Of a stretch of DNA of 39,750 bases, positions 1 to 39,750 are shown piece by piece. The stretch spans positions 19,392 through 59,141 of the forward strand of contig DJGG01000040.1 of the NCBI GenBank assembly GCA_002432195.1, written 5' to 3'. The DNA comes from Desulfobacteraceae bacterium UBA5852. GTDB taxonomy: Bacteria; Desulfobacterota; Desulfobacteria; Desulfobacterales; UBA5852. The number at the start of each line of letters is the position of its first letter. Within the stretch, counting starts at the first letter, position 1. The notes beneath the pieces are model-generated. The model saw nothing but the letters and a program-made list of their open reading frames with translations. It did no database searches and had not been told where the DNA came from. The position numbers were made by a program, and so were the translations under genes.

Positions 1-1288
1 CGGGGGGTTGGCCCACCAGCACCAGGGCCCGCCGGTAGCCGGCCAGGAGACGGGCGGTGGCCGTGTCGTCGGGGCTTGTGGGCGGGCATTGGCGGCCCCG
101 GCCGTAGCCGGCGCAGCCGAAGCGGCACTTGACCCGGGCCCAGGGGGCGGTCGCCACGGACGCGGCCGGGATTTCCACGGCCCGGGCGAGTCCCAGGCCC
201 CGGGCCCGGTGGTCCCAGTTTTCCGGGTCCGGCAGGGGGCCCGGGGCGGCTTCCGGCCCCCGGGCCAGGATCACCGCGGAATCCGACGGCAGGTCGTGGA
301 CCGCGAGGCGGCCCCAGCCGGCCGCCGTGAGCCAATCCACGACGTTCTCCGCCCGGTGGCAGGCGCCCTGGAAGGTGTTGAGGAACATGTTGAGGTGATG
401 GGCGGCCCCCCGGGGCCCGCTCGCCCCGACCCGGTCCGGGAAGTAGTCGTGGACCAGCACGCTTCCTCCGGGGGCGGCCAGTTCAAGGGCCGCCCGGAGC
501 AGGTCCCGGGCTTCCGCCGGCCCGTAGGCGTGGAGAAAATTGCTCAGGATCACCAGGCCGAAGCCGGTGCCGGGCCGGAAGGGGGGTTGCCGGAGGTCGC
601 AAGCCACCCCGCAAACCCGTTGCCCGTCGGACGCTTCCGGGTAGAGGCGTCGGCCCGCGGCCAGGACCTCCGGGAGGTCGGCCACCACGGCGAAGGTCCC
701 CGGGGCCCCGGACACCAGGTGGCGGCTCAGGGCCCCGGCGCCGCCGCCGGCATCCAGGATGGGGCCCGACCAGCCGGCCGCCTGGAGCACCGGGGCGATC
801 TCCAGGGCCTTGCGGTTTAGGAGGCGGTCCTGGGCCCGGACATAATGCCAGTTGCGCTTGGCATAGTCGGCGGCCGCCGACAGGCGGACCGCTTTCAAGG
901 GGGCGCGGGACGCTCTTCCCGCCAGCTCCTGCCAGCGGGGCTGGAGGTAGCGGCGGTAGAGGAGAAAATCACCCAGGTAGGCGGGGCTATCGGGCACCAG
1001 GTGGCGCCGGGCCAAAGACGTGACGGACCAGCGCCCGGCATGCCGGAGCAGGAGACCCAGATCGGCCAGCACCGCCAGGAGCCGCGCCAGGGGTTCTGGG
1101 TGGCAGTCCACATCCTGCGCCAGCGCCTGTGTGCCGGCCTCCGCCCGGGCGAGGGCGGCGAAGATCCCCAGGTCCAGGGCCGCGAACAGGGCCTCGGAGT
1201 ACCAGTAGGCCGTGGCCAGGTCCTCCAGGTACTGGAAGTGCTCGTGGGCCGGGGGGGCCGGGTGGAAGCCGGGTCGGGGTACGTGCAT
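1..1288 (-). CDS. SAM-dependent O-methyltransferase (family-2 type: winged-helix dimerisation + class I MTase) fused to a C-terminal DUF2284-like Cys-rich metal-binding domain. Partial: the 3' end runs off the left edge.
   Basis: Hand translation of the minus strand from ATG (1288..1286): MHVPRPGFH..YWYSEALFAALDLGIFAALA.., SAM motif I ILDAGGGAGALS, then ..VKCRFGCAGYGRGRQCPPTSPDD... The frame stays open to base 1. It is absent from the ORF track because no stop lies in the window. Overlapping + strand ORFs (8..820, 845..1333) are low-complexity shadow frames. Confidence 0.8.
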   Translation of the reverse strand, partial: MHVPRPGFHPAPPAHEHFQYLEDLATAYWYSEALFAALDLGIFAALARAEAGTQALAQDVDCHPEPLARLLAVLADLGLLLRHAGRWSVTSLARRHLVPDSPAYLGDFLLYRRYLQPRWQELAGRASRAPLKAVRLSAAADYAKRNWHYVRAQDRLLNRKALEIAPVLQAAGWSGPILDAGGGAGALSRHLVSGAPGTFAVVADLPEVLAAGRRLYPEASDGQRVCGVACDLRQPPFRPGTGFGLVILSNFLHAYGPAEARDLLRAALELAAPGGSVLVHDYFPDRVGASGPRGAAHHLNMFLNTFQGACHRAENVVDWLTAAGWGRLAVHDLPSDSAVILARGPEAAPGPLPDPENWDHRARGLGLARAVEIPAASVATAPWARVKCRFGCAGYGRGRQCPPTSPDDTATARLLAGYRRALVLVGQPP

Positions 1289-1358
1289 GGCTGCGTCGCT
1301 TCCGTCTGGGGCCCGTGGCAACGTCGACCGTGATGCGGGCCCCGCTGCCGGGCGGGCC

Positions 1359-1397
1359 AAAAAAAATCCCCGAGCTGATAGCCTCATCAGCTCGGGG
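1359..1397 (-). terminator. Intrinsic terminator, likely the expression platform of the upstream cobalamin riboswitch
   Basis: On the minus strand, CCCCGAGCUGAU (1397-1386) pairs with AUCAGCUCGGGG (1379-1368) as a 12-bp stem with a 6-nt loop. It is followed by AUUUUUUUU (1367-1359). It lies between the riboswitch aptamer and the ATG at 1288. Confidence 0.75.
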
Positions 1398-1419
1398 ATT
1401 TACCATCTCCGCCAAGTGT

Positions 1420-1645
1420 GCCGGTATTCCGGTGCAGCAGGTCTTCTGACTTGTGGATCGTCCTACTCTCCGCGCCTTCCCGGGCCGTTTGGCGGCGGAC
1501 CAGTGGCTGCCTGCGGATTTCGTCCCCACGCACAGCGGCGGGACCGTGCCGGCCTGACCGGACTTCCCAATGACCGCGCGGCAGGCCTTGAGGTAGCCGG
1601 CCGCCGCCGGTCATGCTCCTTCGGGGAGCACCGCACCGGATGCGA
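1420..1645 (-). promoter_or_regulatory. Cobalamin (B12) riboswitch aptamer
   Basis: The minus-strand RNA reads ..GGUCAUUGGGAAGUCCGGUCAGGCCGGCACGGUCCCGCCGCUGUGCGUGGGGAC..GCAGCCACUGG..CCCGGGAAGGCGCGG..CACAAGUCAGAAGACCUGCUGCACC. These are the conserved core blocks GGGAA/GGU..CC..GC.G.CCCGCC.CUGU, GCCACUG and GGGAAGGC, plus the B12 box AGYCAGRAGACCUGC (plus-strand 1437-1451). Boundaries are approximate. Confidence 0.8.
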
Positions 1646-1656
1646 ACAATGCCCGT

Positions 1657-1686
1657 TGCATAGCCGATGACGGCCGGCCATGTCAA
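1657..1686 (-). promoter_or_regulatory. Candidate sigma70-type promoter for the riboswitch leader
   Basis: Minus strand has TTGACA (1686-1681), an 18-nt spacer, then TATGCA (1662-1657), placing a start just upstream of the aptamer. The -10 is imperfect. Confidence 0.35.
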
Positions 1687-1862
1687 GGCGCGCCGGGAAC
1701 CTGCCGGACGGCACCGCCGGGCCGCTTCCCATGCCGGTTTGAAAAGATGCCGGTATACAACTAAGGTCTTATCGACAGGCGCGTCCGTGATCCATAGGAT
1801 AACACCATGTCGACCTGCGTGCAGTTGCTTTCCTGGTCCAAATCCATCGATGGAGGCCAACC

Positions 1863-2426
1863 ATGCAAAAGAGCCTTTTTACTGGTTTGTGGGCTATACT
1901 GGCCGTGGCGCTGACGGTGCTGGTGTGCCCGCCGCCGGCCCGCGCGGGCACGGCCGGGGAGATCGACCGTGAAGTGGATGCCGCCATGCAGATCCTGTTC
2001 CGGGAAATCCCGGCCAGCCGGGAACTGGCCAAGGTGGCCAAGGGCATCCTGATTTTCCCGAACGTGGTCAAGGCCGGGTTCGTGGTGGGCGCCCAGTTCG
2101 GGGAAGGGGCCCTGCGCCGGGAAGGCAGGACAGCGGGGTACTTCAACACCGTGGCCGCATCTTACGGGATTCAGGCCGGGGCCCAGAAGTTCGGCTATGC
2201 CCTGTTCTTCATGACCGAGACGGGGCTGTCCTACCTGGACCGCAGCGAGGGCTGGGAAATCGGCGTGGGGCCCACCATCGTGGTGGTGGACACCGGGATG
2301 GCCCGATCCTTGAGCACCACCACGGCCAAGGAGGATGTCTACGCCTTTTTCTTCCACCAGAAGGGTCTGATGGGTGGCCTGGGGCTCCAAGGCTCCAAGA
2401 TCACCCGGATGACACCGGAGAAGTGA
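1863..2426 (+). CDS. Secreted SYLF/Ysc84 (DUF500) lipid-binding domain protein
   Basis: ORF track 187 aa. N-terminal signal peptide (..LVCPPPARAGTA), SYLF-like core ..AASYGIQAGAQKFGYALFFMTETGLSYL.., GGAGG RBS before the ATG. Confidence 0.8.
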   Translation: MQKSLFTGLWAILAVALTVLVCPPPARAGTAGEIDREVDAAMQILFREIPASRELAKVAKGILIFPNVVKAGFVVGAQFGEGALRREGRTAGYFNTVAASYGIQAGAQKFGYALFFMTETGLSYLDRSEGWEIGVGPTIVVVDTGMARSLSTTTAKEDVYAFFFHQKGLMGGLGLQGSKITRMTPEK

Positions 2427-2505
2427 ACCCCGGGCGCGCCCCCCGCCGGGGCGGCCGGCTCCGGGGCCGGGATTAATCCTGATCATCGACGGAAAGGAAA
2501 ACCTC

Positions 2506-3186
2506 ATGAAGCGACTTGCGGGATGCGTGGCGGTCATCGTCGTGGCGGCTCTGGCGGCCGGCTGCACCAGCTACCAGGGGGGCAAGCAGGCGCAGTTGTC
2601 GGGATTTCTCACCGATTACCCCGCCTTCGAGGAGGGGCGCGACGGGGTGGACAAGGCCTGGATCAAGCCCGGGGTGGACTGGAAGCCTTACGACAAGATC
2701 ATGCTGGACCAAGTGGTTTTCTACTTCAGCGACGCGTCCCAGTTCAAGGGGCTGACCTCGGATGAGGTGGCCGAATTGAGCGATGCCTATCACAAGGCCT
2801 TCTTCGACGCCCTGCAGGCGGGGGGCTACACCTTCGTGGATACGCCCGGCCCCGGCGTGCTGCGGATCCGCTCGGCCGTCACGGGGATCGAGAAGAGCAG
2901 TCCCGTGGCCAACACCTTCTCCACGGTGGTCCCCGTGGGCATGGCCGTCAACCTGGTGGCCAAGGGCGCCACCGGGGAGAACATCTCGGTGGGCAACACC
3001 ACCGCCGAAGGGGAATTCCTCGACGCCGCCTCGGGGGAGCGCCTGGCGGCCTTCGTGGATTTCCGGCCCGGCGGCAAGCTGGAAGGCTTCAGCGGCATCG
3101 GCCCGGCCAAGGCGGCCTTCGAGTTCTGGGCCCAGCGCCTGCGCGCCCGGTTGGACGAGGCGCGGGGAGTAAAAACCGGGAAATAG
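2506..3186 (+). CDS. Lipoprotein, DUF3313-like
   Basis: 226 aa. Lipobox LAAGC|T at the N-terminus, with size and texture typical of DUF3313 lipoproteins. The family call is from memory, not from a search. Confidence 0.65.
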   Translation: MKRLAGCVAVIVVAALAAGCTSYQGGKQAQLSGFLTDYPAFEEGRDGVDKAWIKPGVDWKPYDKIMLDQVVFYFSDASQFKGLTSDEVAELSDAYHKAFFDALQAGGYTFVDTPGPGVLRIRSAVTGIEKSSPVANTFSTVVPVGMAVNLVAKGATGENISVGNTTAEGEFLDAASGERLAAFVDFRPGGKLEGFSGIGPAKAAFEFWAQRLRARLDEARGVKTGK

Positions 3187-3305
3187 GCCCGGGGGAAGCT
3201 TTCCCGGGCAGAGGTGCGGATTCCCGATCCCCGCCGGTCGAGGGGTCGACGGCGGGTGGACGGGGGTCCGGTGGGGTGGGATCGGCATCCGGAAGGAGGG
3301 CAACC

Positions 3306-3797
3306 ATGCCTGGTAGTTGGCGCCTGTGGGCCACGGTATTGGCCGTCTGCCTGTCGGCCGGTACGGCCCTGGCCCAGGACATGATCGTGTTCCCGGCCAA
3401 GAACCAGAGCAACGACCAGATGGAGCAGGACAAGTTCGCCTGCTACTCTTGGGCCAAGGAGCAGTCGGGTTTCGACCCCATGGCGCCGCCCACGGCCACC
3501 TCGGCGCCGCCTCCCAAGGAGGCGCCCAAGGGGGGTGTCGTGAAGGGGGCGGCCCGGGGAGCCCTGGTGGGGGTGGCGGTGGGGGCCATCGCGGGGGATG
3601 CCGGCAAGGGAGCGGCCATCGGGGCGGCCTCGGGCGGTCTGATCGGGGGCATGCGCCGCAACGACCAGCGCCGGCAGGAGGCCGCCAACCAGCAGCAGTG
3701 GGAGCAGGACCAGGCCCGGCAGTCCTCCCAGAAGCGCAGCACCTACAACCGGGCCTTTGCGGCCTGCATGGAAGGCAAAGGCTACACGGTCAAATGA
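3306..3797 (+). CDS. Secreted glycine-zipper (YMGG-like) protein
   Basis: In frame with ORF 3276..3797. ATG at 3306 follows GGAAGGAGG. Has a signal peptide (..SAGTALAQD) and a Gly-zipper stretch GAARGALVGVAVGAIAGDAGKGAAIGAASGGLIGG. Confidence 0.75.
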   Translation: MPGSWRLWATVLAVCLSAGTALAQDMIVFPAKNQSNDQMEQDKFACYSWAKEQSGFDPMAPPTATSAPPPKEAPKGGVVKGAARGALVGVAVGAIAGDAGKGAAIGAASGGLIGGMRRNDQRRQEAANQQQWEQDQARQSSQKRSTYNRAFAACMEGKGYTVK

Positions 3798-3821
3798 CCG
3801 CTTGAAAGGGGGGCCACGACC

Positions 3822-4256
3822 ATGAGGCGATGGGTCATCGCACTGGTGCTGGCGGCGGCGTTCTGCGCGGCTTCCGGGTTGGCGGCGGCGGGGGATTTCG
3901 ACGGCTCACGCCCCCTGATGCTGGCCTTGTTCAGTGTCCAGGAATGCGCACCCGTTGAGGGGTGCCAGGCCGTGGACGTGGAAACGGCCGGGCTGCCGCG
4001 TTTCCTGCGCATCGACTTCGCGCAGAAGATCATCCGGCGGGCCGAGGGGCAGGGGGAGGGGCCCACCAGCGCCATCGAGCGCGTGGAAAGCGTTGGGGCG
4101 ATCCTCCACCTCCAGGGGGCCGAAGCGGGACGGGAGAACCTGGAGGACGGCTTCGGCTGGAGCCTGGCCATCGATCAGGCGAGCGGCCGCGCGGTGCTCA
4201 CGGCGTCGGGCCGGGAGGCCGGATTCGTGGCCTTCGGGGCCTGTCTGCCCCAGTAG
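3822..4256 (+). CDS. Small exported hypothetical protein
   Basis: 144 aa with signal peptide MRRWVIALVLAAAFCAASGLAAAG. Normal codon texture, co-directional and tightly spaced with its neighbours. Confidence 0.6.
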   Translation: MRRWVIALVLAAAFCAASGLAAAGDFDGSRPLMLALFSVQECAPVEGCQAVDVETAGLPRFLRIDFAQKIIRRAEGQGEGPTSAIERVESVGAILHLQGAEAGRENLEDGFGWSLAIDQASGRAVLTASGREAGFVAFGACLPQ

Positions 4257-4363
4257 GGGGAATCCGATCGGGGCCCGGGTTTCTATGGAGGTCACCGGCC
4301 GGTCCAGGGCCGCGGTGTTTTACCGCAAAGGGCGCCCGGGCCGTTAACGAGGAGGAATGCGGC

Positions 4364-6313
4364 ATGCGTACACTTCGTCGCCTGGAAATTACCGGGGCCA
4401 CCCTATTGGGCAGCGCTGCCGCTGACCCCGGGGCCATCGGACGCCCCCGGCGGGTGCAGGCGCACGCCCTGGGGGTGTGGCTCATATCCGGCCTGCTGTT
4501 GCTTTCCGGTTGCGCCACGCCCGTGGGCGTGAATCGCCTCGAGCCCCGAGAGGCTTACCGGGAATTGACCGCCAGCGTCCTTTCCAGCGCGAACCTGAGC
4601 GCGCCCACGCTGCAGATCATCAATCGCAACGGCCTGGCGGAAACTTACCGCAAGGACACGGCCGCAGCCATCGCCACCCTCCACCAGGGTCTGCTCGCGG
4701 CCCGGGAGGCCGACCGGCTCTTCGCCCTGGCGGAACTCTCCTTCCTGCACGCCACCACGAGCGGTGATCGCCGCTATTTCCTGTCCGCGGCGATTTACGC
4801 CCACGCCTTCCTTTTCCCGGCGGACCCGAGCCTGGACCCGGCGGCGCTGGATCCGCGCCTGCGAACTGCTGGCGATATTTACAACCAGGGGTTGTCCCGG
4901 GGTTTCACCGACCCCGCCGACGGGCGGGTGGTCTTTCAGGGCGGGTCTCACCCGCTGCCCTTCGGCCGCCTCGATCTGCGGGTCGACCCCGAGGAGTTCC
5001 GCTGGGGGTCCTATCGCCTGGTCCGCCTGGTGGACGCCACGCAGTTGCAGGTGCGGGGCTTGCGCAACCGTTATCGCTGGCACGGGTTGGGCGCCCCCCT
5101 GGTGGCCGAGTTGGAGTCGTTGCCGGATGCTGAAGAGCTCGCCTACGCCCGGGTGCCGCCCGCGCTGCGGGTCGCGGCCACCGCCTTCCTGCACCTGGAA
5201 AACGTCGCGGCGCGCCTGGCCAGCGGGCAACTGACGGGCCGACTTGCCCTCTACACCACCCAGGAGAGCACCCGCGTGGACGTGGGCGGCCGCCGGGTGC
5301 CCCTGGAGTACGGGCTGTCGGCCGCTCTGGCGAACACCCTGGAGGGTTCCCGGGCGTACCGCCTGGAGCTGCGGGGCCTGCTTTCCGGCGACCTCAAGCT
5401 GATGAAGGAAACGGCCCGCTTCAAGGACAACGTTTTCCTCATGGAACCCTACCGGCCGGGGCGGATCCCGGTGGTGCTGGTCCACGGCACGGCCTCCAGC
5501 CCGGCCCGCTGGGCCGAGCTGCTCAACGAGCTGCTCAACGACCCGGACCTCTGGGGGCGTTACCAGTTCTGGCTCTTCACCTACAACACGGGCAACCCCA
5601 TCCTCTATTCCGGTGGCCTGCTCACCGCCGGCCTGCGGCAGGTGGTCCAGGACCTCGATCCCGATGGTCGGGACCCGGCCTTGCGCCGGATGGTGGTCAT
5701 CGGCCACAGCCAGGGGGGACTGCTCACCAAGCTCACCGCCATCCGCAGCGGCGACCGCTTGTGGGACAATGCCTTCAGGGTCCCCCTGGACGGGCTGGAC
5801 GTGGGCCCGGAAACCCGGGAGCTGCTGCGGCGTTCCATGTTCTACGAGCCGCTGCCCTTCGTGCGCCGGGTGGTCTTCATCGCCACGCCCCACCAGGGCA
5901 GCTATGTGTCGGGGGGTTGGATCGGTCGTCTGACCAGCCGCCTGATTGCGCTCCCCCAAAACCTGGTCAGTCCCCTGACCGGTATCCTGCAGCGCTCCCC
6001 CGAGGCCCTGGTGCAACGTTCCATGAAGGACCTCCCCCGCAGCACCGACAACATGGACCCCCTCCATCCCTTCATCCGGGCTTTCGCGCCGATCCCCATC
6101 GCCTCGGGTGTTGCGGCCCACTCCATCATCGCCGTGGACAACCTGGAAGATCCCCGGGAGGAGTGGGAGGACGGCGTGGTGGCTTACAGCAGCGCCCACC
6201 TCGAAGGCGTGGCCTCGGAGCTGATCGTGGCCTCGGACCACTCCTGCCAGGCAACCCCCCAGGCCATCGAGGAGGTGCGGCGGATCCTTCGGGAGCACCT
6301 GCGGGAACCGTGA
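4364..6313 (+). CDS. Alpha/beta-hydrolase (lipase/esterase-like) lipoprotein
   Basis: In frame with ORF 3962..6313. I prefer ATG 4364 (GGAGGA upstream), and the upstream 134 codons look like shadow sequence. Lipobox LLLSGC, nucleophile elbow VVIGHSQGGLLTKL, and VVLVHGTASSP oxyanion-region motif. The start codon is uncertain. Confidence 0.75.
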   Translation: MRTLRRLEITGATLLGSAAADPGAIGRPRRVQAHALGVWLISGLLLLSGCATPVGVNRLEPREAYRELTASVLSSANLSAPTLQIINRNGLAETYRKDTAAAIATLHQGLLAAREADRLFALAELSFLHATTSGDRRYFLSAAIYAHAFLFPADPSLDPAALDPRLRTAGDIYNQGLSRGFTDPADGRVVFQGGSHPLPFGRLDLRVDPEEFRWGSYRLVRLVDATQLQVRGLRNRYRWHGLGAPLVAELESLPDAEELAYARVPPALRVAATAFLHLENVAARLASGQLTGRLALYTTQESTRVDVGGRRVPLEYGLSAALANTLEGSRAYRLELRGLLSGDLKLMKETARFKDNVFLMEPYRPGRIPVVLVHGTASSPARWAELLNELLNDPDLWGRYQFWLFTYNTGNPILYSGGLLTAGLRQVVQDLDPDGRDPALRRMVVIGHSQGGLLTKLTAIRSGDRLWDNAFRVPLDGLDVGPETRELLRRSMFYEPLPFVRRVVFIATPHQGSYVSGGWIGRLTSRLIALPQNLVSPLTGILQRSPEALVQRSMKDLPRSTDNMDPLHPFIRAFAPIPIASGVAAHSIIAVDNLEDPREEWEDGVVAYSSAHLEGVASELIVASDHSCQATPQAIEEVRRILREHLREP

Positions 6314-6334
6314 GGTGCGCCGCGCCTCGAGCGT

Positions 6335-7105
6335 TCAGGCGCCCCGCCGACCGAGGACAGCGTGGATGGCTTCCAGAGGCCCCTTTCGCGCACCGCCGCC
6401 CTCCACATCCCGCACCACCCGGAACCCCACCCGGGGGCTCCGGCGCTCCGGCGAGCTGAGGCTGCGGCTGGCGCAGCGGCAATACCAGTCCTCCGAGCCC
6501 CAGTCCCCGCCCCGCAGGGCCCGGGCCAGGCCGGTGCGGGGCCCCGGGGGGTGGCGGGCGGGGCTTGCGGCGTAGTAGTTCCGGTCGAACCAGTCGGCGC
6601 ACCACTCGTGGACGTTGCCGTGCAGATCGTGGAGTCCCCAGGCATTGGGGGCCAGTTGCCCCACGGGGTGGGTGGCCTGGCCGGCATTCCTGGCGTACCA
6701 GGCGAACTCGCCCAGCCGCGCCGTGGCGGAACCGAAGGCGTAGGCGGCGGTGGAGCCCGTCCGGGCGGCATACTCCCACTCCGCCTCGGTGGGCAGGCGG
6801 TAGGCCCGGGTGCCCTCCAGGCGGTTGAGCCGCTGGATGAAGGCCCCGGCATCCCCGTGGGAGACGGATTCCACCGGCCGGTCGCGGCCGGGAAACCCGC
6901 TGGGGTTGGCGCCCATCACCGCTTCCCATTGGGCCTGGGTGACGGTGAAACGGCCCATGTAGAAGGGTGACGCGAAGGTGACCGGGTGCCGGGGGGTTTC
7001 GTTCTCGTCGGCCTGTTCGGCCACGGGGTCCCCCCCCATGAGGAAGGTGCCGGCCGGCAGGAGCACCAGCTCCAGGCCGATGCTGTTGGTGAGGGTCTCG
7101 GGCAT
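6335..7105 (-). CDS. Formylglycine-generating enzyme (FGE/SUMF1) family protein
   Basis: ORF 6335..7270 trimmed to the internal ATG at 7105 (MPETLTNSIGLELVLLPAGTFLMGG..). Carries the FGE-sulfatase hallmarks RLPTEAEWEYAAR, GLHDLHGNVHEWC and RGG.W. Confidence 0.85.
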   Translation of the reverse strand: MPETLTNSIGLELVLLPAGTFLMGGDPVAEQADENETPRHPVTFASPFYMGRFTVTQAQWEAVMGANPSGFPGRDRPVESVSHGDAGAFIQRLNRLEGTRAYRLPTEAEWEYAARTGSTAAYAFGSATARLGEFAWYARNAGQATHPVGQLAPNAWGLHDLHGNVHEWCADWFDRNYYAASPARHPPGPRTGLARALRGGDWGSEDWYCRCASRSLSSPERRSPRVGFRVVRDVEGGGARKGPLEAIHAVLGRRGA

Positions 7106-7645
7106 GGGGGTCTCGCACGGGCAGGCGGGCGGCGGGGCGCCGCGGCCGCGTGCCCTTTGGGGGCCTTGTGGCGCCAGTATACGCGAAACCGCGGGTATGG
7201 CAATCCCCGGGCACGGGCAATGGACGGGAGGGCCCGGAGGCGGAGGTCTCCGGCCCTCGCCGGTTGCCACACCGCGCGGGCGCCCATATGGTGTGACTCA
7301 AGGGAAACGGCTCACCGCTCTTGAAACCCATTGTCAAGGGAGGCCGCACCGACCACCGGTAGGGGCGGCACCCGGAAACCGGAAGGCAGGATGGGAGGTC
7401 CTGCCTTTCACGCTGGTGCGCACGGCTCCTTCTGGGGGTGCCGGAGGCCCCTGTTGGTTTCGATTTGACTTCCCCCACGATTGCTGGCAATTCTGCCTCA
7501 TTCCGGTCCCGGCGGCTGCGGCCGTTGAGACGCCCGGTTCTTCCACGCTTCCAGTCCATGGCATCACCGCTGCCCAGGCCGACCGTCGTCCGGGGCGCTG
7601 GCGAGCCGTTCCATGGGCGGCGGACCAAATGAAAGGCCCCGAACC

Positions 7646-8770
7646 ATGAGCAAGCTGTTCCAACCCAGTGCGATCAACGGGATGACCCTGGCCAACCGTT
7701 TCGTCCGCTCGGCCACCTGGGAGGGTCTGGCCGCTGCCGACGGCGGGGCCACACCGGAACTGGTGGCGGTCCTGGCGGCCCTGGCGGCCGGCGGCGTGGG
7801 CCTCATCGTCACCGGCCACGCCTACGTGCGGCCGGACGGCCAGGCCGGCCCCCGGCAGTTGGGGCTCCACGCGGACCGCCTGCTGCCCGGCCTGCAGGCC
7901 ATCACCGCCGCCGTGCACGGGGCCGGGGGCCGCATCGTGGCCCAATTGGCCCATGCCGGAACCTTCGCGGCGGAGAATCTTACGGGCACGCCTCCCCTGG
8001 CGGTGTCGGCCTTTGAAGGCCTGGCCGGTACGCCGCGGCGGGAGATCGCCCGGGAGGAGATCCCCGGGCTGGTGGCGGCCTACACCGCCGCCGCCCGTCG
8101 GGCCAAGGCCGCCGGCTTCGACGGGGTGCAGATCCACAGCGCCCACGGCTACCTCCTGAGCCAGTTCCTCTCGCCGGCCTTCAACCGGCGCACCGACGAA
8201 TACGGCGGACCGATCTACAACCGGTGCCGGATCCACCGCCAGATCCTCGCGGGCGTGCGGGAGGCCGTGGGGGAGGCCTACCCCGTGCTGATCAAGATGA
8301 ACGGCCGCGACCATGTTCCGGGAGGGCTCGAGCTGGAGGATGCCCTGGAGACGGGCAGCGTCCTGGCGGATGCGGGGCTGGACGCCATCGAGTTGAGCGG
8401 GGGGCTGCTCACCGGCGGCAAGCTCTCCCCCAGCCGCACGCGCATCTCCTCGGAGGAGAAGGAAGCCTACTTCCAGGAGGAGGCCCGGGCCTTCCGGGAA
8501 GAGATCGACATCCCCCTGATCCTGGTGGGGGGCATACGCTCTTTCGAGGTGGCCGAGCGGCTCGTCAAGAAGGGGCTGGCCGACTACATCGCCATGAGCC
8601 GCCCCTTCATCCGGGAGCCGGGCCTGATCGCCCGCTGGAAGGCCGGCGACCGCCGCCGGGCGGTCTGTCGTTCGGACAACCTTTGCTTCCGGCCGGGCCT
8701 GGCGGGGGATGGCGTCTATTGCGTCACCGCCGCCGCCGAGAAGGCCTCGAGCCCAGGTGCTCCGACCTGA
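7646..8770 (+). CDS. NADH:flavin oxidoreductase, Old Yellow Enzyme family
   Basis: ORF 7613..8770 trimmed to ATG 7646 (MSKLFQPSAINGMTLANRFVRSATWEG..). Motifs AQLAHAG, FDGVQIHSAHGYLLSQFLSP..N.RTDEYGG, and a C-terminal Cys-containing tail. Confidence 0.9.
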   Translation: MSKLFQPSAINGMTLANRFVRSATWEGLAAADGGATPELVAVLAALAAGGVGLIVTGHAYVRPDGQAGPRQLGLHADRLLPGLQAITAAVHGAGGRIVAQLAHAGTFAAENLTGTPPLAVSAFEGLAGTPRREIAREEIPGLVAAYTAAARRAKAAGFDGVQIHSAHGYLLSQFLSPAFNRRTDEYGGPIYNRCRIHRQILAGVREAVGEAYPVLIKMNGRDHVPGGLELEDALETGSVLADAGLDAIELSGGLLTGGKLSPSRTRISSEEKEAYFQEEARAFREEIDIPLILVGGIRSFEVAERLVKKGLADYIAMSRPFIREPGLIARWKAGDRRRAVCRSDNLCFRPGLAGDGVYCVTAAAEKASSPGAPT

Positions 8771-8796
8771 AGTGGCGCCGCAATGAGGATCAAGGC

Positions 8797-9393
8797 ATGG
8801 GAATCGACAGCTCCGACGGCCGCGAGGCCAGCCGCGAGGAATTGATATTGGCCCTCCAGGAGGCCCACCAGCAGGTGCTGGGGCTTCAGGCCAAGCTGGC
8901 GGAAATGGAGTGGATCGGGGAAGCCCTGCGACGGCGTACCGTGGACCTGGGGGAGCGCGTCAAGGAACTGGGCTGCCTCTACGCCATCTCCGACTGCCTG
9001 CGGGACCTGGAGGCCGAACTGCCGGAGATCCTCCAACGCATCGTCAACCTGATCCCCATCGGCTACCAGCACCCCGAGCGGACCTGGGCCAGGCTCAGCG
9101 TGGGCGGCAACATCTACTGCACGCCGGGTTTCCGGGAGACCGCCTTTCGCCAGGATCAGAGCATCCAGGCCGGCAAGCGCGGCCTGGGAACGGTCCAGGT
9201 CCATGTCCAGCCCGGCCGAGGGCCGAACGCCGCGCCCGCCTTCCTGGATCAGGAGGCCGATCTCCTGGCCGCTGTGGCGGTGTGGATCGGGGAAATCGTG
9301 GAGCAGCGCCAGTCCCGCACCCAGCGGCGGCTGGGGCTGGAGACGTCCTTTCTCAAAGCCTGGCGGCGCTTCGGCCGCAAGGGGCCGCGCTGA
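8797..9393 (+). CDS. Hypothetical protein: coiled coil plus a stand-alone sensor-like domain
   Basis: In frame with ORF 8224..9393, whose 5' part overlaps the OYE gene out of frame. ATG at 8797. The motif RVKELGCLYAISDCL resembles the N-terminal module of many sensor kinases, but no output domain is present. Confidence 0.55.
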   Translation: MGIDSSDGREASREELILALQEAHQQVLGLQAKLAEMEWIGEALRRRTVDLGERVKELGCLYAISDCLRDLEAELPEILQRIVNLIPIGYQHPERTWARLSVGGNIYCTPGFRETAFRQDQSIQAGKRGLGTVQVHVQPGRGPNAAPAFLDQEADLLAAVAVWIGEIVEQRQSRTQRRLGLETSFLKAWRRFGRKGPR

Positions 9394-9494
9394 GGCGCCG
9401 GCCGGATTGAGATTCGGATTCAAGGCGGTCCCGCGGCCAGCTGCCATGTTGCCCGACCGTCAACCCTGGAACCATTTCCCGAAAGGTTGTCGAC

Positions 9495-10589
9495 ATGCGC
9501 AGGCCGCTGGAGGCCGTCACGGTCTTGGGCTTGGGGAAGGTGGGCTGCCTGGTGGCCGGGCTGCTCCAGAAGACCGGCTTGCGCGTCCGCGGGGCCGACG
9601 CGTGCCCGCCGGAGGGTCTGACCTTTCCGGCCGAGGCCCTGGATGTCTCCCGGCCGGGGGCCCTGGCCGCCCGGCTCGAGGGCCAGGATGCCGTGGTCTC
9701 CTGCCTGCCGTACCACTTCAACGCCGAGGTGGCCGCCGTCGCCCACCGGGTCGGGGTCCACTACTTCGACTTGACCGAGGACGTGGCCACCACCCGGGCC
9801 ATCCGGGAGATGAGCCGCACGGCCGCCTCCGTGATGGCTCCCCAGTGCGGCCTGGCGCCGGGCTTCATCGCCATCGTGGGGGCCTCCCTGGCGGAAGGCT
9901 TCGACAGGATCCGCAGCATCAAGCTGCGGGTGGGCGCCCTCCCCCAGCACCCCACGGGGCTTCTGGGTTACGCCTTCAACTGGTCGCCGGAGGGGGTGGT
10001 GAACGAGTACCTCAACGACTGCGAGGTCATCGAAAACGGGCAGCACAAATGGGTCTCGCCCATGGAGTGGATCGAGAAGATCGTCATCAAGGGGGTGCAG
10101 CTGGAGGCCTTCACCACCTCCGGGGGCCTGGGCACCATGTGCGAAACCTATCTTGGCCGCGTGGAGAACCTGGACTACAAGAGCATCCGCTACCCGGGCC
10201 ACGTGGACCTGATGAACTTCTTCTTCCACGAGCTGCTGATGCGGGAAGACCGGAAGAAGGCCGGCGAAATCCTGGTGCACGCCAAACCGCCGGTGAACGA
10301 GGACGTGGTCTATGTCCACGCCTCGGTGGAGGGCTGGAAGGGGAAGGTCCTCTCCCGGGACGAGTTCGTCAAGGCCTATTTCCCCCTCGACCTGGACGGG
10401 CGCCAGTGGCGGGCCATCGCCTGGACCACGGCCGCTTCGGTTTGTGCCGTGCTGGAACTGGTGAGCGCCGGGAAGCTGCCCGACCGGGGATTCATCAAAC
10501 AGGAAGCCATCCCCCTGGCCGATTTCCTGGAGACCGCCAACGGCCGCCTTTACCGGGGGGAGCCCCACGGGGGGAGTATCCCGCGCTGA
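9495..10589 (+). CDS. Saccharopine dehydrogenase family NAD(P)-binding protein
   Basis: 364 aa. Rossmann start VTVLGLGKVGCLVAG, then ..APQCGLAPGF.., NWSPEGVVNEY and TSGGLGT blocks typical of the family. Confidence 0.8.
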   Translation: MRRPLEAVTVLGLGKVGCLVAGLLQKTGLRVRGADACPPEGLTFPAEALDVSRPGALAARLEGQDAVVSCLPYHFNAEVAAVAHRVGVHYFDLTEDVATTRAIREMSRTAASVMAPQCGLAPGFIAIVGASLAEGFDRIRSIKLRVGALPQHPTGLLGYAFNWSPEGVVNEYLNDCEVIENGQHKWVSPMEWIEKIVIKGVQLEAFTTSGGLGTMCETYLGRVENLDYKSIRYPGHVDLMNFFFHELLMREDRKKAGEILVHAKPPVNEDVVYVHASVEGWKGKVLSRDEFVKAYFPLDLDGRQWRAIAWTTAASVCAVLELVSAGKLPDRGFIKQEAIPLADFLETANGRLYRGEPHGGSIPR

Positions 10590-10608
10590 CCGGCGGATAG
10601 GCGGCGCC

Positions 10609-11358
10609 TCAGGCCCATAAGGCACGCAGCAGCCCGGCGGCCGCGAGCACCATCAGCAGAATCAGCACCCCGCGCCGGAAGGCGGCCGGGCCGAGGTGGG
10701 CGAACAGGCGGCTGCCGGTCGCGATCCCCAGGACCAGCGGGATCACCGCCAGGACGGTGAGCCGGAAGGTGGCGGCGGTCAATAGGTGCTGGGTGGCGGC
10801 CGTGGCCAGGCTCAGGATGTCCAGCCACAGGAAGAAAACGATCATGGAGGCCCGGGAAACCGTAACCCCGGCCGGCGAGGAGAGGTAGAACAGGATCACC
10901 GGCGGACCTCCGATGGCCGCCGCGTCGTTCAGCAGGCCGCTGGCCGCCCCCACGGCCACCGTGAACGGCGCCCCGGGCATGCGATTCCAGCCCCACCCGC
11001 GCATGAGCAACACCGCCGCCGCCAGGACCATCAGGGAGATGGACACGCGCATGGGGGTGGGGGGCAGCGCGGCCAGTACGAAGACGCCCGCGGGGGTGGC
11101 CAGGAGGGAGCCGGCCAGCAGCCAGCGCAGGGAGCGCCAGTCGATGTGCCGCCGGATGGCGGGGATCAACTGGAGGCTCGCCAACGCATCCAGGATCAGC
11201 ACCGCCGGCACCACCAGGACAGGGGGCAACACCAGGGACATGCCGGTCACCGCCGCCATGGCGAAGCCGAAGCCGCTGAACCCCCGTATCACCCCCGCCG
11301 CGAAAATCGTGGCCACCGTCACCAGCAGCGCAATAAGGTCGAGACCCATCAGATTCAT
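10609..11358 (-). CDS. TauE/SafE (DUF81) family sulfite/anion exporter
   Basis: ORF 10609..11538 trimmed to ATG 11358 (MNLMGLDLIALLVTVATIFAAGVIRGFSGFGFAM..). Polytopic hydrophobic protein with the G.GFG signature. Confidence 0.8.
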   Translation of the reverse strand: MNLMGLDLIALLVTVATIFAAGVIRGFSGFGFAMAAVTGMSLVLPPVLVVPAVLILDALASLQLIPAIRRHIDWRSLRWLLAGSLLATPAGVFVLAALPPTPMRVSISLMVLAAAVLLMRGWGWNRMPGAPFTVAVGAASGLLNDAAAIGGPPVILFYLSSPAGVTVSRASMIVFFLWLDILSLATAATQHLLTAATFRLTVLAVIPLVLGIATGSRLFAHLGPAAFRRGVLILLMVLAAAGLLRALWA

Positions 11359-11553
11359 GAAGTGTCCACAGCCCCGGGGGGGGGCGGGGGGTTGTGCCGG
11401 TGGGGGAATCCCTATTTCCGGCAAGGCGAACGCCGGTATAGCGGGGATGCGCCCAAATGGCAAGCCGTCTCCTCTGCTTCCCATCGCGGGACATGGGTCT
11501 CCGCATCCCACCGCGCCCTGACTTGCAGCCGGATGCATGCATTTCCCCGGCGG

Positions 11554-12123
11554 TTACCGGGCCGTTTTCTTGAGGGCCTTGCCGGCGCTCCAGCAATGGC
11601 CCACCGCTTTCCCCAGAGACCAGTAGCGCTTGCCGGCCATGTCGAAGAGCAGGGGCCGCAGCCTGGCCATGTCGATCTTGCCCTCCGTGAGCACCCCCTC
11701 GTCCGCATAGGTCTGGACCAGCTCCCCGATGAAGATCTCGTGAGCGCCGAGCTTCAGCACCTGGTGGAGCTTCAGCTCCATGTTCACCGGGCACTGGCGG
11801 ATCATGGGGGCGGTTTCCAGCTCCCCGTGGAAGACCTCGAAGAGGGCCGCCTTGTCGGTGTTTTTCCCCGTCATGATGCCGCAGAAATCGGTTTCCACCA
11901 GGAGGTCCTCGGCGGGCAGGCAGATGCTGAAGGTGCGCTGGGCGTGGATTCCGGCGTTGGTGTAGTGGCTCGCGTGCAGCCCGATGGAAAGGTATTGGGG
12001 GCTGCCGTGGTTCAGAATGCCCACGTGGGCCACCGCCAGGAAGTTGGCCTTGCCGTTGACCGTGGCGCCCACCAGGGTGGTGGGCATGGGATAGAGGGCG
12101 TTGACGGGTCCGATGGGCTTCAT
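11554..12123 (-). CDS. Flavin reductase-like FMN-binding protein (flavoredoxin type)
   Basis: ORF 11554..12255 trimmed to ATG 12123, preceded by AAGGAG. MKPIGPVNALYPMPTTLVGATVNGKANFLAVAH.. is typical of the flavin_reduct family. Confidence 0.8.
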   Translation of the reverse strand: MKPIGPVNALYPMPTTLVGATVNGKANFLAVAHVGILNHGSPQYLSIGLHASHYTNAGIHAQRTFSICLPAEDLLVETDFCGIMTGKNTDKAALFEVFHGELETAPMIRQCPVNMELKLHQVLKLGAHEIFIGELVQTYADEGVLTEGKIDMARLRPLLFDMAGKRYWSLGKAVGHCWSAGKALKKTAR

Positions 12124-12426
12124 GGGCGGGGTGCTCCTTTCTCCGGGAAACAGACGGAAATGCAGAAGGGAATCGGGTCCCGGTCGCCTCTCGGCGCGGC
12201 GCCGGGGCTGGCCCATGCCCGGATTTTCAGGCAAGCGGCACAGAAAAGCATGCACCGCCGGGGCGGCCAGGGTCTAACTCCTCGATTCCAGGGGCTTGCC
12301 CGGCTGGCACGATCGTTGCCGGGATACCGGCGCATGTCGGCGCGGCACGGGGGCCATCCGGTGATGAATACACGGGCACCGGGGTGGATGGCAAGGCACG
12401 CCGCACCATTTACGGGAGGTGATTCC

Positions 12427-13257
12427 GTGATCCCAAGAGCGCTCCTGATCCTGGCATTGTTTGCCCTGGCGAGCCCGCCCGCCCAGGCCTTGGATATCAT
12501 GCAGCCCCTGGTCTATGAAAAGAGCATCGCTATCGCCGGCTGGCTCATGAGCGAAAAGCTCGACGGCGTGCGCGGCTATTGGGACGGCCGGCGGTTGCTG
12601 TCGAAAAACGGCAAGCCCTTCCAGCCCCCGGATGATTTCACCCGGAATTTTCCGGATTTTCCGTTAGAAGGGGAAATCTGGGGCGGCCGGAGAACCTTCG
12701 AAAAAACCGCCGGCATTGTCAAAAGGCAGGAGGCCCACGAGGGCTGGCGGGAATTGCGCTTCGCGGTCTTCGACGCCCCCACGGCACCCGGCGGGGTCGA
12801 GGCGCGCCTGGGCCAGGCCGTCGCCTGGTTCGCCGGCCACCCCTCGGCCCACGCCTATGTCATCGAGCAGCGCCCCGTGAGCGATCACCGGCATTTGCGC
12901 AGGGAATTGAAGCGCATCGAAGCCCTGGGGGGTGAAGGGATCATTCTCAGGAGGCCGGGTTCCCCCTACACCCGAGGCCGGAGCCGGGACATCCTCAAGG
13001 TCAAGCCCTATGCCGACATGGAGGCCGTGGTGCGGGCGCACCTGCCGGGCAAGGGGCGCAACCGGGGCCGCCTGGGATCGCTGTTGGTGGAGTTGCCGGG
13101 CAGCCGGACGCGGTTGAAGATCGGCACCGGTTTTTCCGATGCGCTCAGGGAGAATCCCCCTCCGGTGGGTACCCTCATCACCTTCAAATACTACGGTTTC
13201 CACGCCTCGGGCATCCTCCGGTTTCCAAGCTTCCTGCGGGTCCGGGAGGAATTTTGA
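12427..13257 (+). CDS. ATP-dependent DNA ligase, minimal LigE type with N-terminal signal peptide
   Basis: This is the 3' part of the 823-aa track ORF 10786..13257. GTG at 12427 follows GGGAGG. Signal-like VIPRALLILALFALASPPAQA, adenylation motif I SEKLDGVRG, then GEGIILRRP, ILKVKP and an OB-fold tail. The upstream 547 codons are shadow sequence over the TauE and flavin reductase genes. Confidence 0.85.
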   Translation: MIPRALLILALFALASPPAQALDIMQPLVYEKSIAIAGWLMSEKLDGVRGYWDGRRLLSKNGKPFQPPDDFTRNFPDFPLEGEIWGGRRTFEKTAGIVKRQEAHEGWRELRFAVFDAPTAPGGVEARLGQAVAWFAGHPSAHAYVIEQRPVSDHRHLRRELKRIEALGGEGIILRRPGSPYTRGRSRDILKVKPYADMEAVVRAHLPGKGRNRGRLGSLLVELPGSRTRLKIGTGFSDALRENPPPVGTLITFKYYGFHASGILRFPSFLRVREEF

Positions 13258-13304
13258 GGCCGCCGGCGGGGGAAAGCTTGCTTTGATACCCCATCGGCCG
13301 GTAG

Positions 13305-13480
13305 TATCTGCGACAGATTTCTGGCGCGGCGCTGAAGCCTGCTTTCATATTCTTGCACAATGAACCCAGCATCCGGCTGTTCCGATCCCTTGGTTTCCAG
13401 GAATGGGGAAGGCTCCCCGGCGTAGCGGAAATGGATGGAACGGAATTCAGCCTGTCGATCCTGGGGAAACGGGTCAATGC
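13305..13480 (+). pseudogene. 5'-truncated GNAT acetyltransferase remnant (C-terminal motif only)
   Basis: The frame opens at 13305 after a TAG and reads ..FLHNEPSIRLFRSLGFQEWGRLPGVAEMDGTEFSLSILGKRV. This is the N..SI.L..SLGF..G tail of GNAT enzymes. No N-terminal half exists. It runs in frame, without a stop, into the next gene. Confidence 0.55.
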
Positions 13481-13562
13481 CTATCGCGCCGCGGTTGTGG
13501 GTTCGCGCGGGGCGTCGGGCCTGAATCCGGAGCAGGAGCCCATCTCAAGAAAGGCGGGTGTT

Positions 13563-14210
13563 ATGGGCAACGTTGCCGTTGTGATCGGCGCCACCGGTTT
13601 GGTGGGCCGGGCGTTGGTCGACCGACTCGCCGCTGCCGGGCACATCGATGGGGTGATGGCGCTCACCCGCCGCCCCGCCGGGCATCCCAGCCCGAAAGTC
13701 CACAACCACGTCGTCGATTTCGAGCATCTGGAAAACCACGCCGCCTTGTTCCAGGCGGACCTGTTGTTCTCGGCCCTGGGCACCACGCGCAAGCAGGCCG
13801 GTTCCATCGCCGCCCAGCGCACGGTGGACCTCGACTACCAATACAAGGCGGCGCAACTGGCGGCCGGCCATGGCGTGCGCCATTACCTGCTGGTTTCCTC
13901 CAGCGGTGCCGATGCCGGCAGCCGGAATCCATACCTGCGGATGAAGGGCGAACTGGAGCAGCGTGTCCAGGCCTTGCCCTTTGAGCGCATCAGCATCTTC
14001 CAGCCGTCCCTGTTGATGGGTCAAAGAGAGGAGGTTCGCATCGCTGAGAAACTGGGGAGCTGGATATTGCCCGTTTTGTGCGCCCTCCCCGGGTTGCGCC
14101 GCTTCCGCCCCATCGGCGGCGATCAGGTCGCCGCCAAAATGGTTCTGGTGAGTCGTCAACCGGGGCGCGGGCGGGAGTGGTTTCGGCTCGACGAGATATT
14201 TGTCCAATAA
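13563..14210 (+). CDS. NAD(P)H-binding (atypical SDR / HTATIP2-like) oxidoreductase
   Basis: ORF 13353..14210 trimmed to ATG 13563. MGNVAVVIGATGLVGRALVDRL (GxxGxxG), then ..ALGTTRKQAGS.. and YLRMKGELE. Confidence 0.8.
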   Translation: MGNVAVVIGATGLVGRALVDRLAAAGHIDGVMALTRRPAGHPSPKVHNHVVDFEHLENHAALFQADLLFSALGTTRKQAGSIAAQRTVDLDYQYKAAQLAAGHGVRHYLLVSSSGADAGSRNPYLRMKGELEQRVQALPFERISIFQPSLLMGQREEVRIAEKLGSWILPVLCALPGLRRFRPIGGDQVAAKMVLVSRQPGRGREWFRLDEIFVQ

Positions 14211-14297
14211 ATATGCGTCCGGGGAGTACGACCCTTTTTCCCGGGGCACGACACTGGCGAAACGGAAGCCGGACTCAACCCATATAAGGAGGAACAC

Positions 14298-14744
14298 ATG
14301 AAACTGCCGGAGTACATCACGGTTGATGAGGTCAAAAGGGTCTGCACCGAAATGGGCCTGCGGGACTGGTCCCAAATAACGGAGCCAAGCGTTTCGGAGG
14401 CGGAAGCATCCACCATTTGCGACATGGTCAATACCAAGGGGATGGATATTCCCCTCGAGGTTTTCCGGAAAGGTTTGGAAGTCGAGCTCGAGCATGGCAC
14501 GCGATTCGAGGATGCCAATGTAACGAACAATCACCCGATCCTGACCGGCAAGATCGTCATCGCGCACCTCAAGGAGACGATGGACTATTATGAAAGAATC
14601 GATGTGGCGGAAATGGAAGGCGATTTGCTGAAGGCCATCCTGGCGCGGAATATCGGGAAAATCGAATCCAAGTACAAGGAGCTCATCAAGGCCCAGGACT
14701 CGCTGAATCAGGCCGTTGCCCGGCAGTTGAAGAAACTGGCCTGA
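14298..14744 (+). CDS. Hypothetical protein (DUF5661-like EVELEHG / IAHLKE..DYY motifs)
   Basis: 148 aa with AAGGAGG RBS. GC is visibly lower than in the flanks. The family attribution is tentative. Confidence 0.6.
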   Translation: MKLPEYITVDEVKRVCTEMGLRDWSQITEPSVSEAEASTICDMVNTKGMDIPLEVFRKGLEVELEHGTRFEDANVTNNHPILTGKIVIAHLKETMDYYERIDVAEMEGDLLKAILARNIGKIESKYKELIKAQDSLNQAVARQLKKLA

Positions 14745-15080
14745 CAGGCGTAGCGATTCCCGGAGGGATCGAATCCCGCGGCACGCAAGGCAGGGCCTGC
14801 GGCGATGATGACAGGCTGCCGTTTTTTCCTTGAGGAACTCGCGGAAAGGCCGCTTTTAGACGGTTTCGGAAAAAGTTCGCGATCAAGGCATGCAAATCCC
14901 GAAGCCTGAAACGCAGATATCGGGCTTTTTCCGGGACCGTCATCCTTGTGGAAACCCGGCAATTCGCGCATCTTCCGTTTGAAGTCCTTTTCATGAAGTT
15001 CGCTATCGACCGCTGACGGCAGCCTGGCAGCAGACTGCTACCCGGAGTGCCGGGGTACGGAATCGGAGGCATGCCCAGCG

Positions 15081-15890
15081 ATGCAACCAAATAGTCCTGA
15101 AAACCCGGCCCGAATGGTCTATTTCTCCCACGGCGGAGGACCCCTGCCGATTCTCGGGGACGCCAGCCACAAGGCGATGGTTGATTTCATGCGTCGGCTG
15201 CCATCCCAACTGCGGAAGCCGGATGCCATCCTGGTCATCAGCGCCCATTGGGAAGAAAGCGCCGCGACGCTTACCGGTGCGCCCACCCCGGCCATGTTCT
15301 ACGATTACTACGGCTTCCCGGCGGAAGCCTATGACATCACCTACCCGGCACCCGGAAGCCCGGCGCTTGCCGGTCGGATTGCCGGTTTGCTGCAGGAGAA
15401 TGGCATTCCCGCGCGGGTCGATCTTCAGCGCGGCTTTGACCATGGGCTGTTTATCCCGCTGAAGCTCATGTTCCCCCAGGCCGATATTCCCGCGCTGCAA
15501 TTATCCCTTCTGCGCGGCCTCGACCCGGGCGCGCACCTCGCCCTGGGCCAAGCGCTTCGCGGATTGATGCGGGGGAATATCCTGGTCGTGGGGTCCGGGT
15601 TTTCGTTCCACAACATGCGCGCCTTCAACTGGCAAGGCCTCAGGGCGCCGGACCCGGACAACGACGCCTTCCAGGACTGGCTCATCGACACCTGCGTCGG
15701 CCCCATACCCCAATCCGAACGTGAGCAACGCCTGGCTGCCTGGGAAAAGGCGCCTTCCGCACGCTATTGCCACCCCCGCGAGGAGCATTTGCTGCCCCTC
15801 CACGTGTGCCTCGGCATGGCCGGCCGGCCGGCCCGCGTGGTGTTCAATGACCACATTCTGGGCAAGCGCGCCGTGGCCTTCTTGTGGTGA
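15081..15890 (+). CDS. ygiD: 4,5-DOPA dioxygenase extradiol-like (class III extradiol dioxygenase, LigB/YgiD family)
   Basis: 269 aa with FSHGGGP, ISAHWE, YDYYGFP, FDHG.FIPL and HPREEHLLPL motifs. An alternative start is at 15114. Confidence 0.85.
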   Translation: MQPNSPENPARMVYFSHGGGPLPILGDASHKAMVDFMRRLPSQLRKPDAILVISAHWEESAATLTGAPTPAMFYDYYGFPAEAYDITYPAPGSPALAGRIAGLLQENGIPARVDLQRGFDHGLFIPLKLMFPQADIPALQLSLLRGLDPGAHLALGQALRGLMRGNILVVGSGFSFHNMRAFNWQGLRAPDPDNDAFQDWLIDTCVGPIPQSEREQRLAAWEKAPSARYCHPREEHLLPLHVCLGMAGRPARVVFNDHILGKRAVAFLW

Positions 15891-15913
15891 CGAGGGGCCG
15901 GAATGGAGACGCC

Positions 15914-16441
15914 ATGACCTGCGGACCGGTGGATGGATATGCCCTGAGAAACATTGTGGAATCCGATCACCCGCGGGTGATCGCCGTGGTGCCGGACTGG
16001 TGGGGGGGGCGGGATCTGGCCTGGATGCTGCCGCGGCTCTTCTTCATCCATTTCGGCAACACCTCCTTTGTCCTGGAGCGGGGTGACGAATTGGGCGCCT
16101 TCCTGGTGGGCTTTTTGTCCCCCGCGCGGCCCAGCGAGGGTTACATCCATTTCGTGGGGGTCCATCCGGAGCACCGCGGCAGGGGGGTCGGCCGGTTGCT
16201 CTACGACCGGTTCTTCGACATCTGCCGCGCCTACGGCCGCGACACCGTCCGGTCCTGCACCTCGCCGGTGAACAGGGGGTCCGTGGAATTCCATCGGCGG
16301 CTCGGGTTCGACCTCGTTTCCGGGAATGCCGAAATGGACGGCCTCCCGGTGACCCTGGACTACAACCGGCCCGGCGACCCGAAGGTCTTGTTTGTCAGGC
16401 GGATCGGCGTATCGTCCGGAAACGGTCCGGGCCGACCCTGA
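15914..16441 (+). CDS. GNAT family N-acetyltransferase
   Basis: ORF 15884..16441. ATG 15914 is preferred. Acetyl-CoA motif A: VGVHPEHRGRGVGRLLY. Confidence 0.8.
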   Translation: MTCGPVDGYALRNIVESDHPRVIAVVPDWWGGRDLAWMLPRLFFIHFGNTSFVLERGDELGAFLVGFLSPARPSEGYIHFVGVHPEHRGRGVGRLLYDRFFDICRAYGRDTVRSCTSPVNRGSVEFHRRLGFDLVSGNAEMDGLPVTLDYNRPGDPKVLFVRRIGVSSGNGPGRP

Positions 16442-16474
16442 ACAGACCCTTTGTGTCCCCGGACCCGTGACGCC

Positions 16475-16963
16475 ATGTCGACTCCCCAAGCCATCCAGCG
16501 TCTGCTCAAGTCTTCCCGCCGCGAAGACGTTCCCCGGGCTTACAGGGGAACCTGCTCCCTTGTCGACGAGGAAAGCCGGCAGGTCCTGGCCTCCTGCGAT
16601 CTGTCCGGTCAGGCAACGTTTGCCACGGTTTCCATCCTGACCCCGGACCGCCGCACCTGGACGATGAAGCCCAACCGCAAGATCATGCCCTCCCGCTGGA
16701 TCGTCTCCGACCCGGGGAAGTCGATTGCCGTGGAATTCGATCAGAACATCTCGCAGAAACTGATCAATCCCATCTATAAGTGCCTTCTGATCCTGTTTGA
16801 CGGTGAAAGCCGCGAAATCTACCGGGTCGTCGACCCTAAAACCAACCTGCCCGATCGAATTTTCGGGGTTGGTCCGGACGGCTGGCCGGAGCGGCGGCGC
16901 GAGCTGATCCGAGCGGAACTAAGCGAGGGCGTGCCAGAGAACGGACGAACCCAAATAGCATAA
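16475..16963 (+). CDS. Hypothetical protein
   Basis: ORF 16451..16963. ATG 16475 is preferred. No family recognised. Its last ~14 codons lie inside repeat copy A. Confidence 0.5.
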   Translation: MSTPQAIQRLLKSSRREDVPRAYRGTCSLVDEESRQVLASCDLSGQATFATVSILTPDRRTWTMKPNRKIMPSRWIVSDPGKSIAVEFDQNISQKLINPIYKCLLILFDGESREIYRVVDPKTNLPDRIFGVGPDGWPERRRELIRAELSEGVPENGRTQIA

Positions 16964-17072
16964 TACGGTCTTGATAATAAGATAAGTTTGTGTAAGCTGT
17001 TAATAGGCTGCGGGGTGGTTGCGGTAAATCCAACGACTGCAATTAACACGATGTCTGTCAAACTTTAATGTT
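16922..17072 (+). repeat. Copy A of a diverged ~150-bp direct repeat (partner at 26466-26617)
   Basis: Shared runs in the same order in both copies: AGCGAGGG, TGCCAGAGAACGG, CTTGATAATAAG, TAAGTTTGTGTA, GTGGTTGCGG, CAATTAACACGA, TTAATGTT. Contains a promoter-like TTGATA (16971-16976), 16-nt spacer, TAAGCT (16993-16998). Confidence 0.85.
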
Positions 17073-17138
17073 GGGCTCATCTAGTAGCTGGTAATCTATG
17101 ATAATAGGTGCGTGAGAATCTTCTCGGGAGATCAAAAA

Positions 17139-17552
17139 ATGAAGACAAAAAAAGTAAACGTATCTGGCCTTGGTCGTCTCCCTGCCTTTTGCCATGCAGT
17201 GATTGCGGGAGGTTTTATTTATGTTTCTGGTACATTGGGAACAAAATCAGACTCAATGGAGCTTGTAGAGGGTGGAACCGGGGCGGAAACCGCTCAGGCT
17301 ATTCAGAATATTGGCCTCATTCTGAAGGAATGCGGGGCCTCTTTTTCCGATATTGTAAAAGTCGGTGTTTTTCTGGCTGATATAAAAACTTTCCCAGAAA
17401 TGAACGATGCCTACCGTGAAGTGATGGGCAGTGATCCTCCGGCACGTATCACGGTTGGTGGAGCTGAATTAGCACGTGGAGCTGCAGTCGAGATTGATGC
17501 GGTTGCATACAAGCCACACGCGATGTCAGACGGAATTACCGAAATTCAATAA
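17139..17552 (+). CDS. ridA: RidA/YjgF/UK114 family reactive-intermediate deaminase
   Basis: ORF 17112..17552 trimmed to ATG 17139 after GGGAG. Motifs GGFIYVSGTLG.., DIVKVGVFL.D...F..MN..Y and PARITVGGAELARGAAVEIDAVA. Confidence 0.85.
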   Translation: MKTKKVNVSGLGRLPAFCHAVIAGGFIYVSGTLGTKSDSMELVEGGTGAETAQAIQNIGLILKECGASFSDIVKVGVFLADIKTFPEMNDAYREVMGSDPPARITVGGAELARGAAVEIDAVAYKPHAMSDGITEIQ

Positions 17553-17561
17553 GGAAGCATA

Positions 17562-18407
17562 ATGAATTCTGGCATACTTTATCGGAGGTCAGCTTTTACG
17601 GACAACCCAAGGGGTGGTAATCCCGCCGGAGTTTGGGTTGGTGAGACATTGCCGTCTGCAGATGTTATGCAGCGAATTGCGGCCGAAGTCGGTTACTCCG
17701 AGACTGCTTTTGTGGCACCGACTAGCGGACAGAACCGAACGATTCGTTACTATAGTCCTGAGATGGAGGTGCCCTTTTGTGGTCACGCTACTATTGCGAC
17801 AGGTGTAGTGCTCGGCGAGACCGAAGGGAACGGCACATATCGATTAGCAACTGCTGTGGGGGAGGTCTCCATCACCGTTCAGTCCCAAGGGGGGGTACGT
17901 GAAGCCTCCTTGACTTCAGTGGAGCCAAAGTACACAGGTGCTTCCGATGTACTTGTCAACGAAGTGCTCTCCGCGCTTGGCTGGCAATCCAGTGATGTAG
18001 ATGGCTCAATTCCTCCAGCCAGAGCTTACGCCGGGGCATGGCATTTGGTATTGGCCGTCAATGATCCGCATAGACTGGCCAAGTTAAATTATGACTTTGA
18101 GAGACTGAAGGCTCTTATGCTACGAGAAGGACTTATTACGCTACAATTGGTGTGGCGAGAGAGTACGAATGTATTTCACTCTCGCAACCCGTTTCCAGTA
18201 GGTGGGGTTGTGGAAGACCCAGCCACGGGCGCGGCGGCAGCAGCGCTTGGGGGGTATCTCCGAGAAGCCGAACTCATCGCTGTGCCCGCCACCATTTTCA
18301 TCCGTCAAGGTGAAGCGATGGGCCGTCCGAGCCGACTGACAGTCGAAATACCTGCTACAGGAGGAATTGTGGTAAGGGGTACTGCGGTTCCGATTGAGGC
18401 AGAGTAA
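17562..18407 (+). CDS. PhzF family phenazine-biosynthesis-like isomerase
   Basis: 281 aa with F.....GGNPAGV, GYSETAFV, FCGHATIA and EDPATGAAAAALGGYL. Confidence 0.85.
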   Translation: MNSGILYRRSAFTDNPRGGNPAGVWVGETLPSADVMQRIAAEVGYSETAFVAPTSGQNRTIRYYSPEMEVPFCGHATIATGVVLGETEGNGTYRLATAVGEVSITVQSQGGVREASLTSVEPKYTGASDVLVNEVLSALGWQSSDVDGSIPPARAYAGAWHLVLAVNDPHRLAKLNYDFERLKALMLREGLITLQLVWRESTNVFHSRNPFPVGGVVEDPATGAAAAALGGYLREAELIAVPATIFIRQGEAMGRPSRLTVEIPATGGIVVRGTAVPIEAE

Positions 18408-18524
18408 TGTCGAAGGAAGGTTGTGCCATCGAGTGCGGCTTCAATCCGTGACAACCGCCCAACAAATCGCTTCACTCGATTTTCACTCTGCTGGGCTTCG
18501 TGAAAACCAGTAACTCAACCGTAA

Positions 18525-18647
18525 TGGGAGCATGGTAAAATCAGTGTCGTATCGCCGGAAGGCCTGATCCTGCTCAAGTCTTTCCGCAAAAGCGGTCAGG
18601 ACCAGGACGACATTCGCTACTTGAGGAGCATTATCGATGAAGATTGA
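18525..18647 (+). pseudogene. C-terminal remnant of a nucleotidyltransferase-type (MNT/AbiEii-like) protein
   Basis: A short frame after a TAA reads WEHGKISVVSPEGLILLKSFRKSGQDQDDIRYLRSIIDED*. This resembles the ..V.V.S.E.LI..K......RPQD..DI..L tail of that family. The catalytic N-terminal part is missing. Confidence 0.4.
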
Positions 18648-18648
18648 T

Positions 18649-18804
18649 ATGAGTCCTGCGGCGGTAACGCTCCGACTGAGACAGGTCGCGCAACTCCGAA
18701 ACGCGTGCTTGGCACTTGCCAGATCGAGCGCTATCCTCGAGATTCGTAAGAAGAAAGCCTCCAACAAATTGGTGCAGAGGACATCGAAGGCGCTCGGCCG
18801 CTGA
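18649..18804 (+). CDS. Small hypothetical ORF (51 aa) following the nucleotidyltransferase remnant
   Basis: The ATG lies 2 nt after the preceding stop. MSPAAVTLRLRQVAQLRNACLALARSS... It is below the ORF-track size cut-off and has no RBS evidence. It may be part of the same decayed module. Confidence 0.25.
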   Translation: MSPAAVTLRLRQVAQLRNACLALARSSAILEIRKKKASNKLVQRTSKALGR

Positions 18805-18903
18805 TCATACCGTTCTGTGGCACGCTTCGCATTTTTCGTAAGGCCTTCAAAAATTTAATCTGATGCTTAGCATTAAAGACACCTTGAGTATTGGAGAAAT
18901 AAT

Positions 18904-19128
18904 ATGAAACAATGCAAAATAGTAGTTGAAAAACATCCCGACATATACGTTGCCTATCCGCTTGGTTTGAAAGGGGTGGTCGTGGGCCAGGGGGACTCAT
19001 ATGAATCCGCCTTGGAGGATGTAAAATCAGCCATTAAATTTCACATTGAAACTTTCGGACCAAGTGAAATCGATTCTGATCCACCCGTTCTTGAGGCGTT
19101 CATAGCTGAAGCGCGGGTTGCCGTCTAA
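18904..19128 (+). CDS. hicB: HicB family antitoxin (UPF0150 fold)
   Basis: 74 aa. ..YVAYPLGLKGVVVGQGDSYESALEDVKSAIKFHIE.. Its stop overlaps the hicA start (TAATG). Confidence 0.8.
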   Translation: MKQCKIVVEKHPDIYVAYPLGLKGVVVGQGDSYESALEDVKSAIKFHIETFGPSEIDSDPPVLEAFIAEARVAV

Positions 19129-19364
19129 TGGCAAAATTTCCCGCTGACGCTCCGATACGTAAAGTCGTGACCACTTTGGAACAACTTGGATTTCGGTTGG
19201 TTCGGGAAGGGAACCACATTGCGATGTTGAGGGAAAATTCTGATGGCACACGCACACCACTAACAATTCCGAATCATCCGCTTCTAAAGAGGTCGACTTT
19301 ACGAACGATTCTTACCCAATCTAAAATTTCAAGAGAAGATTTTTTAAGAGTGTATTTCTCTTGA
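19128..19364 (+). CDS. hicA: HicA family mRNA-interferase toxin
   Basis: 78 aa. ..VVTTLEQLGFRLVREGNHIAMLRE..GTRTPLTIPNHP.LKRSTLRTIL.. is the canonical HicA/YcfA pattern. Confidence 0.85.
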   Translation: MAKFPADAPIRKVVTTLEQLGFRLVREGNHIAMLRENSDGTRTPLTIPNHPLLKRSTLRTILTQSKISREDFLRVYFS

Positions 19365-19460
19365 AAAGCTGAGAGAAGCTACAGATCGCCGCTCGGCGGT
19401 AAGGCCTCGCGTTAGCCAATTGCGCCTGGCCGGTGCTTGATTTGATTCCCTTCGGGCCTC

Positions 19461-19493
19461 TTGACATTCTAAATGCGATATAGCAAATATCGC
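19461..19493 (+). promoter_or_regulatory. Candidate hsdM promoter with an overlapping palindromic operator
   Basis: TTGACA at 19461-19466. Perfect 7-bp inverted repeat GCGATAT-agcaa-ATATCGC at 19475-19493, ending 4 nt before the hsdM ATG. No Shine-Dalgarno is present. A possible -10, CAAATA, lies at 19484-19489 with 17-nt spacing, which would give a near-leaderless mRNA. Confidence 0.4.
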
Positions 19494-19497
19494 AAAC

Positions 19498-21357
19498 ATG
19501 ACAAATCCACAAACCATCGCCGCCACCTTGCGGGCCATCCGCGCCCATCTCGATCTCACCCAGGAACAGCTTGCTGAACGCCTCGGGGTCTCCTTTGCCA
19601 CCGTCAACCGGTGGGAAGGCGGGGCCACCTTGCCGCAGAAGGCGGCCCGCGCCACCATCGCGGCGCTGGCCAAAGAGGCTGGCGTGGACCAGGACGCGCC
19701 GGCAACGGAGCCCGTAGAGGCGGCGGCCCAGGTCACGCGGCGGCGCCGCAAAGGCGGCCGCGCGGCTGCGGCGGCCAACCACGCCGGTTCCACCAAGCCC
19801 ATGGAGCAGATGCTCTGGGACGCGGCCTGCTCCATCCGGGGGGAAAAGGATGCGGCCAAGTTCAAGGACTTCCTGCTGCCGCTCCTTTTCCTGAAGCGCC
19901 TGTCGGACGTGTTCGACGACGAGCTCGACCGCCTGGCCGAGGAGTACGGGGACCGGGACACCGCGCTGGAGATCGCCGAAGGGGACCACAGTCTTCTGCG
20001 CTTCTACCTGCCGCCGGAGGCGCGCTGGGCCGTCATCAGCGGGCGCGAGCCGTATGCCTGGCCCGCGGACGACCAAGGCCGCGAAACCCGCCCCAAAGAC
20101 ATCGGCCAGCACCTCACCAAAGCCGTGCGGGCCGTGGTGCGGCAGAACCCGACGCTTGCGGGCGTCATCGACCTGGTGGACTTCGCCGCGGAGCGCAACG
20201 GCGAGCGCGACGTCAACCCGGCCAAGCTGCGCGAGGTGGTGGAAACCTTCTCCGACCCCCGCTACCGCCTGGGCCTGGCCGATGTGCAGCCGGATTTCCT
20301 GGGCCGGGCCTACGAGTACCTCCTGCGGAAATTCGCGGAAGGCTCGGGCCAGAGTGCGGGCGAGTTCTTCACTCCCACAGAGGTGGGCTTCCTGATGGCC
20401 CACATCCTGCGCCCCCGACCCGGCGAGGAGTGCCACGACTACGCCTGCGGCTCGGCCGGGCTGCTGGTGAAGCTCCAGCTCGTCGCCCGGGAGCTCGATC
20501 CCACCGCCAAGGTGCCCCTCAAGCTTTATGGTCAGGAGCTCACGGCCGAGGGCTACGCCGTGGCCCAGATGAACGCCATCATCCACGACATGAACGTGGA
20601 GATGGCCCGCGGCGACACCATGATCAACCCCAAGTTCAAGACCGCCGACAGCCGGATCCGCACCTACGACATCGTGGTGGCCAACCCCATGTGGAACCAG
20701 CCCTTCAACCCGGGCCTCTTCGCCGACGACCCCTTCGACCGTTTCCGCACCCAGGGCGGCACCACCACCGGCAAGGGAGACTGGGCCTGGCTCCAGCACA
20801 CCCTGGCCTGCCTGAACGACCGGGGCCGGGCGGCCGTGGTGCTGGACACCGGCGCCATGACCCGCGGCTCGGGCTCCAAGAACGAAGACAAGGAGCGCAA
20901 CATCCGCAAGTGGTTCGTGGACCGGGATCTCATCGACGGCGTGATCCTGCTCCCGGACAACCTTTTCTACAACACCACCGCGGCAGGCGTGATCGTGGTG
21001 CTCTCCCGGCGCAAGCCGGCCGCCCGCAAGGACCGCCTCGTGCTCCTGAACGCCTCCCGCAGGGTGCAGAAGGGGCGGCCCAAGAACTACATCCCGGAAG
21101 ACGCCCTCCGCCCCCTGGCCGCGGCCTTCCTCAAGGGCGAGCCGGTGGAGGGCGAGATCGCCGTCATCACCCGCCAGCAGGCCGCGGAGGCCGACTACAA
21201 CTTGAGCCCGAGCCGGTGGGTGGGGCAGGCCAGCTCGTCCGAGGTCGGTTCGGTGAGCGCCCTGGTCCGCGAACTGGCGGAGCTCGACAGCGAAGCCCGG
21301 CGCCTCTCGGCAGCGATTTCCAAACTGTTGGCGGGGGTGGCCGATGAGCCTGTTTGA
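19498..21357 (+). CDS. hsdM: Type I restriction-modification methyltransferase subunit HsdM with an N-terminal XRE-type HTH extension
   Basis: 619 aa. Residues 1-60 are an HTH ([25 protein letters not shown]), followed by an Ala/Arg-rich linker. The canonical HsdM_N begins at M102 (ATG 19801, [14 protein letters not shown]..). Motifs [13 protein letters not shown] (motif I) and NPMW (motif IV). Confidence 0.92.
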
Positions 21358-22639
21358 AGCCGATCTCGGTGAAGGCCGGCAGTGGTCCCGCGTCGGAGAC
21401 GGGTACTGTGTCACCCGGAAGCCGCGGGGCCTTGACCGGTCGGCTTTTCCGGAGATCCCCTTCGCTGCCATGGAGGCGATTCCCCAGGGGGGCGCCTACG
21501 CGCCGGTGTTCACCATGAAGCCGCCCGAGGCGATCGCCAGCGGAACTTACTTTGAACGGGGGGATATCCTCGTCGGCAAGATCACGCCCTCCTTCGAGAA
21601 TGGAAAGCAGGCCCTGGTAAACGATTTGCCGGCGCCCTTCGGCTACGCCACCACCGAGGTCATCCCCCTTCGCCCGCGTGACGACGGGCACGACCCGCGG
21701 CTGCTCTTCTTCTACCTGCTTCATCCGGATGTCCGGCATTACGTCGCCGAGCGCATGGAAGGCTCGACCGGCCGCAAACGAGTTCCCGAGAACGTGCTGC
21801 TCGATCTGCCGATTCCGTTGTTGGATCTTGAAGTCCAAGTGGCAATGGCCGACGCACTCGAGGCCATCCAACAGGCATCGTCGGCGGAAAGTCGATGCGA
21901 ACTTATGGCTCAGGATCTCAAACGCTCGGCCATGCGGGTGCTGTTCACGCGCGGGGTTAATGGCGAGGCGCAGAAGGAGACTGAGATTGGCCCGGTGCCG
22001 GAGAGTTGGGAGCAGATGCCAATATCTGCCCTTGGACAAATTATTACGGGAAACACTCCTCCGACAAAAGACATAGCGAACTATGTAAATGGCGAGATTC
22101 CCTTCATTGCGCCTGGTGACATCGAACACGGTAGGGCGATTACGTGGACAGAAAAGTTCGTCACTAAGAAGGGACTGGAAAAGTCGCGACCCATTAAAGG
22201 CGGTGCTACGTGCTTCGTTTGTATCGGATCGACTATCGGAAAAGTCGGATTTGCAACAGCGCAGGTCTGTGTGACCAACCAACAAATTAATTCAATAATC
22301 CCAAATGATAGGTTTGATCCGCTGTTTGTTTTTTTCCTCATGACATATTGGGCCGACCAGATTAGGAAAGAGGCCTCACCGAGTCCGGTTCCAATATTGA
22401 GCAAAGGTGTTTTCCAACAGATTGAGATTTTTTCCTCAGTGGATAAAGTGGAGCAAAAGAAGACTTCTACTGTTTTAGCTGCCATCGACCGCAAAATCGA
22501 CCTCCACCGCCACAAGCGCGCGGTGCTGGACGAGCTTTTCAAGGCGCTGCTCCACAAGCTGATGACCGGCGAGATCCACGTGGCCGATCTCGACCTCTCG
22601 GCGCTATCCCCGCAGGCTTTCTCTGAGGTCGCGGTGTGA
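21344..22639 (+). CDS. hsdS: Type I R-M specificity subunit HsdS (two target-recognition domains)
   Basis: 431 aa, overlapping the hsdM end by 14 nt. TRD1, a central conserved helix, TRD2, and a C-terminal conserved helix (..[19 protein letters not shown]). The TRD2 coding DNA (about 21990-22490) is visibly AT-rich compared with the rest of the gene. Confidence 0.9.
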
Positions 22640-22824
22640 AGGGGCTCTTTGTCGACGCGTCAGGGGAGAGCAGCCAGCCGGGTTGATTCCCACAGCAAAT
22701 TCTGCGGGATTTGCCGGGGTGAGATCAATGTGAAGGCCTTCGCGTCCGGCCAAAATGAAGGGGCCAGCCCCTGCTACGCAGTGACCAGCCCACGCGGCTA
22801 CAGTGGCATCAGGGCTGCTGGCCG

Positions 22825-22976
22825 TCAAGAGGCTGTGGATAACCGGCGCCTAAGTCCGAAATGCGGCGTTGCGGCCCTCGCGAAATTGCTCACAACCCCT
22901 TTAGGGTTGCTCCGCTTTTCGCATCGGGCCGCGCCTTGCCTTTCGTCCTGATGCTTGTTTATCCACAGCCTCTCAA
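22825..22976. repeat. MITE-like element: 14-15-bp perfect terminal inverted repeats, partly palindromic interior, flanked by TCAA on both sides
   Basis: GAGGCTGTGGATAA (22829-22842) and TTATCCACAGCCTC (22959-22972) are exact reverse complements. TCAA sits at 22825-22828 and 22973-22976. The interior halves are partially complementary around a central CAACCC-cttta-GGGTTG. It lies in the 470-bp hsdS-hsdR gap. Confidence 0.6.
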
Positions 22977-23020
22977 GGGATACGGGTCCGGCAATGCACG
23001 AAATGCCGCTTCCGGCTCTA

Positions 23021-23088
23021 TTCGTCTCGCGAAACCCCACTTCGTGAGACGAAAACCGGCTTTTTAAGAATCTGTGAGACGAAACCGG
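23021..23088 (+). promoter_or_regulatory. Three copies of a GAGACGAA-containing motif upstream of hsdR
   Basis: TTCGTCTCGCGAAA (23021-23034, inverted orientation), GTGAGACGAAAACCGG (23044-23059) and GTGAGACGAAACCGG (23074-23088). The last copy ends 22 nt before the hsdR ATG. Confidence 0.45.
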
Positions 23089-23110
23089 CAGACCGAGGGG
23101 TGACCCCGCC

Positions 23111-26056
23111 ATGCCCGAGCTCAAGATCAGCGAGGCCGGCACCGTTCAGTTTCCCATGGTGAGCCACGCCGCCGCCCTGGGCTGGGCGACCATCCCCCCC
23201 GAGGCCGCCCGGCGGAAGCGCGGCGGCGAGGCCGGCATGCTGTTCCGCGACGAGCTCGAAGGGGCGCTTGCCCGGTTCAACCCCTGGATGCCGGCCGACG
23301 CGGTGCACCAGGTGATGGAGAAGATCGAAGCCATCCCCCCCACCATCGAGGGGAACCGCGAGGTGCTGGCCTGGCTGCGGGGGGAGCGGCAGTGGTACGA
23401 CCAGGAGGAGAAGCGCCACCGCCGGGTGCAGATCGTGGACTTCGACGCACCGGGCCGGAACGTCTTCCATGTCACCTGGGAATGGGTGATCAAGCCGCCC
23501 GCCCGCAAGGGCAACCGGGCCGATGTGATGTTTGTGCTCAACGGGGTGCCGGTCTGCCTGGTGGAGCACAAGAACCCCAAGGACGGCGCCGCCCTCGACC
23601 GGGGCGTGACCCAGCTCCGGCGCTACGAAAAAGAGACCCCCGAGCTGATCGGCGCGCCCCAGCTCTTCAACGTCACCCACCTGCTGGATTACTGGTACGG
23701 CGTCACCTGGAACGCCAACCGGCGGTACATGGCGCGCTGGAAGCAGGCGCCCGAGGAAACTTACCAATTTGCGGTGCAGTCGTTTTTCGAGCCCACCGAC
23801 TTCCTGCGCACCCTCCGGGATTGGATCCTATTTTACGTAGAGGACGGCGAGACGCGGAAGTCGGTCCTGCGCCAGCACCAGCGCACCGCCATCGACAAGA
23901 TCGTGGCGCGGTGCGCCGAGGCGGGCCGGCGGCGGGGGCTGGTCTGGCACACCCAGGGCTCGGGCAAGACCTTCACGCTGTTGACGGCCGCCCGGCTCAT
24001 CCTGGAGGCCAAGGAGCGGTTCCGGAACGCCACCGTCATCCTGGTGGTGGACCGCACGGAGCTTGAAGGGCAGCTCAAGGGCTGGGTGGAGAAGCTCCTG
24101 GGGGAGATGCAGCAGCAGGATATCCCGGTGTGGCGGGCGGGCTCCCGGGCCGAGGTGCAGGCGCTGCTCTCAACCGACAAGCGCGGCCTGATCCTTTCGA
24201 TGATCCACAAGTTTGAGGGGATCGACAAGGACGCCAACACCCGGGACAACATCTACGTCTTCATCGACGAAGCCCACCGCTCGGTGGCCAGGGACCTCGG
24301 CACCTACATGATGGCGGCGGTGCCGCGGGCCACCATTGTCGGCTTCACCGGCACCCCCATCGCCAGGACGGCCCAGGGGGAGGGCACCTTCAAGATCTTC
24401 GGCGCCGACGACGAGCTGGGCTACCTGGACAAGTACTCCATCCGCGAGTCCATCGAGGACGAAACCACCCTCCCCATCCGGCACACCATGGCCCCCAGCG
24501 GGATGACCGTGCCGGCCGAGCGCCTGGACAAGGAATTCTTCGAGCTGGCCGCCGCCGAGGGCGTCACCGACATCGACGAGCTGAACAAGGTGCTCGACCG
24601 GGCCGTGGGGCTGCGCACCTTCCTCACCGCCGGCGACCGCATCCGGAAGGTGGCCGCCTTCGTGGCGGAGCACTTCCGGGAGAAGGTGCTGCCCCTGGGC
24701 TACAAGGCGTTTCTCGTGGGCGTGAACCGCGAAGCCTGCGCCAAGTACAAGCGCGCCCTGGACCAGCTCCTGCCCCCCGCGTGGACGGAGGCGGTCTACA
24801 CCGAGAACGCGGCGGACGTGGTGGAGCGTCCCCTGGTGGCCGAGGTGCAGCTTTCGCTCCAGCGGGAGGCGGACGTGCGCCTGATGTTCAGGAAGGCCGG
24901 CGAAAACCCGAAAATCCTCATCGTCACGGACAAGCTCCTCACGGGCTACGACGCTCCGCTGCTCTACTGCATGTACCTCGACAAGCCCATGCGGGACCAT
25001 GTGCTCCTCCAGGCCATCGCGCGGGTGAACCGGCCCTATGTGGATGCCAACGGCGTGCCCAAGCGCGTGGGCCTGGTGGTGGACTTCGTGGGCGTCCTGC
25101 GGGAGCTGAAAAAGGCACTCCAGTTCGACAGCGCGGATGTGAGCGGGGTGATCGAGGACCTGGACCTGCTGCTCGGGGATCTTCTCTCCAGGATCGCCGC
25201 GGCCAGGACGGATTACCTCGAAACCGGGGACGGAGCCGGCGCGGACGAAGGCCTGGAAAAGCTGGTCTACGGCCGTTTCCTGGACCCCGAGCCCCGCAAG
25301 GCGTTTTTTGCGGCCTACAAGGAGATCGAGGCGCTCTGGGAGATCCTGTCCCCCTCCCCGGAGCTGCGGGACCATATTCCCACCTTCAAGCGCCTCGCCC
25401 AGCTCTACGCCACGGTGCGCAACGCCTACGCGGCCCGCGTCGGGTACGTGGCCGATCTGGCCTACAAGACCGGGGAACTGGTGAAAGACAATGTGACCCA
25501 GTATGGGCTTGGCCGGGTGATCAAAACCGTGACCTTCGACGTGCCGACCCTGGAGGGGCTGCGCCGGGAATCCGGCTCGGATGAAGCCAAGGTCTTCAAC
25601 CTCGTCCGCGGCCTGCAGAAGGAGATCGACGAGGATCCCAACGCCGCACCGGTGCTGCAGACCCTGAAGGAGCGCGCCGAACGCATCCTGGAGGACCTGG
25701 AGAACCGCAAAACCACCGGTCTCGCGGCCATGGACGAGCTGGCGGCCCTGGCCCGGGAGAAGGAAGAAGCGACAAAGGCGGCCAAGGAAAGCGGGCTGTC
25801 CAGCCGTGCTTTCGGGGTCTACTGGATGTTCCGGGATCACCAGGCCCTGCGTGGGGCGGGCATTGCCGCCATGGATCTGGCCAGGGAATCCGAAGCGCTG
25901 CTCACCCGCTTCCCCAACGCCCGGGTCAATCCCGACGAGCAGCGCCGGCTCCGCGCGGCCCTCTACCGTCCCCTGCTGGGGTTGGACCAAGAGGATCGGG
26001 GCCGGGTGGTGGACATCGTGCTGGCGATCCTGCTGAACGGCGGCGGCGATGCGTGA
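23111..26056 (+). CDS. hsdR: Type I restriction endonuclease subunit HsdR (nuclease + SF2 helicase/translocase)
   Basis: 981 aa. N-terminal nuclease region (..[17 protein letters not shown]), helicase motif I HTQGSGKT, motif [10 protein letters not shown], and later motifs [11 protein letters not shown] and Q.I.RVNR. Confidence 0.93.
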
Positions 26057-26348
26057 CCGCGACGAACGGCGCGCCAGGCTTCGGGAGCGCGTGAATCACT
26101 GGGCCAGCAGGTTGAGGACGGAACCTAAGGTCGTCCGCATCCAGCGCATGACGAGGAAGTGGGGATCCTGCTCCTTGACCGGCATCATCACCCTGGCCGA
26201 GGACCTAACGGAGCAGGAGCCCGAATTCCAAGACTTTGTCATTGCCCACGAGCTGCTGCACTTGCGGGTGCGAAGCCACGGAAAGGTGTTCAAGGCGTTG
26301 ATGAGCGTGCACCTTCCAGGGTGGCGGCAATATGGGTTGAACAAATGA
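26049..26348 (+). CDS. Short M48/YgjP-like (DUF45) zinc metallopeptidase
   Basis: 99 aa, overlapping the hsdR stop by 8 nt. Motifs RKWGSCS and HELLHL (HEXXH). It is shorter than typical YgjP proteins. Confidence 0.75.
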
Positions 26349-26465
26349 GGACAAGAAACTTCAATGAAAATGGTCGAACTGAAAGAGCTCTTTCGGCGGG
26401 GCTGTCTCACCGGAAATGAAACACAATTAACAAGACGTCTCGATAATTGTGGTGTCAGTGGGAAA

Positions 26466-26617
26466 AGCGAGGGTATGCCAGAGAACGGGTAAGCCGAAAG
26501 AGAAAAGTAAGGGCTTGATAATAAGGTAAGTTTGTGTAGGCTGGTTTTTAGGCAGTGGAGTGGTTGCGGGAAATCCGACGGTCACAATTAACACGACGTC
26601 TGTTAAAGATTAATGTT
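26466..26617 (+). repeat. Copy B of the diverged ~150-bp direct repeat (partner at 16922-17072)
   Basis: Same ordered identical blocks as copy A. Promoter-like TTGATA (26515-26520), 16-nt spacer, TAGGCT (26537-26542). It begins with a relic of the copy-A ORF tail (..SEGMPENG* versus ..SEGVPENGRTQIA*). Confidence 0.85.
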
Positions 26618-26644
26618 ATGTGAAATCGCATAGAAAGGTTTCTG

Positions 26645-27247
26645 ATGTCAATTAAAGAAGTATTGGATACGTCTTTTAAGCTGGTTTATGACGAGCATGT
26701 CGGGAGATTATTATCAATTCCTGAAAAATACCTATCCCAGGTCAGGCCAAATAAACAGATCCCATACTCTGAAATGTTCAAGTCCTACAACTCAGATATT
26801 GCGCAAGAGTTGAACGAATATGGGGATAAACTACGTACTGAAACGAGGCGTGCATTAGAAGCAAAAGGAACGGTATCTACCAAGGATAAAGAAAAAATCA
26901 AGAAAAGCATTGAAAACTGTCTCGAAGCGGAATTGTATATAAATCGCTTTGACATATTTATCGAATCCATTGGTAGAACTCTTTCACGCTACGGAATGAG
27001 CTTTGAGCCAGAAAAGTATCGTGTAGATATACCGAAATCACTTGCCGTGACACATGCAAAAAACACTTGCAGAAAGATTGAATCAACAATTCTAAACGAC
27101 ATTGATGTTCTCTTGCTAAATGAGAACGCCAATAAATCGGGGGCGGGAGTTTATAGTTTTCTTAATGACCTTTACAACAAACATCAGCTTGCATTCTGGG
27201 GGCTTGGGCTTTTAATTTCAGTGATTTTGGGTGTCCTGCTTGTTTAG
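26645..27247 (+). CDS. Hypothetical helical protein with a single C-terminal transmembrane anchor
   Basis: 200 aa, AT-rich, with GAAAGG RBS. The soluble Lys/Glu-rich N-terminal ~175 aa are followed by LAFWGLGLLISVILGVLLV at the extreme C-terminus. No family recognised. Confidence 0.7.
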   Translation: MSIKEVLDTSFKLVYDEHVGRLLSIPEKYLSQVRPNKQIPYSEMFKSYNSDIAQELNEYGDKLRTETRRALEAKGTVSTKDKEKIKKSIENCLEAELYINRFDIFIESIGRTLSRYGMSFEPEKYRVDIPKSLAVTHAKNTCRKIESTILNDIDVLLLNENANKSGAGVYSFLNDLYNKHQLAFWGLGLLISVILGVLLV

Positions 27248-27253
27248 CAAATC

Positions 27254-27343
27254 ACATAACAAACCGCTCAAATACGTTCTGGCCACAAAAGACGTGGCCT
27301 CCACCAGACTCGCTAACGCTCGCCGTTTAGCGGGGCGTTAGCC
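27254..27343 (+). repeat. attC-like imperfect palindrome 1
   Basis: Ends are ACATAAC ... GTTAGCC. The inner box CCGCT(C)AAA (27264-27272) pairs with TTTAGCGG (27326-27333), leaving one bulged C. A 3x3 mismatch lies between the outer and inner boxes. The interior contains the hairpin GGCCAC-aaaagac-GTGGCC. Confidence 0.35.
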
Positions 27344-27392
27344 GAATATAGACCGACGAGATACGGGTAACGATAGAAAGGAGCTATGAATC

Positions 27393-28181
27393 ATGGCAAC
27401 ATTCAACGTCAATGAATTCAACCGCAAGATGCGCGAAGCTCAACGCAAAGCACAACAACATATGAAAAATGAGATTGACCGTGTGAATCGTGCCAATAAG
27501 AGGGCAGATGATGAATATAATCGGAAGGCTGAAGCTCACAACAAAAAGGTAATCGCCGACTTCAATCGCAAAGTGGAAACCCACAACAAAAAGGTGATCG
27601 ATGACTACAATTCACGCATCAGGGATTACAATAGAAAGGCAGACGCACATAATAAGAGAGTTATCGAAGATATAAATCGTCAGTTGCGATCTGCTACAAG
27701 TGGAGTTCGATACACAGAACCAGAGCGCTCACTTGCAGACCGCGTGCATCAAGCTGTTGCCACGCTGGATGCGCGGGAATATGATACATTTCTCAGCTAT
27801 GCTCGCATAGATGGTGCCGAGGTAGCAACAGCACTCAGGGATGCCCTCGAAGAACTTGGTGTATCAGTGTGGTTCGACGAAGTCGCTATTGTTCCAGGCC
27901 ATAGCCAATCGCTGCAAATGGATGCCGGATTACGCAAGGCTCGCTCAGGTATCGCACTATTAACACCTGCATATCTTGCTGGCCGGTTTTGGACAGAGCG
28001 GGAACTCGGGGCTCTTCTAAGCAAGGAAACGTTGATTCCAGTATTACACTGTGTCACATTCGATGACGTGAGGCAGTATAGTGGAATTTTACCTGACTTG
28101 GCGGGTTTTACTACAGCGCAAGACGGAATTTTCGATATTGCACAGAAAATTACGGCGGCAGTTCTGCTTGACCAAGAATGA
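27393..28181 (+). CDS. TIR-domain protein with a repeat-built coiled-coil N-terminal region
   Basis: 262 aa with AAGGAG RBS. Residues ~130-262 read YDTFLSYARIDGAEVATALRDALEELGVSVWFDE..SGIALLTPAYLAGRFWTERELGALL, which are TIR strand A, strand B and the W..E Glu region. Residues ~27-97 are tandem ~15-aa repeats (NRKAEAHNKKVIADF / NRKVETHNKKVIDDY / NRKADAHNKRVIEDI). Confidence 0.85.
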   Translation: MATFNVNEFNRKMREAQRKAQQHMKNEIDRVNRANKRADDEYNRKAEAHNKKVIADFNRKVETHNKKVIDDYNSRIRDYNRKADAHNKRVIEDINRQLRSATSGVRYTEPERSLADRVHQAVATLDAREYDTFLSYARIDGAEVATALRDALEELGVSVWFDEVAIVPGHSQSLQMDAGLRKARSGIALLTPAYLAGRFWTERELGALLSKETLIPVLHCVTFDDVRQYSGILPDLAGFTTAQDGIFDIAQKITAAVLLDQE

Positions 28182-28214
28182 AATCTATACGCTTTCATGA
28201 AAAGAACAACGGAG

Positions 28215-28278
28215 GGCTAACCAGCGGCTACAAGAGGACGCGCAAACACCCGCGCGCCCTTGAGCTGCGGCGTTATGC
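28215..28278 (+). repeat. attC-like imperfect palindrome 2 (64 nt)
   Basis: Ends are GGCTAAC ... GTTATGC. Paired segments CAGC/GCTG, CAAG/CTTG, GG/CC and CGCGC/GCGCG surround an 8-nt loop, with several bulges. Confidence 0.35.
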
Positions 28279-28305
28279 TAACCAGACAACAGGTAAAGGT
28301 GAAAA

Positions 28306-29433
28306 ATGGTGGACAATAGCTTTTTCGAAGAACAAAAAGAGCAGTCTCTTATCAAATCAACCATTGTAGCCAAATATTTTGATGTCTGGGCCAATGTCAT
28401 CATAAGTACACAAAAACGTTATCCTCGACACTCTCAGAAAATTGCCTACATTGATCTTTTTGCAGGGCCTGGTCGATTTAAAGATGGGAGCACTTCAACT
28501 CCATTAAAAATATTAACCAATGCTATAGAAAAGCCTGATCTTCGCGAGCGATTAGTCGCCATATTCAATGATAGAGATGAAAAGAATTCAACCGATTTAC
28601 AACGAACAATAAAAACGATTCCTGGCATTGAAACTCTTAAATTCAAGCCAGCGATATATAATCAAGAAGTGGGAGAAGAAATTGTCAAAATGTTCGAAGA
28701 AATGAGCTTAGTGCCAACCCTATTCTTCGTTGATCCATGGGGATATAAGGGACTTTCTTTGAGATTGGTGAATTCAGTGTTAAAAGATTGGGGTTGTGAT
28801 GCAATCTTTTTCTTTAATTACAATCGTATTAATATGGGGTTAAATAATTTATTCGTTCAAGAGCACATGCAAGCACTTTTTGGCGTTGAAAAAGCGATAG
28901 AATTGAGAGAAGGGCTATCAAGAAAAAAGCCATATAAACGGGAATTAATTATAGTAGAAGAGCTTTGCCAAGCACTAAAATCGTATGGCTCTAGATATGT
29001 TTTGCCTTTCAGATTTAAAAATAATAGAGGCAAAAGGACCAGCCATCATTTGATATTTGTTAGCAAATCCTTTCGTGGCTACGAAATAATGAAGGACATT
29101 ATGGCTCGTGAAAGTACAAGCGATACGCAAGGTGTTCCTTCATTCGAATATAATCCAGCCGATTTTTTGCCAAGGCAATCTTTACTATTTCAACTTTATC
29201 GTCCGCTTCATGACTTGAAAAAAGATCTATTGAATTCATTTAAATGTAAAAGACTCACCATGCGTGATATATATGAATCGCACAATGTTGACACAGCGTA
29301 TGTTAAAAAAAATTATAAAGAGGTCTTACGTGAGCTATACGATGATGGTTCTATTGGTGCAGTATCTCCAACAGGAAAGCCACCACGCAAAGGCACCTTT
29401 AGTGATGAAATTATTGTAACTTTCCCAAGTTAG
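28306..29433 (+). CDS. tcmP: Three-Cys-motif partner protein TcmP-like (TIGR04474-type)
   Basis: 375 aa, AT-rich. The N-terminus ..IKSTIVAKYFDVWANVI.. and YIDLFAGPGRF are recalled as TcmP-like. It sits 8 nt upstream of a Gp37/Gp68 three-Cys gene, the defining pairing. MTase-like motif I DLFAGPG (aa 50-56) and motif-IV-like VDPWGY (aa 142-147). Confidence 0.75.
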   Translation: MVDNSFFEEQKEQSLIKSTIVAKYFDVWANVIISTQKRYPRHSQKIAYIDLFAGPGRFKDGSTSTPLKILTNAIEKPDLRERLVAIFNDRDEKNSTDLQRTIKTIPGIETLKFKPAIYNQEVGEEIVKMFEEMSLVPTLFFVDPWGYKGLSLRLVNSVLKDWGCDAIFFFNYNRINMGLNNLFVQEHMQALFGVEKAIELREGLSRKKPYKRELIIVEELCQALKSYGSRYVLPFRFKNNRGKRTSHHLIFVSKSFRGYEIMKDIMARESTSDTQGVPSFEYNPADFLPRQSLLFQLYRPLHDLKKDLLNSFKCKRLTMRDIYESHNVDTAYVKKNYKEVLRELYDDGSIGAVSPTGKPPRKGTFSDEIIVTFPS

Positions 29434-29441
29434 GAGGGACA

Positions 29442-30218
29442 ATGGCCTTAAGTAAGATCGAATGGACTGAATCTACATGGAATCCTGTTACTGGGTGTAC
29501 TAAAATCAGTTCAGGTTGCGAAAATTGCTATGCTGAACGTATGGCAAAAAGATTAAAATTAATGGGTCAACCCAATTATGTAAACGGCTTCCAAGTGACC
29601 CTTCATGAACATGTTCTTGAATATCCTTTAGCCTGGAAAAAACCACAAACGATATTTGTTAATTCCATGAGCGACCTGTTCCACGCAAAAGTTCCAGATT
29701 TCTTTATTTTCCAAATATTTAATATCATGAAGCAAGCAAACTGGCATCGTTTTCAAGTTTTAACAAAAAGATCAGATCGCTTAAAAAAGCTCTCATCAAA
29801 GTTAGATTGGCCCCAAAATGTGTGGATAGGCGTCAGTGTTGAAAATGAGGTGGTCAAATACAGAATTGATGATTTAAGGTGGATACCAGCCCAAATTAAG
29901 TTTTTATCTATTGAACCATTACTTGGTCCTCTTTCGACCATTGAATTAAACGGCATCGATTGGGTAATTGTCGGAGGAGAATCAGGACCAGCAGCCAGGG
30001 AAATGAAACAAGAATGGGTAATACAAATTAAAGAACAATGCATAGAACAAAACGTACCATTCTTTTTCAAACAATGGGGTGGGGCTAACAAAAAGAAAAC
30101 TGGAAGGATATTGCAAGGCCGGACATGGGATAATTTGCCTTTTGGTATTAGTATAAAGCATAACGACAACTTCCAGCAGGCCGCCAAGACAATGCCGCAT
30201 GTGGAATGTTCATTGTAG
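29442..30218 (+). CDS. Phage Gp37/Gp68 family protein (DUF5131, three-Cys motif)
   Basis: 258 aa with AGGAGGG RBS. IEWTESTWNPVTGCTKISSGCENCYAERMA (C19-x6-C26-x2-C29), FVNSMSDLFH, VLTKR, WIGVSVEN, SIEPLLGP, WVIVGGESGP and FFFKQWGG are the family blocks. Confidence 0.88.
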   Translation: MALSKIEWTESTWNPVTGCTKISSGCENCYAERMAKRLKLMGQPNYVNGFQVTLHEHVLEYPLAWKKPQTIFVNSMSDLFHAKVPDFFIFQIFNIMKQANWHRFQVLTKRSDRLKKLSSKLDWPQNVWIGVSVENEVVKYRIDDLRWIPAQIKFLSIEPLLGPLSTIELNGIDWVIVGGESGPAAREMKQEWVIQIKEQCIEQNVPFFFKQWGGANKKKTGRILQGRTWDNLPFGISIKHNDNFQQAAKTMPHVECSL

Positions 30219-30285
30219 CCCGAAATCTTTACTTCTGGCGCAGTTTTATATTTTTGAAGGCGGCTGCTGAAGCTGGGCGTTGGAT
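30158..30285 (+). repeat. attC-like imperfect palindrome 3 (128 nt), overlapping the 3' end of the Gp37/Gp68 gene
   Basis: Ends are GCATAAC (30158-30164) ... GTTGGAT (30279-30285, fits GTTRRRY). CTTC(C)AGCAG(G)CCGCC (30170-30185) pairs with GGCGGCTGCTGAAG (30259-30272), leaving two bulged bases. Confidence 0.4.
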
Positions 30286-30292
30286 ATTTTTT

Positions 30293-30817
30293 ATGCCATT
30301 GAGCAAGATGAAAACGATTTTTGAAAGCTATACCATCCGTTCAGCCAGACCGGAAGACGTCGATCGTTGCTACGAAATTGAATCCATTTCATACGAAGGA
30401 GACGAGGCCGCAACGAGGAAAAAGATCGCGAAGCGCATCGCGATTTATCCTGATGGATTCATGGTCATTGAAGTTGGAGGGACTGTTGTCGGCTTCGTCA
30501 ACTCCGGCTCCACCGATCAAGTTAAAATGTCTGATGAGAGCTTCAAGGAACTGGTCGGCCACGATCCCGACGGCAAACATAATGTAATCATGTCCGTGGT
30601 GGTTCATCCGGAATTTCATGGCAAGGGACTTTCGTCGATATTGATGCACAATTACATTCTGCGCATGCGGAAGCTGAGAAAGGAATCCATCCACCTGATG
30701 TGCAAAGAGCGGCATATCGCCCTGTACGAGAAGTTCGGCTTCCGATATATAAAGCGATCGGCCTCCACGCATGGAGGAATGTCCTGGCATGAAATGATAT
30801 TGAGCTTGCATAACTAG
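30293..30817 (+). CDS. GNAT family N-acetyltransferase
   Basis: ORF 30206..30817. ATG 30293 or 30308 is preferred. Motif A VVVHPEFHGKGLSSILM and ..ALYEKFGFRY. AT-rich. Confidence 0.8.
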   Translation: MPLSKMKTIFESYTIRSARPEDVDRCYEIESISYEGDEAATRKKIAKRIAIYPDGFMVIEVGGTVVGFVNSGSTDQVKMSDESFKELVGHDPDGKHNVIMSVVVHPEFHGKGLSSILMHNYILRMRKLRKESIHLMCKERHIALYEKFGFRYIKRSASTHGGMSWHEMILSLHN

Positions 30818-30961
30818 TGTCCATCCAGAAATGGTGGATTTTGGTTCCTGGCAAGGCCGCAGCCGACTGGCGCCCGCAGGCGTAGTGCGGCTACGCCGAG
30901 GACCGACAGGAGGCGAGAACGCCGCCAGGGGCCAAAAGATACCATTTATGGATGAACACTA
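30815..30961. repeat. MITE-like element with ~30-bp imperfect terminal inverted repeats, at the AT-rich/GC-rich boundary
   Basis: GTGTCCATCCAGAAATGGTGGATTTTGGTTCC (30817-30848) matches the reverse complement of GGCCAAAAGATACCATTTATGGATGAACAC (30930-30959). TA flanks both ends. The GC-rich interior has a central hairpin GGCGTAG-tgcgg-CTACGCC. Confidence 0.55.
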
Positions 30962-31034
30962 AGCTGCGGCTGCGGCAGCCCTCCGGCTTCATTCCCGCTG
31001 CCGGCCCACCCAATCCGCAAGCTTTGACAATAGA

Positions 31035-31946
31035 ATGAGCCCAATACAAATGAGTCGTATAGTCGGCATTTTCCTGGTTGCCGGGTCTGCCGCCGGCTTT
31101 GGTACGCTGGCCATTTTCGGCCGGTGTGCCTTTGCCGACGGCATGGATGCCCTCACGATCCTGTTCCTGCGCTTCACCCTGGCGGCCATCCCAATGCTGG
31201 CGTGGCTGCGTCTTCGTGGCGAGCGGTTACCGCGCGGATCCGTGCTGTATTGGCTCATCGGCATGGGGGCGCTCGGCTACGTGGGCCAGGCGTTCGCCTA
31301 TCTGACGGCTTTGAAATTCGCGTCGGCGGGACTGGTGGCGGTGCTCCTGTACCTTTATCCGATCTTTGTGGCGCTGCTCGCCGCACGGCTGCTGAGCGAC
31401 CCTTTCACGGCCTTCAAAGGACTGGCCTTAGGGTTGGCCCTGATTGGTACGGTTCTCATGGTGGGGCCATTGAGGGGGCAAGCCATGGGAATTCTGTTGG
31501 GGGTTGCCGCAGCGGCGATCTATTCGCTCTACATCATCGTTGGGTCCACGGTGATGAAGCATGTATCGGCCGTGCAAGCCTCGGCGGTTATTTTCAGCGC
31601 GGCAGGGCTGAGCGCCGGCCTATTGATGTTGGTGAATGGGCCGCATCTGCCGGCGACGGGTATGGGCTGGGCGGCCATCAGCGCAATCGTGGTTATGGCC
31701 ACTTTGCTGCCGGTGGCAGGCTTCCTGTCCGGGATCGAACGCATCGGGCCGACGAATGCGGCGATGCTGTCGACGCTGGAGCCCATGGTCACGGTTCTGC
31801 TGGCCAGTTGGTGGTTGAACGAACACCTGACGCCTGTCGCCCTGGTAGGGGGAGGGTTGATCATATCGGCGGCTTTGGTGATAGGTCATGGCGAAATGCG
31901 CCGAAATCAGCCGGCCGTTGCCCGGGTAACGAGCCGGGGGGAGTAG
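31035..31946 (+). CDS. EamA/DMT family transporter
   Basis: 303 aa with ten hydrophobic segments and duplicated EamA-like halves. Confidence 0.85.
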   Translation: MSPIQMSRIVGIFLVAGSAAGFGTLAIFGRCAFADGMDALTILFLRFTLAAIPMLAWLRLRGERLPRGSVLYWLIGMGALGYVGQAFAYLTALKFASAGLVAVLLYLYPIFVALLAARLLSDPFTAFKGLALGLALIGTVLMVGPLRGQAMGILLGVAAAAIYSLYIIVGSTVMKHVSAVQASAVIFSAAGLSAGLLMLVNGPHLPATGMGWAAISAIVVMATLLPVAGFLSGIERIGPTNAAMLSTLEPMVTVLLASWWLNEHLTPVALVGGGLIISAALVIGHGEMRRNQPAVARVTSRGE

Positions 31947-31991
31947 CCGCATCCGGTCCGGCAAACCACCGTTTGCAGCCGATTTGGGAAG

Positions 31992-32021
31992 TGAACGGGG
32001 TCGGGAATTGAACGGGATCGG
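31992..32021 (+). repeat. Tandem 13-nt direct repeat TGAACGGG(G/A)TCGG x2 with a 4-nt spacer
   Basis: 31992-32004 and 32009-32021 differ at one position. The repeat is intergenic, between the EamA and CMD genes. Confidence 0.5.
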
Positions 32022-32279
32022 ACCTATCCAACACTCTTATATCTGACGGACAGGCTGCCAACACACGCCAAAGAATCATTTTTCACATTCCCCGACCATG
32101 GATGAGGTGGATCGCCCGTCGCTGACAGATTCCGTTACAATCTGGGGGGTGTATGCCAAAAATAAAAGCAAGAGGTCTCAAGTGGCTCACGGGGTTTCAT
32201 CTGATTCATTTCGATCTTCAAGCCCTTTAAATCGAAGTCCAACCATTAGAGCCGCTTCTGAGGCCAACAAGGAAATCGT

Positions 32280-32672
32280 ATGAGCTCCGAAAAATTTACC
32301 AGGGGAATGCGGGTCCGCCGCGAGGTGCTGGGCGACGAATACGTCGATCGGGCGTTGTCGTCGGCCAGTGCATTTTCCAAGCCCTTGCAGGATTTGCTGA
32401 CCGAGAACTGCTGGGGTGAGGTCTGGGCGGATGATGCCCTTCCAAGGCGGACCCGAAGTTTGGTGACGATCGCTATACTGACAACCGTGCGGGCCCCGGC
32501 GGAATTGAAAGCCCATGTCTTGGGGGCCTTGCGCAACGGGTGTTCGGTGGAGGAGATACAGGGGGTGCTGCTCCACTGTGCGGTTTATTGCGGGGCGCCT
32601 GCCGCCATCGAAGCGTTCAGGGCCGCCAAAGAGATCATCGACGAATGGGAGAAAGGTAACGGCAAGGGATAG
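32280..32672 (+). CDS. Carboxymuconolactone decarboxylase (CMD/PcaC-like) family protein
   Basis: 130 aa with ..ENCWGEVWADDALPRRTRSLVTIAIL.. and ..LLHCAVYCGAPAA.. motifs. Confidence 0.85.
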   Translation: MSSEKFTRGMRVRREVLGDEYVDRALSSASAFSKPLQDLLTENCWGEVWADDALPRRTRSLVTIAILTTVRAPAELKAHVLGALRNGCSVEEIQGVLLHCAVYCGAPAAIEAFRAAKEIIDEWEKGNGKG

Positions 32673-32752
32673 CCAGCCATTGATGCGCGTCGTGCCGCGC
32701 GCCACAAATTCGCTTGGGCGAGGGATTGCCCGGAAAGCAGCTCGGAGTCTCC

Positions 32753-33322
32753 GTGAAGGCCGCGTTTGTCATCTTTGACCGCATGACATCTCTGGATTTC
32801 ATCGGCTTTTACGATCCGGTGACACGCCTTGGATCCATGAAGATCATGGACGATTTCGAGTGGCGCATCTGCTCGGTGTCCCGGCAGGTTGCCGACGATC
32901 GCGGCCTCCGGATCGAGGCCGATACGGTAGCCGAGCCCCTCGATGCCTACGACCTGGTGTTTTTGCCGGGAGGGCTTGGAACCAGGACGCTCCAGACCGA
33001 CCGGGCGTTCCTTGACTGGCTGAAGTCCGCCGGGCCGGCGCGGCTGAAGGTTTCCGTATGCACCGGCGCCCTTCTTCTCGGGGCGGCGGGGTTTCTCCTC
33101 GGCCGTCGCGCGACCACGCACCCAGGGGCCTACCAGGAGCTTGAACCTTACTGCGGCTCGGTCGTACACGCGCGGGTGGTGGACGACGGGGATATCGTGA
33201 CGGCGGGCGGTGTATCGTCCGCTATCGATGCGGGGCTGCATATCGTGCAGAGACTCGCGGGCCCGGCGGCCCGCGCGCGAGTGGCGGCCCAGATGGACTA
33301 TCCGTACCGCTGGGATTCATAG
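32753..33322 (+). CDS. DJ-1/PfpI family protein
   Basis: ORF 32714..33322. GTG 32753 after GGAG is preferred. Nucleophile elbow VSVCTGALLLG, and ..VTAGGVSSAIDAGLHIV.. Confidence 0.8.
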   Translation: MKAAFVIFDRMTSLDFIGFYDPVTRLGSMKIMDDFEWRICSVSRQVADDRGLRIEADTVAEPLDAYDLVFLPGGLGTRTLQTDRAFLDWLKSAGPARLKVSVCTGALLLGAAGFLLGRRATTHPGAYQELEPYCGSVVHARVVDDGDIVTAGGVSSAIDAGLHIVQRLAGPAARARVAAQMDYPYRWDS

Positions 33323-33532
33323 GCGTCACGAAATGAGATACCATACCTTTGAAATCCTGCCGGTTGCAGGCGGGGATCGGCAGGTTGCGCAGGGCCGGCG
33401 ATAGGTATCGGGCAATATCGGTAGAGGCTTTCATGGAGATTTGTTCTTTAATCATGTGGATGCCGGCTATCGCGAAGTAAATTCGCAAAAAATTGCCAGA
33501 AGGCATTGGCGAAACCGCCAGGGAGGTCGAGG

Positions 33533-34072
33533 ATGCAGGCACGCGGGCCGCTCATGATCGAGCACCGGCTGATCGAACGGATGCTCACGGTGGTGGAAGG
33601 GGTGGTGGCGGATATCGAAGCCACGCAAAAGGTGGATCCGGTCTTCGTGGACACGGCGGTGGATTTCATCCGGTTTTACGCCGACCGGACCCATCACGGC
33701 AAGGAAGAGGACATCCTTTTCCGGGAGCTGAAAAAGAAGCCCCTGTCGCCCGCGGACCAGCGGGTCATGGAAGAGCTCGTTGCGGAGCACGTGACCGGCC
33801 GGGAGACCACCCGGGCGCTTGTGGCCGCCAACTCGCGCTACCGCAACGGGGACGCGGCCGCCCTGGCAGACATCGCCAGGCACCTCAAGATGCTCACGGA
33901 ATTCTATCCCCGGCACATCGCCAAGGAAGACAAGGTGTTTTTCCCGGCTTCCCGGGGCTACTTCACCGGGGACGAGGACCAGGCCATGCTGGCCGAGTTC
34001 TGGGAGTTCGACCGGCAGATGATCCACGAGAAGTACGCCGCCGTGGTGGAAGGGTTTGAAAAGCGCGCCTAA
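33533..34072 (+). CDS. Hemerythrin (HHE cation-binding) domain protein
   Basis: ORF 33506..34072. ATG 33533 follows GGGAGG. Motifs LMIEHRLIERM, HHGKEEDILF and HIAKEDKVFF. Confidence 0.8.
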   Translation: MQARGPLMIEHRLIERMLTVVEGVVADIEATQKVDPVFVDTAVDFIRFYADRTHHGKEEDILFRELKKKPLSPADQRVMEELVAEHVTGRETTRALVAANSRYRNGDAAALADIARHLKMLTEFYPRHIAKEDKVFFPASRGYFTGDEDQAMLAEFWEFDRQMIHEKYAAVVEGFEKRA

Positions 34073-34096
34073 AGACGAGGAAGGATCGGGACCGAG

Positions 34097-34588
34097 ATGC
34101 GCGTCGAACCGGCCGGCTTGGAGGATGTGGAAGGGTGGCTGGCCCTCGCCCGGGAGGTCGAGCCCCTTTTCGGCCCCATGGTGGAATCGGCGGATTTCCA
34201 GGCGGCCTTGAGACAGGCCATCGGGCGCCACGAGGCGTTCTGCATCCGTTCCAGGCCTGAGGGTACGCCCCTGGTGTTGGAGGGGGCGGTGGTGGTGTCC
34301 AAGGCCGCCAACGAAATCGCCTGGCTGGCCGTATCGGCAGACCACCGGGGGCAGGGGCACGGCAGGGCGCTGCTCACGGCGGCCCTCACGCACCTCGATC
34401 CGACCCGACCGGTAACGGTCCAGACGTTTGCGGCCACGGTTCCCGAAGGCCAGGCCGCAAGGGACCTCTACCGCGGATTCGGGTTCACTGACCAAGAAGA
34501 CGGCGGCTTGAATCCTGCCGGCGTGCCCACCGTCATTATGCAATTGGAAGCCGAAGCCCTTTTGAAAGCCGCGACCAACCACGGTTGA
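34097..34588 (+). CDS. GNAT family N-acetyltransferase
   Basis: 163 aa. LAVSADHRGQGHGRALL is motif A. Confidence 0.75.
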   Translation: MRVEPAGLEDVEGWLALAREVEPLFGPMVESADFQAALRQAIGRHEAFCIRSRPEGTPLVLEGAVVVSKAANEIAWLAVSADHRGQGHGRALLTAALTHLDPTRPVTVQTFAATVPEGQAARDLYRGFGFTDQEDGGLNPAGVPTVIMQLEAEALLKAATNHG

Positions 34589-34605
34589 CCCCCAAGAGCT
34601 TTTCC

Positions 34606-35106
34606 ATGATCATAAGGCCAGAAGAACAAGCGGATATCGATGCCATCACCTGCGTCACCATCGCTGCCTTCCGGGATCACCCCTTCAGCCACCAGACCGA
34701 GCAATTCATCGTCCTGGCCCTGCGGCAAGCCCGGGCGCTGACGGTGTCGCTGGTGGCCGGGATCGACGGGCAGGTGGTGGGCCACATCGCCTTCTCGCCG
34801 GTCGCGATTGCCGACGGCACGCCGGACTGGTACGGCCTCGGCCCCATCGCCGTGCTTCCCGCGCATCAGGGCCGGGGAATCGGAAAGGCCCTGGTAAAAG
34901 AAGGGCTGTCCCGGCTCAAATCCATAGGGGGCCGGGGGTGCGTGCTGGTGGGGGACCCGGCTTACTACCCGCGGTTCGGCTTCAGGAATATCCCGGGGCT
35001 GATCTACGAAGGCGTCCCGCCGGAGGTTTTTATGGCCCTGCCCTTCGGCCAGGGCGTGCCCCAGGGCCCCGTGGTGTTCCACGAGGCGTTTGCCGCGAAG
35101 GGCTGA
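34606..35106 (+). CDS. GNAT family N-acetyltransferase (YhbS-like)
   Basis: ORF 34585..35106 trimmed to ATG 34606 (MIIRPEEQADIDAI..). LGPIAVLPAHQGRGIGKALV and YYPRFGF. Confidence 0.8.
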   Translation: MIIRPEEQADIDAITCVTIAAFRDHPFSHQTEQFIVLALRQARALTVSLVAGIDGQVVGHIAFSPVAIADGTPDWYGLGPIAVLPAHQGRGIGKALVKEGLSRLKSIGGRGCVLVGDPAYYPRFGFRNIPGLIYEGVPPEVFMALPFGQGVPQGPVVFHEAFAAKG

Positions 35107-35267
35107 GCCTGGGCCATGGCCGGAATACCATCGCGGCTTCCAGGGCCGCTTCCCAGGGGAGACGGAAACCGCCAGGACGCACCCGGAGAACAGGGGCCGG
35201 AAGAGTTGACGGCGTCTCTTTCCGGCGAACGCGGGCTGCACTCCTCCGGAAGCCAGGAAAGGGAATC

Positions 35268-35942
35268 ATGGACCTCATCGAAGCCATCAAGAAGCGCAAG
35301 AGCATCCGGGATTTCAGGAAAGACCCCGTACCCCGGGCGGTGATCCGGGAGATCCTGGAAATCGCCTGCCGGGCGCCATCGGCCATGAACTCCCAGCCCT
35401 GGGAGTTCACCGTCATCGCCAACGACGCCCTGGAGGCCATGCGCAGGGCCTGCATGGAGAAGCTGGCATCGGGCGCAACCCCGCATTCGGAGCACTCCGT
35501 GGTGGGGTGGCCCAAGGACAGCGTCTACCGCCGGCGGCAGGTGGAGCTGGCCAAGGAGCTTTTCCGCCTCATGGACATCCGGCGGGAGGAGGCCGACAAG
35601 CGCCGGCAGTGGACCGAACGGGGTTTCCGGTTCTTCAACGCCCCGGCGGTGATCGTGATCTGCGTGGACCGGATGCTCGCGGAAGGCACCCCCATCTTCG
35701 ACACCGGGTGCGTGACCCAGACCATCTGTCTCGCGGCCCTGCACTACGGCCTGGGCACCTGCATCGAGGACCAGGCGGTCATGTTCCCCGAGGTGCTGCG
35801 GCAGCATTGCGGCATCCCCGCGACCAAGCAGATCGTCATGGCGGTGGCCATCGGCTACCCCAACTGGGATTTCCCGGCCAACCGCATCGAAACCGCCCGC
35901 GAACCGGTGGAGGCCCTCACGACGTGGTGCGGGTTCGACTGA
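35268..35942 (+). CDS. Nitroreductase family protein
   Basis: In frame with ORF 34938..35942. ATG 35268. MDLIEAIKKRKSIRDFRKDPVP...APSAMNSQPWEF. Confidence 0.88.
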   Translation: MDLIEAIKKRKSIRDFRKDPVPRAVIREILEIACRAPSAMNSQPWEFTVIANDALEAMRRACMEKLASGATPHSEHSVVGWPKDSVYRRRQVELAKELFRLMDIRREEADKRRQWTERGFRFFNAPAVIVICVDRMLAEGTPIFDTGCVTQTICLAALHYGLGTCIEDQAVMFPEVLRQHCGIPATKQIVMAVAIGYPNWDFPANRIETAREPVEALTTWCGFD

Positions 35943-36122
35943 CCCTTCGGCGGGTGTCGGCGGTCCGCGGCCAGCAGCGCCGCGGCCATTGAAATGGCCC
36001 CCGACGATGACCAGCAACTGGGGCAGCCCGGAGGCCGGTGATGCCCGTCCGTCGGCCGGCACCCTCCCCAGGAATCCCCACCCCTGGCCCCGAGGCGGCC
36101 CGGCGCCGTAAAGGAGACCGCC

Positions 36123-36683
36123 ATGACATCCGCATCCATCCTCTGGCGGCGCGTAGATCGGCCCGGTCACGAGGCGGCCCATTTGCGGGCCGTGGGGGTC
36201 GGCTGGAGGCTCGCCGGATCGGCCGTCTTCGCCCACGAAGGGGCGCCCTGCCATCTGGTCTATGCGGTGGCCTGCGATGCGGCCTGGCGCACCGTCTCCG
36301 CGACGGTCGAGGGGCGGGTGGGATCCACGCCGGTGGCCATCCGGGTGGAGGCGGACGGGGAGGGGCGCTGGCGCGTGAACGGCGCCGATTGCCCTTCGGT
36401 GGAGGGCTGTCGCGATGTCGACTTGAACTTCAGCCCCTCCACGAACCTGCTGCCCATCCGGCGTCTCGGCCTTGCGGTCGGGCAAGAGGCCCGGGTGCGC
36501 GCCGCCTGGCTGCGCTTCCCCGGGTTCACCCTGGAGCCCCTGGATCAGGTGTACCGGCGGACCGGGCCCTCCACCTACCGCTACGCCAGCCACGACGGCC
36601 GCTTCGTGCGCGATCTCGAGGTCACCGAGGCCGGGTTCGTCACCGACTACCCCGGTTTCTGGAGCCTGGAAGCGGGCGGATAG
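36123..36683 (+). CDS. Putative glycolipid-binding domain protein (PF06475-like)
   Basis: 186 aa with AAGGAG RBS. ILWRRVDRPGHEAAHL..., ..VDLNFSPSTNLLPIRRL.. and ..YRY....GF. The family is recalled from pattern only. Confidence 0.65.
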   Translation: MTSASILWRRVDRPGHEAAHLRAVGVGWRLAGSAVFAHEGAPCHLVYAVACDAAWRTVSATVEGRVGSTPVAIRVEADGEGRWRVNGADCPSVEGCRDVDLNFSPSTNLLPIRRLGLAVGQEARVRAAWLRFPGFTLEPLDQVYRRTGPSTYRYASHDGRFVRDLEVTEAGFVTDYPGFWSLEAGG

Positions 36684-36804
36684 GGTCGTGTACCGGAAGC
36701 ATCCGGGATTGCCACATCGCGGGCCGGCCAACGGTTCCGGTCGGTCCTGTTTTCATTGCCTATTTCCGGGACACGATGTGCGTGGTGTGCCCGGGAGGCC
36801 TTCC

Positions 36805-36930
36805 ATGACCTATCCCCTCCTCGACAGCGCGCGCCTGGTCTGGTTCGGCCCGGCCTGCGTGGGCGTCCTGCTGGCCGGCATTCCGATCCTCTTCTTCATG
36901 GGCCGCAAGCTGGCCCGCTGTTGCGGGTGA
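36805..36930 (+). CDS. Possible small membrane protein (41 aa)
   Basis: ATG 36805 lies 7 nt after GGGAGG. MTYPLLDSARLVWFGPACVGVLLAGIPILFFMGRKLARCCG has one TM helix. A terminator-like hairpin lies downstream. Confidence 0.35.
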   Translation: MTYPLLDSARLVWFGPACVGVLLAGIPILFFMGRKLARCCG

Positions 36931-36989
36931 AACCGCCGCCTGCCGGGCCCCTTGCCCCCAGTCCCCCGAACCCCCATCGGCGCTTGCGT

Positions 36990-37013
36990 GGCAGAGATTG
37001 GCTGCCTTTTTTT
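36990..37013 (+). terminator. Weak intrinsic terminator
   Basis: GGCAG (36990-36994) pairs with CTGCC (37002-37006) around a 7-nt loop, followed by seven T (37007-37013). Confidence 0.4.
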
Positions 37014-37016
37014 AGC

Positions 37017-37046
37017 TTGACAAAAAGTGGGGGCCCCTCCTAATGT
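37017..37046 (+). promoter_or_regulatory. Candidate sigma70 promoter of the GntR-family gene
   Basis: TTGACA (37017-37022), an 18-nt spacer, then TAATGT (37041-37046). The -10 overlaps the first ATG of track ORF 37043, which argues for a downstream start. Confidence 0.45.
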
Positions 37047-37081
37047 GCACATCAATGTGTTCTTGCCGTGAAGGAAACTCC

Positions 37082-37735
37082 GTGGGCAAGGAAAACCTCG
37101 AAGAGTACGCCTACAACGCCATCGTCCGGTTGATCCAGGCGAATCATTTCAAGCCCGGGGATTTCCTGCTGGAAACGGAGCTTTCGGACCTCTTCGGCCT
37201 CAAGAGCCGCACCCCGGTGCGCCATGCCCTGGGCCAGCTGGTGGCCAAGGGCTTCCTGGAGAAGAAGAAAAAGAAGGGCTGCTACATCCCTCCGGTGAGC
37301 GCGGAGGATGCCCGGCATGTGTTCTACGCCCGGGAGATCGTCGAGGGCAGTTCGGCCTATTGTGCCGCGCGGCAGGCCACCCCGGAAGACATCGCCGATT
37401 TGCGCGCCATCGTCGCCCTGGAGGCGCAAATCGGGGGTTCCGGCAACAAGCTCGACTATTCCAAGCTGAACGAACGCTTCCACGCCACCATCGGCCGCAT
37501 CGGGCGCAACGCCTACCTGGCGCGCTACAGCGAGCACCTTTTCTGGCGCTCCACGATCTACGTGTTTCTCTTCGGGGGGTACTACACGCAACCGGATTTC
37601 GTGCGGCACATGCTCTCGCCGCCGCAGCACATCGGCATTGTCGACGCCATTGGCAACCGCGCCGCCGAAACGGCCCGGGACCTCATGGCGCATCACGTCC
37701 GCTTTACCTTCGAGCGGATTTTCAACCTGATCTGA
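37082..37735 (+). CDS. GntR family transcriptional regulator (FadR/FCD-type C-terminal domain)
   Basis: In frame with ORF 37043..37735. GTG 37082 lies 6 nt after AAGGA. wHTH ..FKPGDFLLETELSDLFGLKSRTPVRHALGQLVAKGFLEKK.. followed by a helical FCD-like domain. Alternative starts are 37043 and 37055. Confidence 0.8.
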   Translation: MGKENLEEYAYNAIVRLIQANHFKPGDFLLETELSDLFGLKSRTPVRHALGQLVAKGFLEKKKKKGCYIPPVSAEDARHVFYAREIVEGSSAYCAARQATPEDIADLRAIVALEAQIGGSGNKLDYSKLNERFHATIGRIGRNAYLARYSEHLFWRSTIYVFLFGGYYTQPDFVRHMLSPPQHIGIVDAIGNRAAETARDLMAHHVRFTFERIFNLI

Positions 37736-37823
37736 AGCGGGCGGGTCTTCGATAGGCACAGAGGGATGGCAGGCACCGGATGGACGGCATGGGAGCGCAT
37801 TCAATCGAAGAAGGAGAACGGCC

Positions 37824-39377
37824 ATGAACAAGTGGAAGGTGATGCTGCAGGTGGTGGTGTGTCTCGCCCTGGTCTGGGCGCCCTGGGTGGGGGCGGCCGG
37901 ACCGGACACGCTGGTGGTGGGGGTTTCCTCGGATATCCACACCCTGGACTCGGGGGTTTCCAGCGACAATTACGACTGGCGCCAGATCTACCCCTGCTAC
38001 GACCGCCTGGTGAAATACAAGGTGGTGGGCGGCAAGGGCTCCACCGAGGTGGAGCCCCAGGCGGCGGAGTCCTGGACCGTTTCCAACGACGGCACGGTGT
38101 GGACCTTCAAGATCCGCAAGGGGATCCAATTCGACGACGGCACGCCCCTGGACGCGGCGGCGGTGGAGTTCGCCTTCAACCGCACCCTGAAGATCGCCAA
38201 GGGCCCGGCGGACAACATCGGCGCCATCCAGTCCATGCGCGTGGTGGATCCGCTCACCCTGGAGGTCACGCTGAAGAACGCCTACGGCCCCTTCCTCCAG
38301 ACGCTGGCCACCGACGGCGCCAGCATCGTCAACCCCAAGGTCATGCAGCATGAAAAGGACGGGGACCTGGCCCAGGCCTGGCTGGCGGAGCACACGGACG
38401 GCAGCGGGCCCTTCAAGCTTACGGAGTGGGCCCGGGGGCAGCAGGCCGTGCTGGAAGCCAAGTCCGGTTATTGGGGCGGAGCCCCCAAGGTGAAAAAAGT
38501 GATCATCCGCTTCATGACCGAATCGGCCGACCGCCGCATGGCCCTGGAGCGGGGCGACATCGACATCGCCGAAAACATTCTCATCGACCAGATTCCGGCC
38601 CTGGAGAAAAACCCGGCGATCGTCGTGGAGCGGCACCCCTCCCAGTTGGTGGAGTACGTCTACATCAACAACCAGAAGGCTCCCCTGGACAACCCCAAGG
38701 TCCGCCAGGCCCTGTGCTACGCCGTGGACTACAAGGGGATCATCGACCACGTGCTTCAGGGCAATGGTGTCCAGATGCGCGGGCCCGTGCCCCAGGGGAT
38801 GTGGGGGCACAAGCCCGACCTCTTCCAGCATTCCAAGGACGCCGCCAAGGCCAAGGCCCTGCTGAAGGAGGCCGGCTTCGACGGCGGGCTCGACCTCACC
38901 CTGATCTACTCCGAGCGGCGTCCCTCCTGGGAGCAGATCGCCACCATCCTCCAGAGCAACTTCGCCGAGATCGGCGTCAACCTGAAGCTCGAGCTGATGG
39001 CCAACCCCACCCTGCGGGACCGCATGGACAAGGGCGATTTCGAGCTCTGCCTGGGGGCCTGGAGCCCGGACTTCGCTGACCCCTACATGTTCATGAACTT
39101 CTGGTTCGACTCCAAGAACGGGGGACTGCCCGGCAACCGCAGCTTTTACAAGAATGACCAGGTGGACACCCTGATCCGCAAGGCCGCCAGCATCGCCGAC
39201 CAGGCCGAGCGCACCAAGCTCTACCACCAGGCCCAGGAGATCATCATGAAGGAGGCGCCCTACATCTTCCTCTACCAGGTGCAGACCATCGTGCCCCTGC
39301 GGAAGAACGTGAAGGGCTTCATCTTCAACCCCATGCTCGAGTCCATGTACAATTTCGAAAACATCTCCAAGCAGTGA
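37824..39377 (+). CDS. ABC transporter substrate-binding protein, family 5 (peptide/nickel, DppA/OppA-like)
   Basis: 517 aa with AGGAG RBS and a signal peptide. Typical ..YDRLV.Y.., W.F.IRKGI.F.DGTP, GPFKL.EW and SPDFADPY blocks. Confidence 0.9.
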   Translation: MNKWKVMLQVVVCLALVWAPWVGAAGPDTLVVGVSSDIHTLDSGVSSDNYDWRQIYPCYDRLVKYKVVGGKGSTEVEPQAAESWTVSNDGTVWTFKIRKGIQFDDGTPLDAAAVEFAFNRTLKIAKGPADNIGAIQSMRVVDPLTLEVTLKNAYGPFLQTLATDGASIVNPKVMQHEKDGDLAQAWLAEHTDGSGPFKLTEWARGQQAVLEAKSGYWGGAPKVKKVIIRFMTESADRRMALERGDIDIAENILIDQIPALEKNPAIVVERHPSQLVEYVYINNQKAPLDNPKVRQALCYAVDYKGIIDHVLQGNGVQMRGPVPQGMWGHKPDLFQHSKDAAKAKALLKEAGFDGGLDLTLIYSERRPSWEQIATILQSNFAEIGVNLKLELMANPTLRDRMDKGDFELCLGAWSPDFADPYMFMNFWFDSKNGGLPGNRSFYKNDQVDTLIRKAASIADQAERTKLYHQAQEIIMKEAPYIFLYQVQTIVPLRKNVKGFIFNPMLESMYNFENISKQ

Positions 39378-39387
39378 TGATCGCCGC

Positions 39388-39416
39388 CCGGCCGGGGAGC
39401 TTGGCTCCCCGGCCGG
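39388..39416 (+). terminator. GC-rich hairpin after the SBP gene (attenuator or mRNA-stabilising stem; no U-tract)
   Basis: CCGGCCGGGGAGC pairs with GCTCCCCGGCCGG across a 3-nt loop, 11 nt after the stop. It lies between the SBP and permease genes of the same operon. Confidence 0.4.
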
Positions 39417-39429
39417 ACACCGATCTATA

Positions 39430-39464
39430 AATTCGAAATTCGAATCTCGAAACTCGAAACTGGA
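39430..39464 (+). repeat. Five tandem degenerate heptamers (AATTCGA AATTCGA ATCTCGA AACTCGA AACTGGA)
   Basis: Read directly from the sequence. Intergenic, between the SBP and permease genes. Confidence 0.7.
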
Positions 39465-39645
39465 ATGCCGGGGAGGCGGGCGAGCGGGAGCATCGGCAGC
39501 CTCGGCCCGGAAGCCACGTGCCGATTGGATTGGGCTTCGGAAGCGTCGATTCGGCTGAAAGCCGGGGGGCGGGGCTCCCCGGCCCGCCCGAGGGACGCGC
39601 GCAAGGCTTGTCTAAGGATGGACGGAAGGCACCGGAACACCCCCC

Positions 39646-39750
39646 ATGCGCATCCTGCAATACATCCTGCGGCGCCTGCTGTACCTGGTTCCGGTCCTCG
39701 TGGGGGTCACCATCCTGGTCTTCGTGATCTCCCATGCCATTCCCGGGGAA
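39646..39750 (+). CDS. ABC transporter permease (DppB/OppB type), N-terminal fragment running off the right edge
   Basis: Hand translation from ATG 39646 gives MRILQYILRRLLYLVPVLVGVTILVFVISHAIPG, the canonical N-terminus of the family. Open to the window end, so it is not in the ORF track. Confidence 0.8.
   Translation, partial: MRILQYILRRLLYLVPVLVGVTILVFVISHAIPGE

What the first reader, a model, noticed from the sequence alone, without database searches (positions are those of the whole stretch)
26645..30817. AT-rich five-gene block beside the type I R-M operon: candidate uncharacterised defence or nucleic-acid-modification island
Directly after hsdR/ygjP and repeat copy B, composition drops sharply. 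Five + strand genes follow: a 200-aa tail-anchored membrane protein, a coiled-coil TIR protein, a TcmP-like protein, a three-Cys Gp37/Gp68 (DUF5131) protein and a GNAT acetyltransferase.

TIR domains are established NAD-consuming or signal-generating immune modules. R-M and HicBA neighbours fit the defence-island rule. As far as I know, the TcmP/Gp37-Gp68 pair has no assigned function.

The combination matches no defence system architecture I can name (Thoeris, CBASS, Pycsar, SPARTA, retron-TIR, AVAST, BREX, DISARM, Dnd/Ssp, Dpd). The block may be one system or two to three independent cassettes, since hairpin elements sit in each gap.
Basis: partly seen in the sequence, partly recalled or inferred. 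Interest (0 to 1): 0.85.

Follow-up and report, generated by a model that had tools for sequence, protein, structure and literature searches.

The report
Integron-type array of defence-gene cassettes
The AT-rich five-gene block is not one new immune system but a row of four independently mobile, integron-style gene cassettes parked beside a restriction-modification operon. Two of the cassettes are already-catalogued but untested phage-defence candidates.

Summary
Five + strand ORFs lie at the stated coordinates, at 36-48% GC in a 62-73% GC background, and GC-rich hairpins sit in the first two gaps.

The interpretation needs changing. The genes do not co-occur elsewhere:
- 0 of 80 TIR loci carry any of the other four genes.
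- 0 of 90 TcmP loci carry p1 or the GNAT.
- TcmP and DUF5131 are paired in 85 of 86 loci that have room downstream.

PADLOC already lists the TIR protein as PDC-S66 and the TcmP/DUF5131 pair as PDC-M30. Both are untested "guilt-by-embedding" candidates.

Module boundaries fall at integron core sites (G|TTRRRY). attC2 is a canonical 64-nt attC hairpin. Homologues of p1 and of the TIR gene are cassettes in bona fide integrons with IntI (Marinomonas, Thiotrichaceae). The window has no IntI.

Best reading: a CALIN-like array of four cassettes, [p1], [TIR], [TcmP+DUF5131] and [GNAT], next to a type I R-M. The TIR protein is an AbTIR-like coiled-coil NADase with an intact WxxxE motif. TcmP is a class I methyltransferase fold plus wHTH. 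DUF5131 is radical-SAM-like (invariant CX6CX2C and GGE). The GNAT shows no defence link.

This is a new member of a known kind. The mechanism of the TcmP/DUF5131 pair remains open.

The parts
19498..26348 (+). Context: type I R-M operon hsdM (19498-21357, with an N-terminal HTH), hsdS (21344-22639), hsdR (23111-26056), and a ygjP-like metallopeptidase remnant (26049-26348). GC is host-like.
   Evidence: Pfam hits; GC.
26465..26617 (+). Repeat copy B (153 nt, about 80% identical to 16921-17072). Its last bases form the core-site box GTTATGT (26615-21) where the p1 cassette begins. It is not a hairpin and its nature is unresolved.
   Evidence: alignment; no significant fold; p1 homology starts at 26615.
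26615..27343 (+). Cassette 1: core site G|TTATGT (26615-21), p1 ORF 26645-27247 (tail-anchored helical protein of unknown function), and attC1 from R'' ACATAAC (27254-60) to R' GTTAGCC (27337-43).
   Evidence: DNA homology to the Marinomonas integron cassette runs 26615-27264, and to the Pseudoalteromonas copy 26633-27339. All p1 homologues have GTTATGT about 30 nt upstream, with unrelated sequence 5' of the G. The Marinomonas array has IntI.
27338..28278 (+). Cassette 2: TIR ORF 27393-28181 (N-terminal coiled-coil repeats plus an AbTIR-like TIR domain; WxxxE = W200..E204) and attC2 from R'' GGCTAAC (28215-21) to R' GTTATGC (28272-78).
   Evidence: PADLOC PDC-S66 E=3.6e-36. AbTIR 8g83 E=4e-22. 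attC2 folds as a canonical imperfect hairpin pairing R'' with R'. TIR homologues are cassettes in a complete integron (L032) and have attC sites in L017, L023, L026 and L191.
28273..30285 (+). Cassette 3 (two genes): TcmP 28306-29433 (class I SAM-methyltransferase fold plus C-terminal wHTH), DUF5131 29442-30218 (radical-SAM-like, CX6CX2C), and a conserved 3' region ending at the core-site box GTTGGAT (30279-85). There is no canonical R'' and no stable hairpin.
   Evidence: TIGR04474, PF22560, PF07505. PDC-M30A/B. Paired in 85 of 90 loci. Homology to L097 runs 28272-30276 and to L190 28290-30279. Fold matches RlmJ. Cys and GGE motifs invariant. attC3 does not fold.
30293..30817 (+). GNAT N-acetyltransferase (probable start 30293). 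It is either the last cassette or the first flanking gene. Intermediate GC (0.48), and no attC after it.
   Evidence: Pfam PF00583. Absent from all 170 TIR/TcmP loci. 60%-identical homologues sit in non-cassette, non-defence contexts.
30815..30960 (.). 146-nt near-perfect hairpin at the right edge of the AT-rich block. It has the wrong box polarity (GTT...AAC) for an attC. Its base carries the only + strand terminator-like site in the block.
   Evidence: dG -81, z -8.3; terminator-like 30819-30839; no Rfam family, no other copy.

Best explanation
The block is a short array of integron-type gene cassettes without an adjacent integron integrase (a CALIN-like array). It lies directly downstream of, and on the same strand as, a type I R-M operon.

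It holds four independently mobile units:
1. An orphan tail-anchored helical protein (p1).
2. A single-gene coiled-coil TIR protein of the AbTIR/PDC-S66 type. Inferred role: it oligomerises and hydrolyses or cyclises NAD+ on infection, giving abortive infection or a signal.
3. A two-gene unit, TcmP plus DUF5131 (PDC-M30). TcmP is a DNA-binding (wHTH) class I SAM-methyltransferase-fold protein and DUF5131 is a radical-SAM-like Fe-S enzyme. Inferred role: together they chemically modify a nucleic acid, most likely DNA.
4. A generic GNAT acetyltransferase.

Shown here: the independence of the units, the TcmP-DUF5131 pairing, the family and fold assignments, the catalytic motifs, the cassette boundaries, and cassette status of p1 and TIR homologues in real integrons.

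Inferred, not shown: any anti-phage activity, the NADase activity, the substrate and chemistry of TcmP/DUF5131, and expression by read-through from the R-M operon (no + strand terminator-like site before 30819).
For: Independence of the genes:
- 0/80 genome loci with a TIR homologue carry p1, TcmP, DUF5131 or the GNAT within 8 kb, and the TIR gene has no conserved neighbour (largest cluster 7/80).
- 0/90 TcmP loci carry p1 or the GNAT. One of 90 has a distant TIR.
- p1 homologues have no TIR or TcmP neighbours.

Pairing: DUF5131 is adjacent to TcmP in 85/90 loci, and 4 of the 5 exceptions are contig ends. The pair also occurs in a Gordonia phage.

Cassette nature:
- The p1 homologue is a cassette in a Marinomonas integron with IntI (TIGR02249, 371 bits against a cutoff of 265) and an attC after every ORF.
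- A TIR homologue is a cassette in a Thiotrichaceae integron (IntI 442 bits).
- More TIR homologues have a conserved 5' end starting at G|TT(A/G)GCC and canonical attC sites.
- DNA homology breakpoints in the window fall at core sites: 26615, 27339, 28272, 30276-30279.
- attC2 folds like genuine short attC sites.
- The box pattern TAAC-N45-75-GCGTTR occurs exactly twice in the 39.7-kb window, both times in the gaps on the gene strand.
- L190 has an IntI C-terminal fragment and a canonical attC beside its TcmP/DUF5131.
- No IntI in the window.

Functions:
- PADLOC PDC-S66, PDC-M30A/B.
- PDCs are untested candidates embedded in R-M/BREX/DISARM.
- AbTIR match and invariant W200xxxE204.
- TcmP has a class I MTase fold (best match RlmJ) with invariant DLFAGPG and DPWGY motifs.
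- DUF5131 has C19/C26/C29 and GGESG invariant in 76/76 homologues and is listed as a radical-SAM subgroup.
- Integron cassettes are known to carry defence genes, including TIR and GNAT cassettes.
Against: - No IntegronFinder run was possible.
- My compact attC covariance model, built from 12 genuine non-window sites, scored attC2 at only 9.2 bits (E about 6) and missed attC1. Its positive control recovered only 3 of 12 true sites, so the test is uninformative rather than negative.
- With local composition, two box-pattern hits have P about 0.07.
- attC1's minimum-energy fold uses an inner GCTAACGC/GCGTTAGC hairpin rather than the R''/R' pairing inferred by homology.
- The site after DUF5131 has only the R' box and no hairpin.
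- The GNAT has no attC after it.
- Many TcmP/DUF5131 and actinobacterial TIR homologues are not in cassettes. They are embedded in type I/III R-M loci, in phages, or elsewhere.
- No experimental evidence exists for defence by PDC-S66 or PDC-M30.
Confidence: 0.7

Rival explanations
1. One integrated five-gene defence or modification system: membrane protein, TIR, TcmP, DUF5131 and GNAT act together.
For: Same strand, tight spacing, shared low GC. No + strand terminator-like site until after the GNAT.
Against: The genes never co-occur elsewhere: 0/80 TIR loci and 0/90 TcmP loci contain the others, and p1 loci lack them. Each unit has its own homology boundaries. PADLOC models treat TIR as single-gene and TcmP/DUF5131 as a two-gene unit.
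Confidence: 0.03
2. An ordinary defence island built by generic horizontal transfer. The intergenic hairpins are terminators or REP-like elements and the GTT boxes are coincidental.
For: The formal attC model test was not significant. The local shuffle gave P about 0.07. There is no integrase in the window. The site after DUF5131 and the hairpin after the GNAT are not attC-like.
Against: Homology breakpoints for three different modules coincide with G|TT boxes in comparisons with unrelated contigs. p1 and TIR homologues are cassettes inside complete integrons with IntI. attC2 has the box, bulge and stem architecture of genuine short attC sites. The gap hairpins lack T-runs and were not called as terminators.
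Confidence: 0.17
3. p1 and the TIR protein form a two-gene membrane-plus-TIR system, comparable in spirit to TM+TIR systems.
For: They are adjacent. A remote p1-domain relative (P0311) is fused to a CAP12/Pycsar-type TIR domain, a 'Rosetta-stone' hint.
Against: None of 80 TIR loci has a p1 homologue, and none of the p1 loci has a TIR gene. An attC-type site separates the two genes. The fused TIR belongs to a different TIR family (PF10137 versus PF13676).
Confidence: 0.05
4. TcmP/DUF5131 is a functional accessory of the neighbouring type I R-M (an extra modification or a backup), not an autonomous unit.
For: R-M-like genes lie within about 7 kb of the pair in 18/41 long loci, against 8/70 for TIR. 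In some loci the pair is operonic with Res-like helicases, N6/N4 methyltransferases or hsdR. PDC-M30 was defined by embedding in R-M/BREX/DISARM.
Against: Here the pair is separated from hsdR by two other cassettes and has its own boundaries. The partner R-M type varies (type I, type III-like) or is absent (integron arrays, phage lysogeny module). The enrichment estimate is biased, because some probes came from TcmP loci; with the window's HsdMSR alone it is 5/41 against 7/70.
Confidence: 0.12

Closest known systems
Integron gene-cassette arrays without integrase (CALIN) and defence cassettes in integrons (BRiCs; Kieffer et al. 2025, Darracq et al. 2025, Getz et al. 2025)
   Same: Same-strand array of unrelated short units, each bounded by G|TTRRRY core sites with attC-type imperfect hairpins. 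Homologous cassettes occur in complete integrons. The contents (TIR, GNAT, unknowns) match what integron defence cassettes are reported to carry.
   Different: No IntI within the 39.7-kb window. Only one of three or four sites (attC2) is fully canonical. The array abuts an R-M operon. The host is a high-GC organism rather than a Vibrio-type host with a large sedentary integron. No recombination or defence activity was tested.
PADLOC PDC-S66, the AbTIR/TcpB-type bacterial coiled-coil TIR NADases, and Thoeris ThsB
   Same: N-terminal coiled coil plus C-terminal TIR_2 domain. Full-length match to the PDC-S66 model. Best solved relative is the NAD+ hydrolase AbTIR. The WxxxE catalytic motif is invariant.
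   Different: No ThsA-type effector nearby, so it is not Thoeris. PDC-S66 is untested. The N-terminal region has 15-residue repeat blocks whose number varies between homologues. The trigger and product are unknown.
PADLOC PDC-M30/M41 = TcmP (TIGR04474) plus three-Cys-motif protein DUF5131 (PF07505, phage Gp37/Gp68)
   Same: Both genes match the models and are adjacent in the canonical order. The pairing is near-universal.
   Different: Here the pair is packaged as an integron-type cassette rather than embedded in an R-M, BREX or DISARM operon. Function is unknown in all contexts.
Nucleic-acid-modifying SAM enzymes: RlmJ (N6-adenine rRNA methyltransferase) for TcmP; radical-SAM enzymes acting on nucleic acids (spore photoproduct lyase, RlmN/Cfr) for DUF5131
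   Same: TcmP has a class I MTase fold with motif I (DLFAGPG) and a DPPY-like motif IV (DPWGY), and RlmJ is the top fold hit. DUF5131 has a three-Cys cluster motif and a GGE motif, and sits in RadicalSAM.org megacluster 5, as does spore photoproduct lyase.
   Different: TM-scores are low (0.35-0.48) and there is no sequence-level PDB hit. The Cys spacing is CX6CX2C, not CX3CX2C. The resemblance to RlmN/Cfr is from general knowledge and was not tested here. The substrate is unknown.

Membership tests
Integron gene cassette / CALIN | attC sites: R''(RYYYAAC)-L''...L'-R'(GTTRRRY) imperfect inverted repeats folding into a hairpin with bulged bases | tested here: inconclusive
   attC2 (28215-28278) is fully canonical. 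attC1 (27254-27343) has the boxes and is homologous to genuine sites, but its MFE fold is non-canonical. The site after DUF5131 has only R'. There is none after the GNAT. The home-made covariance model was not significant, and its positive control was weak.
Integron gene cassette / CALIN | Units are mobilised individually: the same cassette occurs in other arrays, with homology ending at the G|TT crossover point | tested here: met
   p1: 26615-27264 and 26633-27339. TcmP/DUF5131: 28272-30276 and 28290-30279. TIR 5' ends are conserved from G|TT(A/G)GCC in four or more genomes.
Integron gene cassette / CALIN | Homologous cassettes reside in complete integrons with an integron integrase | tested here: met
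   Marinomonas L008 IntI TIGR02249 371 bits (p1 cassette). Thiotrichaceae L032 IntI 442 bits (TIR cassette). For TcmP/DUF5131 there is only an IntI fragment plus an attC nearby (L190).
Integron gene cassette / CALIN | CALIN: two or more attC sites with no intI nearby | tested here: met
   tblastn of IntI against the whole window: best E=2.5.
Thoeris | ThsB TIR sensor together with a ThsA (SIR2/Macro-SLOG) effector | tested here: not met
   ThsB models hit more weakly than PDC-S66. No ThsA-like gene in the block, and no conserved partner in 80 loci.
PADLOC PDC-S66 (single-gene TIR candidate) | Full-length match to the PDC-S66 HMM | tested here: met
   E=3.6e-36, residues 10-257 of 262 against model positions 35-280 of 282.
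PADLOC PDC-M30 (TcmP + DUF5131 candidate) | Adjacent genes matching the M30A and M30B HMMs | tested here: met
   M30A E=3.6e-25. M30B E=8.8e-118 (also M41B, 2.9e-120). 8-nt gap.
NAD+-consuming TIR enzymes | Conserved catalytic glutamate (WxxxE) in a TIR fold | tested here: met
   W200 and E204 are invariant in 24 homologues and align with WTNYE of AbTIR. Enzymatic activity was not testable here.
Radical SAM superfamily (DUF5131) | Three-Cys motif ligating a [4Fe-4S] cluster plus a SAM-binding GGE motif | tested here: met
   C19-X6-C26-X2-C29 and G178-G-E-S-G invariant in 76/76. The spacing differs from the canonical CX3CX2C. RadicalSAM.org lists it as a subgroup. Cluster binding and SAM cleavage were not testable.
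Class I SAM-dependent methyltransferases (TcmP) | Rossmann-like MTase fold with a glycine-rich motif I | tested here: met
   Foldseek: 53 PDB hits at E<=1e-3, all listed top hits methyltransferases, best RlmJ at E=1.7e-6. Invariant YIDLFAGPGR. Model pLDDT is only 73.
Type I R-M-embedded system (in the PADLOC 'embedding' sense) | Genes located between the hsd genes | tested here: not met
   The block lies downstream of hsdR / ygjP-like, not between hsd genes.

The most novel reading that the evidence does not exclude
TcmP/DUF5131 is a self-contained, horizontally mobile radical-SAM DNA-modification machine. The wHTH-methyltransferase-fold subunit would target DNA and present a base, and the Fe-S subunit would perform radical chemistry. 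That would install a DNA modification not yet described. The modification would protect its carrier (integron host, prophage, R-M locus) from restriction, or would mark or cripple invading DNA. This would explain why the pair recurs in integron cassettes, inside R-M operons, and next to phage immunity repressors.
Probability: 0.25. Interest if true: 0.75.

Novelty: new member of a known kind. Interest (0 to 1): 0.4.

Why it matters
The result turns an apparently new five-gene immune system into something simpler and checkable: a small integron-type cassette array, without an integrase, in a high-GC environmental bacterium, holding two catalogued but untested defence candidates.

That adds an example to the recent finding that integrons are stores of anti-phage genes. 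It also shows that PDC-S66 and PDC-M30 circulate as integron cassettes, which gives natural minimal units (about 0.9 kb and 2.0 kb) to clone and test.

The open question of real interest is the chemistry of the very widespread TcmP/DUF5131 pair, which has more than 6,000 protein clusters and occurs in bacteria, archaeal plasmids and phages.

Tried and rejected
- Exact-protein look-ups returned only the same organism's contigs (99.9-100% identical), so they gave no independent context.
- Sequence searches of the PDB with TcmP and DUF5131 found nothing significant.
- The fold search for p1 gave no match (best E=0.03, designed helical bundles).
- Rfam found nothing in the block at either threshold. 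The only hit in the window is a cobalamin riboswitch far upstream. There are no tRNA or tmRNA genes, so no att-type anchor.
- attC covariance model: MAFFT could not align full-length sites. A compact arms-only model was built, but it recovered only 3 of 12 genuine sites and gave non-significant scores in the window. I treat this as inconclusive.
- The count of the box pattern is not significant on its own.
- I considered the 146-nt hairpin after the GNAT as the last attC and rejected it, because its box polarity is inverted.
- I considered the 153-nt repeats as attC or attI. They do not fold and have no other copies, so they are left unexplained.
- TRF did not detect the protein-level 15-residue repeats of the TIR N-terminus at the DNA level.
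- Literature searches for TcmP were swamped by unrelated acronyms. Specific searches found no functional study of DUF5131 or TcmP.

Full report
**1. Observation**

The five + strand ORFs are at the stated coordinates.

| Gene | Coordinates | Evidence |
|---|---|---|
| p1 | 26645-27247 | No Pfam, NCBIfam, PADLOC or PHROG match |
| TIR | 27393-28181 | TIR_2 PF13676, E=2.8e-15 |
| TcmP | 28306-29433 | TIGR04474, E=8.5e-59, plus GMT-wHTH |
| DUF5131 | 29442-30218 | PF07505, E=1e-101 |
| GNAT | 30206-30817 (probably 30293-30817) | PF00583 |

Per-gene GC is 0.36-0.48, against 0.67-0.69 for hsdM/hsdR and 0.62 for the next host gene. The block follows hsdR, a ygjP-like remnant, and copy B of a 153-nt direct repeat. 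GC-rich hairpins occupy the p1-TIR and TIR-TcmP gaps, and a very strong 146-nt hairpin follows the GNAT. The DUF5131-GNAT gap has no stable fold.

**2. One system or several?**

I fetched 80 genome loci encoding TIR homologues (50-83% identity, many phyla) and 90 metagenome or viral loci encoding TcmP homologues.
- None of the TIR loci contains p1, TcmP, DUF5131 or the GNAT within 8 kb.
- The TIR gene has no conserved neighbour at all. The largest flanking cluster is in 7 of 80 loci.
- None of the TcmP loci contains p1 or the GNAT, and one has a distant TIR.
- DUF5131 is next to TcmP in 85 of 90 loci, and four of the five exceptions are contig ends.
- The pair is also present, convergently arranged, beside the immunity repressor of Gordonia phage ThankyouJordi.
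- p1 homologues are rare (16 clusters by word search, 143 representative clusters by full HMMER). They sit among mobile or defence cargo without TIR or TcmP neighbours.
- The GNAT's nearest plasmid homologues (60% identity) sit beside transporters or respiratory genes.

So there are four units: [p1], [TIR], [TcmP+DUF5131] and [GNAT].

**3. What is already known**

PADLOC-DB v2 matches the TIR protein full-length to PDC-S66 (E=3.6e-36). It matches TcmP/DUF5131 to PDC-M30A/B (E=3.6e-25 and 8.8e-118; DUF5131 also matches M41B). According to Payne et al. (bioRxiv 10.1101/2024.01.29.577857), PDCs are 145 untested candidates, proposed because they are found embedded in BREX, DISARM or type I R-M loci. 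Specific full-text searches found no functional study of DUF5131 or TcmP, only annotation tables and a listing of DUF5131 as a radical-SAM subgroup.

**4. The units are integron-type cassettes**

*Evidence from real integrons.* In Marinomonas polaris the p1 homologue lies in a same-strand array downstream of a divergent integron integrase (TIGR02249, 371 bits against a cutoff of 265). An attC site follows every ORF. In a Thiotrichaceae MAG a TIR homologue is one cassette of a complete integron (IntI 442 bits).

*Evidence from boundaries.*
- All p1 copies carry GTTATGT about 30 nt upstream of the ATG, with unrelated sequence 5' of the G. The window and a Pseudoalteromonas copy share a homologous site ending at GCGTT.
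- DNA homology breakpoints in the window coincide with core-site boxes:
  - p1: 26615-27264 and 26633-27339.
  - TcmP/DUF5131: 28272-30276 (against L097) and 28290-30279 (against L190).
- TIR cassettes from four other genomes share a 5' end that starts at G|TT(A/G)GCC and are followed by canonical attC sites.
- Several TcmP homologues have GTTAGGC or GTTATGC 35-45 nt upstream.
- L190 has an IntI C-terminal fragment and a canonical attC beside its TcmP/DUF5131.

*Evidence from structure.* In the window, attC2 (28215-28278, GGCTAAC...GTTATGC) folds like genuine short attC sites. Twelve genuine sites gave the expected invariant R-box and covarying L-box helices.

*Weaknesses.*
- My arms-only covariance model was insensitive and gave no significant hit in the window.
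- The box pattern occurs exactly twice in the window, both times in the gaps, but P is only about 0.07 with local composition.
- attC1's best fold is non-canonical.
- The site after DUF5131 has only the R' box.
- The GNAT lacks an attC.

The window has no IntI. I therefore read the block as a partly decayed, CALIN-like cassette array. This fits recent reports that integron cassettes carry anti-phage systems, including TIR and GNAT cassettes.

**5. How the parts probably work**

*TIR protein.* The closest solved relative is the NAD+ hydrolase AbTIR (E=4e-22). The WxxxE motif (W200...E204) is invariant. The N-terminal region is a coiled coil made of 15-residue blocks, and their number varies between homologues. 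Inference: oligomerisation-dependent NAD+ hydrolysis or cyclisation as a single-gene abortive-infection module. It is not Thoeris, because it has no ThsA and no conserved partner.

*TcmP.* The AlphaFold model (pLDDT 73) matches class I methyltransferases, best RlmJ at E=1.7e-6 with TM 0.35-0.48. Motif I (DLFAGPG), a DPPY-like DPWGY and a C-terminal wHTH are all invariant or nearly so.

*DUF5131.* CX6CX2C and GGESG are invariant in 76/76 homologues. RadicalSAM.org places DUF5131 in megacluster 5, as it does spore photoproduct lyase. Inference: TcmP and DUF5131 form a two-subunit SAM/radical-SAM enzyme acting on DNA.

*Contexts of the pair.* It recurs inside type I and type III-like R-M operons: 18/41 long loci against 8/70 for TIR, a biased estimate. 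It also occurs in integron arrays and in a phage lysogeny module. That argues for an autonomous, conflict-related function, but does not say which one.

*p1.* A helical bundle with a C-terminal membrane anchor and no fold match. Remote relatives fuse the same domain to a CAP12/Pycsar-type TIR domain, to DUF4145, or to an Ig-like domain. That is a weak hint of a sensor-plus-swappable-effector design.

*GNAT.* Generic, with no evidence for a defence role.

**6. Verdict**

The finding is real but more ordinary than proposed. It is a new example of a known kind of element, integron-type defence cassettes beside an R-M system. Two of the units are already catalogued as untested candidates. The interesting residue is the unknown chemistry of TcmP/DUF5131.

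Noticed in passing
window 16921-17072 and 26465-26617: A 153-nt direct repeat, about 80% identical, brackets the RidA-PhzF-HicA-hsdMSR-ygjP segment. Both copies end in ...TTAATGTT, a GTT core-site-like box after which a low-GC gene begins. A 19-mer, CACAATTAACAnGACGTCT, occurs three times (17038, 26422, 26583). The repeat does not fold as a hairpin. It could be an attI-like or other recombination or regulatory site.
   Followed up: partly
window 30815-30960: A 146-nt near-perfect hairpin (dG -81 kcal/mol, z -8.3) lies between the GNAT stop and the EamA gene. It is unique in the window, matches no Rfam family, and has the wrong box polarity for an attC.
   Followed up: partly
window 18904-19364 and 19409-19417: A HicA toxin (PF07927, E=6e-12) at 19128-19364 is preceded by a 74-aa HicB-sized ORF that has no Pfam hit. 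A GCGTTAGCC core-site-like box lies between hicA and hsdM, so the low-GC genes left of the R-M may also be cassette-like.
   Followed up: partly
window 19498-21357: HsdM carries an N-terminal Xre-type HTH domain (PF01381/PF13560, residues 7-66). That is an unusual fusion for a type I methyltransferase subunit.
   Followed up: no
window 1439-1569 (- strand): A cobalamin riboswitch (RF00174, 67.6 bits).
   Followed up: no
window 27393-28181 and alignment A1: The TIR protein is very strongly conserved: 70-94% amino-acid identity, with more than 100 invariant positions, across Proteobacteria, Bipolaricaulota, Planctomycetota, Rhodothermales and others. Homologues differ mainly by gain or loss of 15-residue N-terminal repeat blocks.
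   Followed up: partly
P0311, P0362, P0263 (remote p1 relatives): The p1 N-terminal helical domain is fused in other proteins to a CAP12/Pycsar-type TIR domain (PF10137), to DUF4145, or to an NBR1-type Ig-like domain. This suggests a modular sensor/effector design.
   Followed up: partly
L190 11110-11280 and 11924-12015: About 175 nt downstream of a 91%-identical TcmP/DUF5131 pair there is a fragment encoding the last 57 residues of an integron-integrase-like recombinase (E=6e-12). A canonical attC follows the next ORF.
   Followed up: partly
L032 about 6660-6860, 7750-7950 and 8840-9000: In the Thiotrichaceae integron, an ORF-less stretch of about 190 nt recurs after three successive cassettes. 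It looks like a repeated non-coding cassette.
   Followed up: no
L187 (Gordonia phage ThankyouJordi) 3236-5814: The TcmP-like gene ('methyltransferase', gene 42) directly follows the immunity repressor (gene 43), and the DUF5131 gene (gene 41) is convergent to it. Both lie inside the lysogeny module next to the integrase, which suggests expression from the prophage.
   Followed up: partly
window 22828-22842 / 22959-22973: A perfect 15-nt inverted repeat (AGAGGCTGTGGATAA / TTATCCACAGCCTCT), 116 nt apart, lies in the 470-nt gap between hsdS and hsdR.
   Followed up: no

Follow-up and report, generated by a model that had tools for sequence, protein, structure and literature searches.

The window, by which we mean the whole stretch of DNA analysed, comprises 39,750 nt of Desulfobacteraceae bacterium UBA5852 (GCA_002432195.1, contig DJGG01000040.1, positions 19,392 to 59,141, forward strand). 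Two adjacent genes in it, tcmP and the gene of a DUF5131 (Gp37-Gp68) protein, make up a cassette. The cassette sits after hsdR, not between the genes of the complete type I restriction–modification (R-M) system that lies upstream (hsdM at 19498-21357, hsdS at 21344-22639 and hsdR at 23111-26056). A TIR protein gene (27393-28181) and the gene of a 200-aa protein share a low-GC island with the cassette, and a GNAT acetyltransferase gene is found directly downstream of it. The features, with the evidence for each in parentheses, are as follows.

19498-26348, forward strand: context outside the cassette, type I R-M genes (hsdM, hsdS, hsdR) and a YgjP-like metallopeptidase gene (Pfam, NCBIfam)
26645-28181, forward strand: context outside the cassette, uncharacterised 200-aa protein and TIR-domain protein, PDC-S66/ThsB-like (profile matches)
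28270-30247, forward strand: two-gene cassette with leader and ribosome-binding site (about 35 nt), the horizontally shared unit (blastn, GC content, upstream conservation)
28306-29433, forward strand: tcmP (ORF A), three-Cys-motif partner protein, 375 aa (TIGR04474, PDC-M30A, AlphaFold2, Foldseek)
28453-28473, forward strand: TcmP motif I, D50-L-F-A-G-P-G56 (alignment, model)
28729-28746, forward strand: TcmP motif IV-like V142-D-P-W-G-Y147, putative catalytic/base-binding loop (alignment, model)
29146-29376, forward strand: TcmP C-terminal winged helix-turn-helix, residues 281-357 (Pfam PF22560 GMT-wHTH)
29432-29437, forward strand: AGGAGG ribosome-binding site of the DUF5131 gene (read from the sequence)
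29442-30218, forward strand: DUF5131/Gp37-Gp68 three-Cys protein (ORF B), 258 aa (PF07505, PADLOC, AlphaFold2, Foldseek)
29496-29528, forward strand: DUF5131 C19-x6-C26-x2-C29, putative [4Fe-4S] ligands (alignment, model)

Both ORFs are intact, and 8 nt (29434-29441) separate them. The AGGAGG overlaps the TAG stop of tcmP and ends 4 nt upstream of the DUF5131 ATG. Because the gap is only 8 nt, the arrangement suggests that the two genes may be translated as a coupled unit. A preliminary description of this DNA had pointed out the 8-nt spacing, the ribosome-binding site, DLFAGPG and VDPWGY in the upstream protein and the three cysteines in the downstream one. The ORF coordinates and a rereading of the sequence bear this out, with DLFAGPG at residues 50-56, VDPWGY at residues 142-147 and the other elements where they are listed above.

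Families and predicted folds

Profile searches uphold the family names that the preliminary description had given to the two genes. ORF A matches TIGR04474 (TcmP) at 199.6 bits (cut-off 53) over model positions 1-262 of 263, and ORF B matches PF07505 (DUF5131) at 339.9 bits (cut-off 28.9) over positions 2-243 of 243. Residues 281-357 of ORF A also match Pfam PF22560 GMT-wHTH (58.1 bits, cut-off 27). This winged helix is found in all close homologues and in longer TcmP representatives, and we presume that it is a nucleic-acid-binding domain. The longer representatives were scanned for gene fusions and extra domains, and none were found. Among 125 TcmP representatives (38-56% identity), three glycines (G54, G56 and G146) never vary, and D50, L51, N88, D89, D143, P144 and Y147 are each conserved to at least 90%. 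In a Gordonia phage homologue, at 25% identity, motif I reads DGFAGRG and the motif IV-like sequence DPFGY.

Sequence and profile searches of the PDB gave nothing significant for either protein, so fold prediction was needed. The AlphaFold2 model of TcmP (pLDDT 96.5, pTM 0.93) has an N-terminal helix, a Rossmann SAM-methyltransferase-like domain and the C-terminal winged helix. Motif I, the SAM-binding glycine loop, follows strand E46-50 (strand 1), and the acidic N88-D89 ends strand E83-88 (strand 2), both in the canonical positions. The conserved D143-P-W-G-Y147 stands where motif IV is expected, after strand E138-142 (strand 4), but differs from the canonical (D/N)-P-P-(Y/F/W); we take its D-P-W-G to resemble the D-P-F-G motif of Trm1. 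The best Foldseek matches are RlmJ (6qdx, E 2.7e-6) and Trm1 (3axs), with Hen1 and MnmM also matched. There were 135 PDB matches at E <= 1e-3, of which the best 50 all have the class I methyltransferase fold, and a viral fold library returned generic methyltransferases only, of the same fold class. RlmJ/DUF519 and Trm1, whose substrates are RNA, share with TcmP the order of the motifs, motif I ahead of a D-P-x-aromatic-type motif IV after strand 4. However, the TM values are only 0.33-0.48 at about 10% identity, with no sequence-level relation even by profile. Features peculiar to TcmP are its conserved N-terminal helix, its helical insert, the winged helix and a radical SAM neighbour, which is always there. 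The methyltransferase-like character noticed earlier in the upstream protein is therefore sustained at the level of fold: the model supports TcmP as a class I Rossmann SAM-methyltransferase-like protein, which is a fold class and not a specific function.

C19, C26 and C29 of DUF5131 are invariant in 149 proteins at 35-91% identity and also in an 82-member alignment. In the AlphaFold2 model (pLDDT 92.1; the homologue cluster for the prediction was seeded from a PhiCh1 protein), strand E11-13 (strand 1) leads into a Cys loop (19-29), helix H30-40 (helix 1) and then alternating strands and helices, the layout of a partial (beta/alpha) barrel. Foldseek ranks spore photoproduct lyase (4fhg/4fhc) first, then NifB, LIAS/LipA, DesII and BlsE, all radical SAM enzymes, in matches that are weak (E 1e-3, TM about 0.4-0.5). 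DUF5131 is listed as a radical SAM subgroup by SFLD/RadicalSAM.org (PMC9477430), and RadicalSAM.org puts it in Megacluster-5 together with spore photoproduct lyase. The canonical CX3CX2C is absent from DUF5131, the spacing being C-x6-C-x2-C, and the window protein has no match to PF04055 Radical_SAM at E <= 0.01. Bona fide radical SAM members with non-canonical Cys spacing exist. In an hhalign comparison with a PF04055-positive protein that stands beside TcmP in another locus (L056), the DUF5131 profile scored 85% probability and E 6.3e-6, and C19, C26 and C29 aligned with C28, C32 and C36 of that Radical_SAM protein. The likeness to radical SAM ligands that had been read into the three-Cys spacing thus agrees with the barrel fold of the model and with the aligned cysteines. 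The model supports DUF5131 as a divergent radical-SAM-type barrel with a putative [4Fe-4S] cluster. Since the Foldseek matches of both proteins are weak (TM about 0.37-0.48 for TcmP), they support fold class and not specific function.

Spore photoproduct lyase, the closest solved fold to DUF5131, acts on DNA through H-atom abstraction by a 5'-deoxyadenosyl radical. The two differ in Cys spacing (CX3CX2C against Cx6Cx2C), DUF5131 is about 100 residues shorter, and the relation is a weak fold match only (E only 1e-3, 12% identity, TM about 0.4-0.47), with no HMM-level match in NCBIfam and none in sequence or profile searches of the PDB. Spore photoproduct lyase is not known to need a methyltransferase-like partner. 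The gp53 protein of phage M6 is a radical SAM isomerase that takes part in thymidine hypermodification and resembles spore photoproduct lyase; it acts post-replication on bases within DNA, as one step of a multi-enzyme pathway (PMC8989533). That pathway, like the one we propose below, makes a DNA modification used in phage–host conflict. Unlike the two-gene pair, gp53 sits in a larger 5-hmdU hypermodification cluster (kinase, transferase, PLP enzyme). It has the canonical CxxxCxxC and no TcmP-type partner, and it is likened to DUF5131 by description.

The two-gene unit and its transfer

A DUF5131 gene adjoins tcmP in 78 of 80 species-level loci. Three arrangements occur: co-directional, convergent (cyanobacteria and Gordonia phages) and with DUF5131 upstream (Latescibacterota). 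The divergences of TcmP and of DUF5131 from the window copies are correlated across loci (r = 0.73). Two lineages, seen in L056 and on a Halopiger plasmid, have a canonical radical SAM protein in place of DUF5131. These substitutes are PF04055-positive (41.1 bits in L056, cut-off 29.5) and PA0069/Rv2578c-like, and we count them in favour of the view that the slot beside TcmP probably needs radical SAM chemistry. The "radical SAM mobile pair" (TIGR04471/TIGR04470) is comparable in that it comprises small mobile pairs around radical SAM enzymes of the broad spore-photoproduct-lyase group. DUF5131 is weakly homologous to its protein A (TIGR04471, 91.5 bits, below the cut-off of 355), and the alternative TcmP partners resemble its protein B (TIGR04470, 39-56 against a cut-off of 410). 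That pair consists of two radical SAM proteins, whereas the window pair has one radical-SAM-like and one methyltransferase-like member.

The module is two genes only. Clustering of 1398 neighbour ORFs yielded no third conserved gene; those clusters that recurred reflect housekeeping synteny in Nostocales or consist of R-M genes, and 148 neighbour proteins scanned with Pfam and PADLOC proved heterogeneous. The TIR protein, the GNAT acetyltransferase and the 200-aa protein were considered as parts of the system and rejected because they are absent from the DNA shared with other loci. No nuclease domain was found in TcmP or DUF5131 with Pfam, NCBIfam and PADLOC profiles, and hence the pair lacks the nuclease component of a classical R-M system. 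A solo DUF5131 beside a type IIG enzyme in loci L011-L013 was considered as a natural TcmP-free system. There the DNA similarity begins inside the 3' end of tcmP, so these look like deletion derivatives, and the candidate was dropped.

In blastn comparisons with 40+ other loci, similarity is confined to about 28270/28296-30140/30247. The cassette has a GC content of 37.3% against 64.6% in the rest of the window. Its GC is more than 5 points below that of its flanks in 40 of 76 loci and above it in only one. Upstream, conservation across loci extends only to a short leader with an AAGG ribosome-binding site, and there is no conserved promoter. The DNA comparisons show a low-GC cassette of 1.9 kb that has evidently been transferred as a unit between genomes. 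An autonomous transposon was rejected, there being no terminal inverted or direct repeats flanking the cassette and no recombinase.

Close relatives at 70-97% identity are spread across phyla. At 50% identity, TcmP sequences fall into 2668 clusters, and two strict peptide patterns locate the protein in no fewer than 541 species genomes out of about 185,000. DUF5131 is found in 178 sequenced phages. Few plasmids carry a copy (13 of 72,556), and every one of these copies is a distant homologue. The family turns up often in cyanobacteria and in elements of haloarchaea. Many copies stand by themselves amid housekeeping genes; one cassette lies alone inside an rnf operon (L001), and in Nostocales it is kept at a conserved ndhD-thrB locus.

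Restriction, prophage and phage surroundings

The pair is already catalogued among the PADLOC phage-defence candidates, as PDC-M30/M41 (bioRxiv 10.1101/2024.01.29.577857). The adjacent window genes match PDC-M30A (E 3.6e-25) and PDC-M30B (E 8.8e-118). DUF5131 matches PDC-M41B and PDC-M30B at E 1e-118 to 1e-120, and TcmP matches PDC-M41A weakly. These are bioinformatic guilt-by-embedding candidates, for which Payne et al. give no phenotype, substrate or mechanism (bioRxiv 10.1101/2024.01.29.577857). In common with the loci on which these candidates were defined, the window pair lies in or beside a type I R-M operon; it differs in coming after hsdR rather than between R-M genes. The preliminary description knew of no experimental characterisation of the pair, and our search found no such paper: the searchable literature holds no functional, biochemical or genetic study of any TcmP or DUF5131 member. 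The window pair is thus a typical member of a known, uncharacterised family.

In other loci (L003-L010), the cassette lies between hsdS and hsdR. In L044 and L079, hsdR begins 9-12 nt past DUF5131, and in L044 SIR2-like and HerA-like genes occupy the same slot as the cassette. In L072, the cassette is between the res and mod genes of a type III system. An R-M gene is nearby in only 11 of the 80 loci, within 500 nt in 7 of those 11. This placement recalls the anticodon nuclease PrrC of the EcoprrI type I R-M operon, likewise a foreign insert with hsdS on one side and hsdR on the other; the PADLOC paper cites PrrC as the archetype of an embedded system (bioRxiv 10.1101/2024.01.29.577857). The likeness is one of genomic placement alone, the proteins and chemistry of PrrC being unrelated to the TcmP pair. 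In Gordonia prophages, the cassette is between the integrase and the immunity repressor. In S. meliloti, it adjoins hna and is co-regulated with it (PMC12445080). A role in phage–host conflict had been suggested earlier from the R-M and TIR neighbours in the window. The R-M association recurs in other genomes; the TIR association does not hold up, with a TIR neighbour in only 1 other of the 80 loci. Of the checks that the preliminary description had named as able to overturn its reading, those that could be carried out by computation left that reading standing.

In 4 of the 12 phage contexts examined, a solo DUF5131 gene has a DNA methyltransferase gene no more than two genes away. These neighbours are C5, N6/N4 and Dam-like enzymes. 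Because they belong to three unrelated classes, we rejected the idea of a fixed phage methyltransferase partner; the adjacency may reflect a shared early-gene module only.

Proposed function and its alternatives

The analysis shows the folds, the motif conservation, an obligate pairing, transfer as a cassette and the R-M and prophage contexts; from these we infer a substrate, a chemistry and a phenotype for the pair as follows. We see about an even chance that TcmP and DUF5131 form a self-contained SAM-dependent nucleic-acid modification module, acting most likely on DNA, in restriction-related conflict. The winged helix of TcmP would bind the target, its Rossmann domain would bind SAM via DLFAGPG and N88-D89, and the D-P-W-G-Y loop would hold a flipped-out base. 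Since amino-methyltransferases of the RlmJ/Trm1 type hold a flipped base likewise, the likely reaction of TcmP would be exocyclic amine methylation. C19, C26 and C29 of DUF5131 would carry a [4Fe-4S] cluster, and the protein would cleave a second SAM to a 5'-deoxyadenosyl radical, with radical chemistry then taking place on the nucleotide that TcmP acts on or on one next to it. Of the characterised proteins, spore photoproduct lyase and phage M6 gp53 appear to be most closely related to DUF5131; both do such chemistry on DNA, and the bases of DNA are substrates for enzymes in the spore-photoproduct-lyase group (PMC8989533). The cassette could add a further epigenetic mark, or it could contribute to defence alongside R-M systems. 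RlmJ and Trm1 are RNA enzymes, so the substrate could also be RNA, and since a modification-only module has no evident means to harm phage, a defence phenotype is not guaranteed.

A bolder form of this proposal, which we put forward tentatively and rate as less probable than not, is that TcmP, paired with a radical SAM enzyme from the spore-photoproduct-lyase group, constitutes a new class of DNA-modifying immunity. Base-flipping TcmP would direct the radical SAM enzyme to specific DNA sites. There the enzyme would install an undescribed base modification, or else make a radical lesion that serves as a kind of restriction, with the TcmP methyl mark denoting self. The module would cooperate with the SAM-dependent R-M systems around it or act as a backup to them.

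Other readings take the same loci differently. An abortive-infection or guard system, to which we assign a rather low probability, would have TcmP respond either to foreign DNA or to an anti-restriction factor, such as a DNA mimic or a depletion of SAM directed against the SAM-dependent R-M next door, and DUF5131 act as an effector that burns SAM or damages nucleic acid by radical chemistry. It would suit a pair placed between hsdS and hsdR and tightly coupled to hsdR, in the slot that PrrC occupies and that in L044 also holds SIR2-like and HerA-like genes. The status as a PADLOC defence candidate with PrrC as the embedded archetype, the Gordonia prophage immunity region and the co-regulation with hna point the same way. 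However, there is no toxin-like or nuclease domain, and the catalytic-type methyltransferase motifs, needless for a pure sensor, are all conserved. Many copies are distant from any R-M gene, and many phages carry a solo DUF5131 in their own early regions. Nor do conserved SAM-binding and catalytic motifs sit well with a mere lesion binder, as TcmP would be if the pair served DNA repair, with TcmP recognising a lesion and flipping the base and DUF5131 reversing the lesion by radical chemistry. Repair draws on the closest solved structure and the shared megacluster, both of which lead to spore photoproduct lyase, and on the frequency of the family in cyanobacteria and haloarchaeal elements. Cyanobacterial and haloarchaeal niches are UV-exposed. 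It also draws on M. tuberculosis Rv2734, called gp37-like in the phiE125 record, which mitomycin C induces along with recX and recA (PMC5057432). Against these, the distribution is sporadic and transfer-driven, as low-GC cassettes, and embedding in R-M operons and prophage immunity regions is unexpected for a repair gene; we judge repair improbable.

We think it more improbable again that the pair modifies rRNA or tRNA, for instance as a mobile resistance determinant joining a methylation with a radical SAM step such as Erm and Cfr carry out separately. The best structural matches of TcmP are indeed RNA enzymes (RlmJ, Trm1, Hen1, MnmM), some prophage records annotate DUF5131 as an RNA methyltransferase, and a GNAT acetyltransferase gene follows directly in the window. 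But the GNAT gene is outside the shared cassette, the winged helix favours DNA, as do the R-M and prophage contexts, and the nearest DUF5131 relatives of known substrate act on DNA. The transfer of exactly two genes, the lone insertion in the rnf operon and the 70-97% identity of relatives across phyla would also fit a purely selfish, perhaps addiction-type, cassette of no benefit to the host, whose proximity to R-M genes reflects insertion hotspots only. The cassette has no recombinase, no terminal repeats and no toxin/antitoxin signature, it is stable at a single chromosomal locus across Nostocales, and its motifs appear strongly conserved, and we give this reading very little credence.

The window instance itself is unsurprising, and the TcmP/DUF5131 family is worth experiments. 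The minimal functional unit is defined as two genes in 1.9 kb with residues identified for mutation, and the natural swaps to canonical radical SAM partners and the copies inside R-M operons offer comparison material. A 2021 paper counted just two radical SAM enzymes with activity on DNA at that time (PMC8989533). If the pair installs a DNA modification, this would be new radical chemistry on DNA, and the proposal, if true, would explain why such a passenger recurs in type I and type III R-M operons and in the immunity regions of prophages.

The gene pair and its low-GC island

The pair consists of two intact genes in the same direction, separated by 8 nt. ORF A is a full-length TcmP, the three-Cys-motif partner (TIGR04474; 199.6 bits against a cut-off of 53), and its C-terminus is a PF22560 winged helix. 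ORF B is a full-length DUF5131, the Gp37-Gp68 three-Cys protein (PF07505; 339.9 bits). An AGGAGG (29432-29437) shares bases with the TAG stop of ORF A. The preliminary description had claimed this spacing and the AGGAGG ahead of ORF B, and both are read directly in the sequence; the two TcmP motifs and the three-Cys motif that it listed are all found where it placed them. The pair is a typical member of the already named TIGR04474, PF07505 and PADLOC phage defence candidate PDC-M30, and this copy is unexceptional within its family.

The pair, its motifs and the genes 5' of its island (window positions)
28306-29433, +, ORF A, TcmP, 375 aa, intact
29442-30218, +, ORF B, DUF5131, 258 aa, intact
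TcmP residues 50-56, DLFAGPG
TcmP residues 142-147, VDPWGY
DUF5131 three-Cys motif, C19-x6-C26-x2-C29
19498-21357, +, hsdM (type I R-M)
21344-22639, hsdS (type I R-M)
23111-26056, hsdR (type I R-M)
26049-26348, +, YgjP-like peptidase

The two genes are part of a low-GC island (~26.4-30.9 kb) directly 3' of the complete type I R-M system, with a GC content of 37.3% for the pair versus 64.6% for the remainder of the window. The island also encodes a 200-aa protein without an assigned family, a TIR protein (PDC-S66/ThsB-like) and a GNAT acetyltransferase. The TIR-domain protein (27393-28181, +; 262 aa) matches PADLOC PDC-S66 (E 3.6e-36) and ThsB-like models, and degenerate ~14-aa repeats (HNKKVIxDxNRK...) make up its N-terminal half; these are seen in the translation, not as DNA tandem repeats. 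The 200-aa frame (26645-27247, +) has a hydrophobic C-terminal tail and zero matches in Pfam, NCBIfam and PADLOC; it may partner the TIR gene or be an orphan on its own. The RimI-like GNAT gene is directly 3' of DUF5131 (30206-30817, +; true start probably near 30293), with a terminator-like hairpin beside it at 30819-30839, and is not in the cassette common to other loci.

The product of hsdM has an N-terminal HTH_3/HTH_31 domain fused before HsdM_N and N6_Mtase, which may be a built-in, controller-like transcriptional regulator. The YgjP-like/SprT-like metallopeptidase frame, whose start overlaps the end of hsdR, encodes only 99 aa and covers just the C-terminal half of the Pfam model (positions 111-199 of 207); it represents either a truncation or a naturally short version. 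Elsewhere in the window, an 823-aa frame (10786-13257, +) has C-terminal DNA_ligase_OB_2 as its sole Pfam match and may be an ATP-dependent ligase or resemble LigD. GC also falls to 47-54%, against a background of 65-70%, at 16500-19500 and 21500-23000, one dip lying over the PhzF-like and L-PSP genes and the other over the hsdS region and the hsdS-hsdR spacer.

Predicted folds of the two proteins

Sequence and profile searches detected no solved relatives of either protein. A highly confident AlphaFold2 model of TcmP built from 125 diverse representatives (pLDDT 96.5, pTM 0.93) matches class I Rossmann SAM methyltransferases, with RlmJ best (E 2.7e-6), followed by Trm1 and the DUF519 protein LPL1258. 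The conserved residues occupy canonical positions of the fold: strand 1 is followed by D50-x-F-A-G-x-G56, strand 2 ends in N88-D89, and strand 4 is followed by D143-P-W-G-Y147, a variant of motif IV that differs from the canonical (D/N)PP(Y/F/W). A homologue from a Gordonia phage (25% identity) retains DGFAGRG and DPFGY. Together, the fold matches, the motif places and this retention support, at the level of fold and motif, the methyltransferase-like reading first proposed for TcmP.

The DUF5131 model, built from 149 sequences at 35-91% identity, is confident (pLDDT 92.1) and has the topology of a radical SAM protein: strand 1, a Cys loop, helix 1 and an alternating barrel. Its PDB matches are weak (E ~1e-3, TM 0.4-0.47), and the leading ones are radical SAM proteins, with spore photoproduct lyase first and then NifB, LIAS/LipA, DesII and BlsE. 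DUF5131 is already listed as a radical SAM subgroup, Megacluster-5-2, in SFLD/RadicalSAM.org (PMC9477430). A bridge to canonical members comes from Desulfatirhabdium (locus L056), in which TcmP is followed by a 256-aa protein in place of DUF5131. That protein exceeds the Pfam cut-off for Radical_SAM and is similar to the PA0069/Rv2578c and mobile-pair-B families. With hhalign, the DUF5131 profile aligns to it at 85% probability, pairing C19/C26/C29 with C28/C32/C36 and also aligning the LTK(R/G) and S-x-EP motifs. A Halopiger plasmid has the same arrangement, TcmP with a PA0069-like protein. These replacements argue that the slot beside TcmP needs a radical SAM enzyme of the DUF5131/PA0069-like group in both Bacteria and Archaea.

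Spore photoproduct lyase and canonical radical SAM proteins have a CX3CX2C motif, whereas DUF5131 lacks it and has C-x6-C-x2-C. On modeled fold and profile homology, DUF5131 qualifies as radical-SAM-like despite this spacing, and the Fe-S/radical-SAM-like character suggested earlier for the partner gains support from the model, the PDB matches and the Cys alignment. Membership of DUF5131 in the spore photoproduct lyase family and of the pair in the radical SAM mobile pair families was considered and rejected, since the scores are under the cut-offs.

Pairing, transfer and genomic contexts

TcmP forms 2668 clusters at 50% identity and is found, by two strict peptide patterns, in at least 541 species genomes. 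DUF5131 adjoins it in 78 of the best 80 species loci, mostly co-directional and a few nucleotides downstream. In Gordonia phages and some 25 cyanobacterial loci the two genes converge, and in Latescibacterota DUF5131 is the upstream one. Their divergences from the window copies are correlated across loci (r = 0.73), and no conserved third gene was found among the neighbors. At the DNA level, other loci resemble the window only over ~28270-30247, that is, the two genes and a short leader. The cassette is more than 5 GC points below its flanks in 40 of 76 loci and above them in only one. Close relatives, sharing 70-97% identity, come from Bacteroidota, Desulfobacterota, Nitrospirota, Planctomycetota, Clostridia and KSB1. 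Terminal repeats and a recombinase were looked for at the cassette and not found. The pair is a horizontally transferred cassette of 1.9 kb.

Embedding in R-M systems recurs. One lineage (loci L003-L010) has the order hsdM-hsdS-[TcmP-DUF5131]-hsdR; hsdR begins 9-12 nt past DUF5131 in L044 and L079; the pair is directly 3' of hsdS in L092, between type III res and mod in L072, and 296 nt from a type IIG enzyme in L018. With a limited query set and an 80-locus sample, an R-M gene was within 5.3 kb in 11 of 80 loci, and within 500 nt in seven of those (p ~6e-6 for at least 6 of 11, the null being R-M genes uniform over the 10-kb flanks). Such closeness is unlikely under uniform placement. The PADLOC candidates PDC-M30 and PDC-M41 are this pair, nominated on the strength of being embedded in BREX, DISARM or type I R-M systems. 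The S. meliloti TcmP (SMa2243) shares a putative transcription unit with the defense gene hna (PMC12445080). Many copies are solitary, as within the rnf operon of Desulfonema and at a conserved ndhD-thrB locus in Nostocales.

In L044, SIR2-like and HerA-like genes occupy the same slot as the pair, between hsdS and TcmP (6350-9425) in one type I R-M operon, so two unrelated modules are embedded in tandem. SIR2-like and HerA-like genes together form an established defense system. In L079, the segment between hsdS and hsdR contains, besides the pair, a 625-aa DUF7380 + DUF4209 protein and a 274-aa unknown (7056-8930). In loci L011-L013 (e.g., L012 2917-3740), DUF5131 has no TcmP beside it and directly follows a type IIG Eco57I/MmeI-like enzyme of 880-1080 aa; ~60 nt of the TcmP 3' end persists upstream, which suggests that TcmP was lost by deletion. 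Toxin-antitoxin genes (PemK and HicAB) are in the vicinity. DUF2971-domain proteins recur beside the pair, once on a Streptomyces plasmid (L107 7577-8410) and in two bacterial loci. In Desulfonema ishimotonii (L001), P22_AR_N and ORF6N antirepressor-like genes are just 3' of the rnf-inserted pair, and gyrB (15990-19118, -) contains an intein (Pfam Intein_splicing).

Among 50,697 phage records, DUF5131 is in 178 and TcmP in only five, all Gordonia phages, where the pair lies between the integrase and immunity repressor of temperate phages. Solo phage DUF5131 genes are in early replication/recombination modules. A DNA methyltransferase is at most two genes away in 4 of 12 phage contexts examined and, the TcmP case aside, these are of three different classes. 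An ASCH-domain gene is directly beside DUF5131 in two contexts, following it in L097 (4909-5370, Bipper gp80) and L100 (4628-5347, Mesorhizobium phage gp5), and PhiCh1 ORF75 (L098 6224-6844) is another ASCH gene a few genes from a solo DUF5131; Pfam did not confirm the annotation in the two ASCH genes scanned. These contexts fit a theme of nucleic acid modification without defining the reaction. The link to phage-host conflict raised in the preliminary description agrees with the recurrent R-M embedding, the prophage immunity region and the PADLOC candidacy.

A model for the pair

The analysis shows the folds, motifs, pairing, transfer and contexts of the two genes. For substrate, chemistry and phenotype, we infer a best-supported model, to which we give about an even chance, in which TcmP is a base-presenting SAM binder and DUF5131 a radical SAM enzyme acting on DNA. 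TcmP would bind SAM, contact DNA through its winged helix and hold a flipped-out base, probably to methylate it, in its D-P-W-G-Y pocket. DUF5131 would carry a [4Fe-4S] cluster on C19, C26 and C29 and, with a second SAM, would direct radical chemistry to the nucleotide that TcmP presents or to one next to it. Two enzymes set the precedent, spore photoproduct lyase and phage M6 gp53, whose targets in DNA are the C5-methyl(ene) positions of pyrimidines (PMC8989533).

A guard or abortive-infection defense is the strongest of the alternatives, and we consider it unlikely. A repair role like that of spore photoproduct lyase can point to Rv2734, which is induced by mitomycin C along with recA (PMC5057432), and appears less likely still. 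Modification of RNA instead of DNA seems improbable, and a purely selfish cassette more improbable yet.

In the searchable literature, with subscription journals outside the search, no experimental characterization of the pair was found. The earlier observation of the pair is confirmed and its interpretation supported. What is new here is the exact unit of transfer, a TcmP-DUF5131 pairing that outlasts gene rearrangements, the natural substitution of canonical radical SAM proteins for DUF5131, the tight coupling to hsdR, and the presence of SIR2-like and HerA-like genes in the same embedded slot. The TcmP-DUF5131 family is an attractive and tractable unknown.
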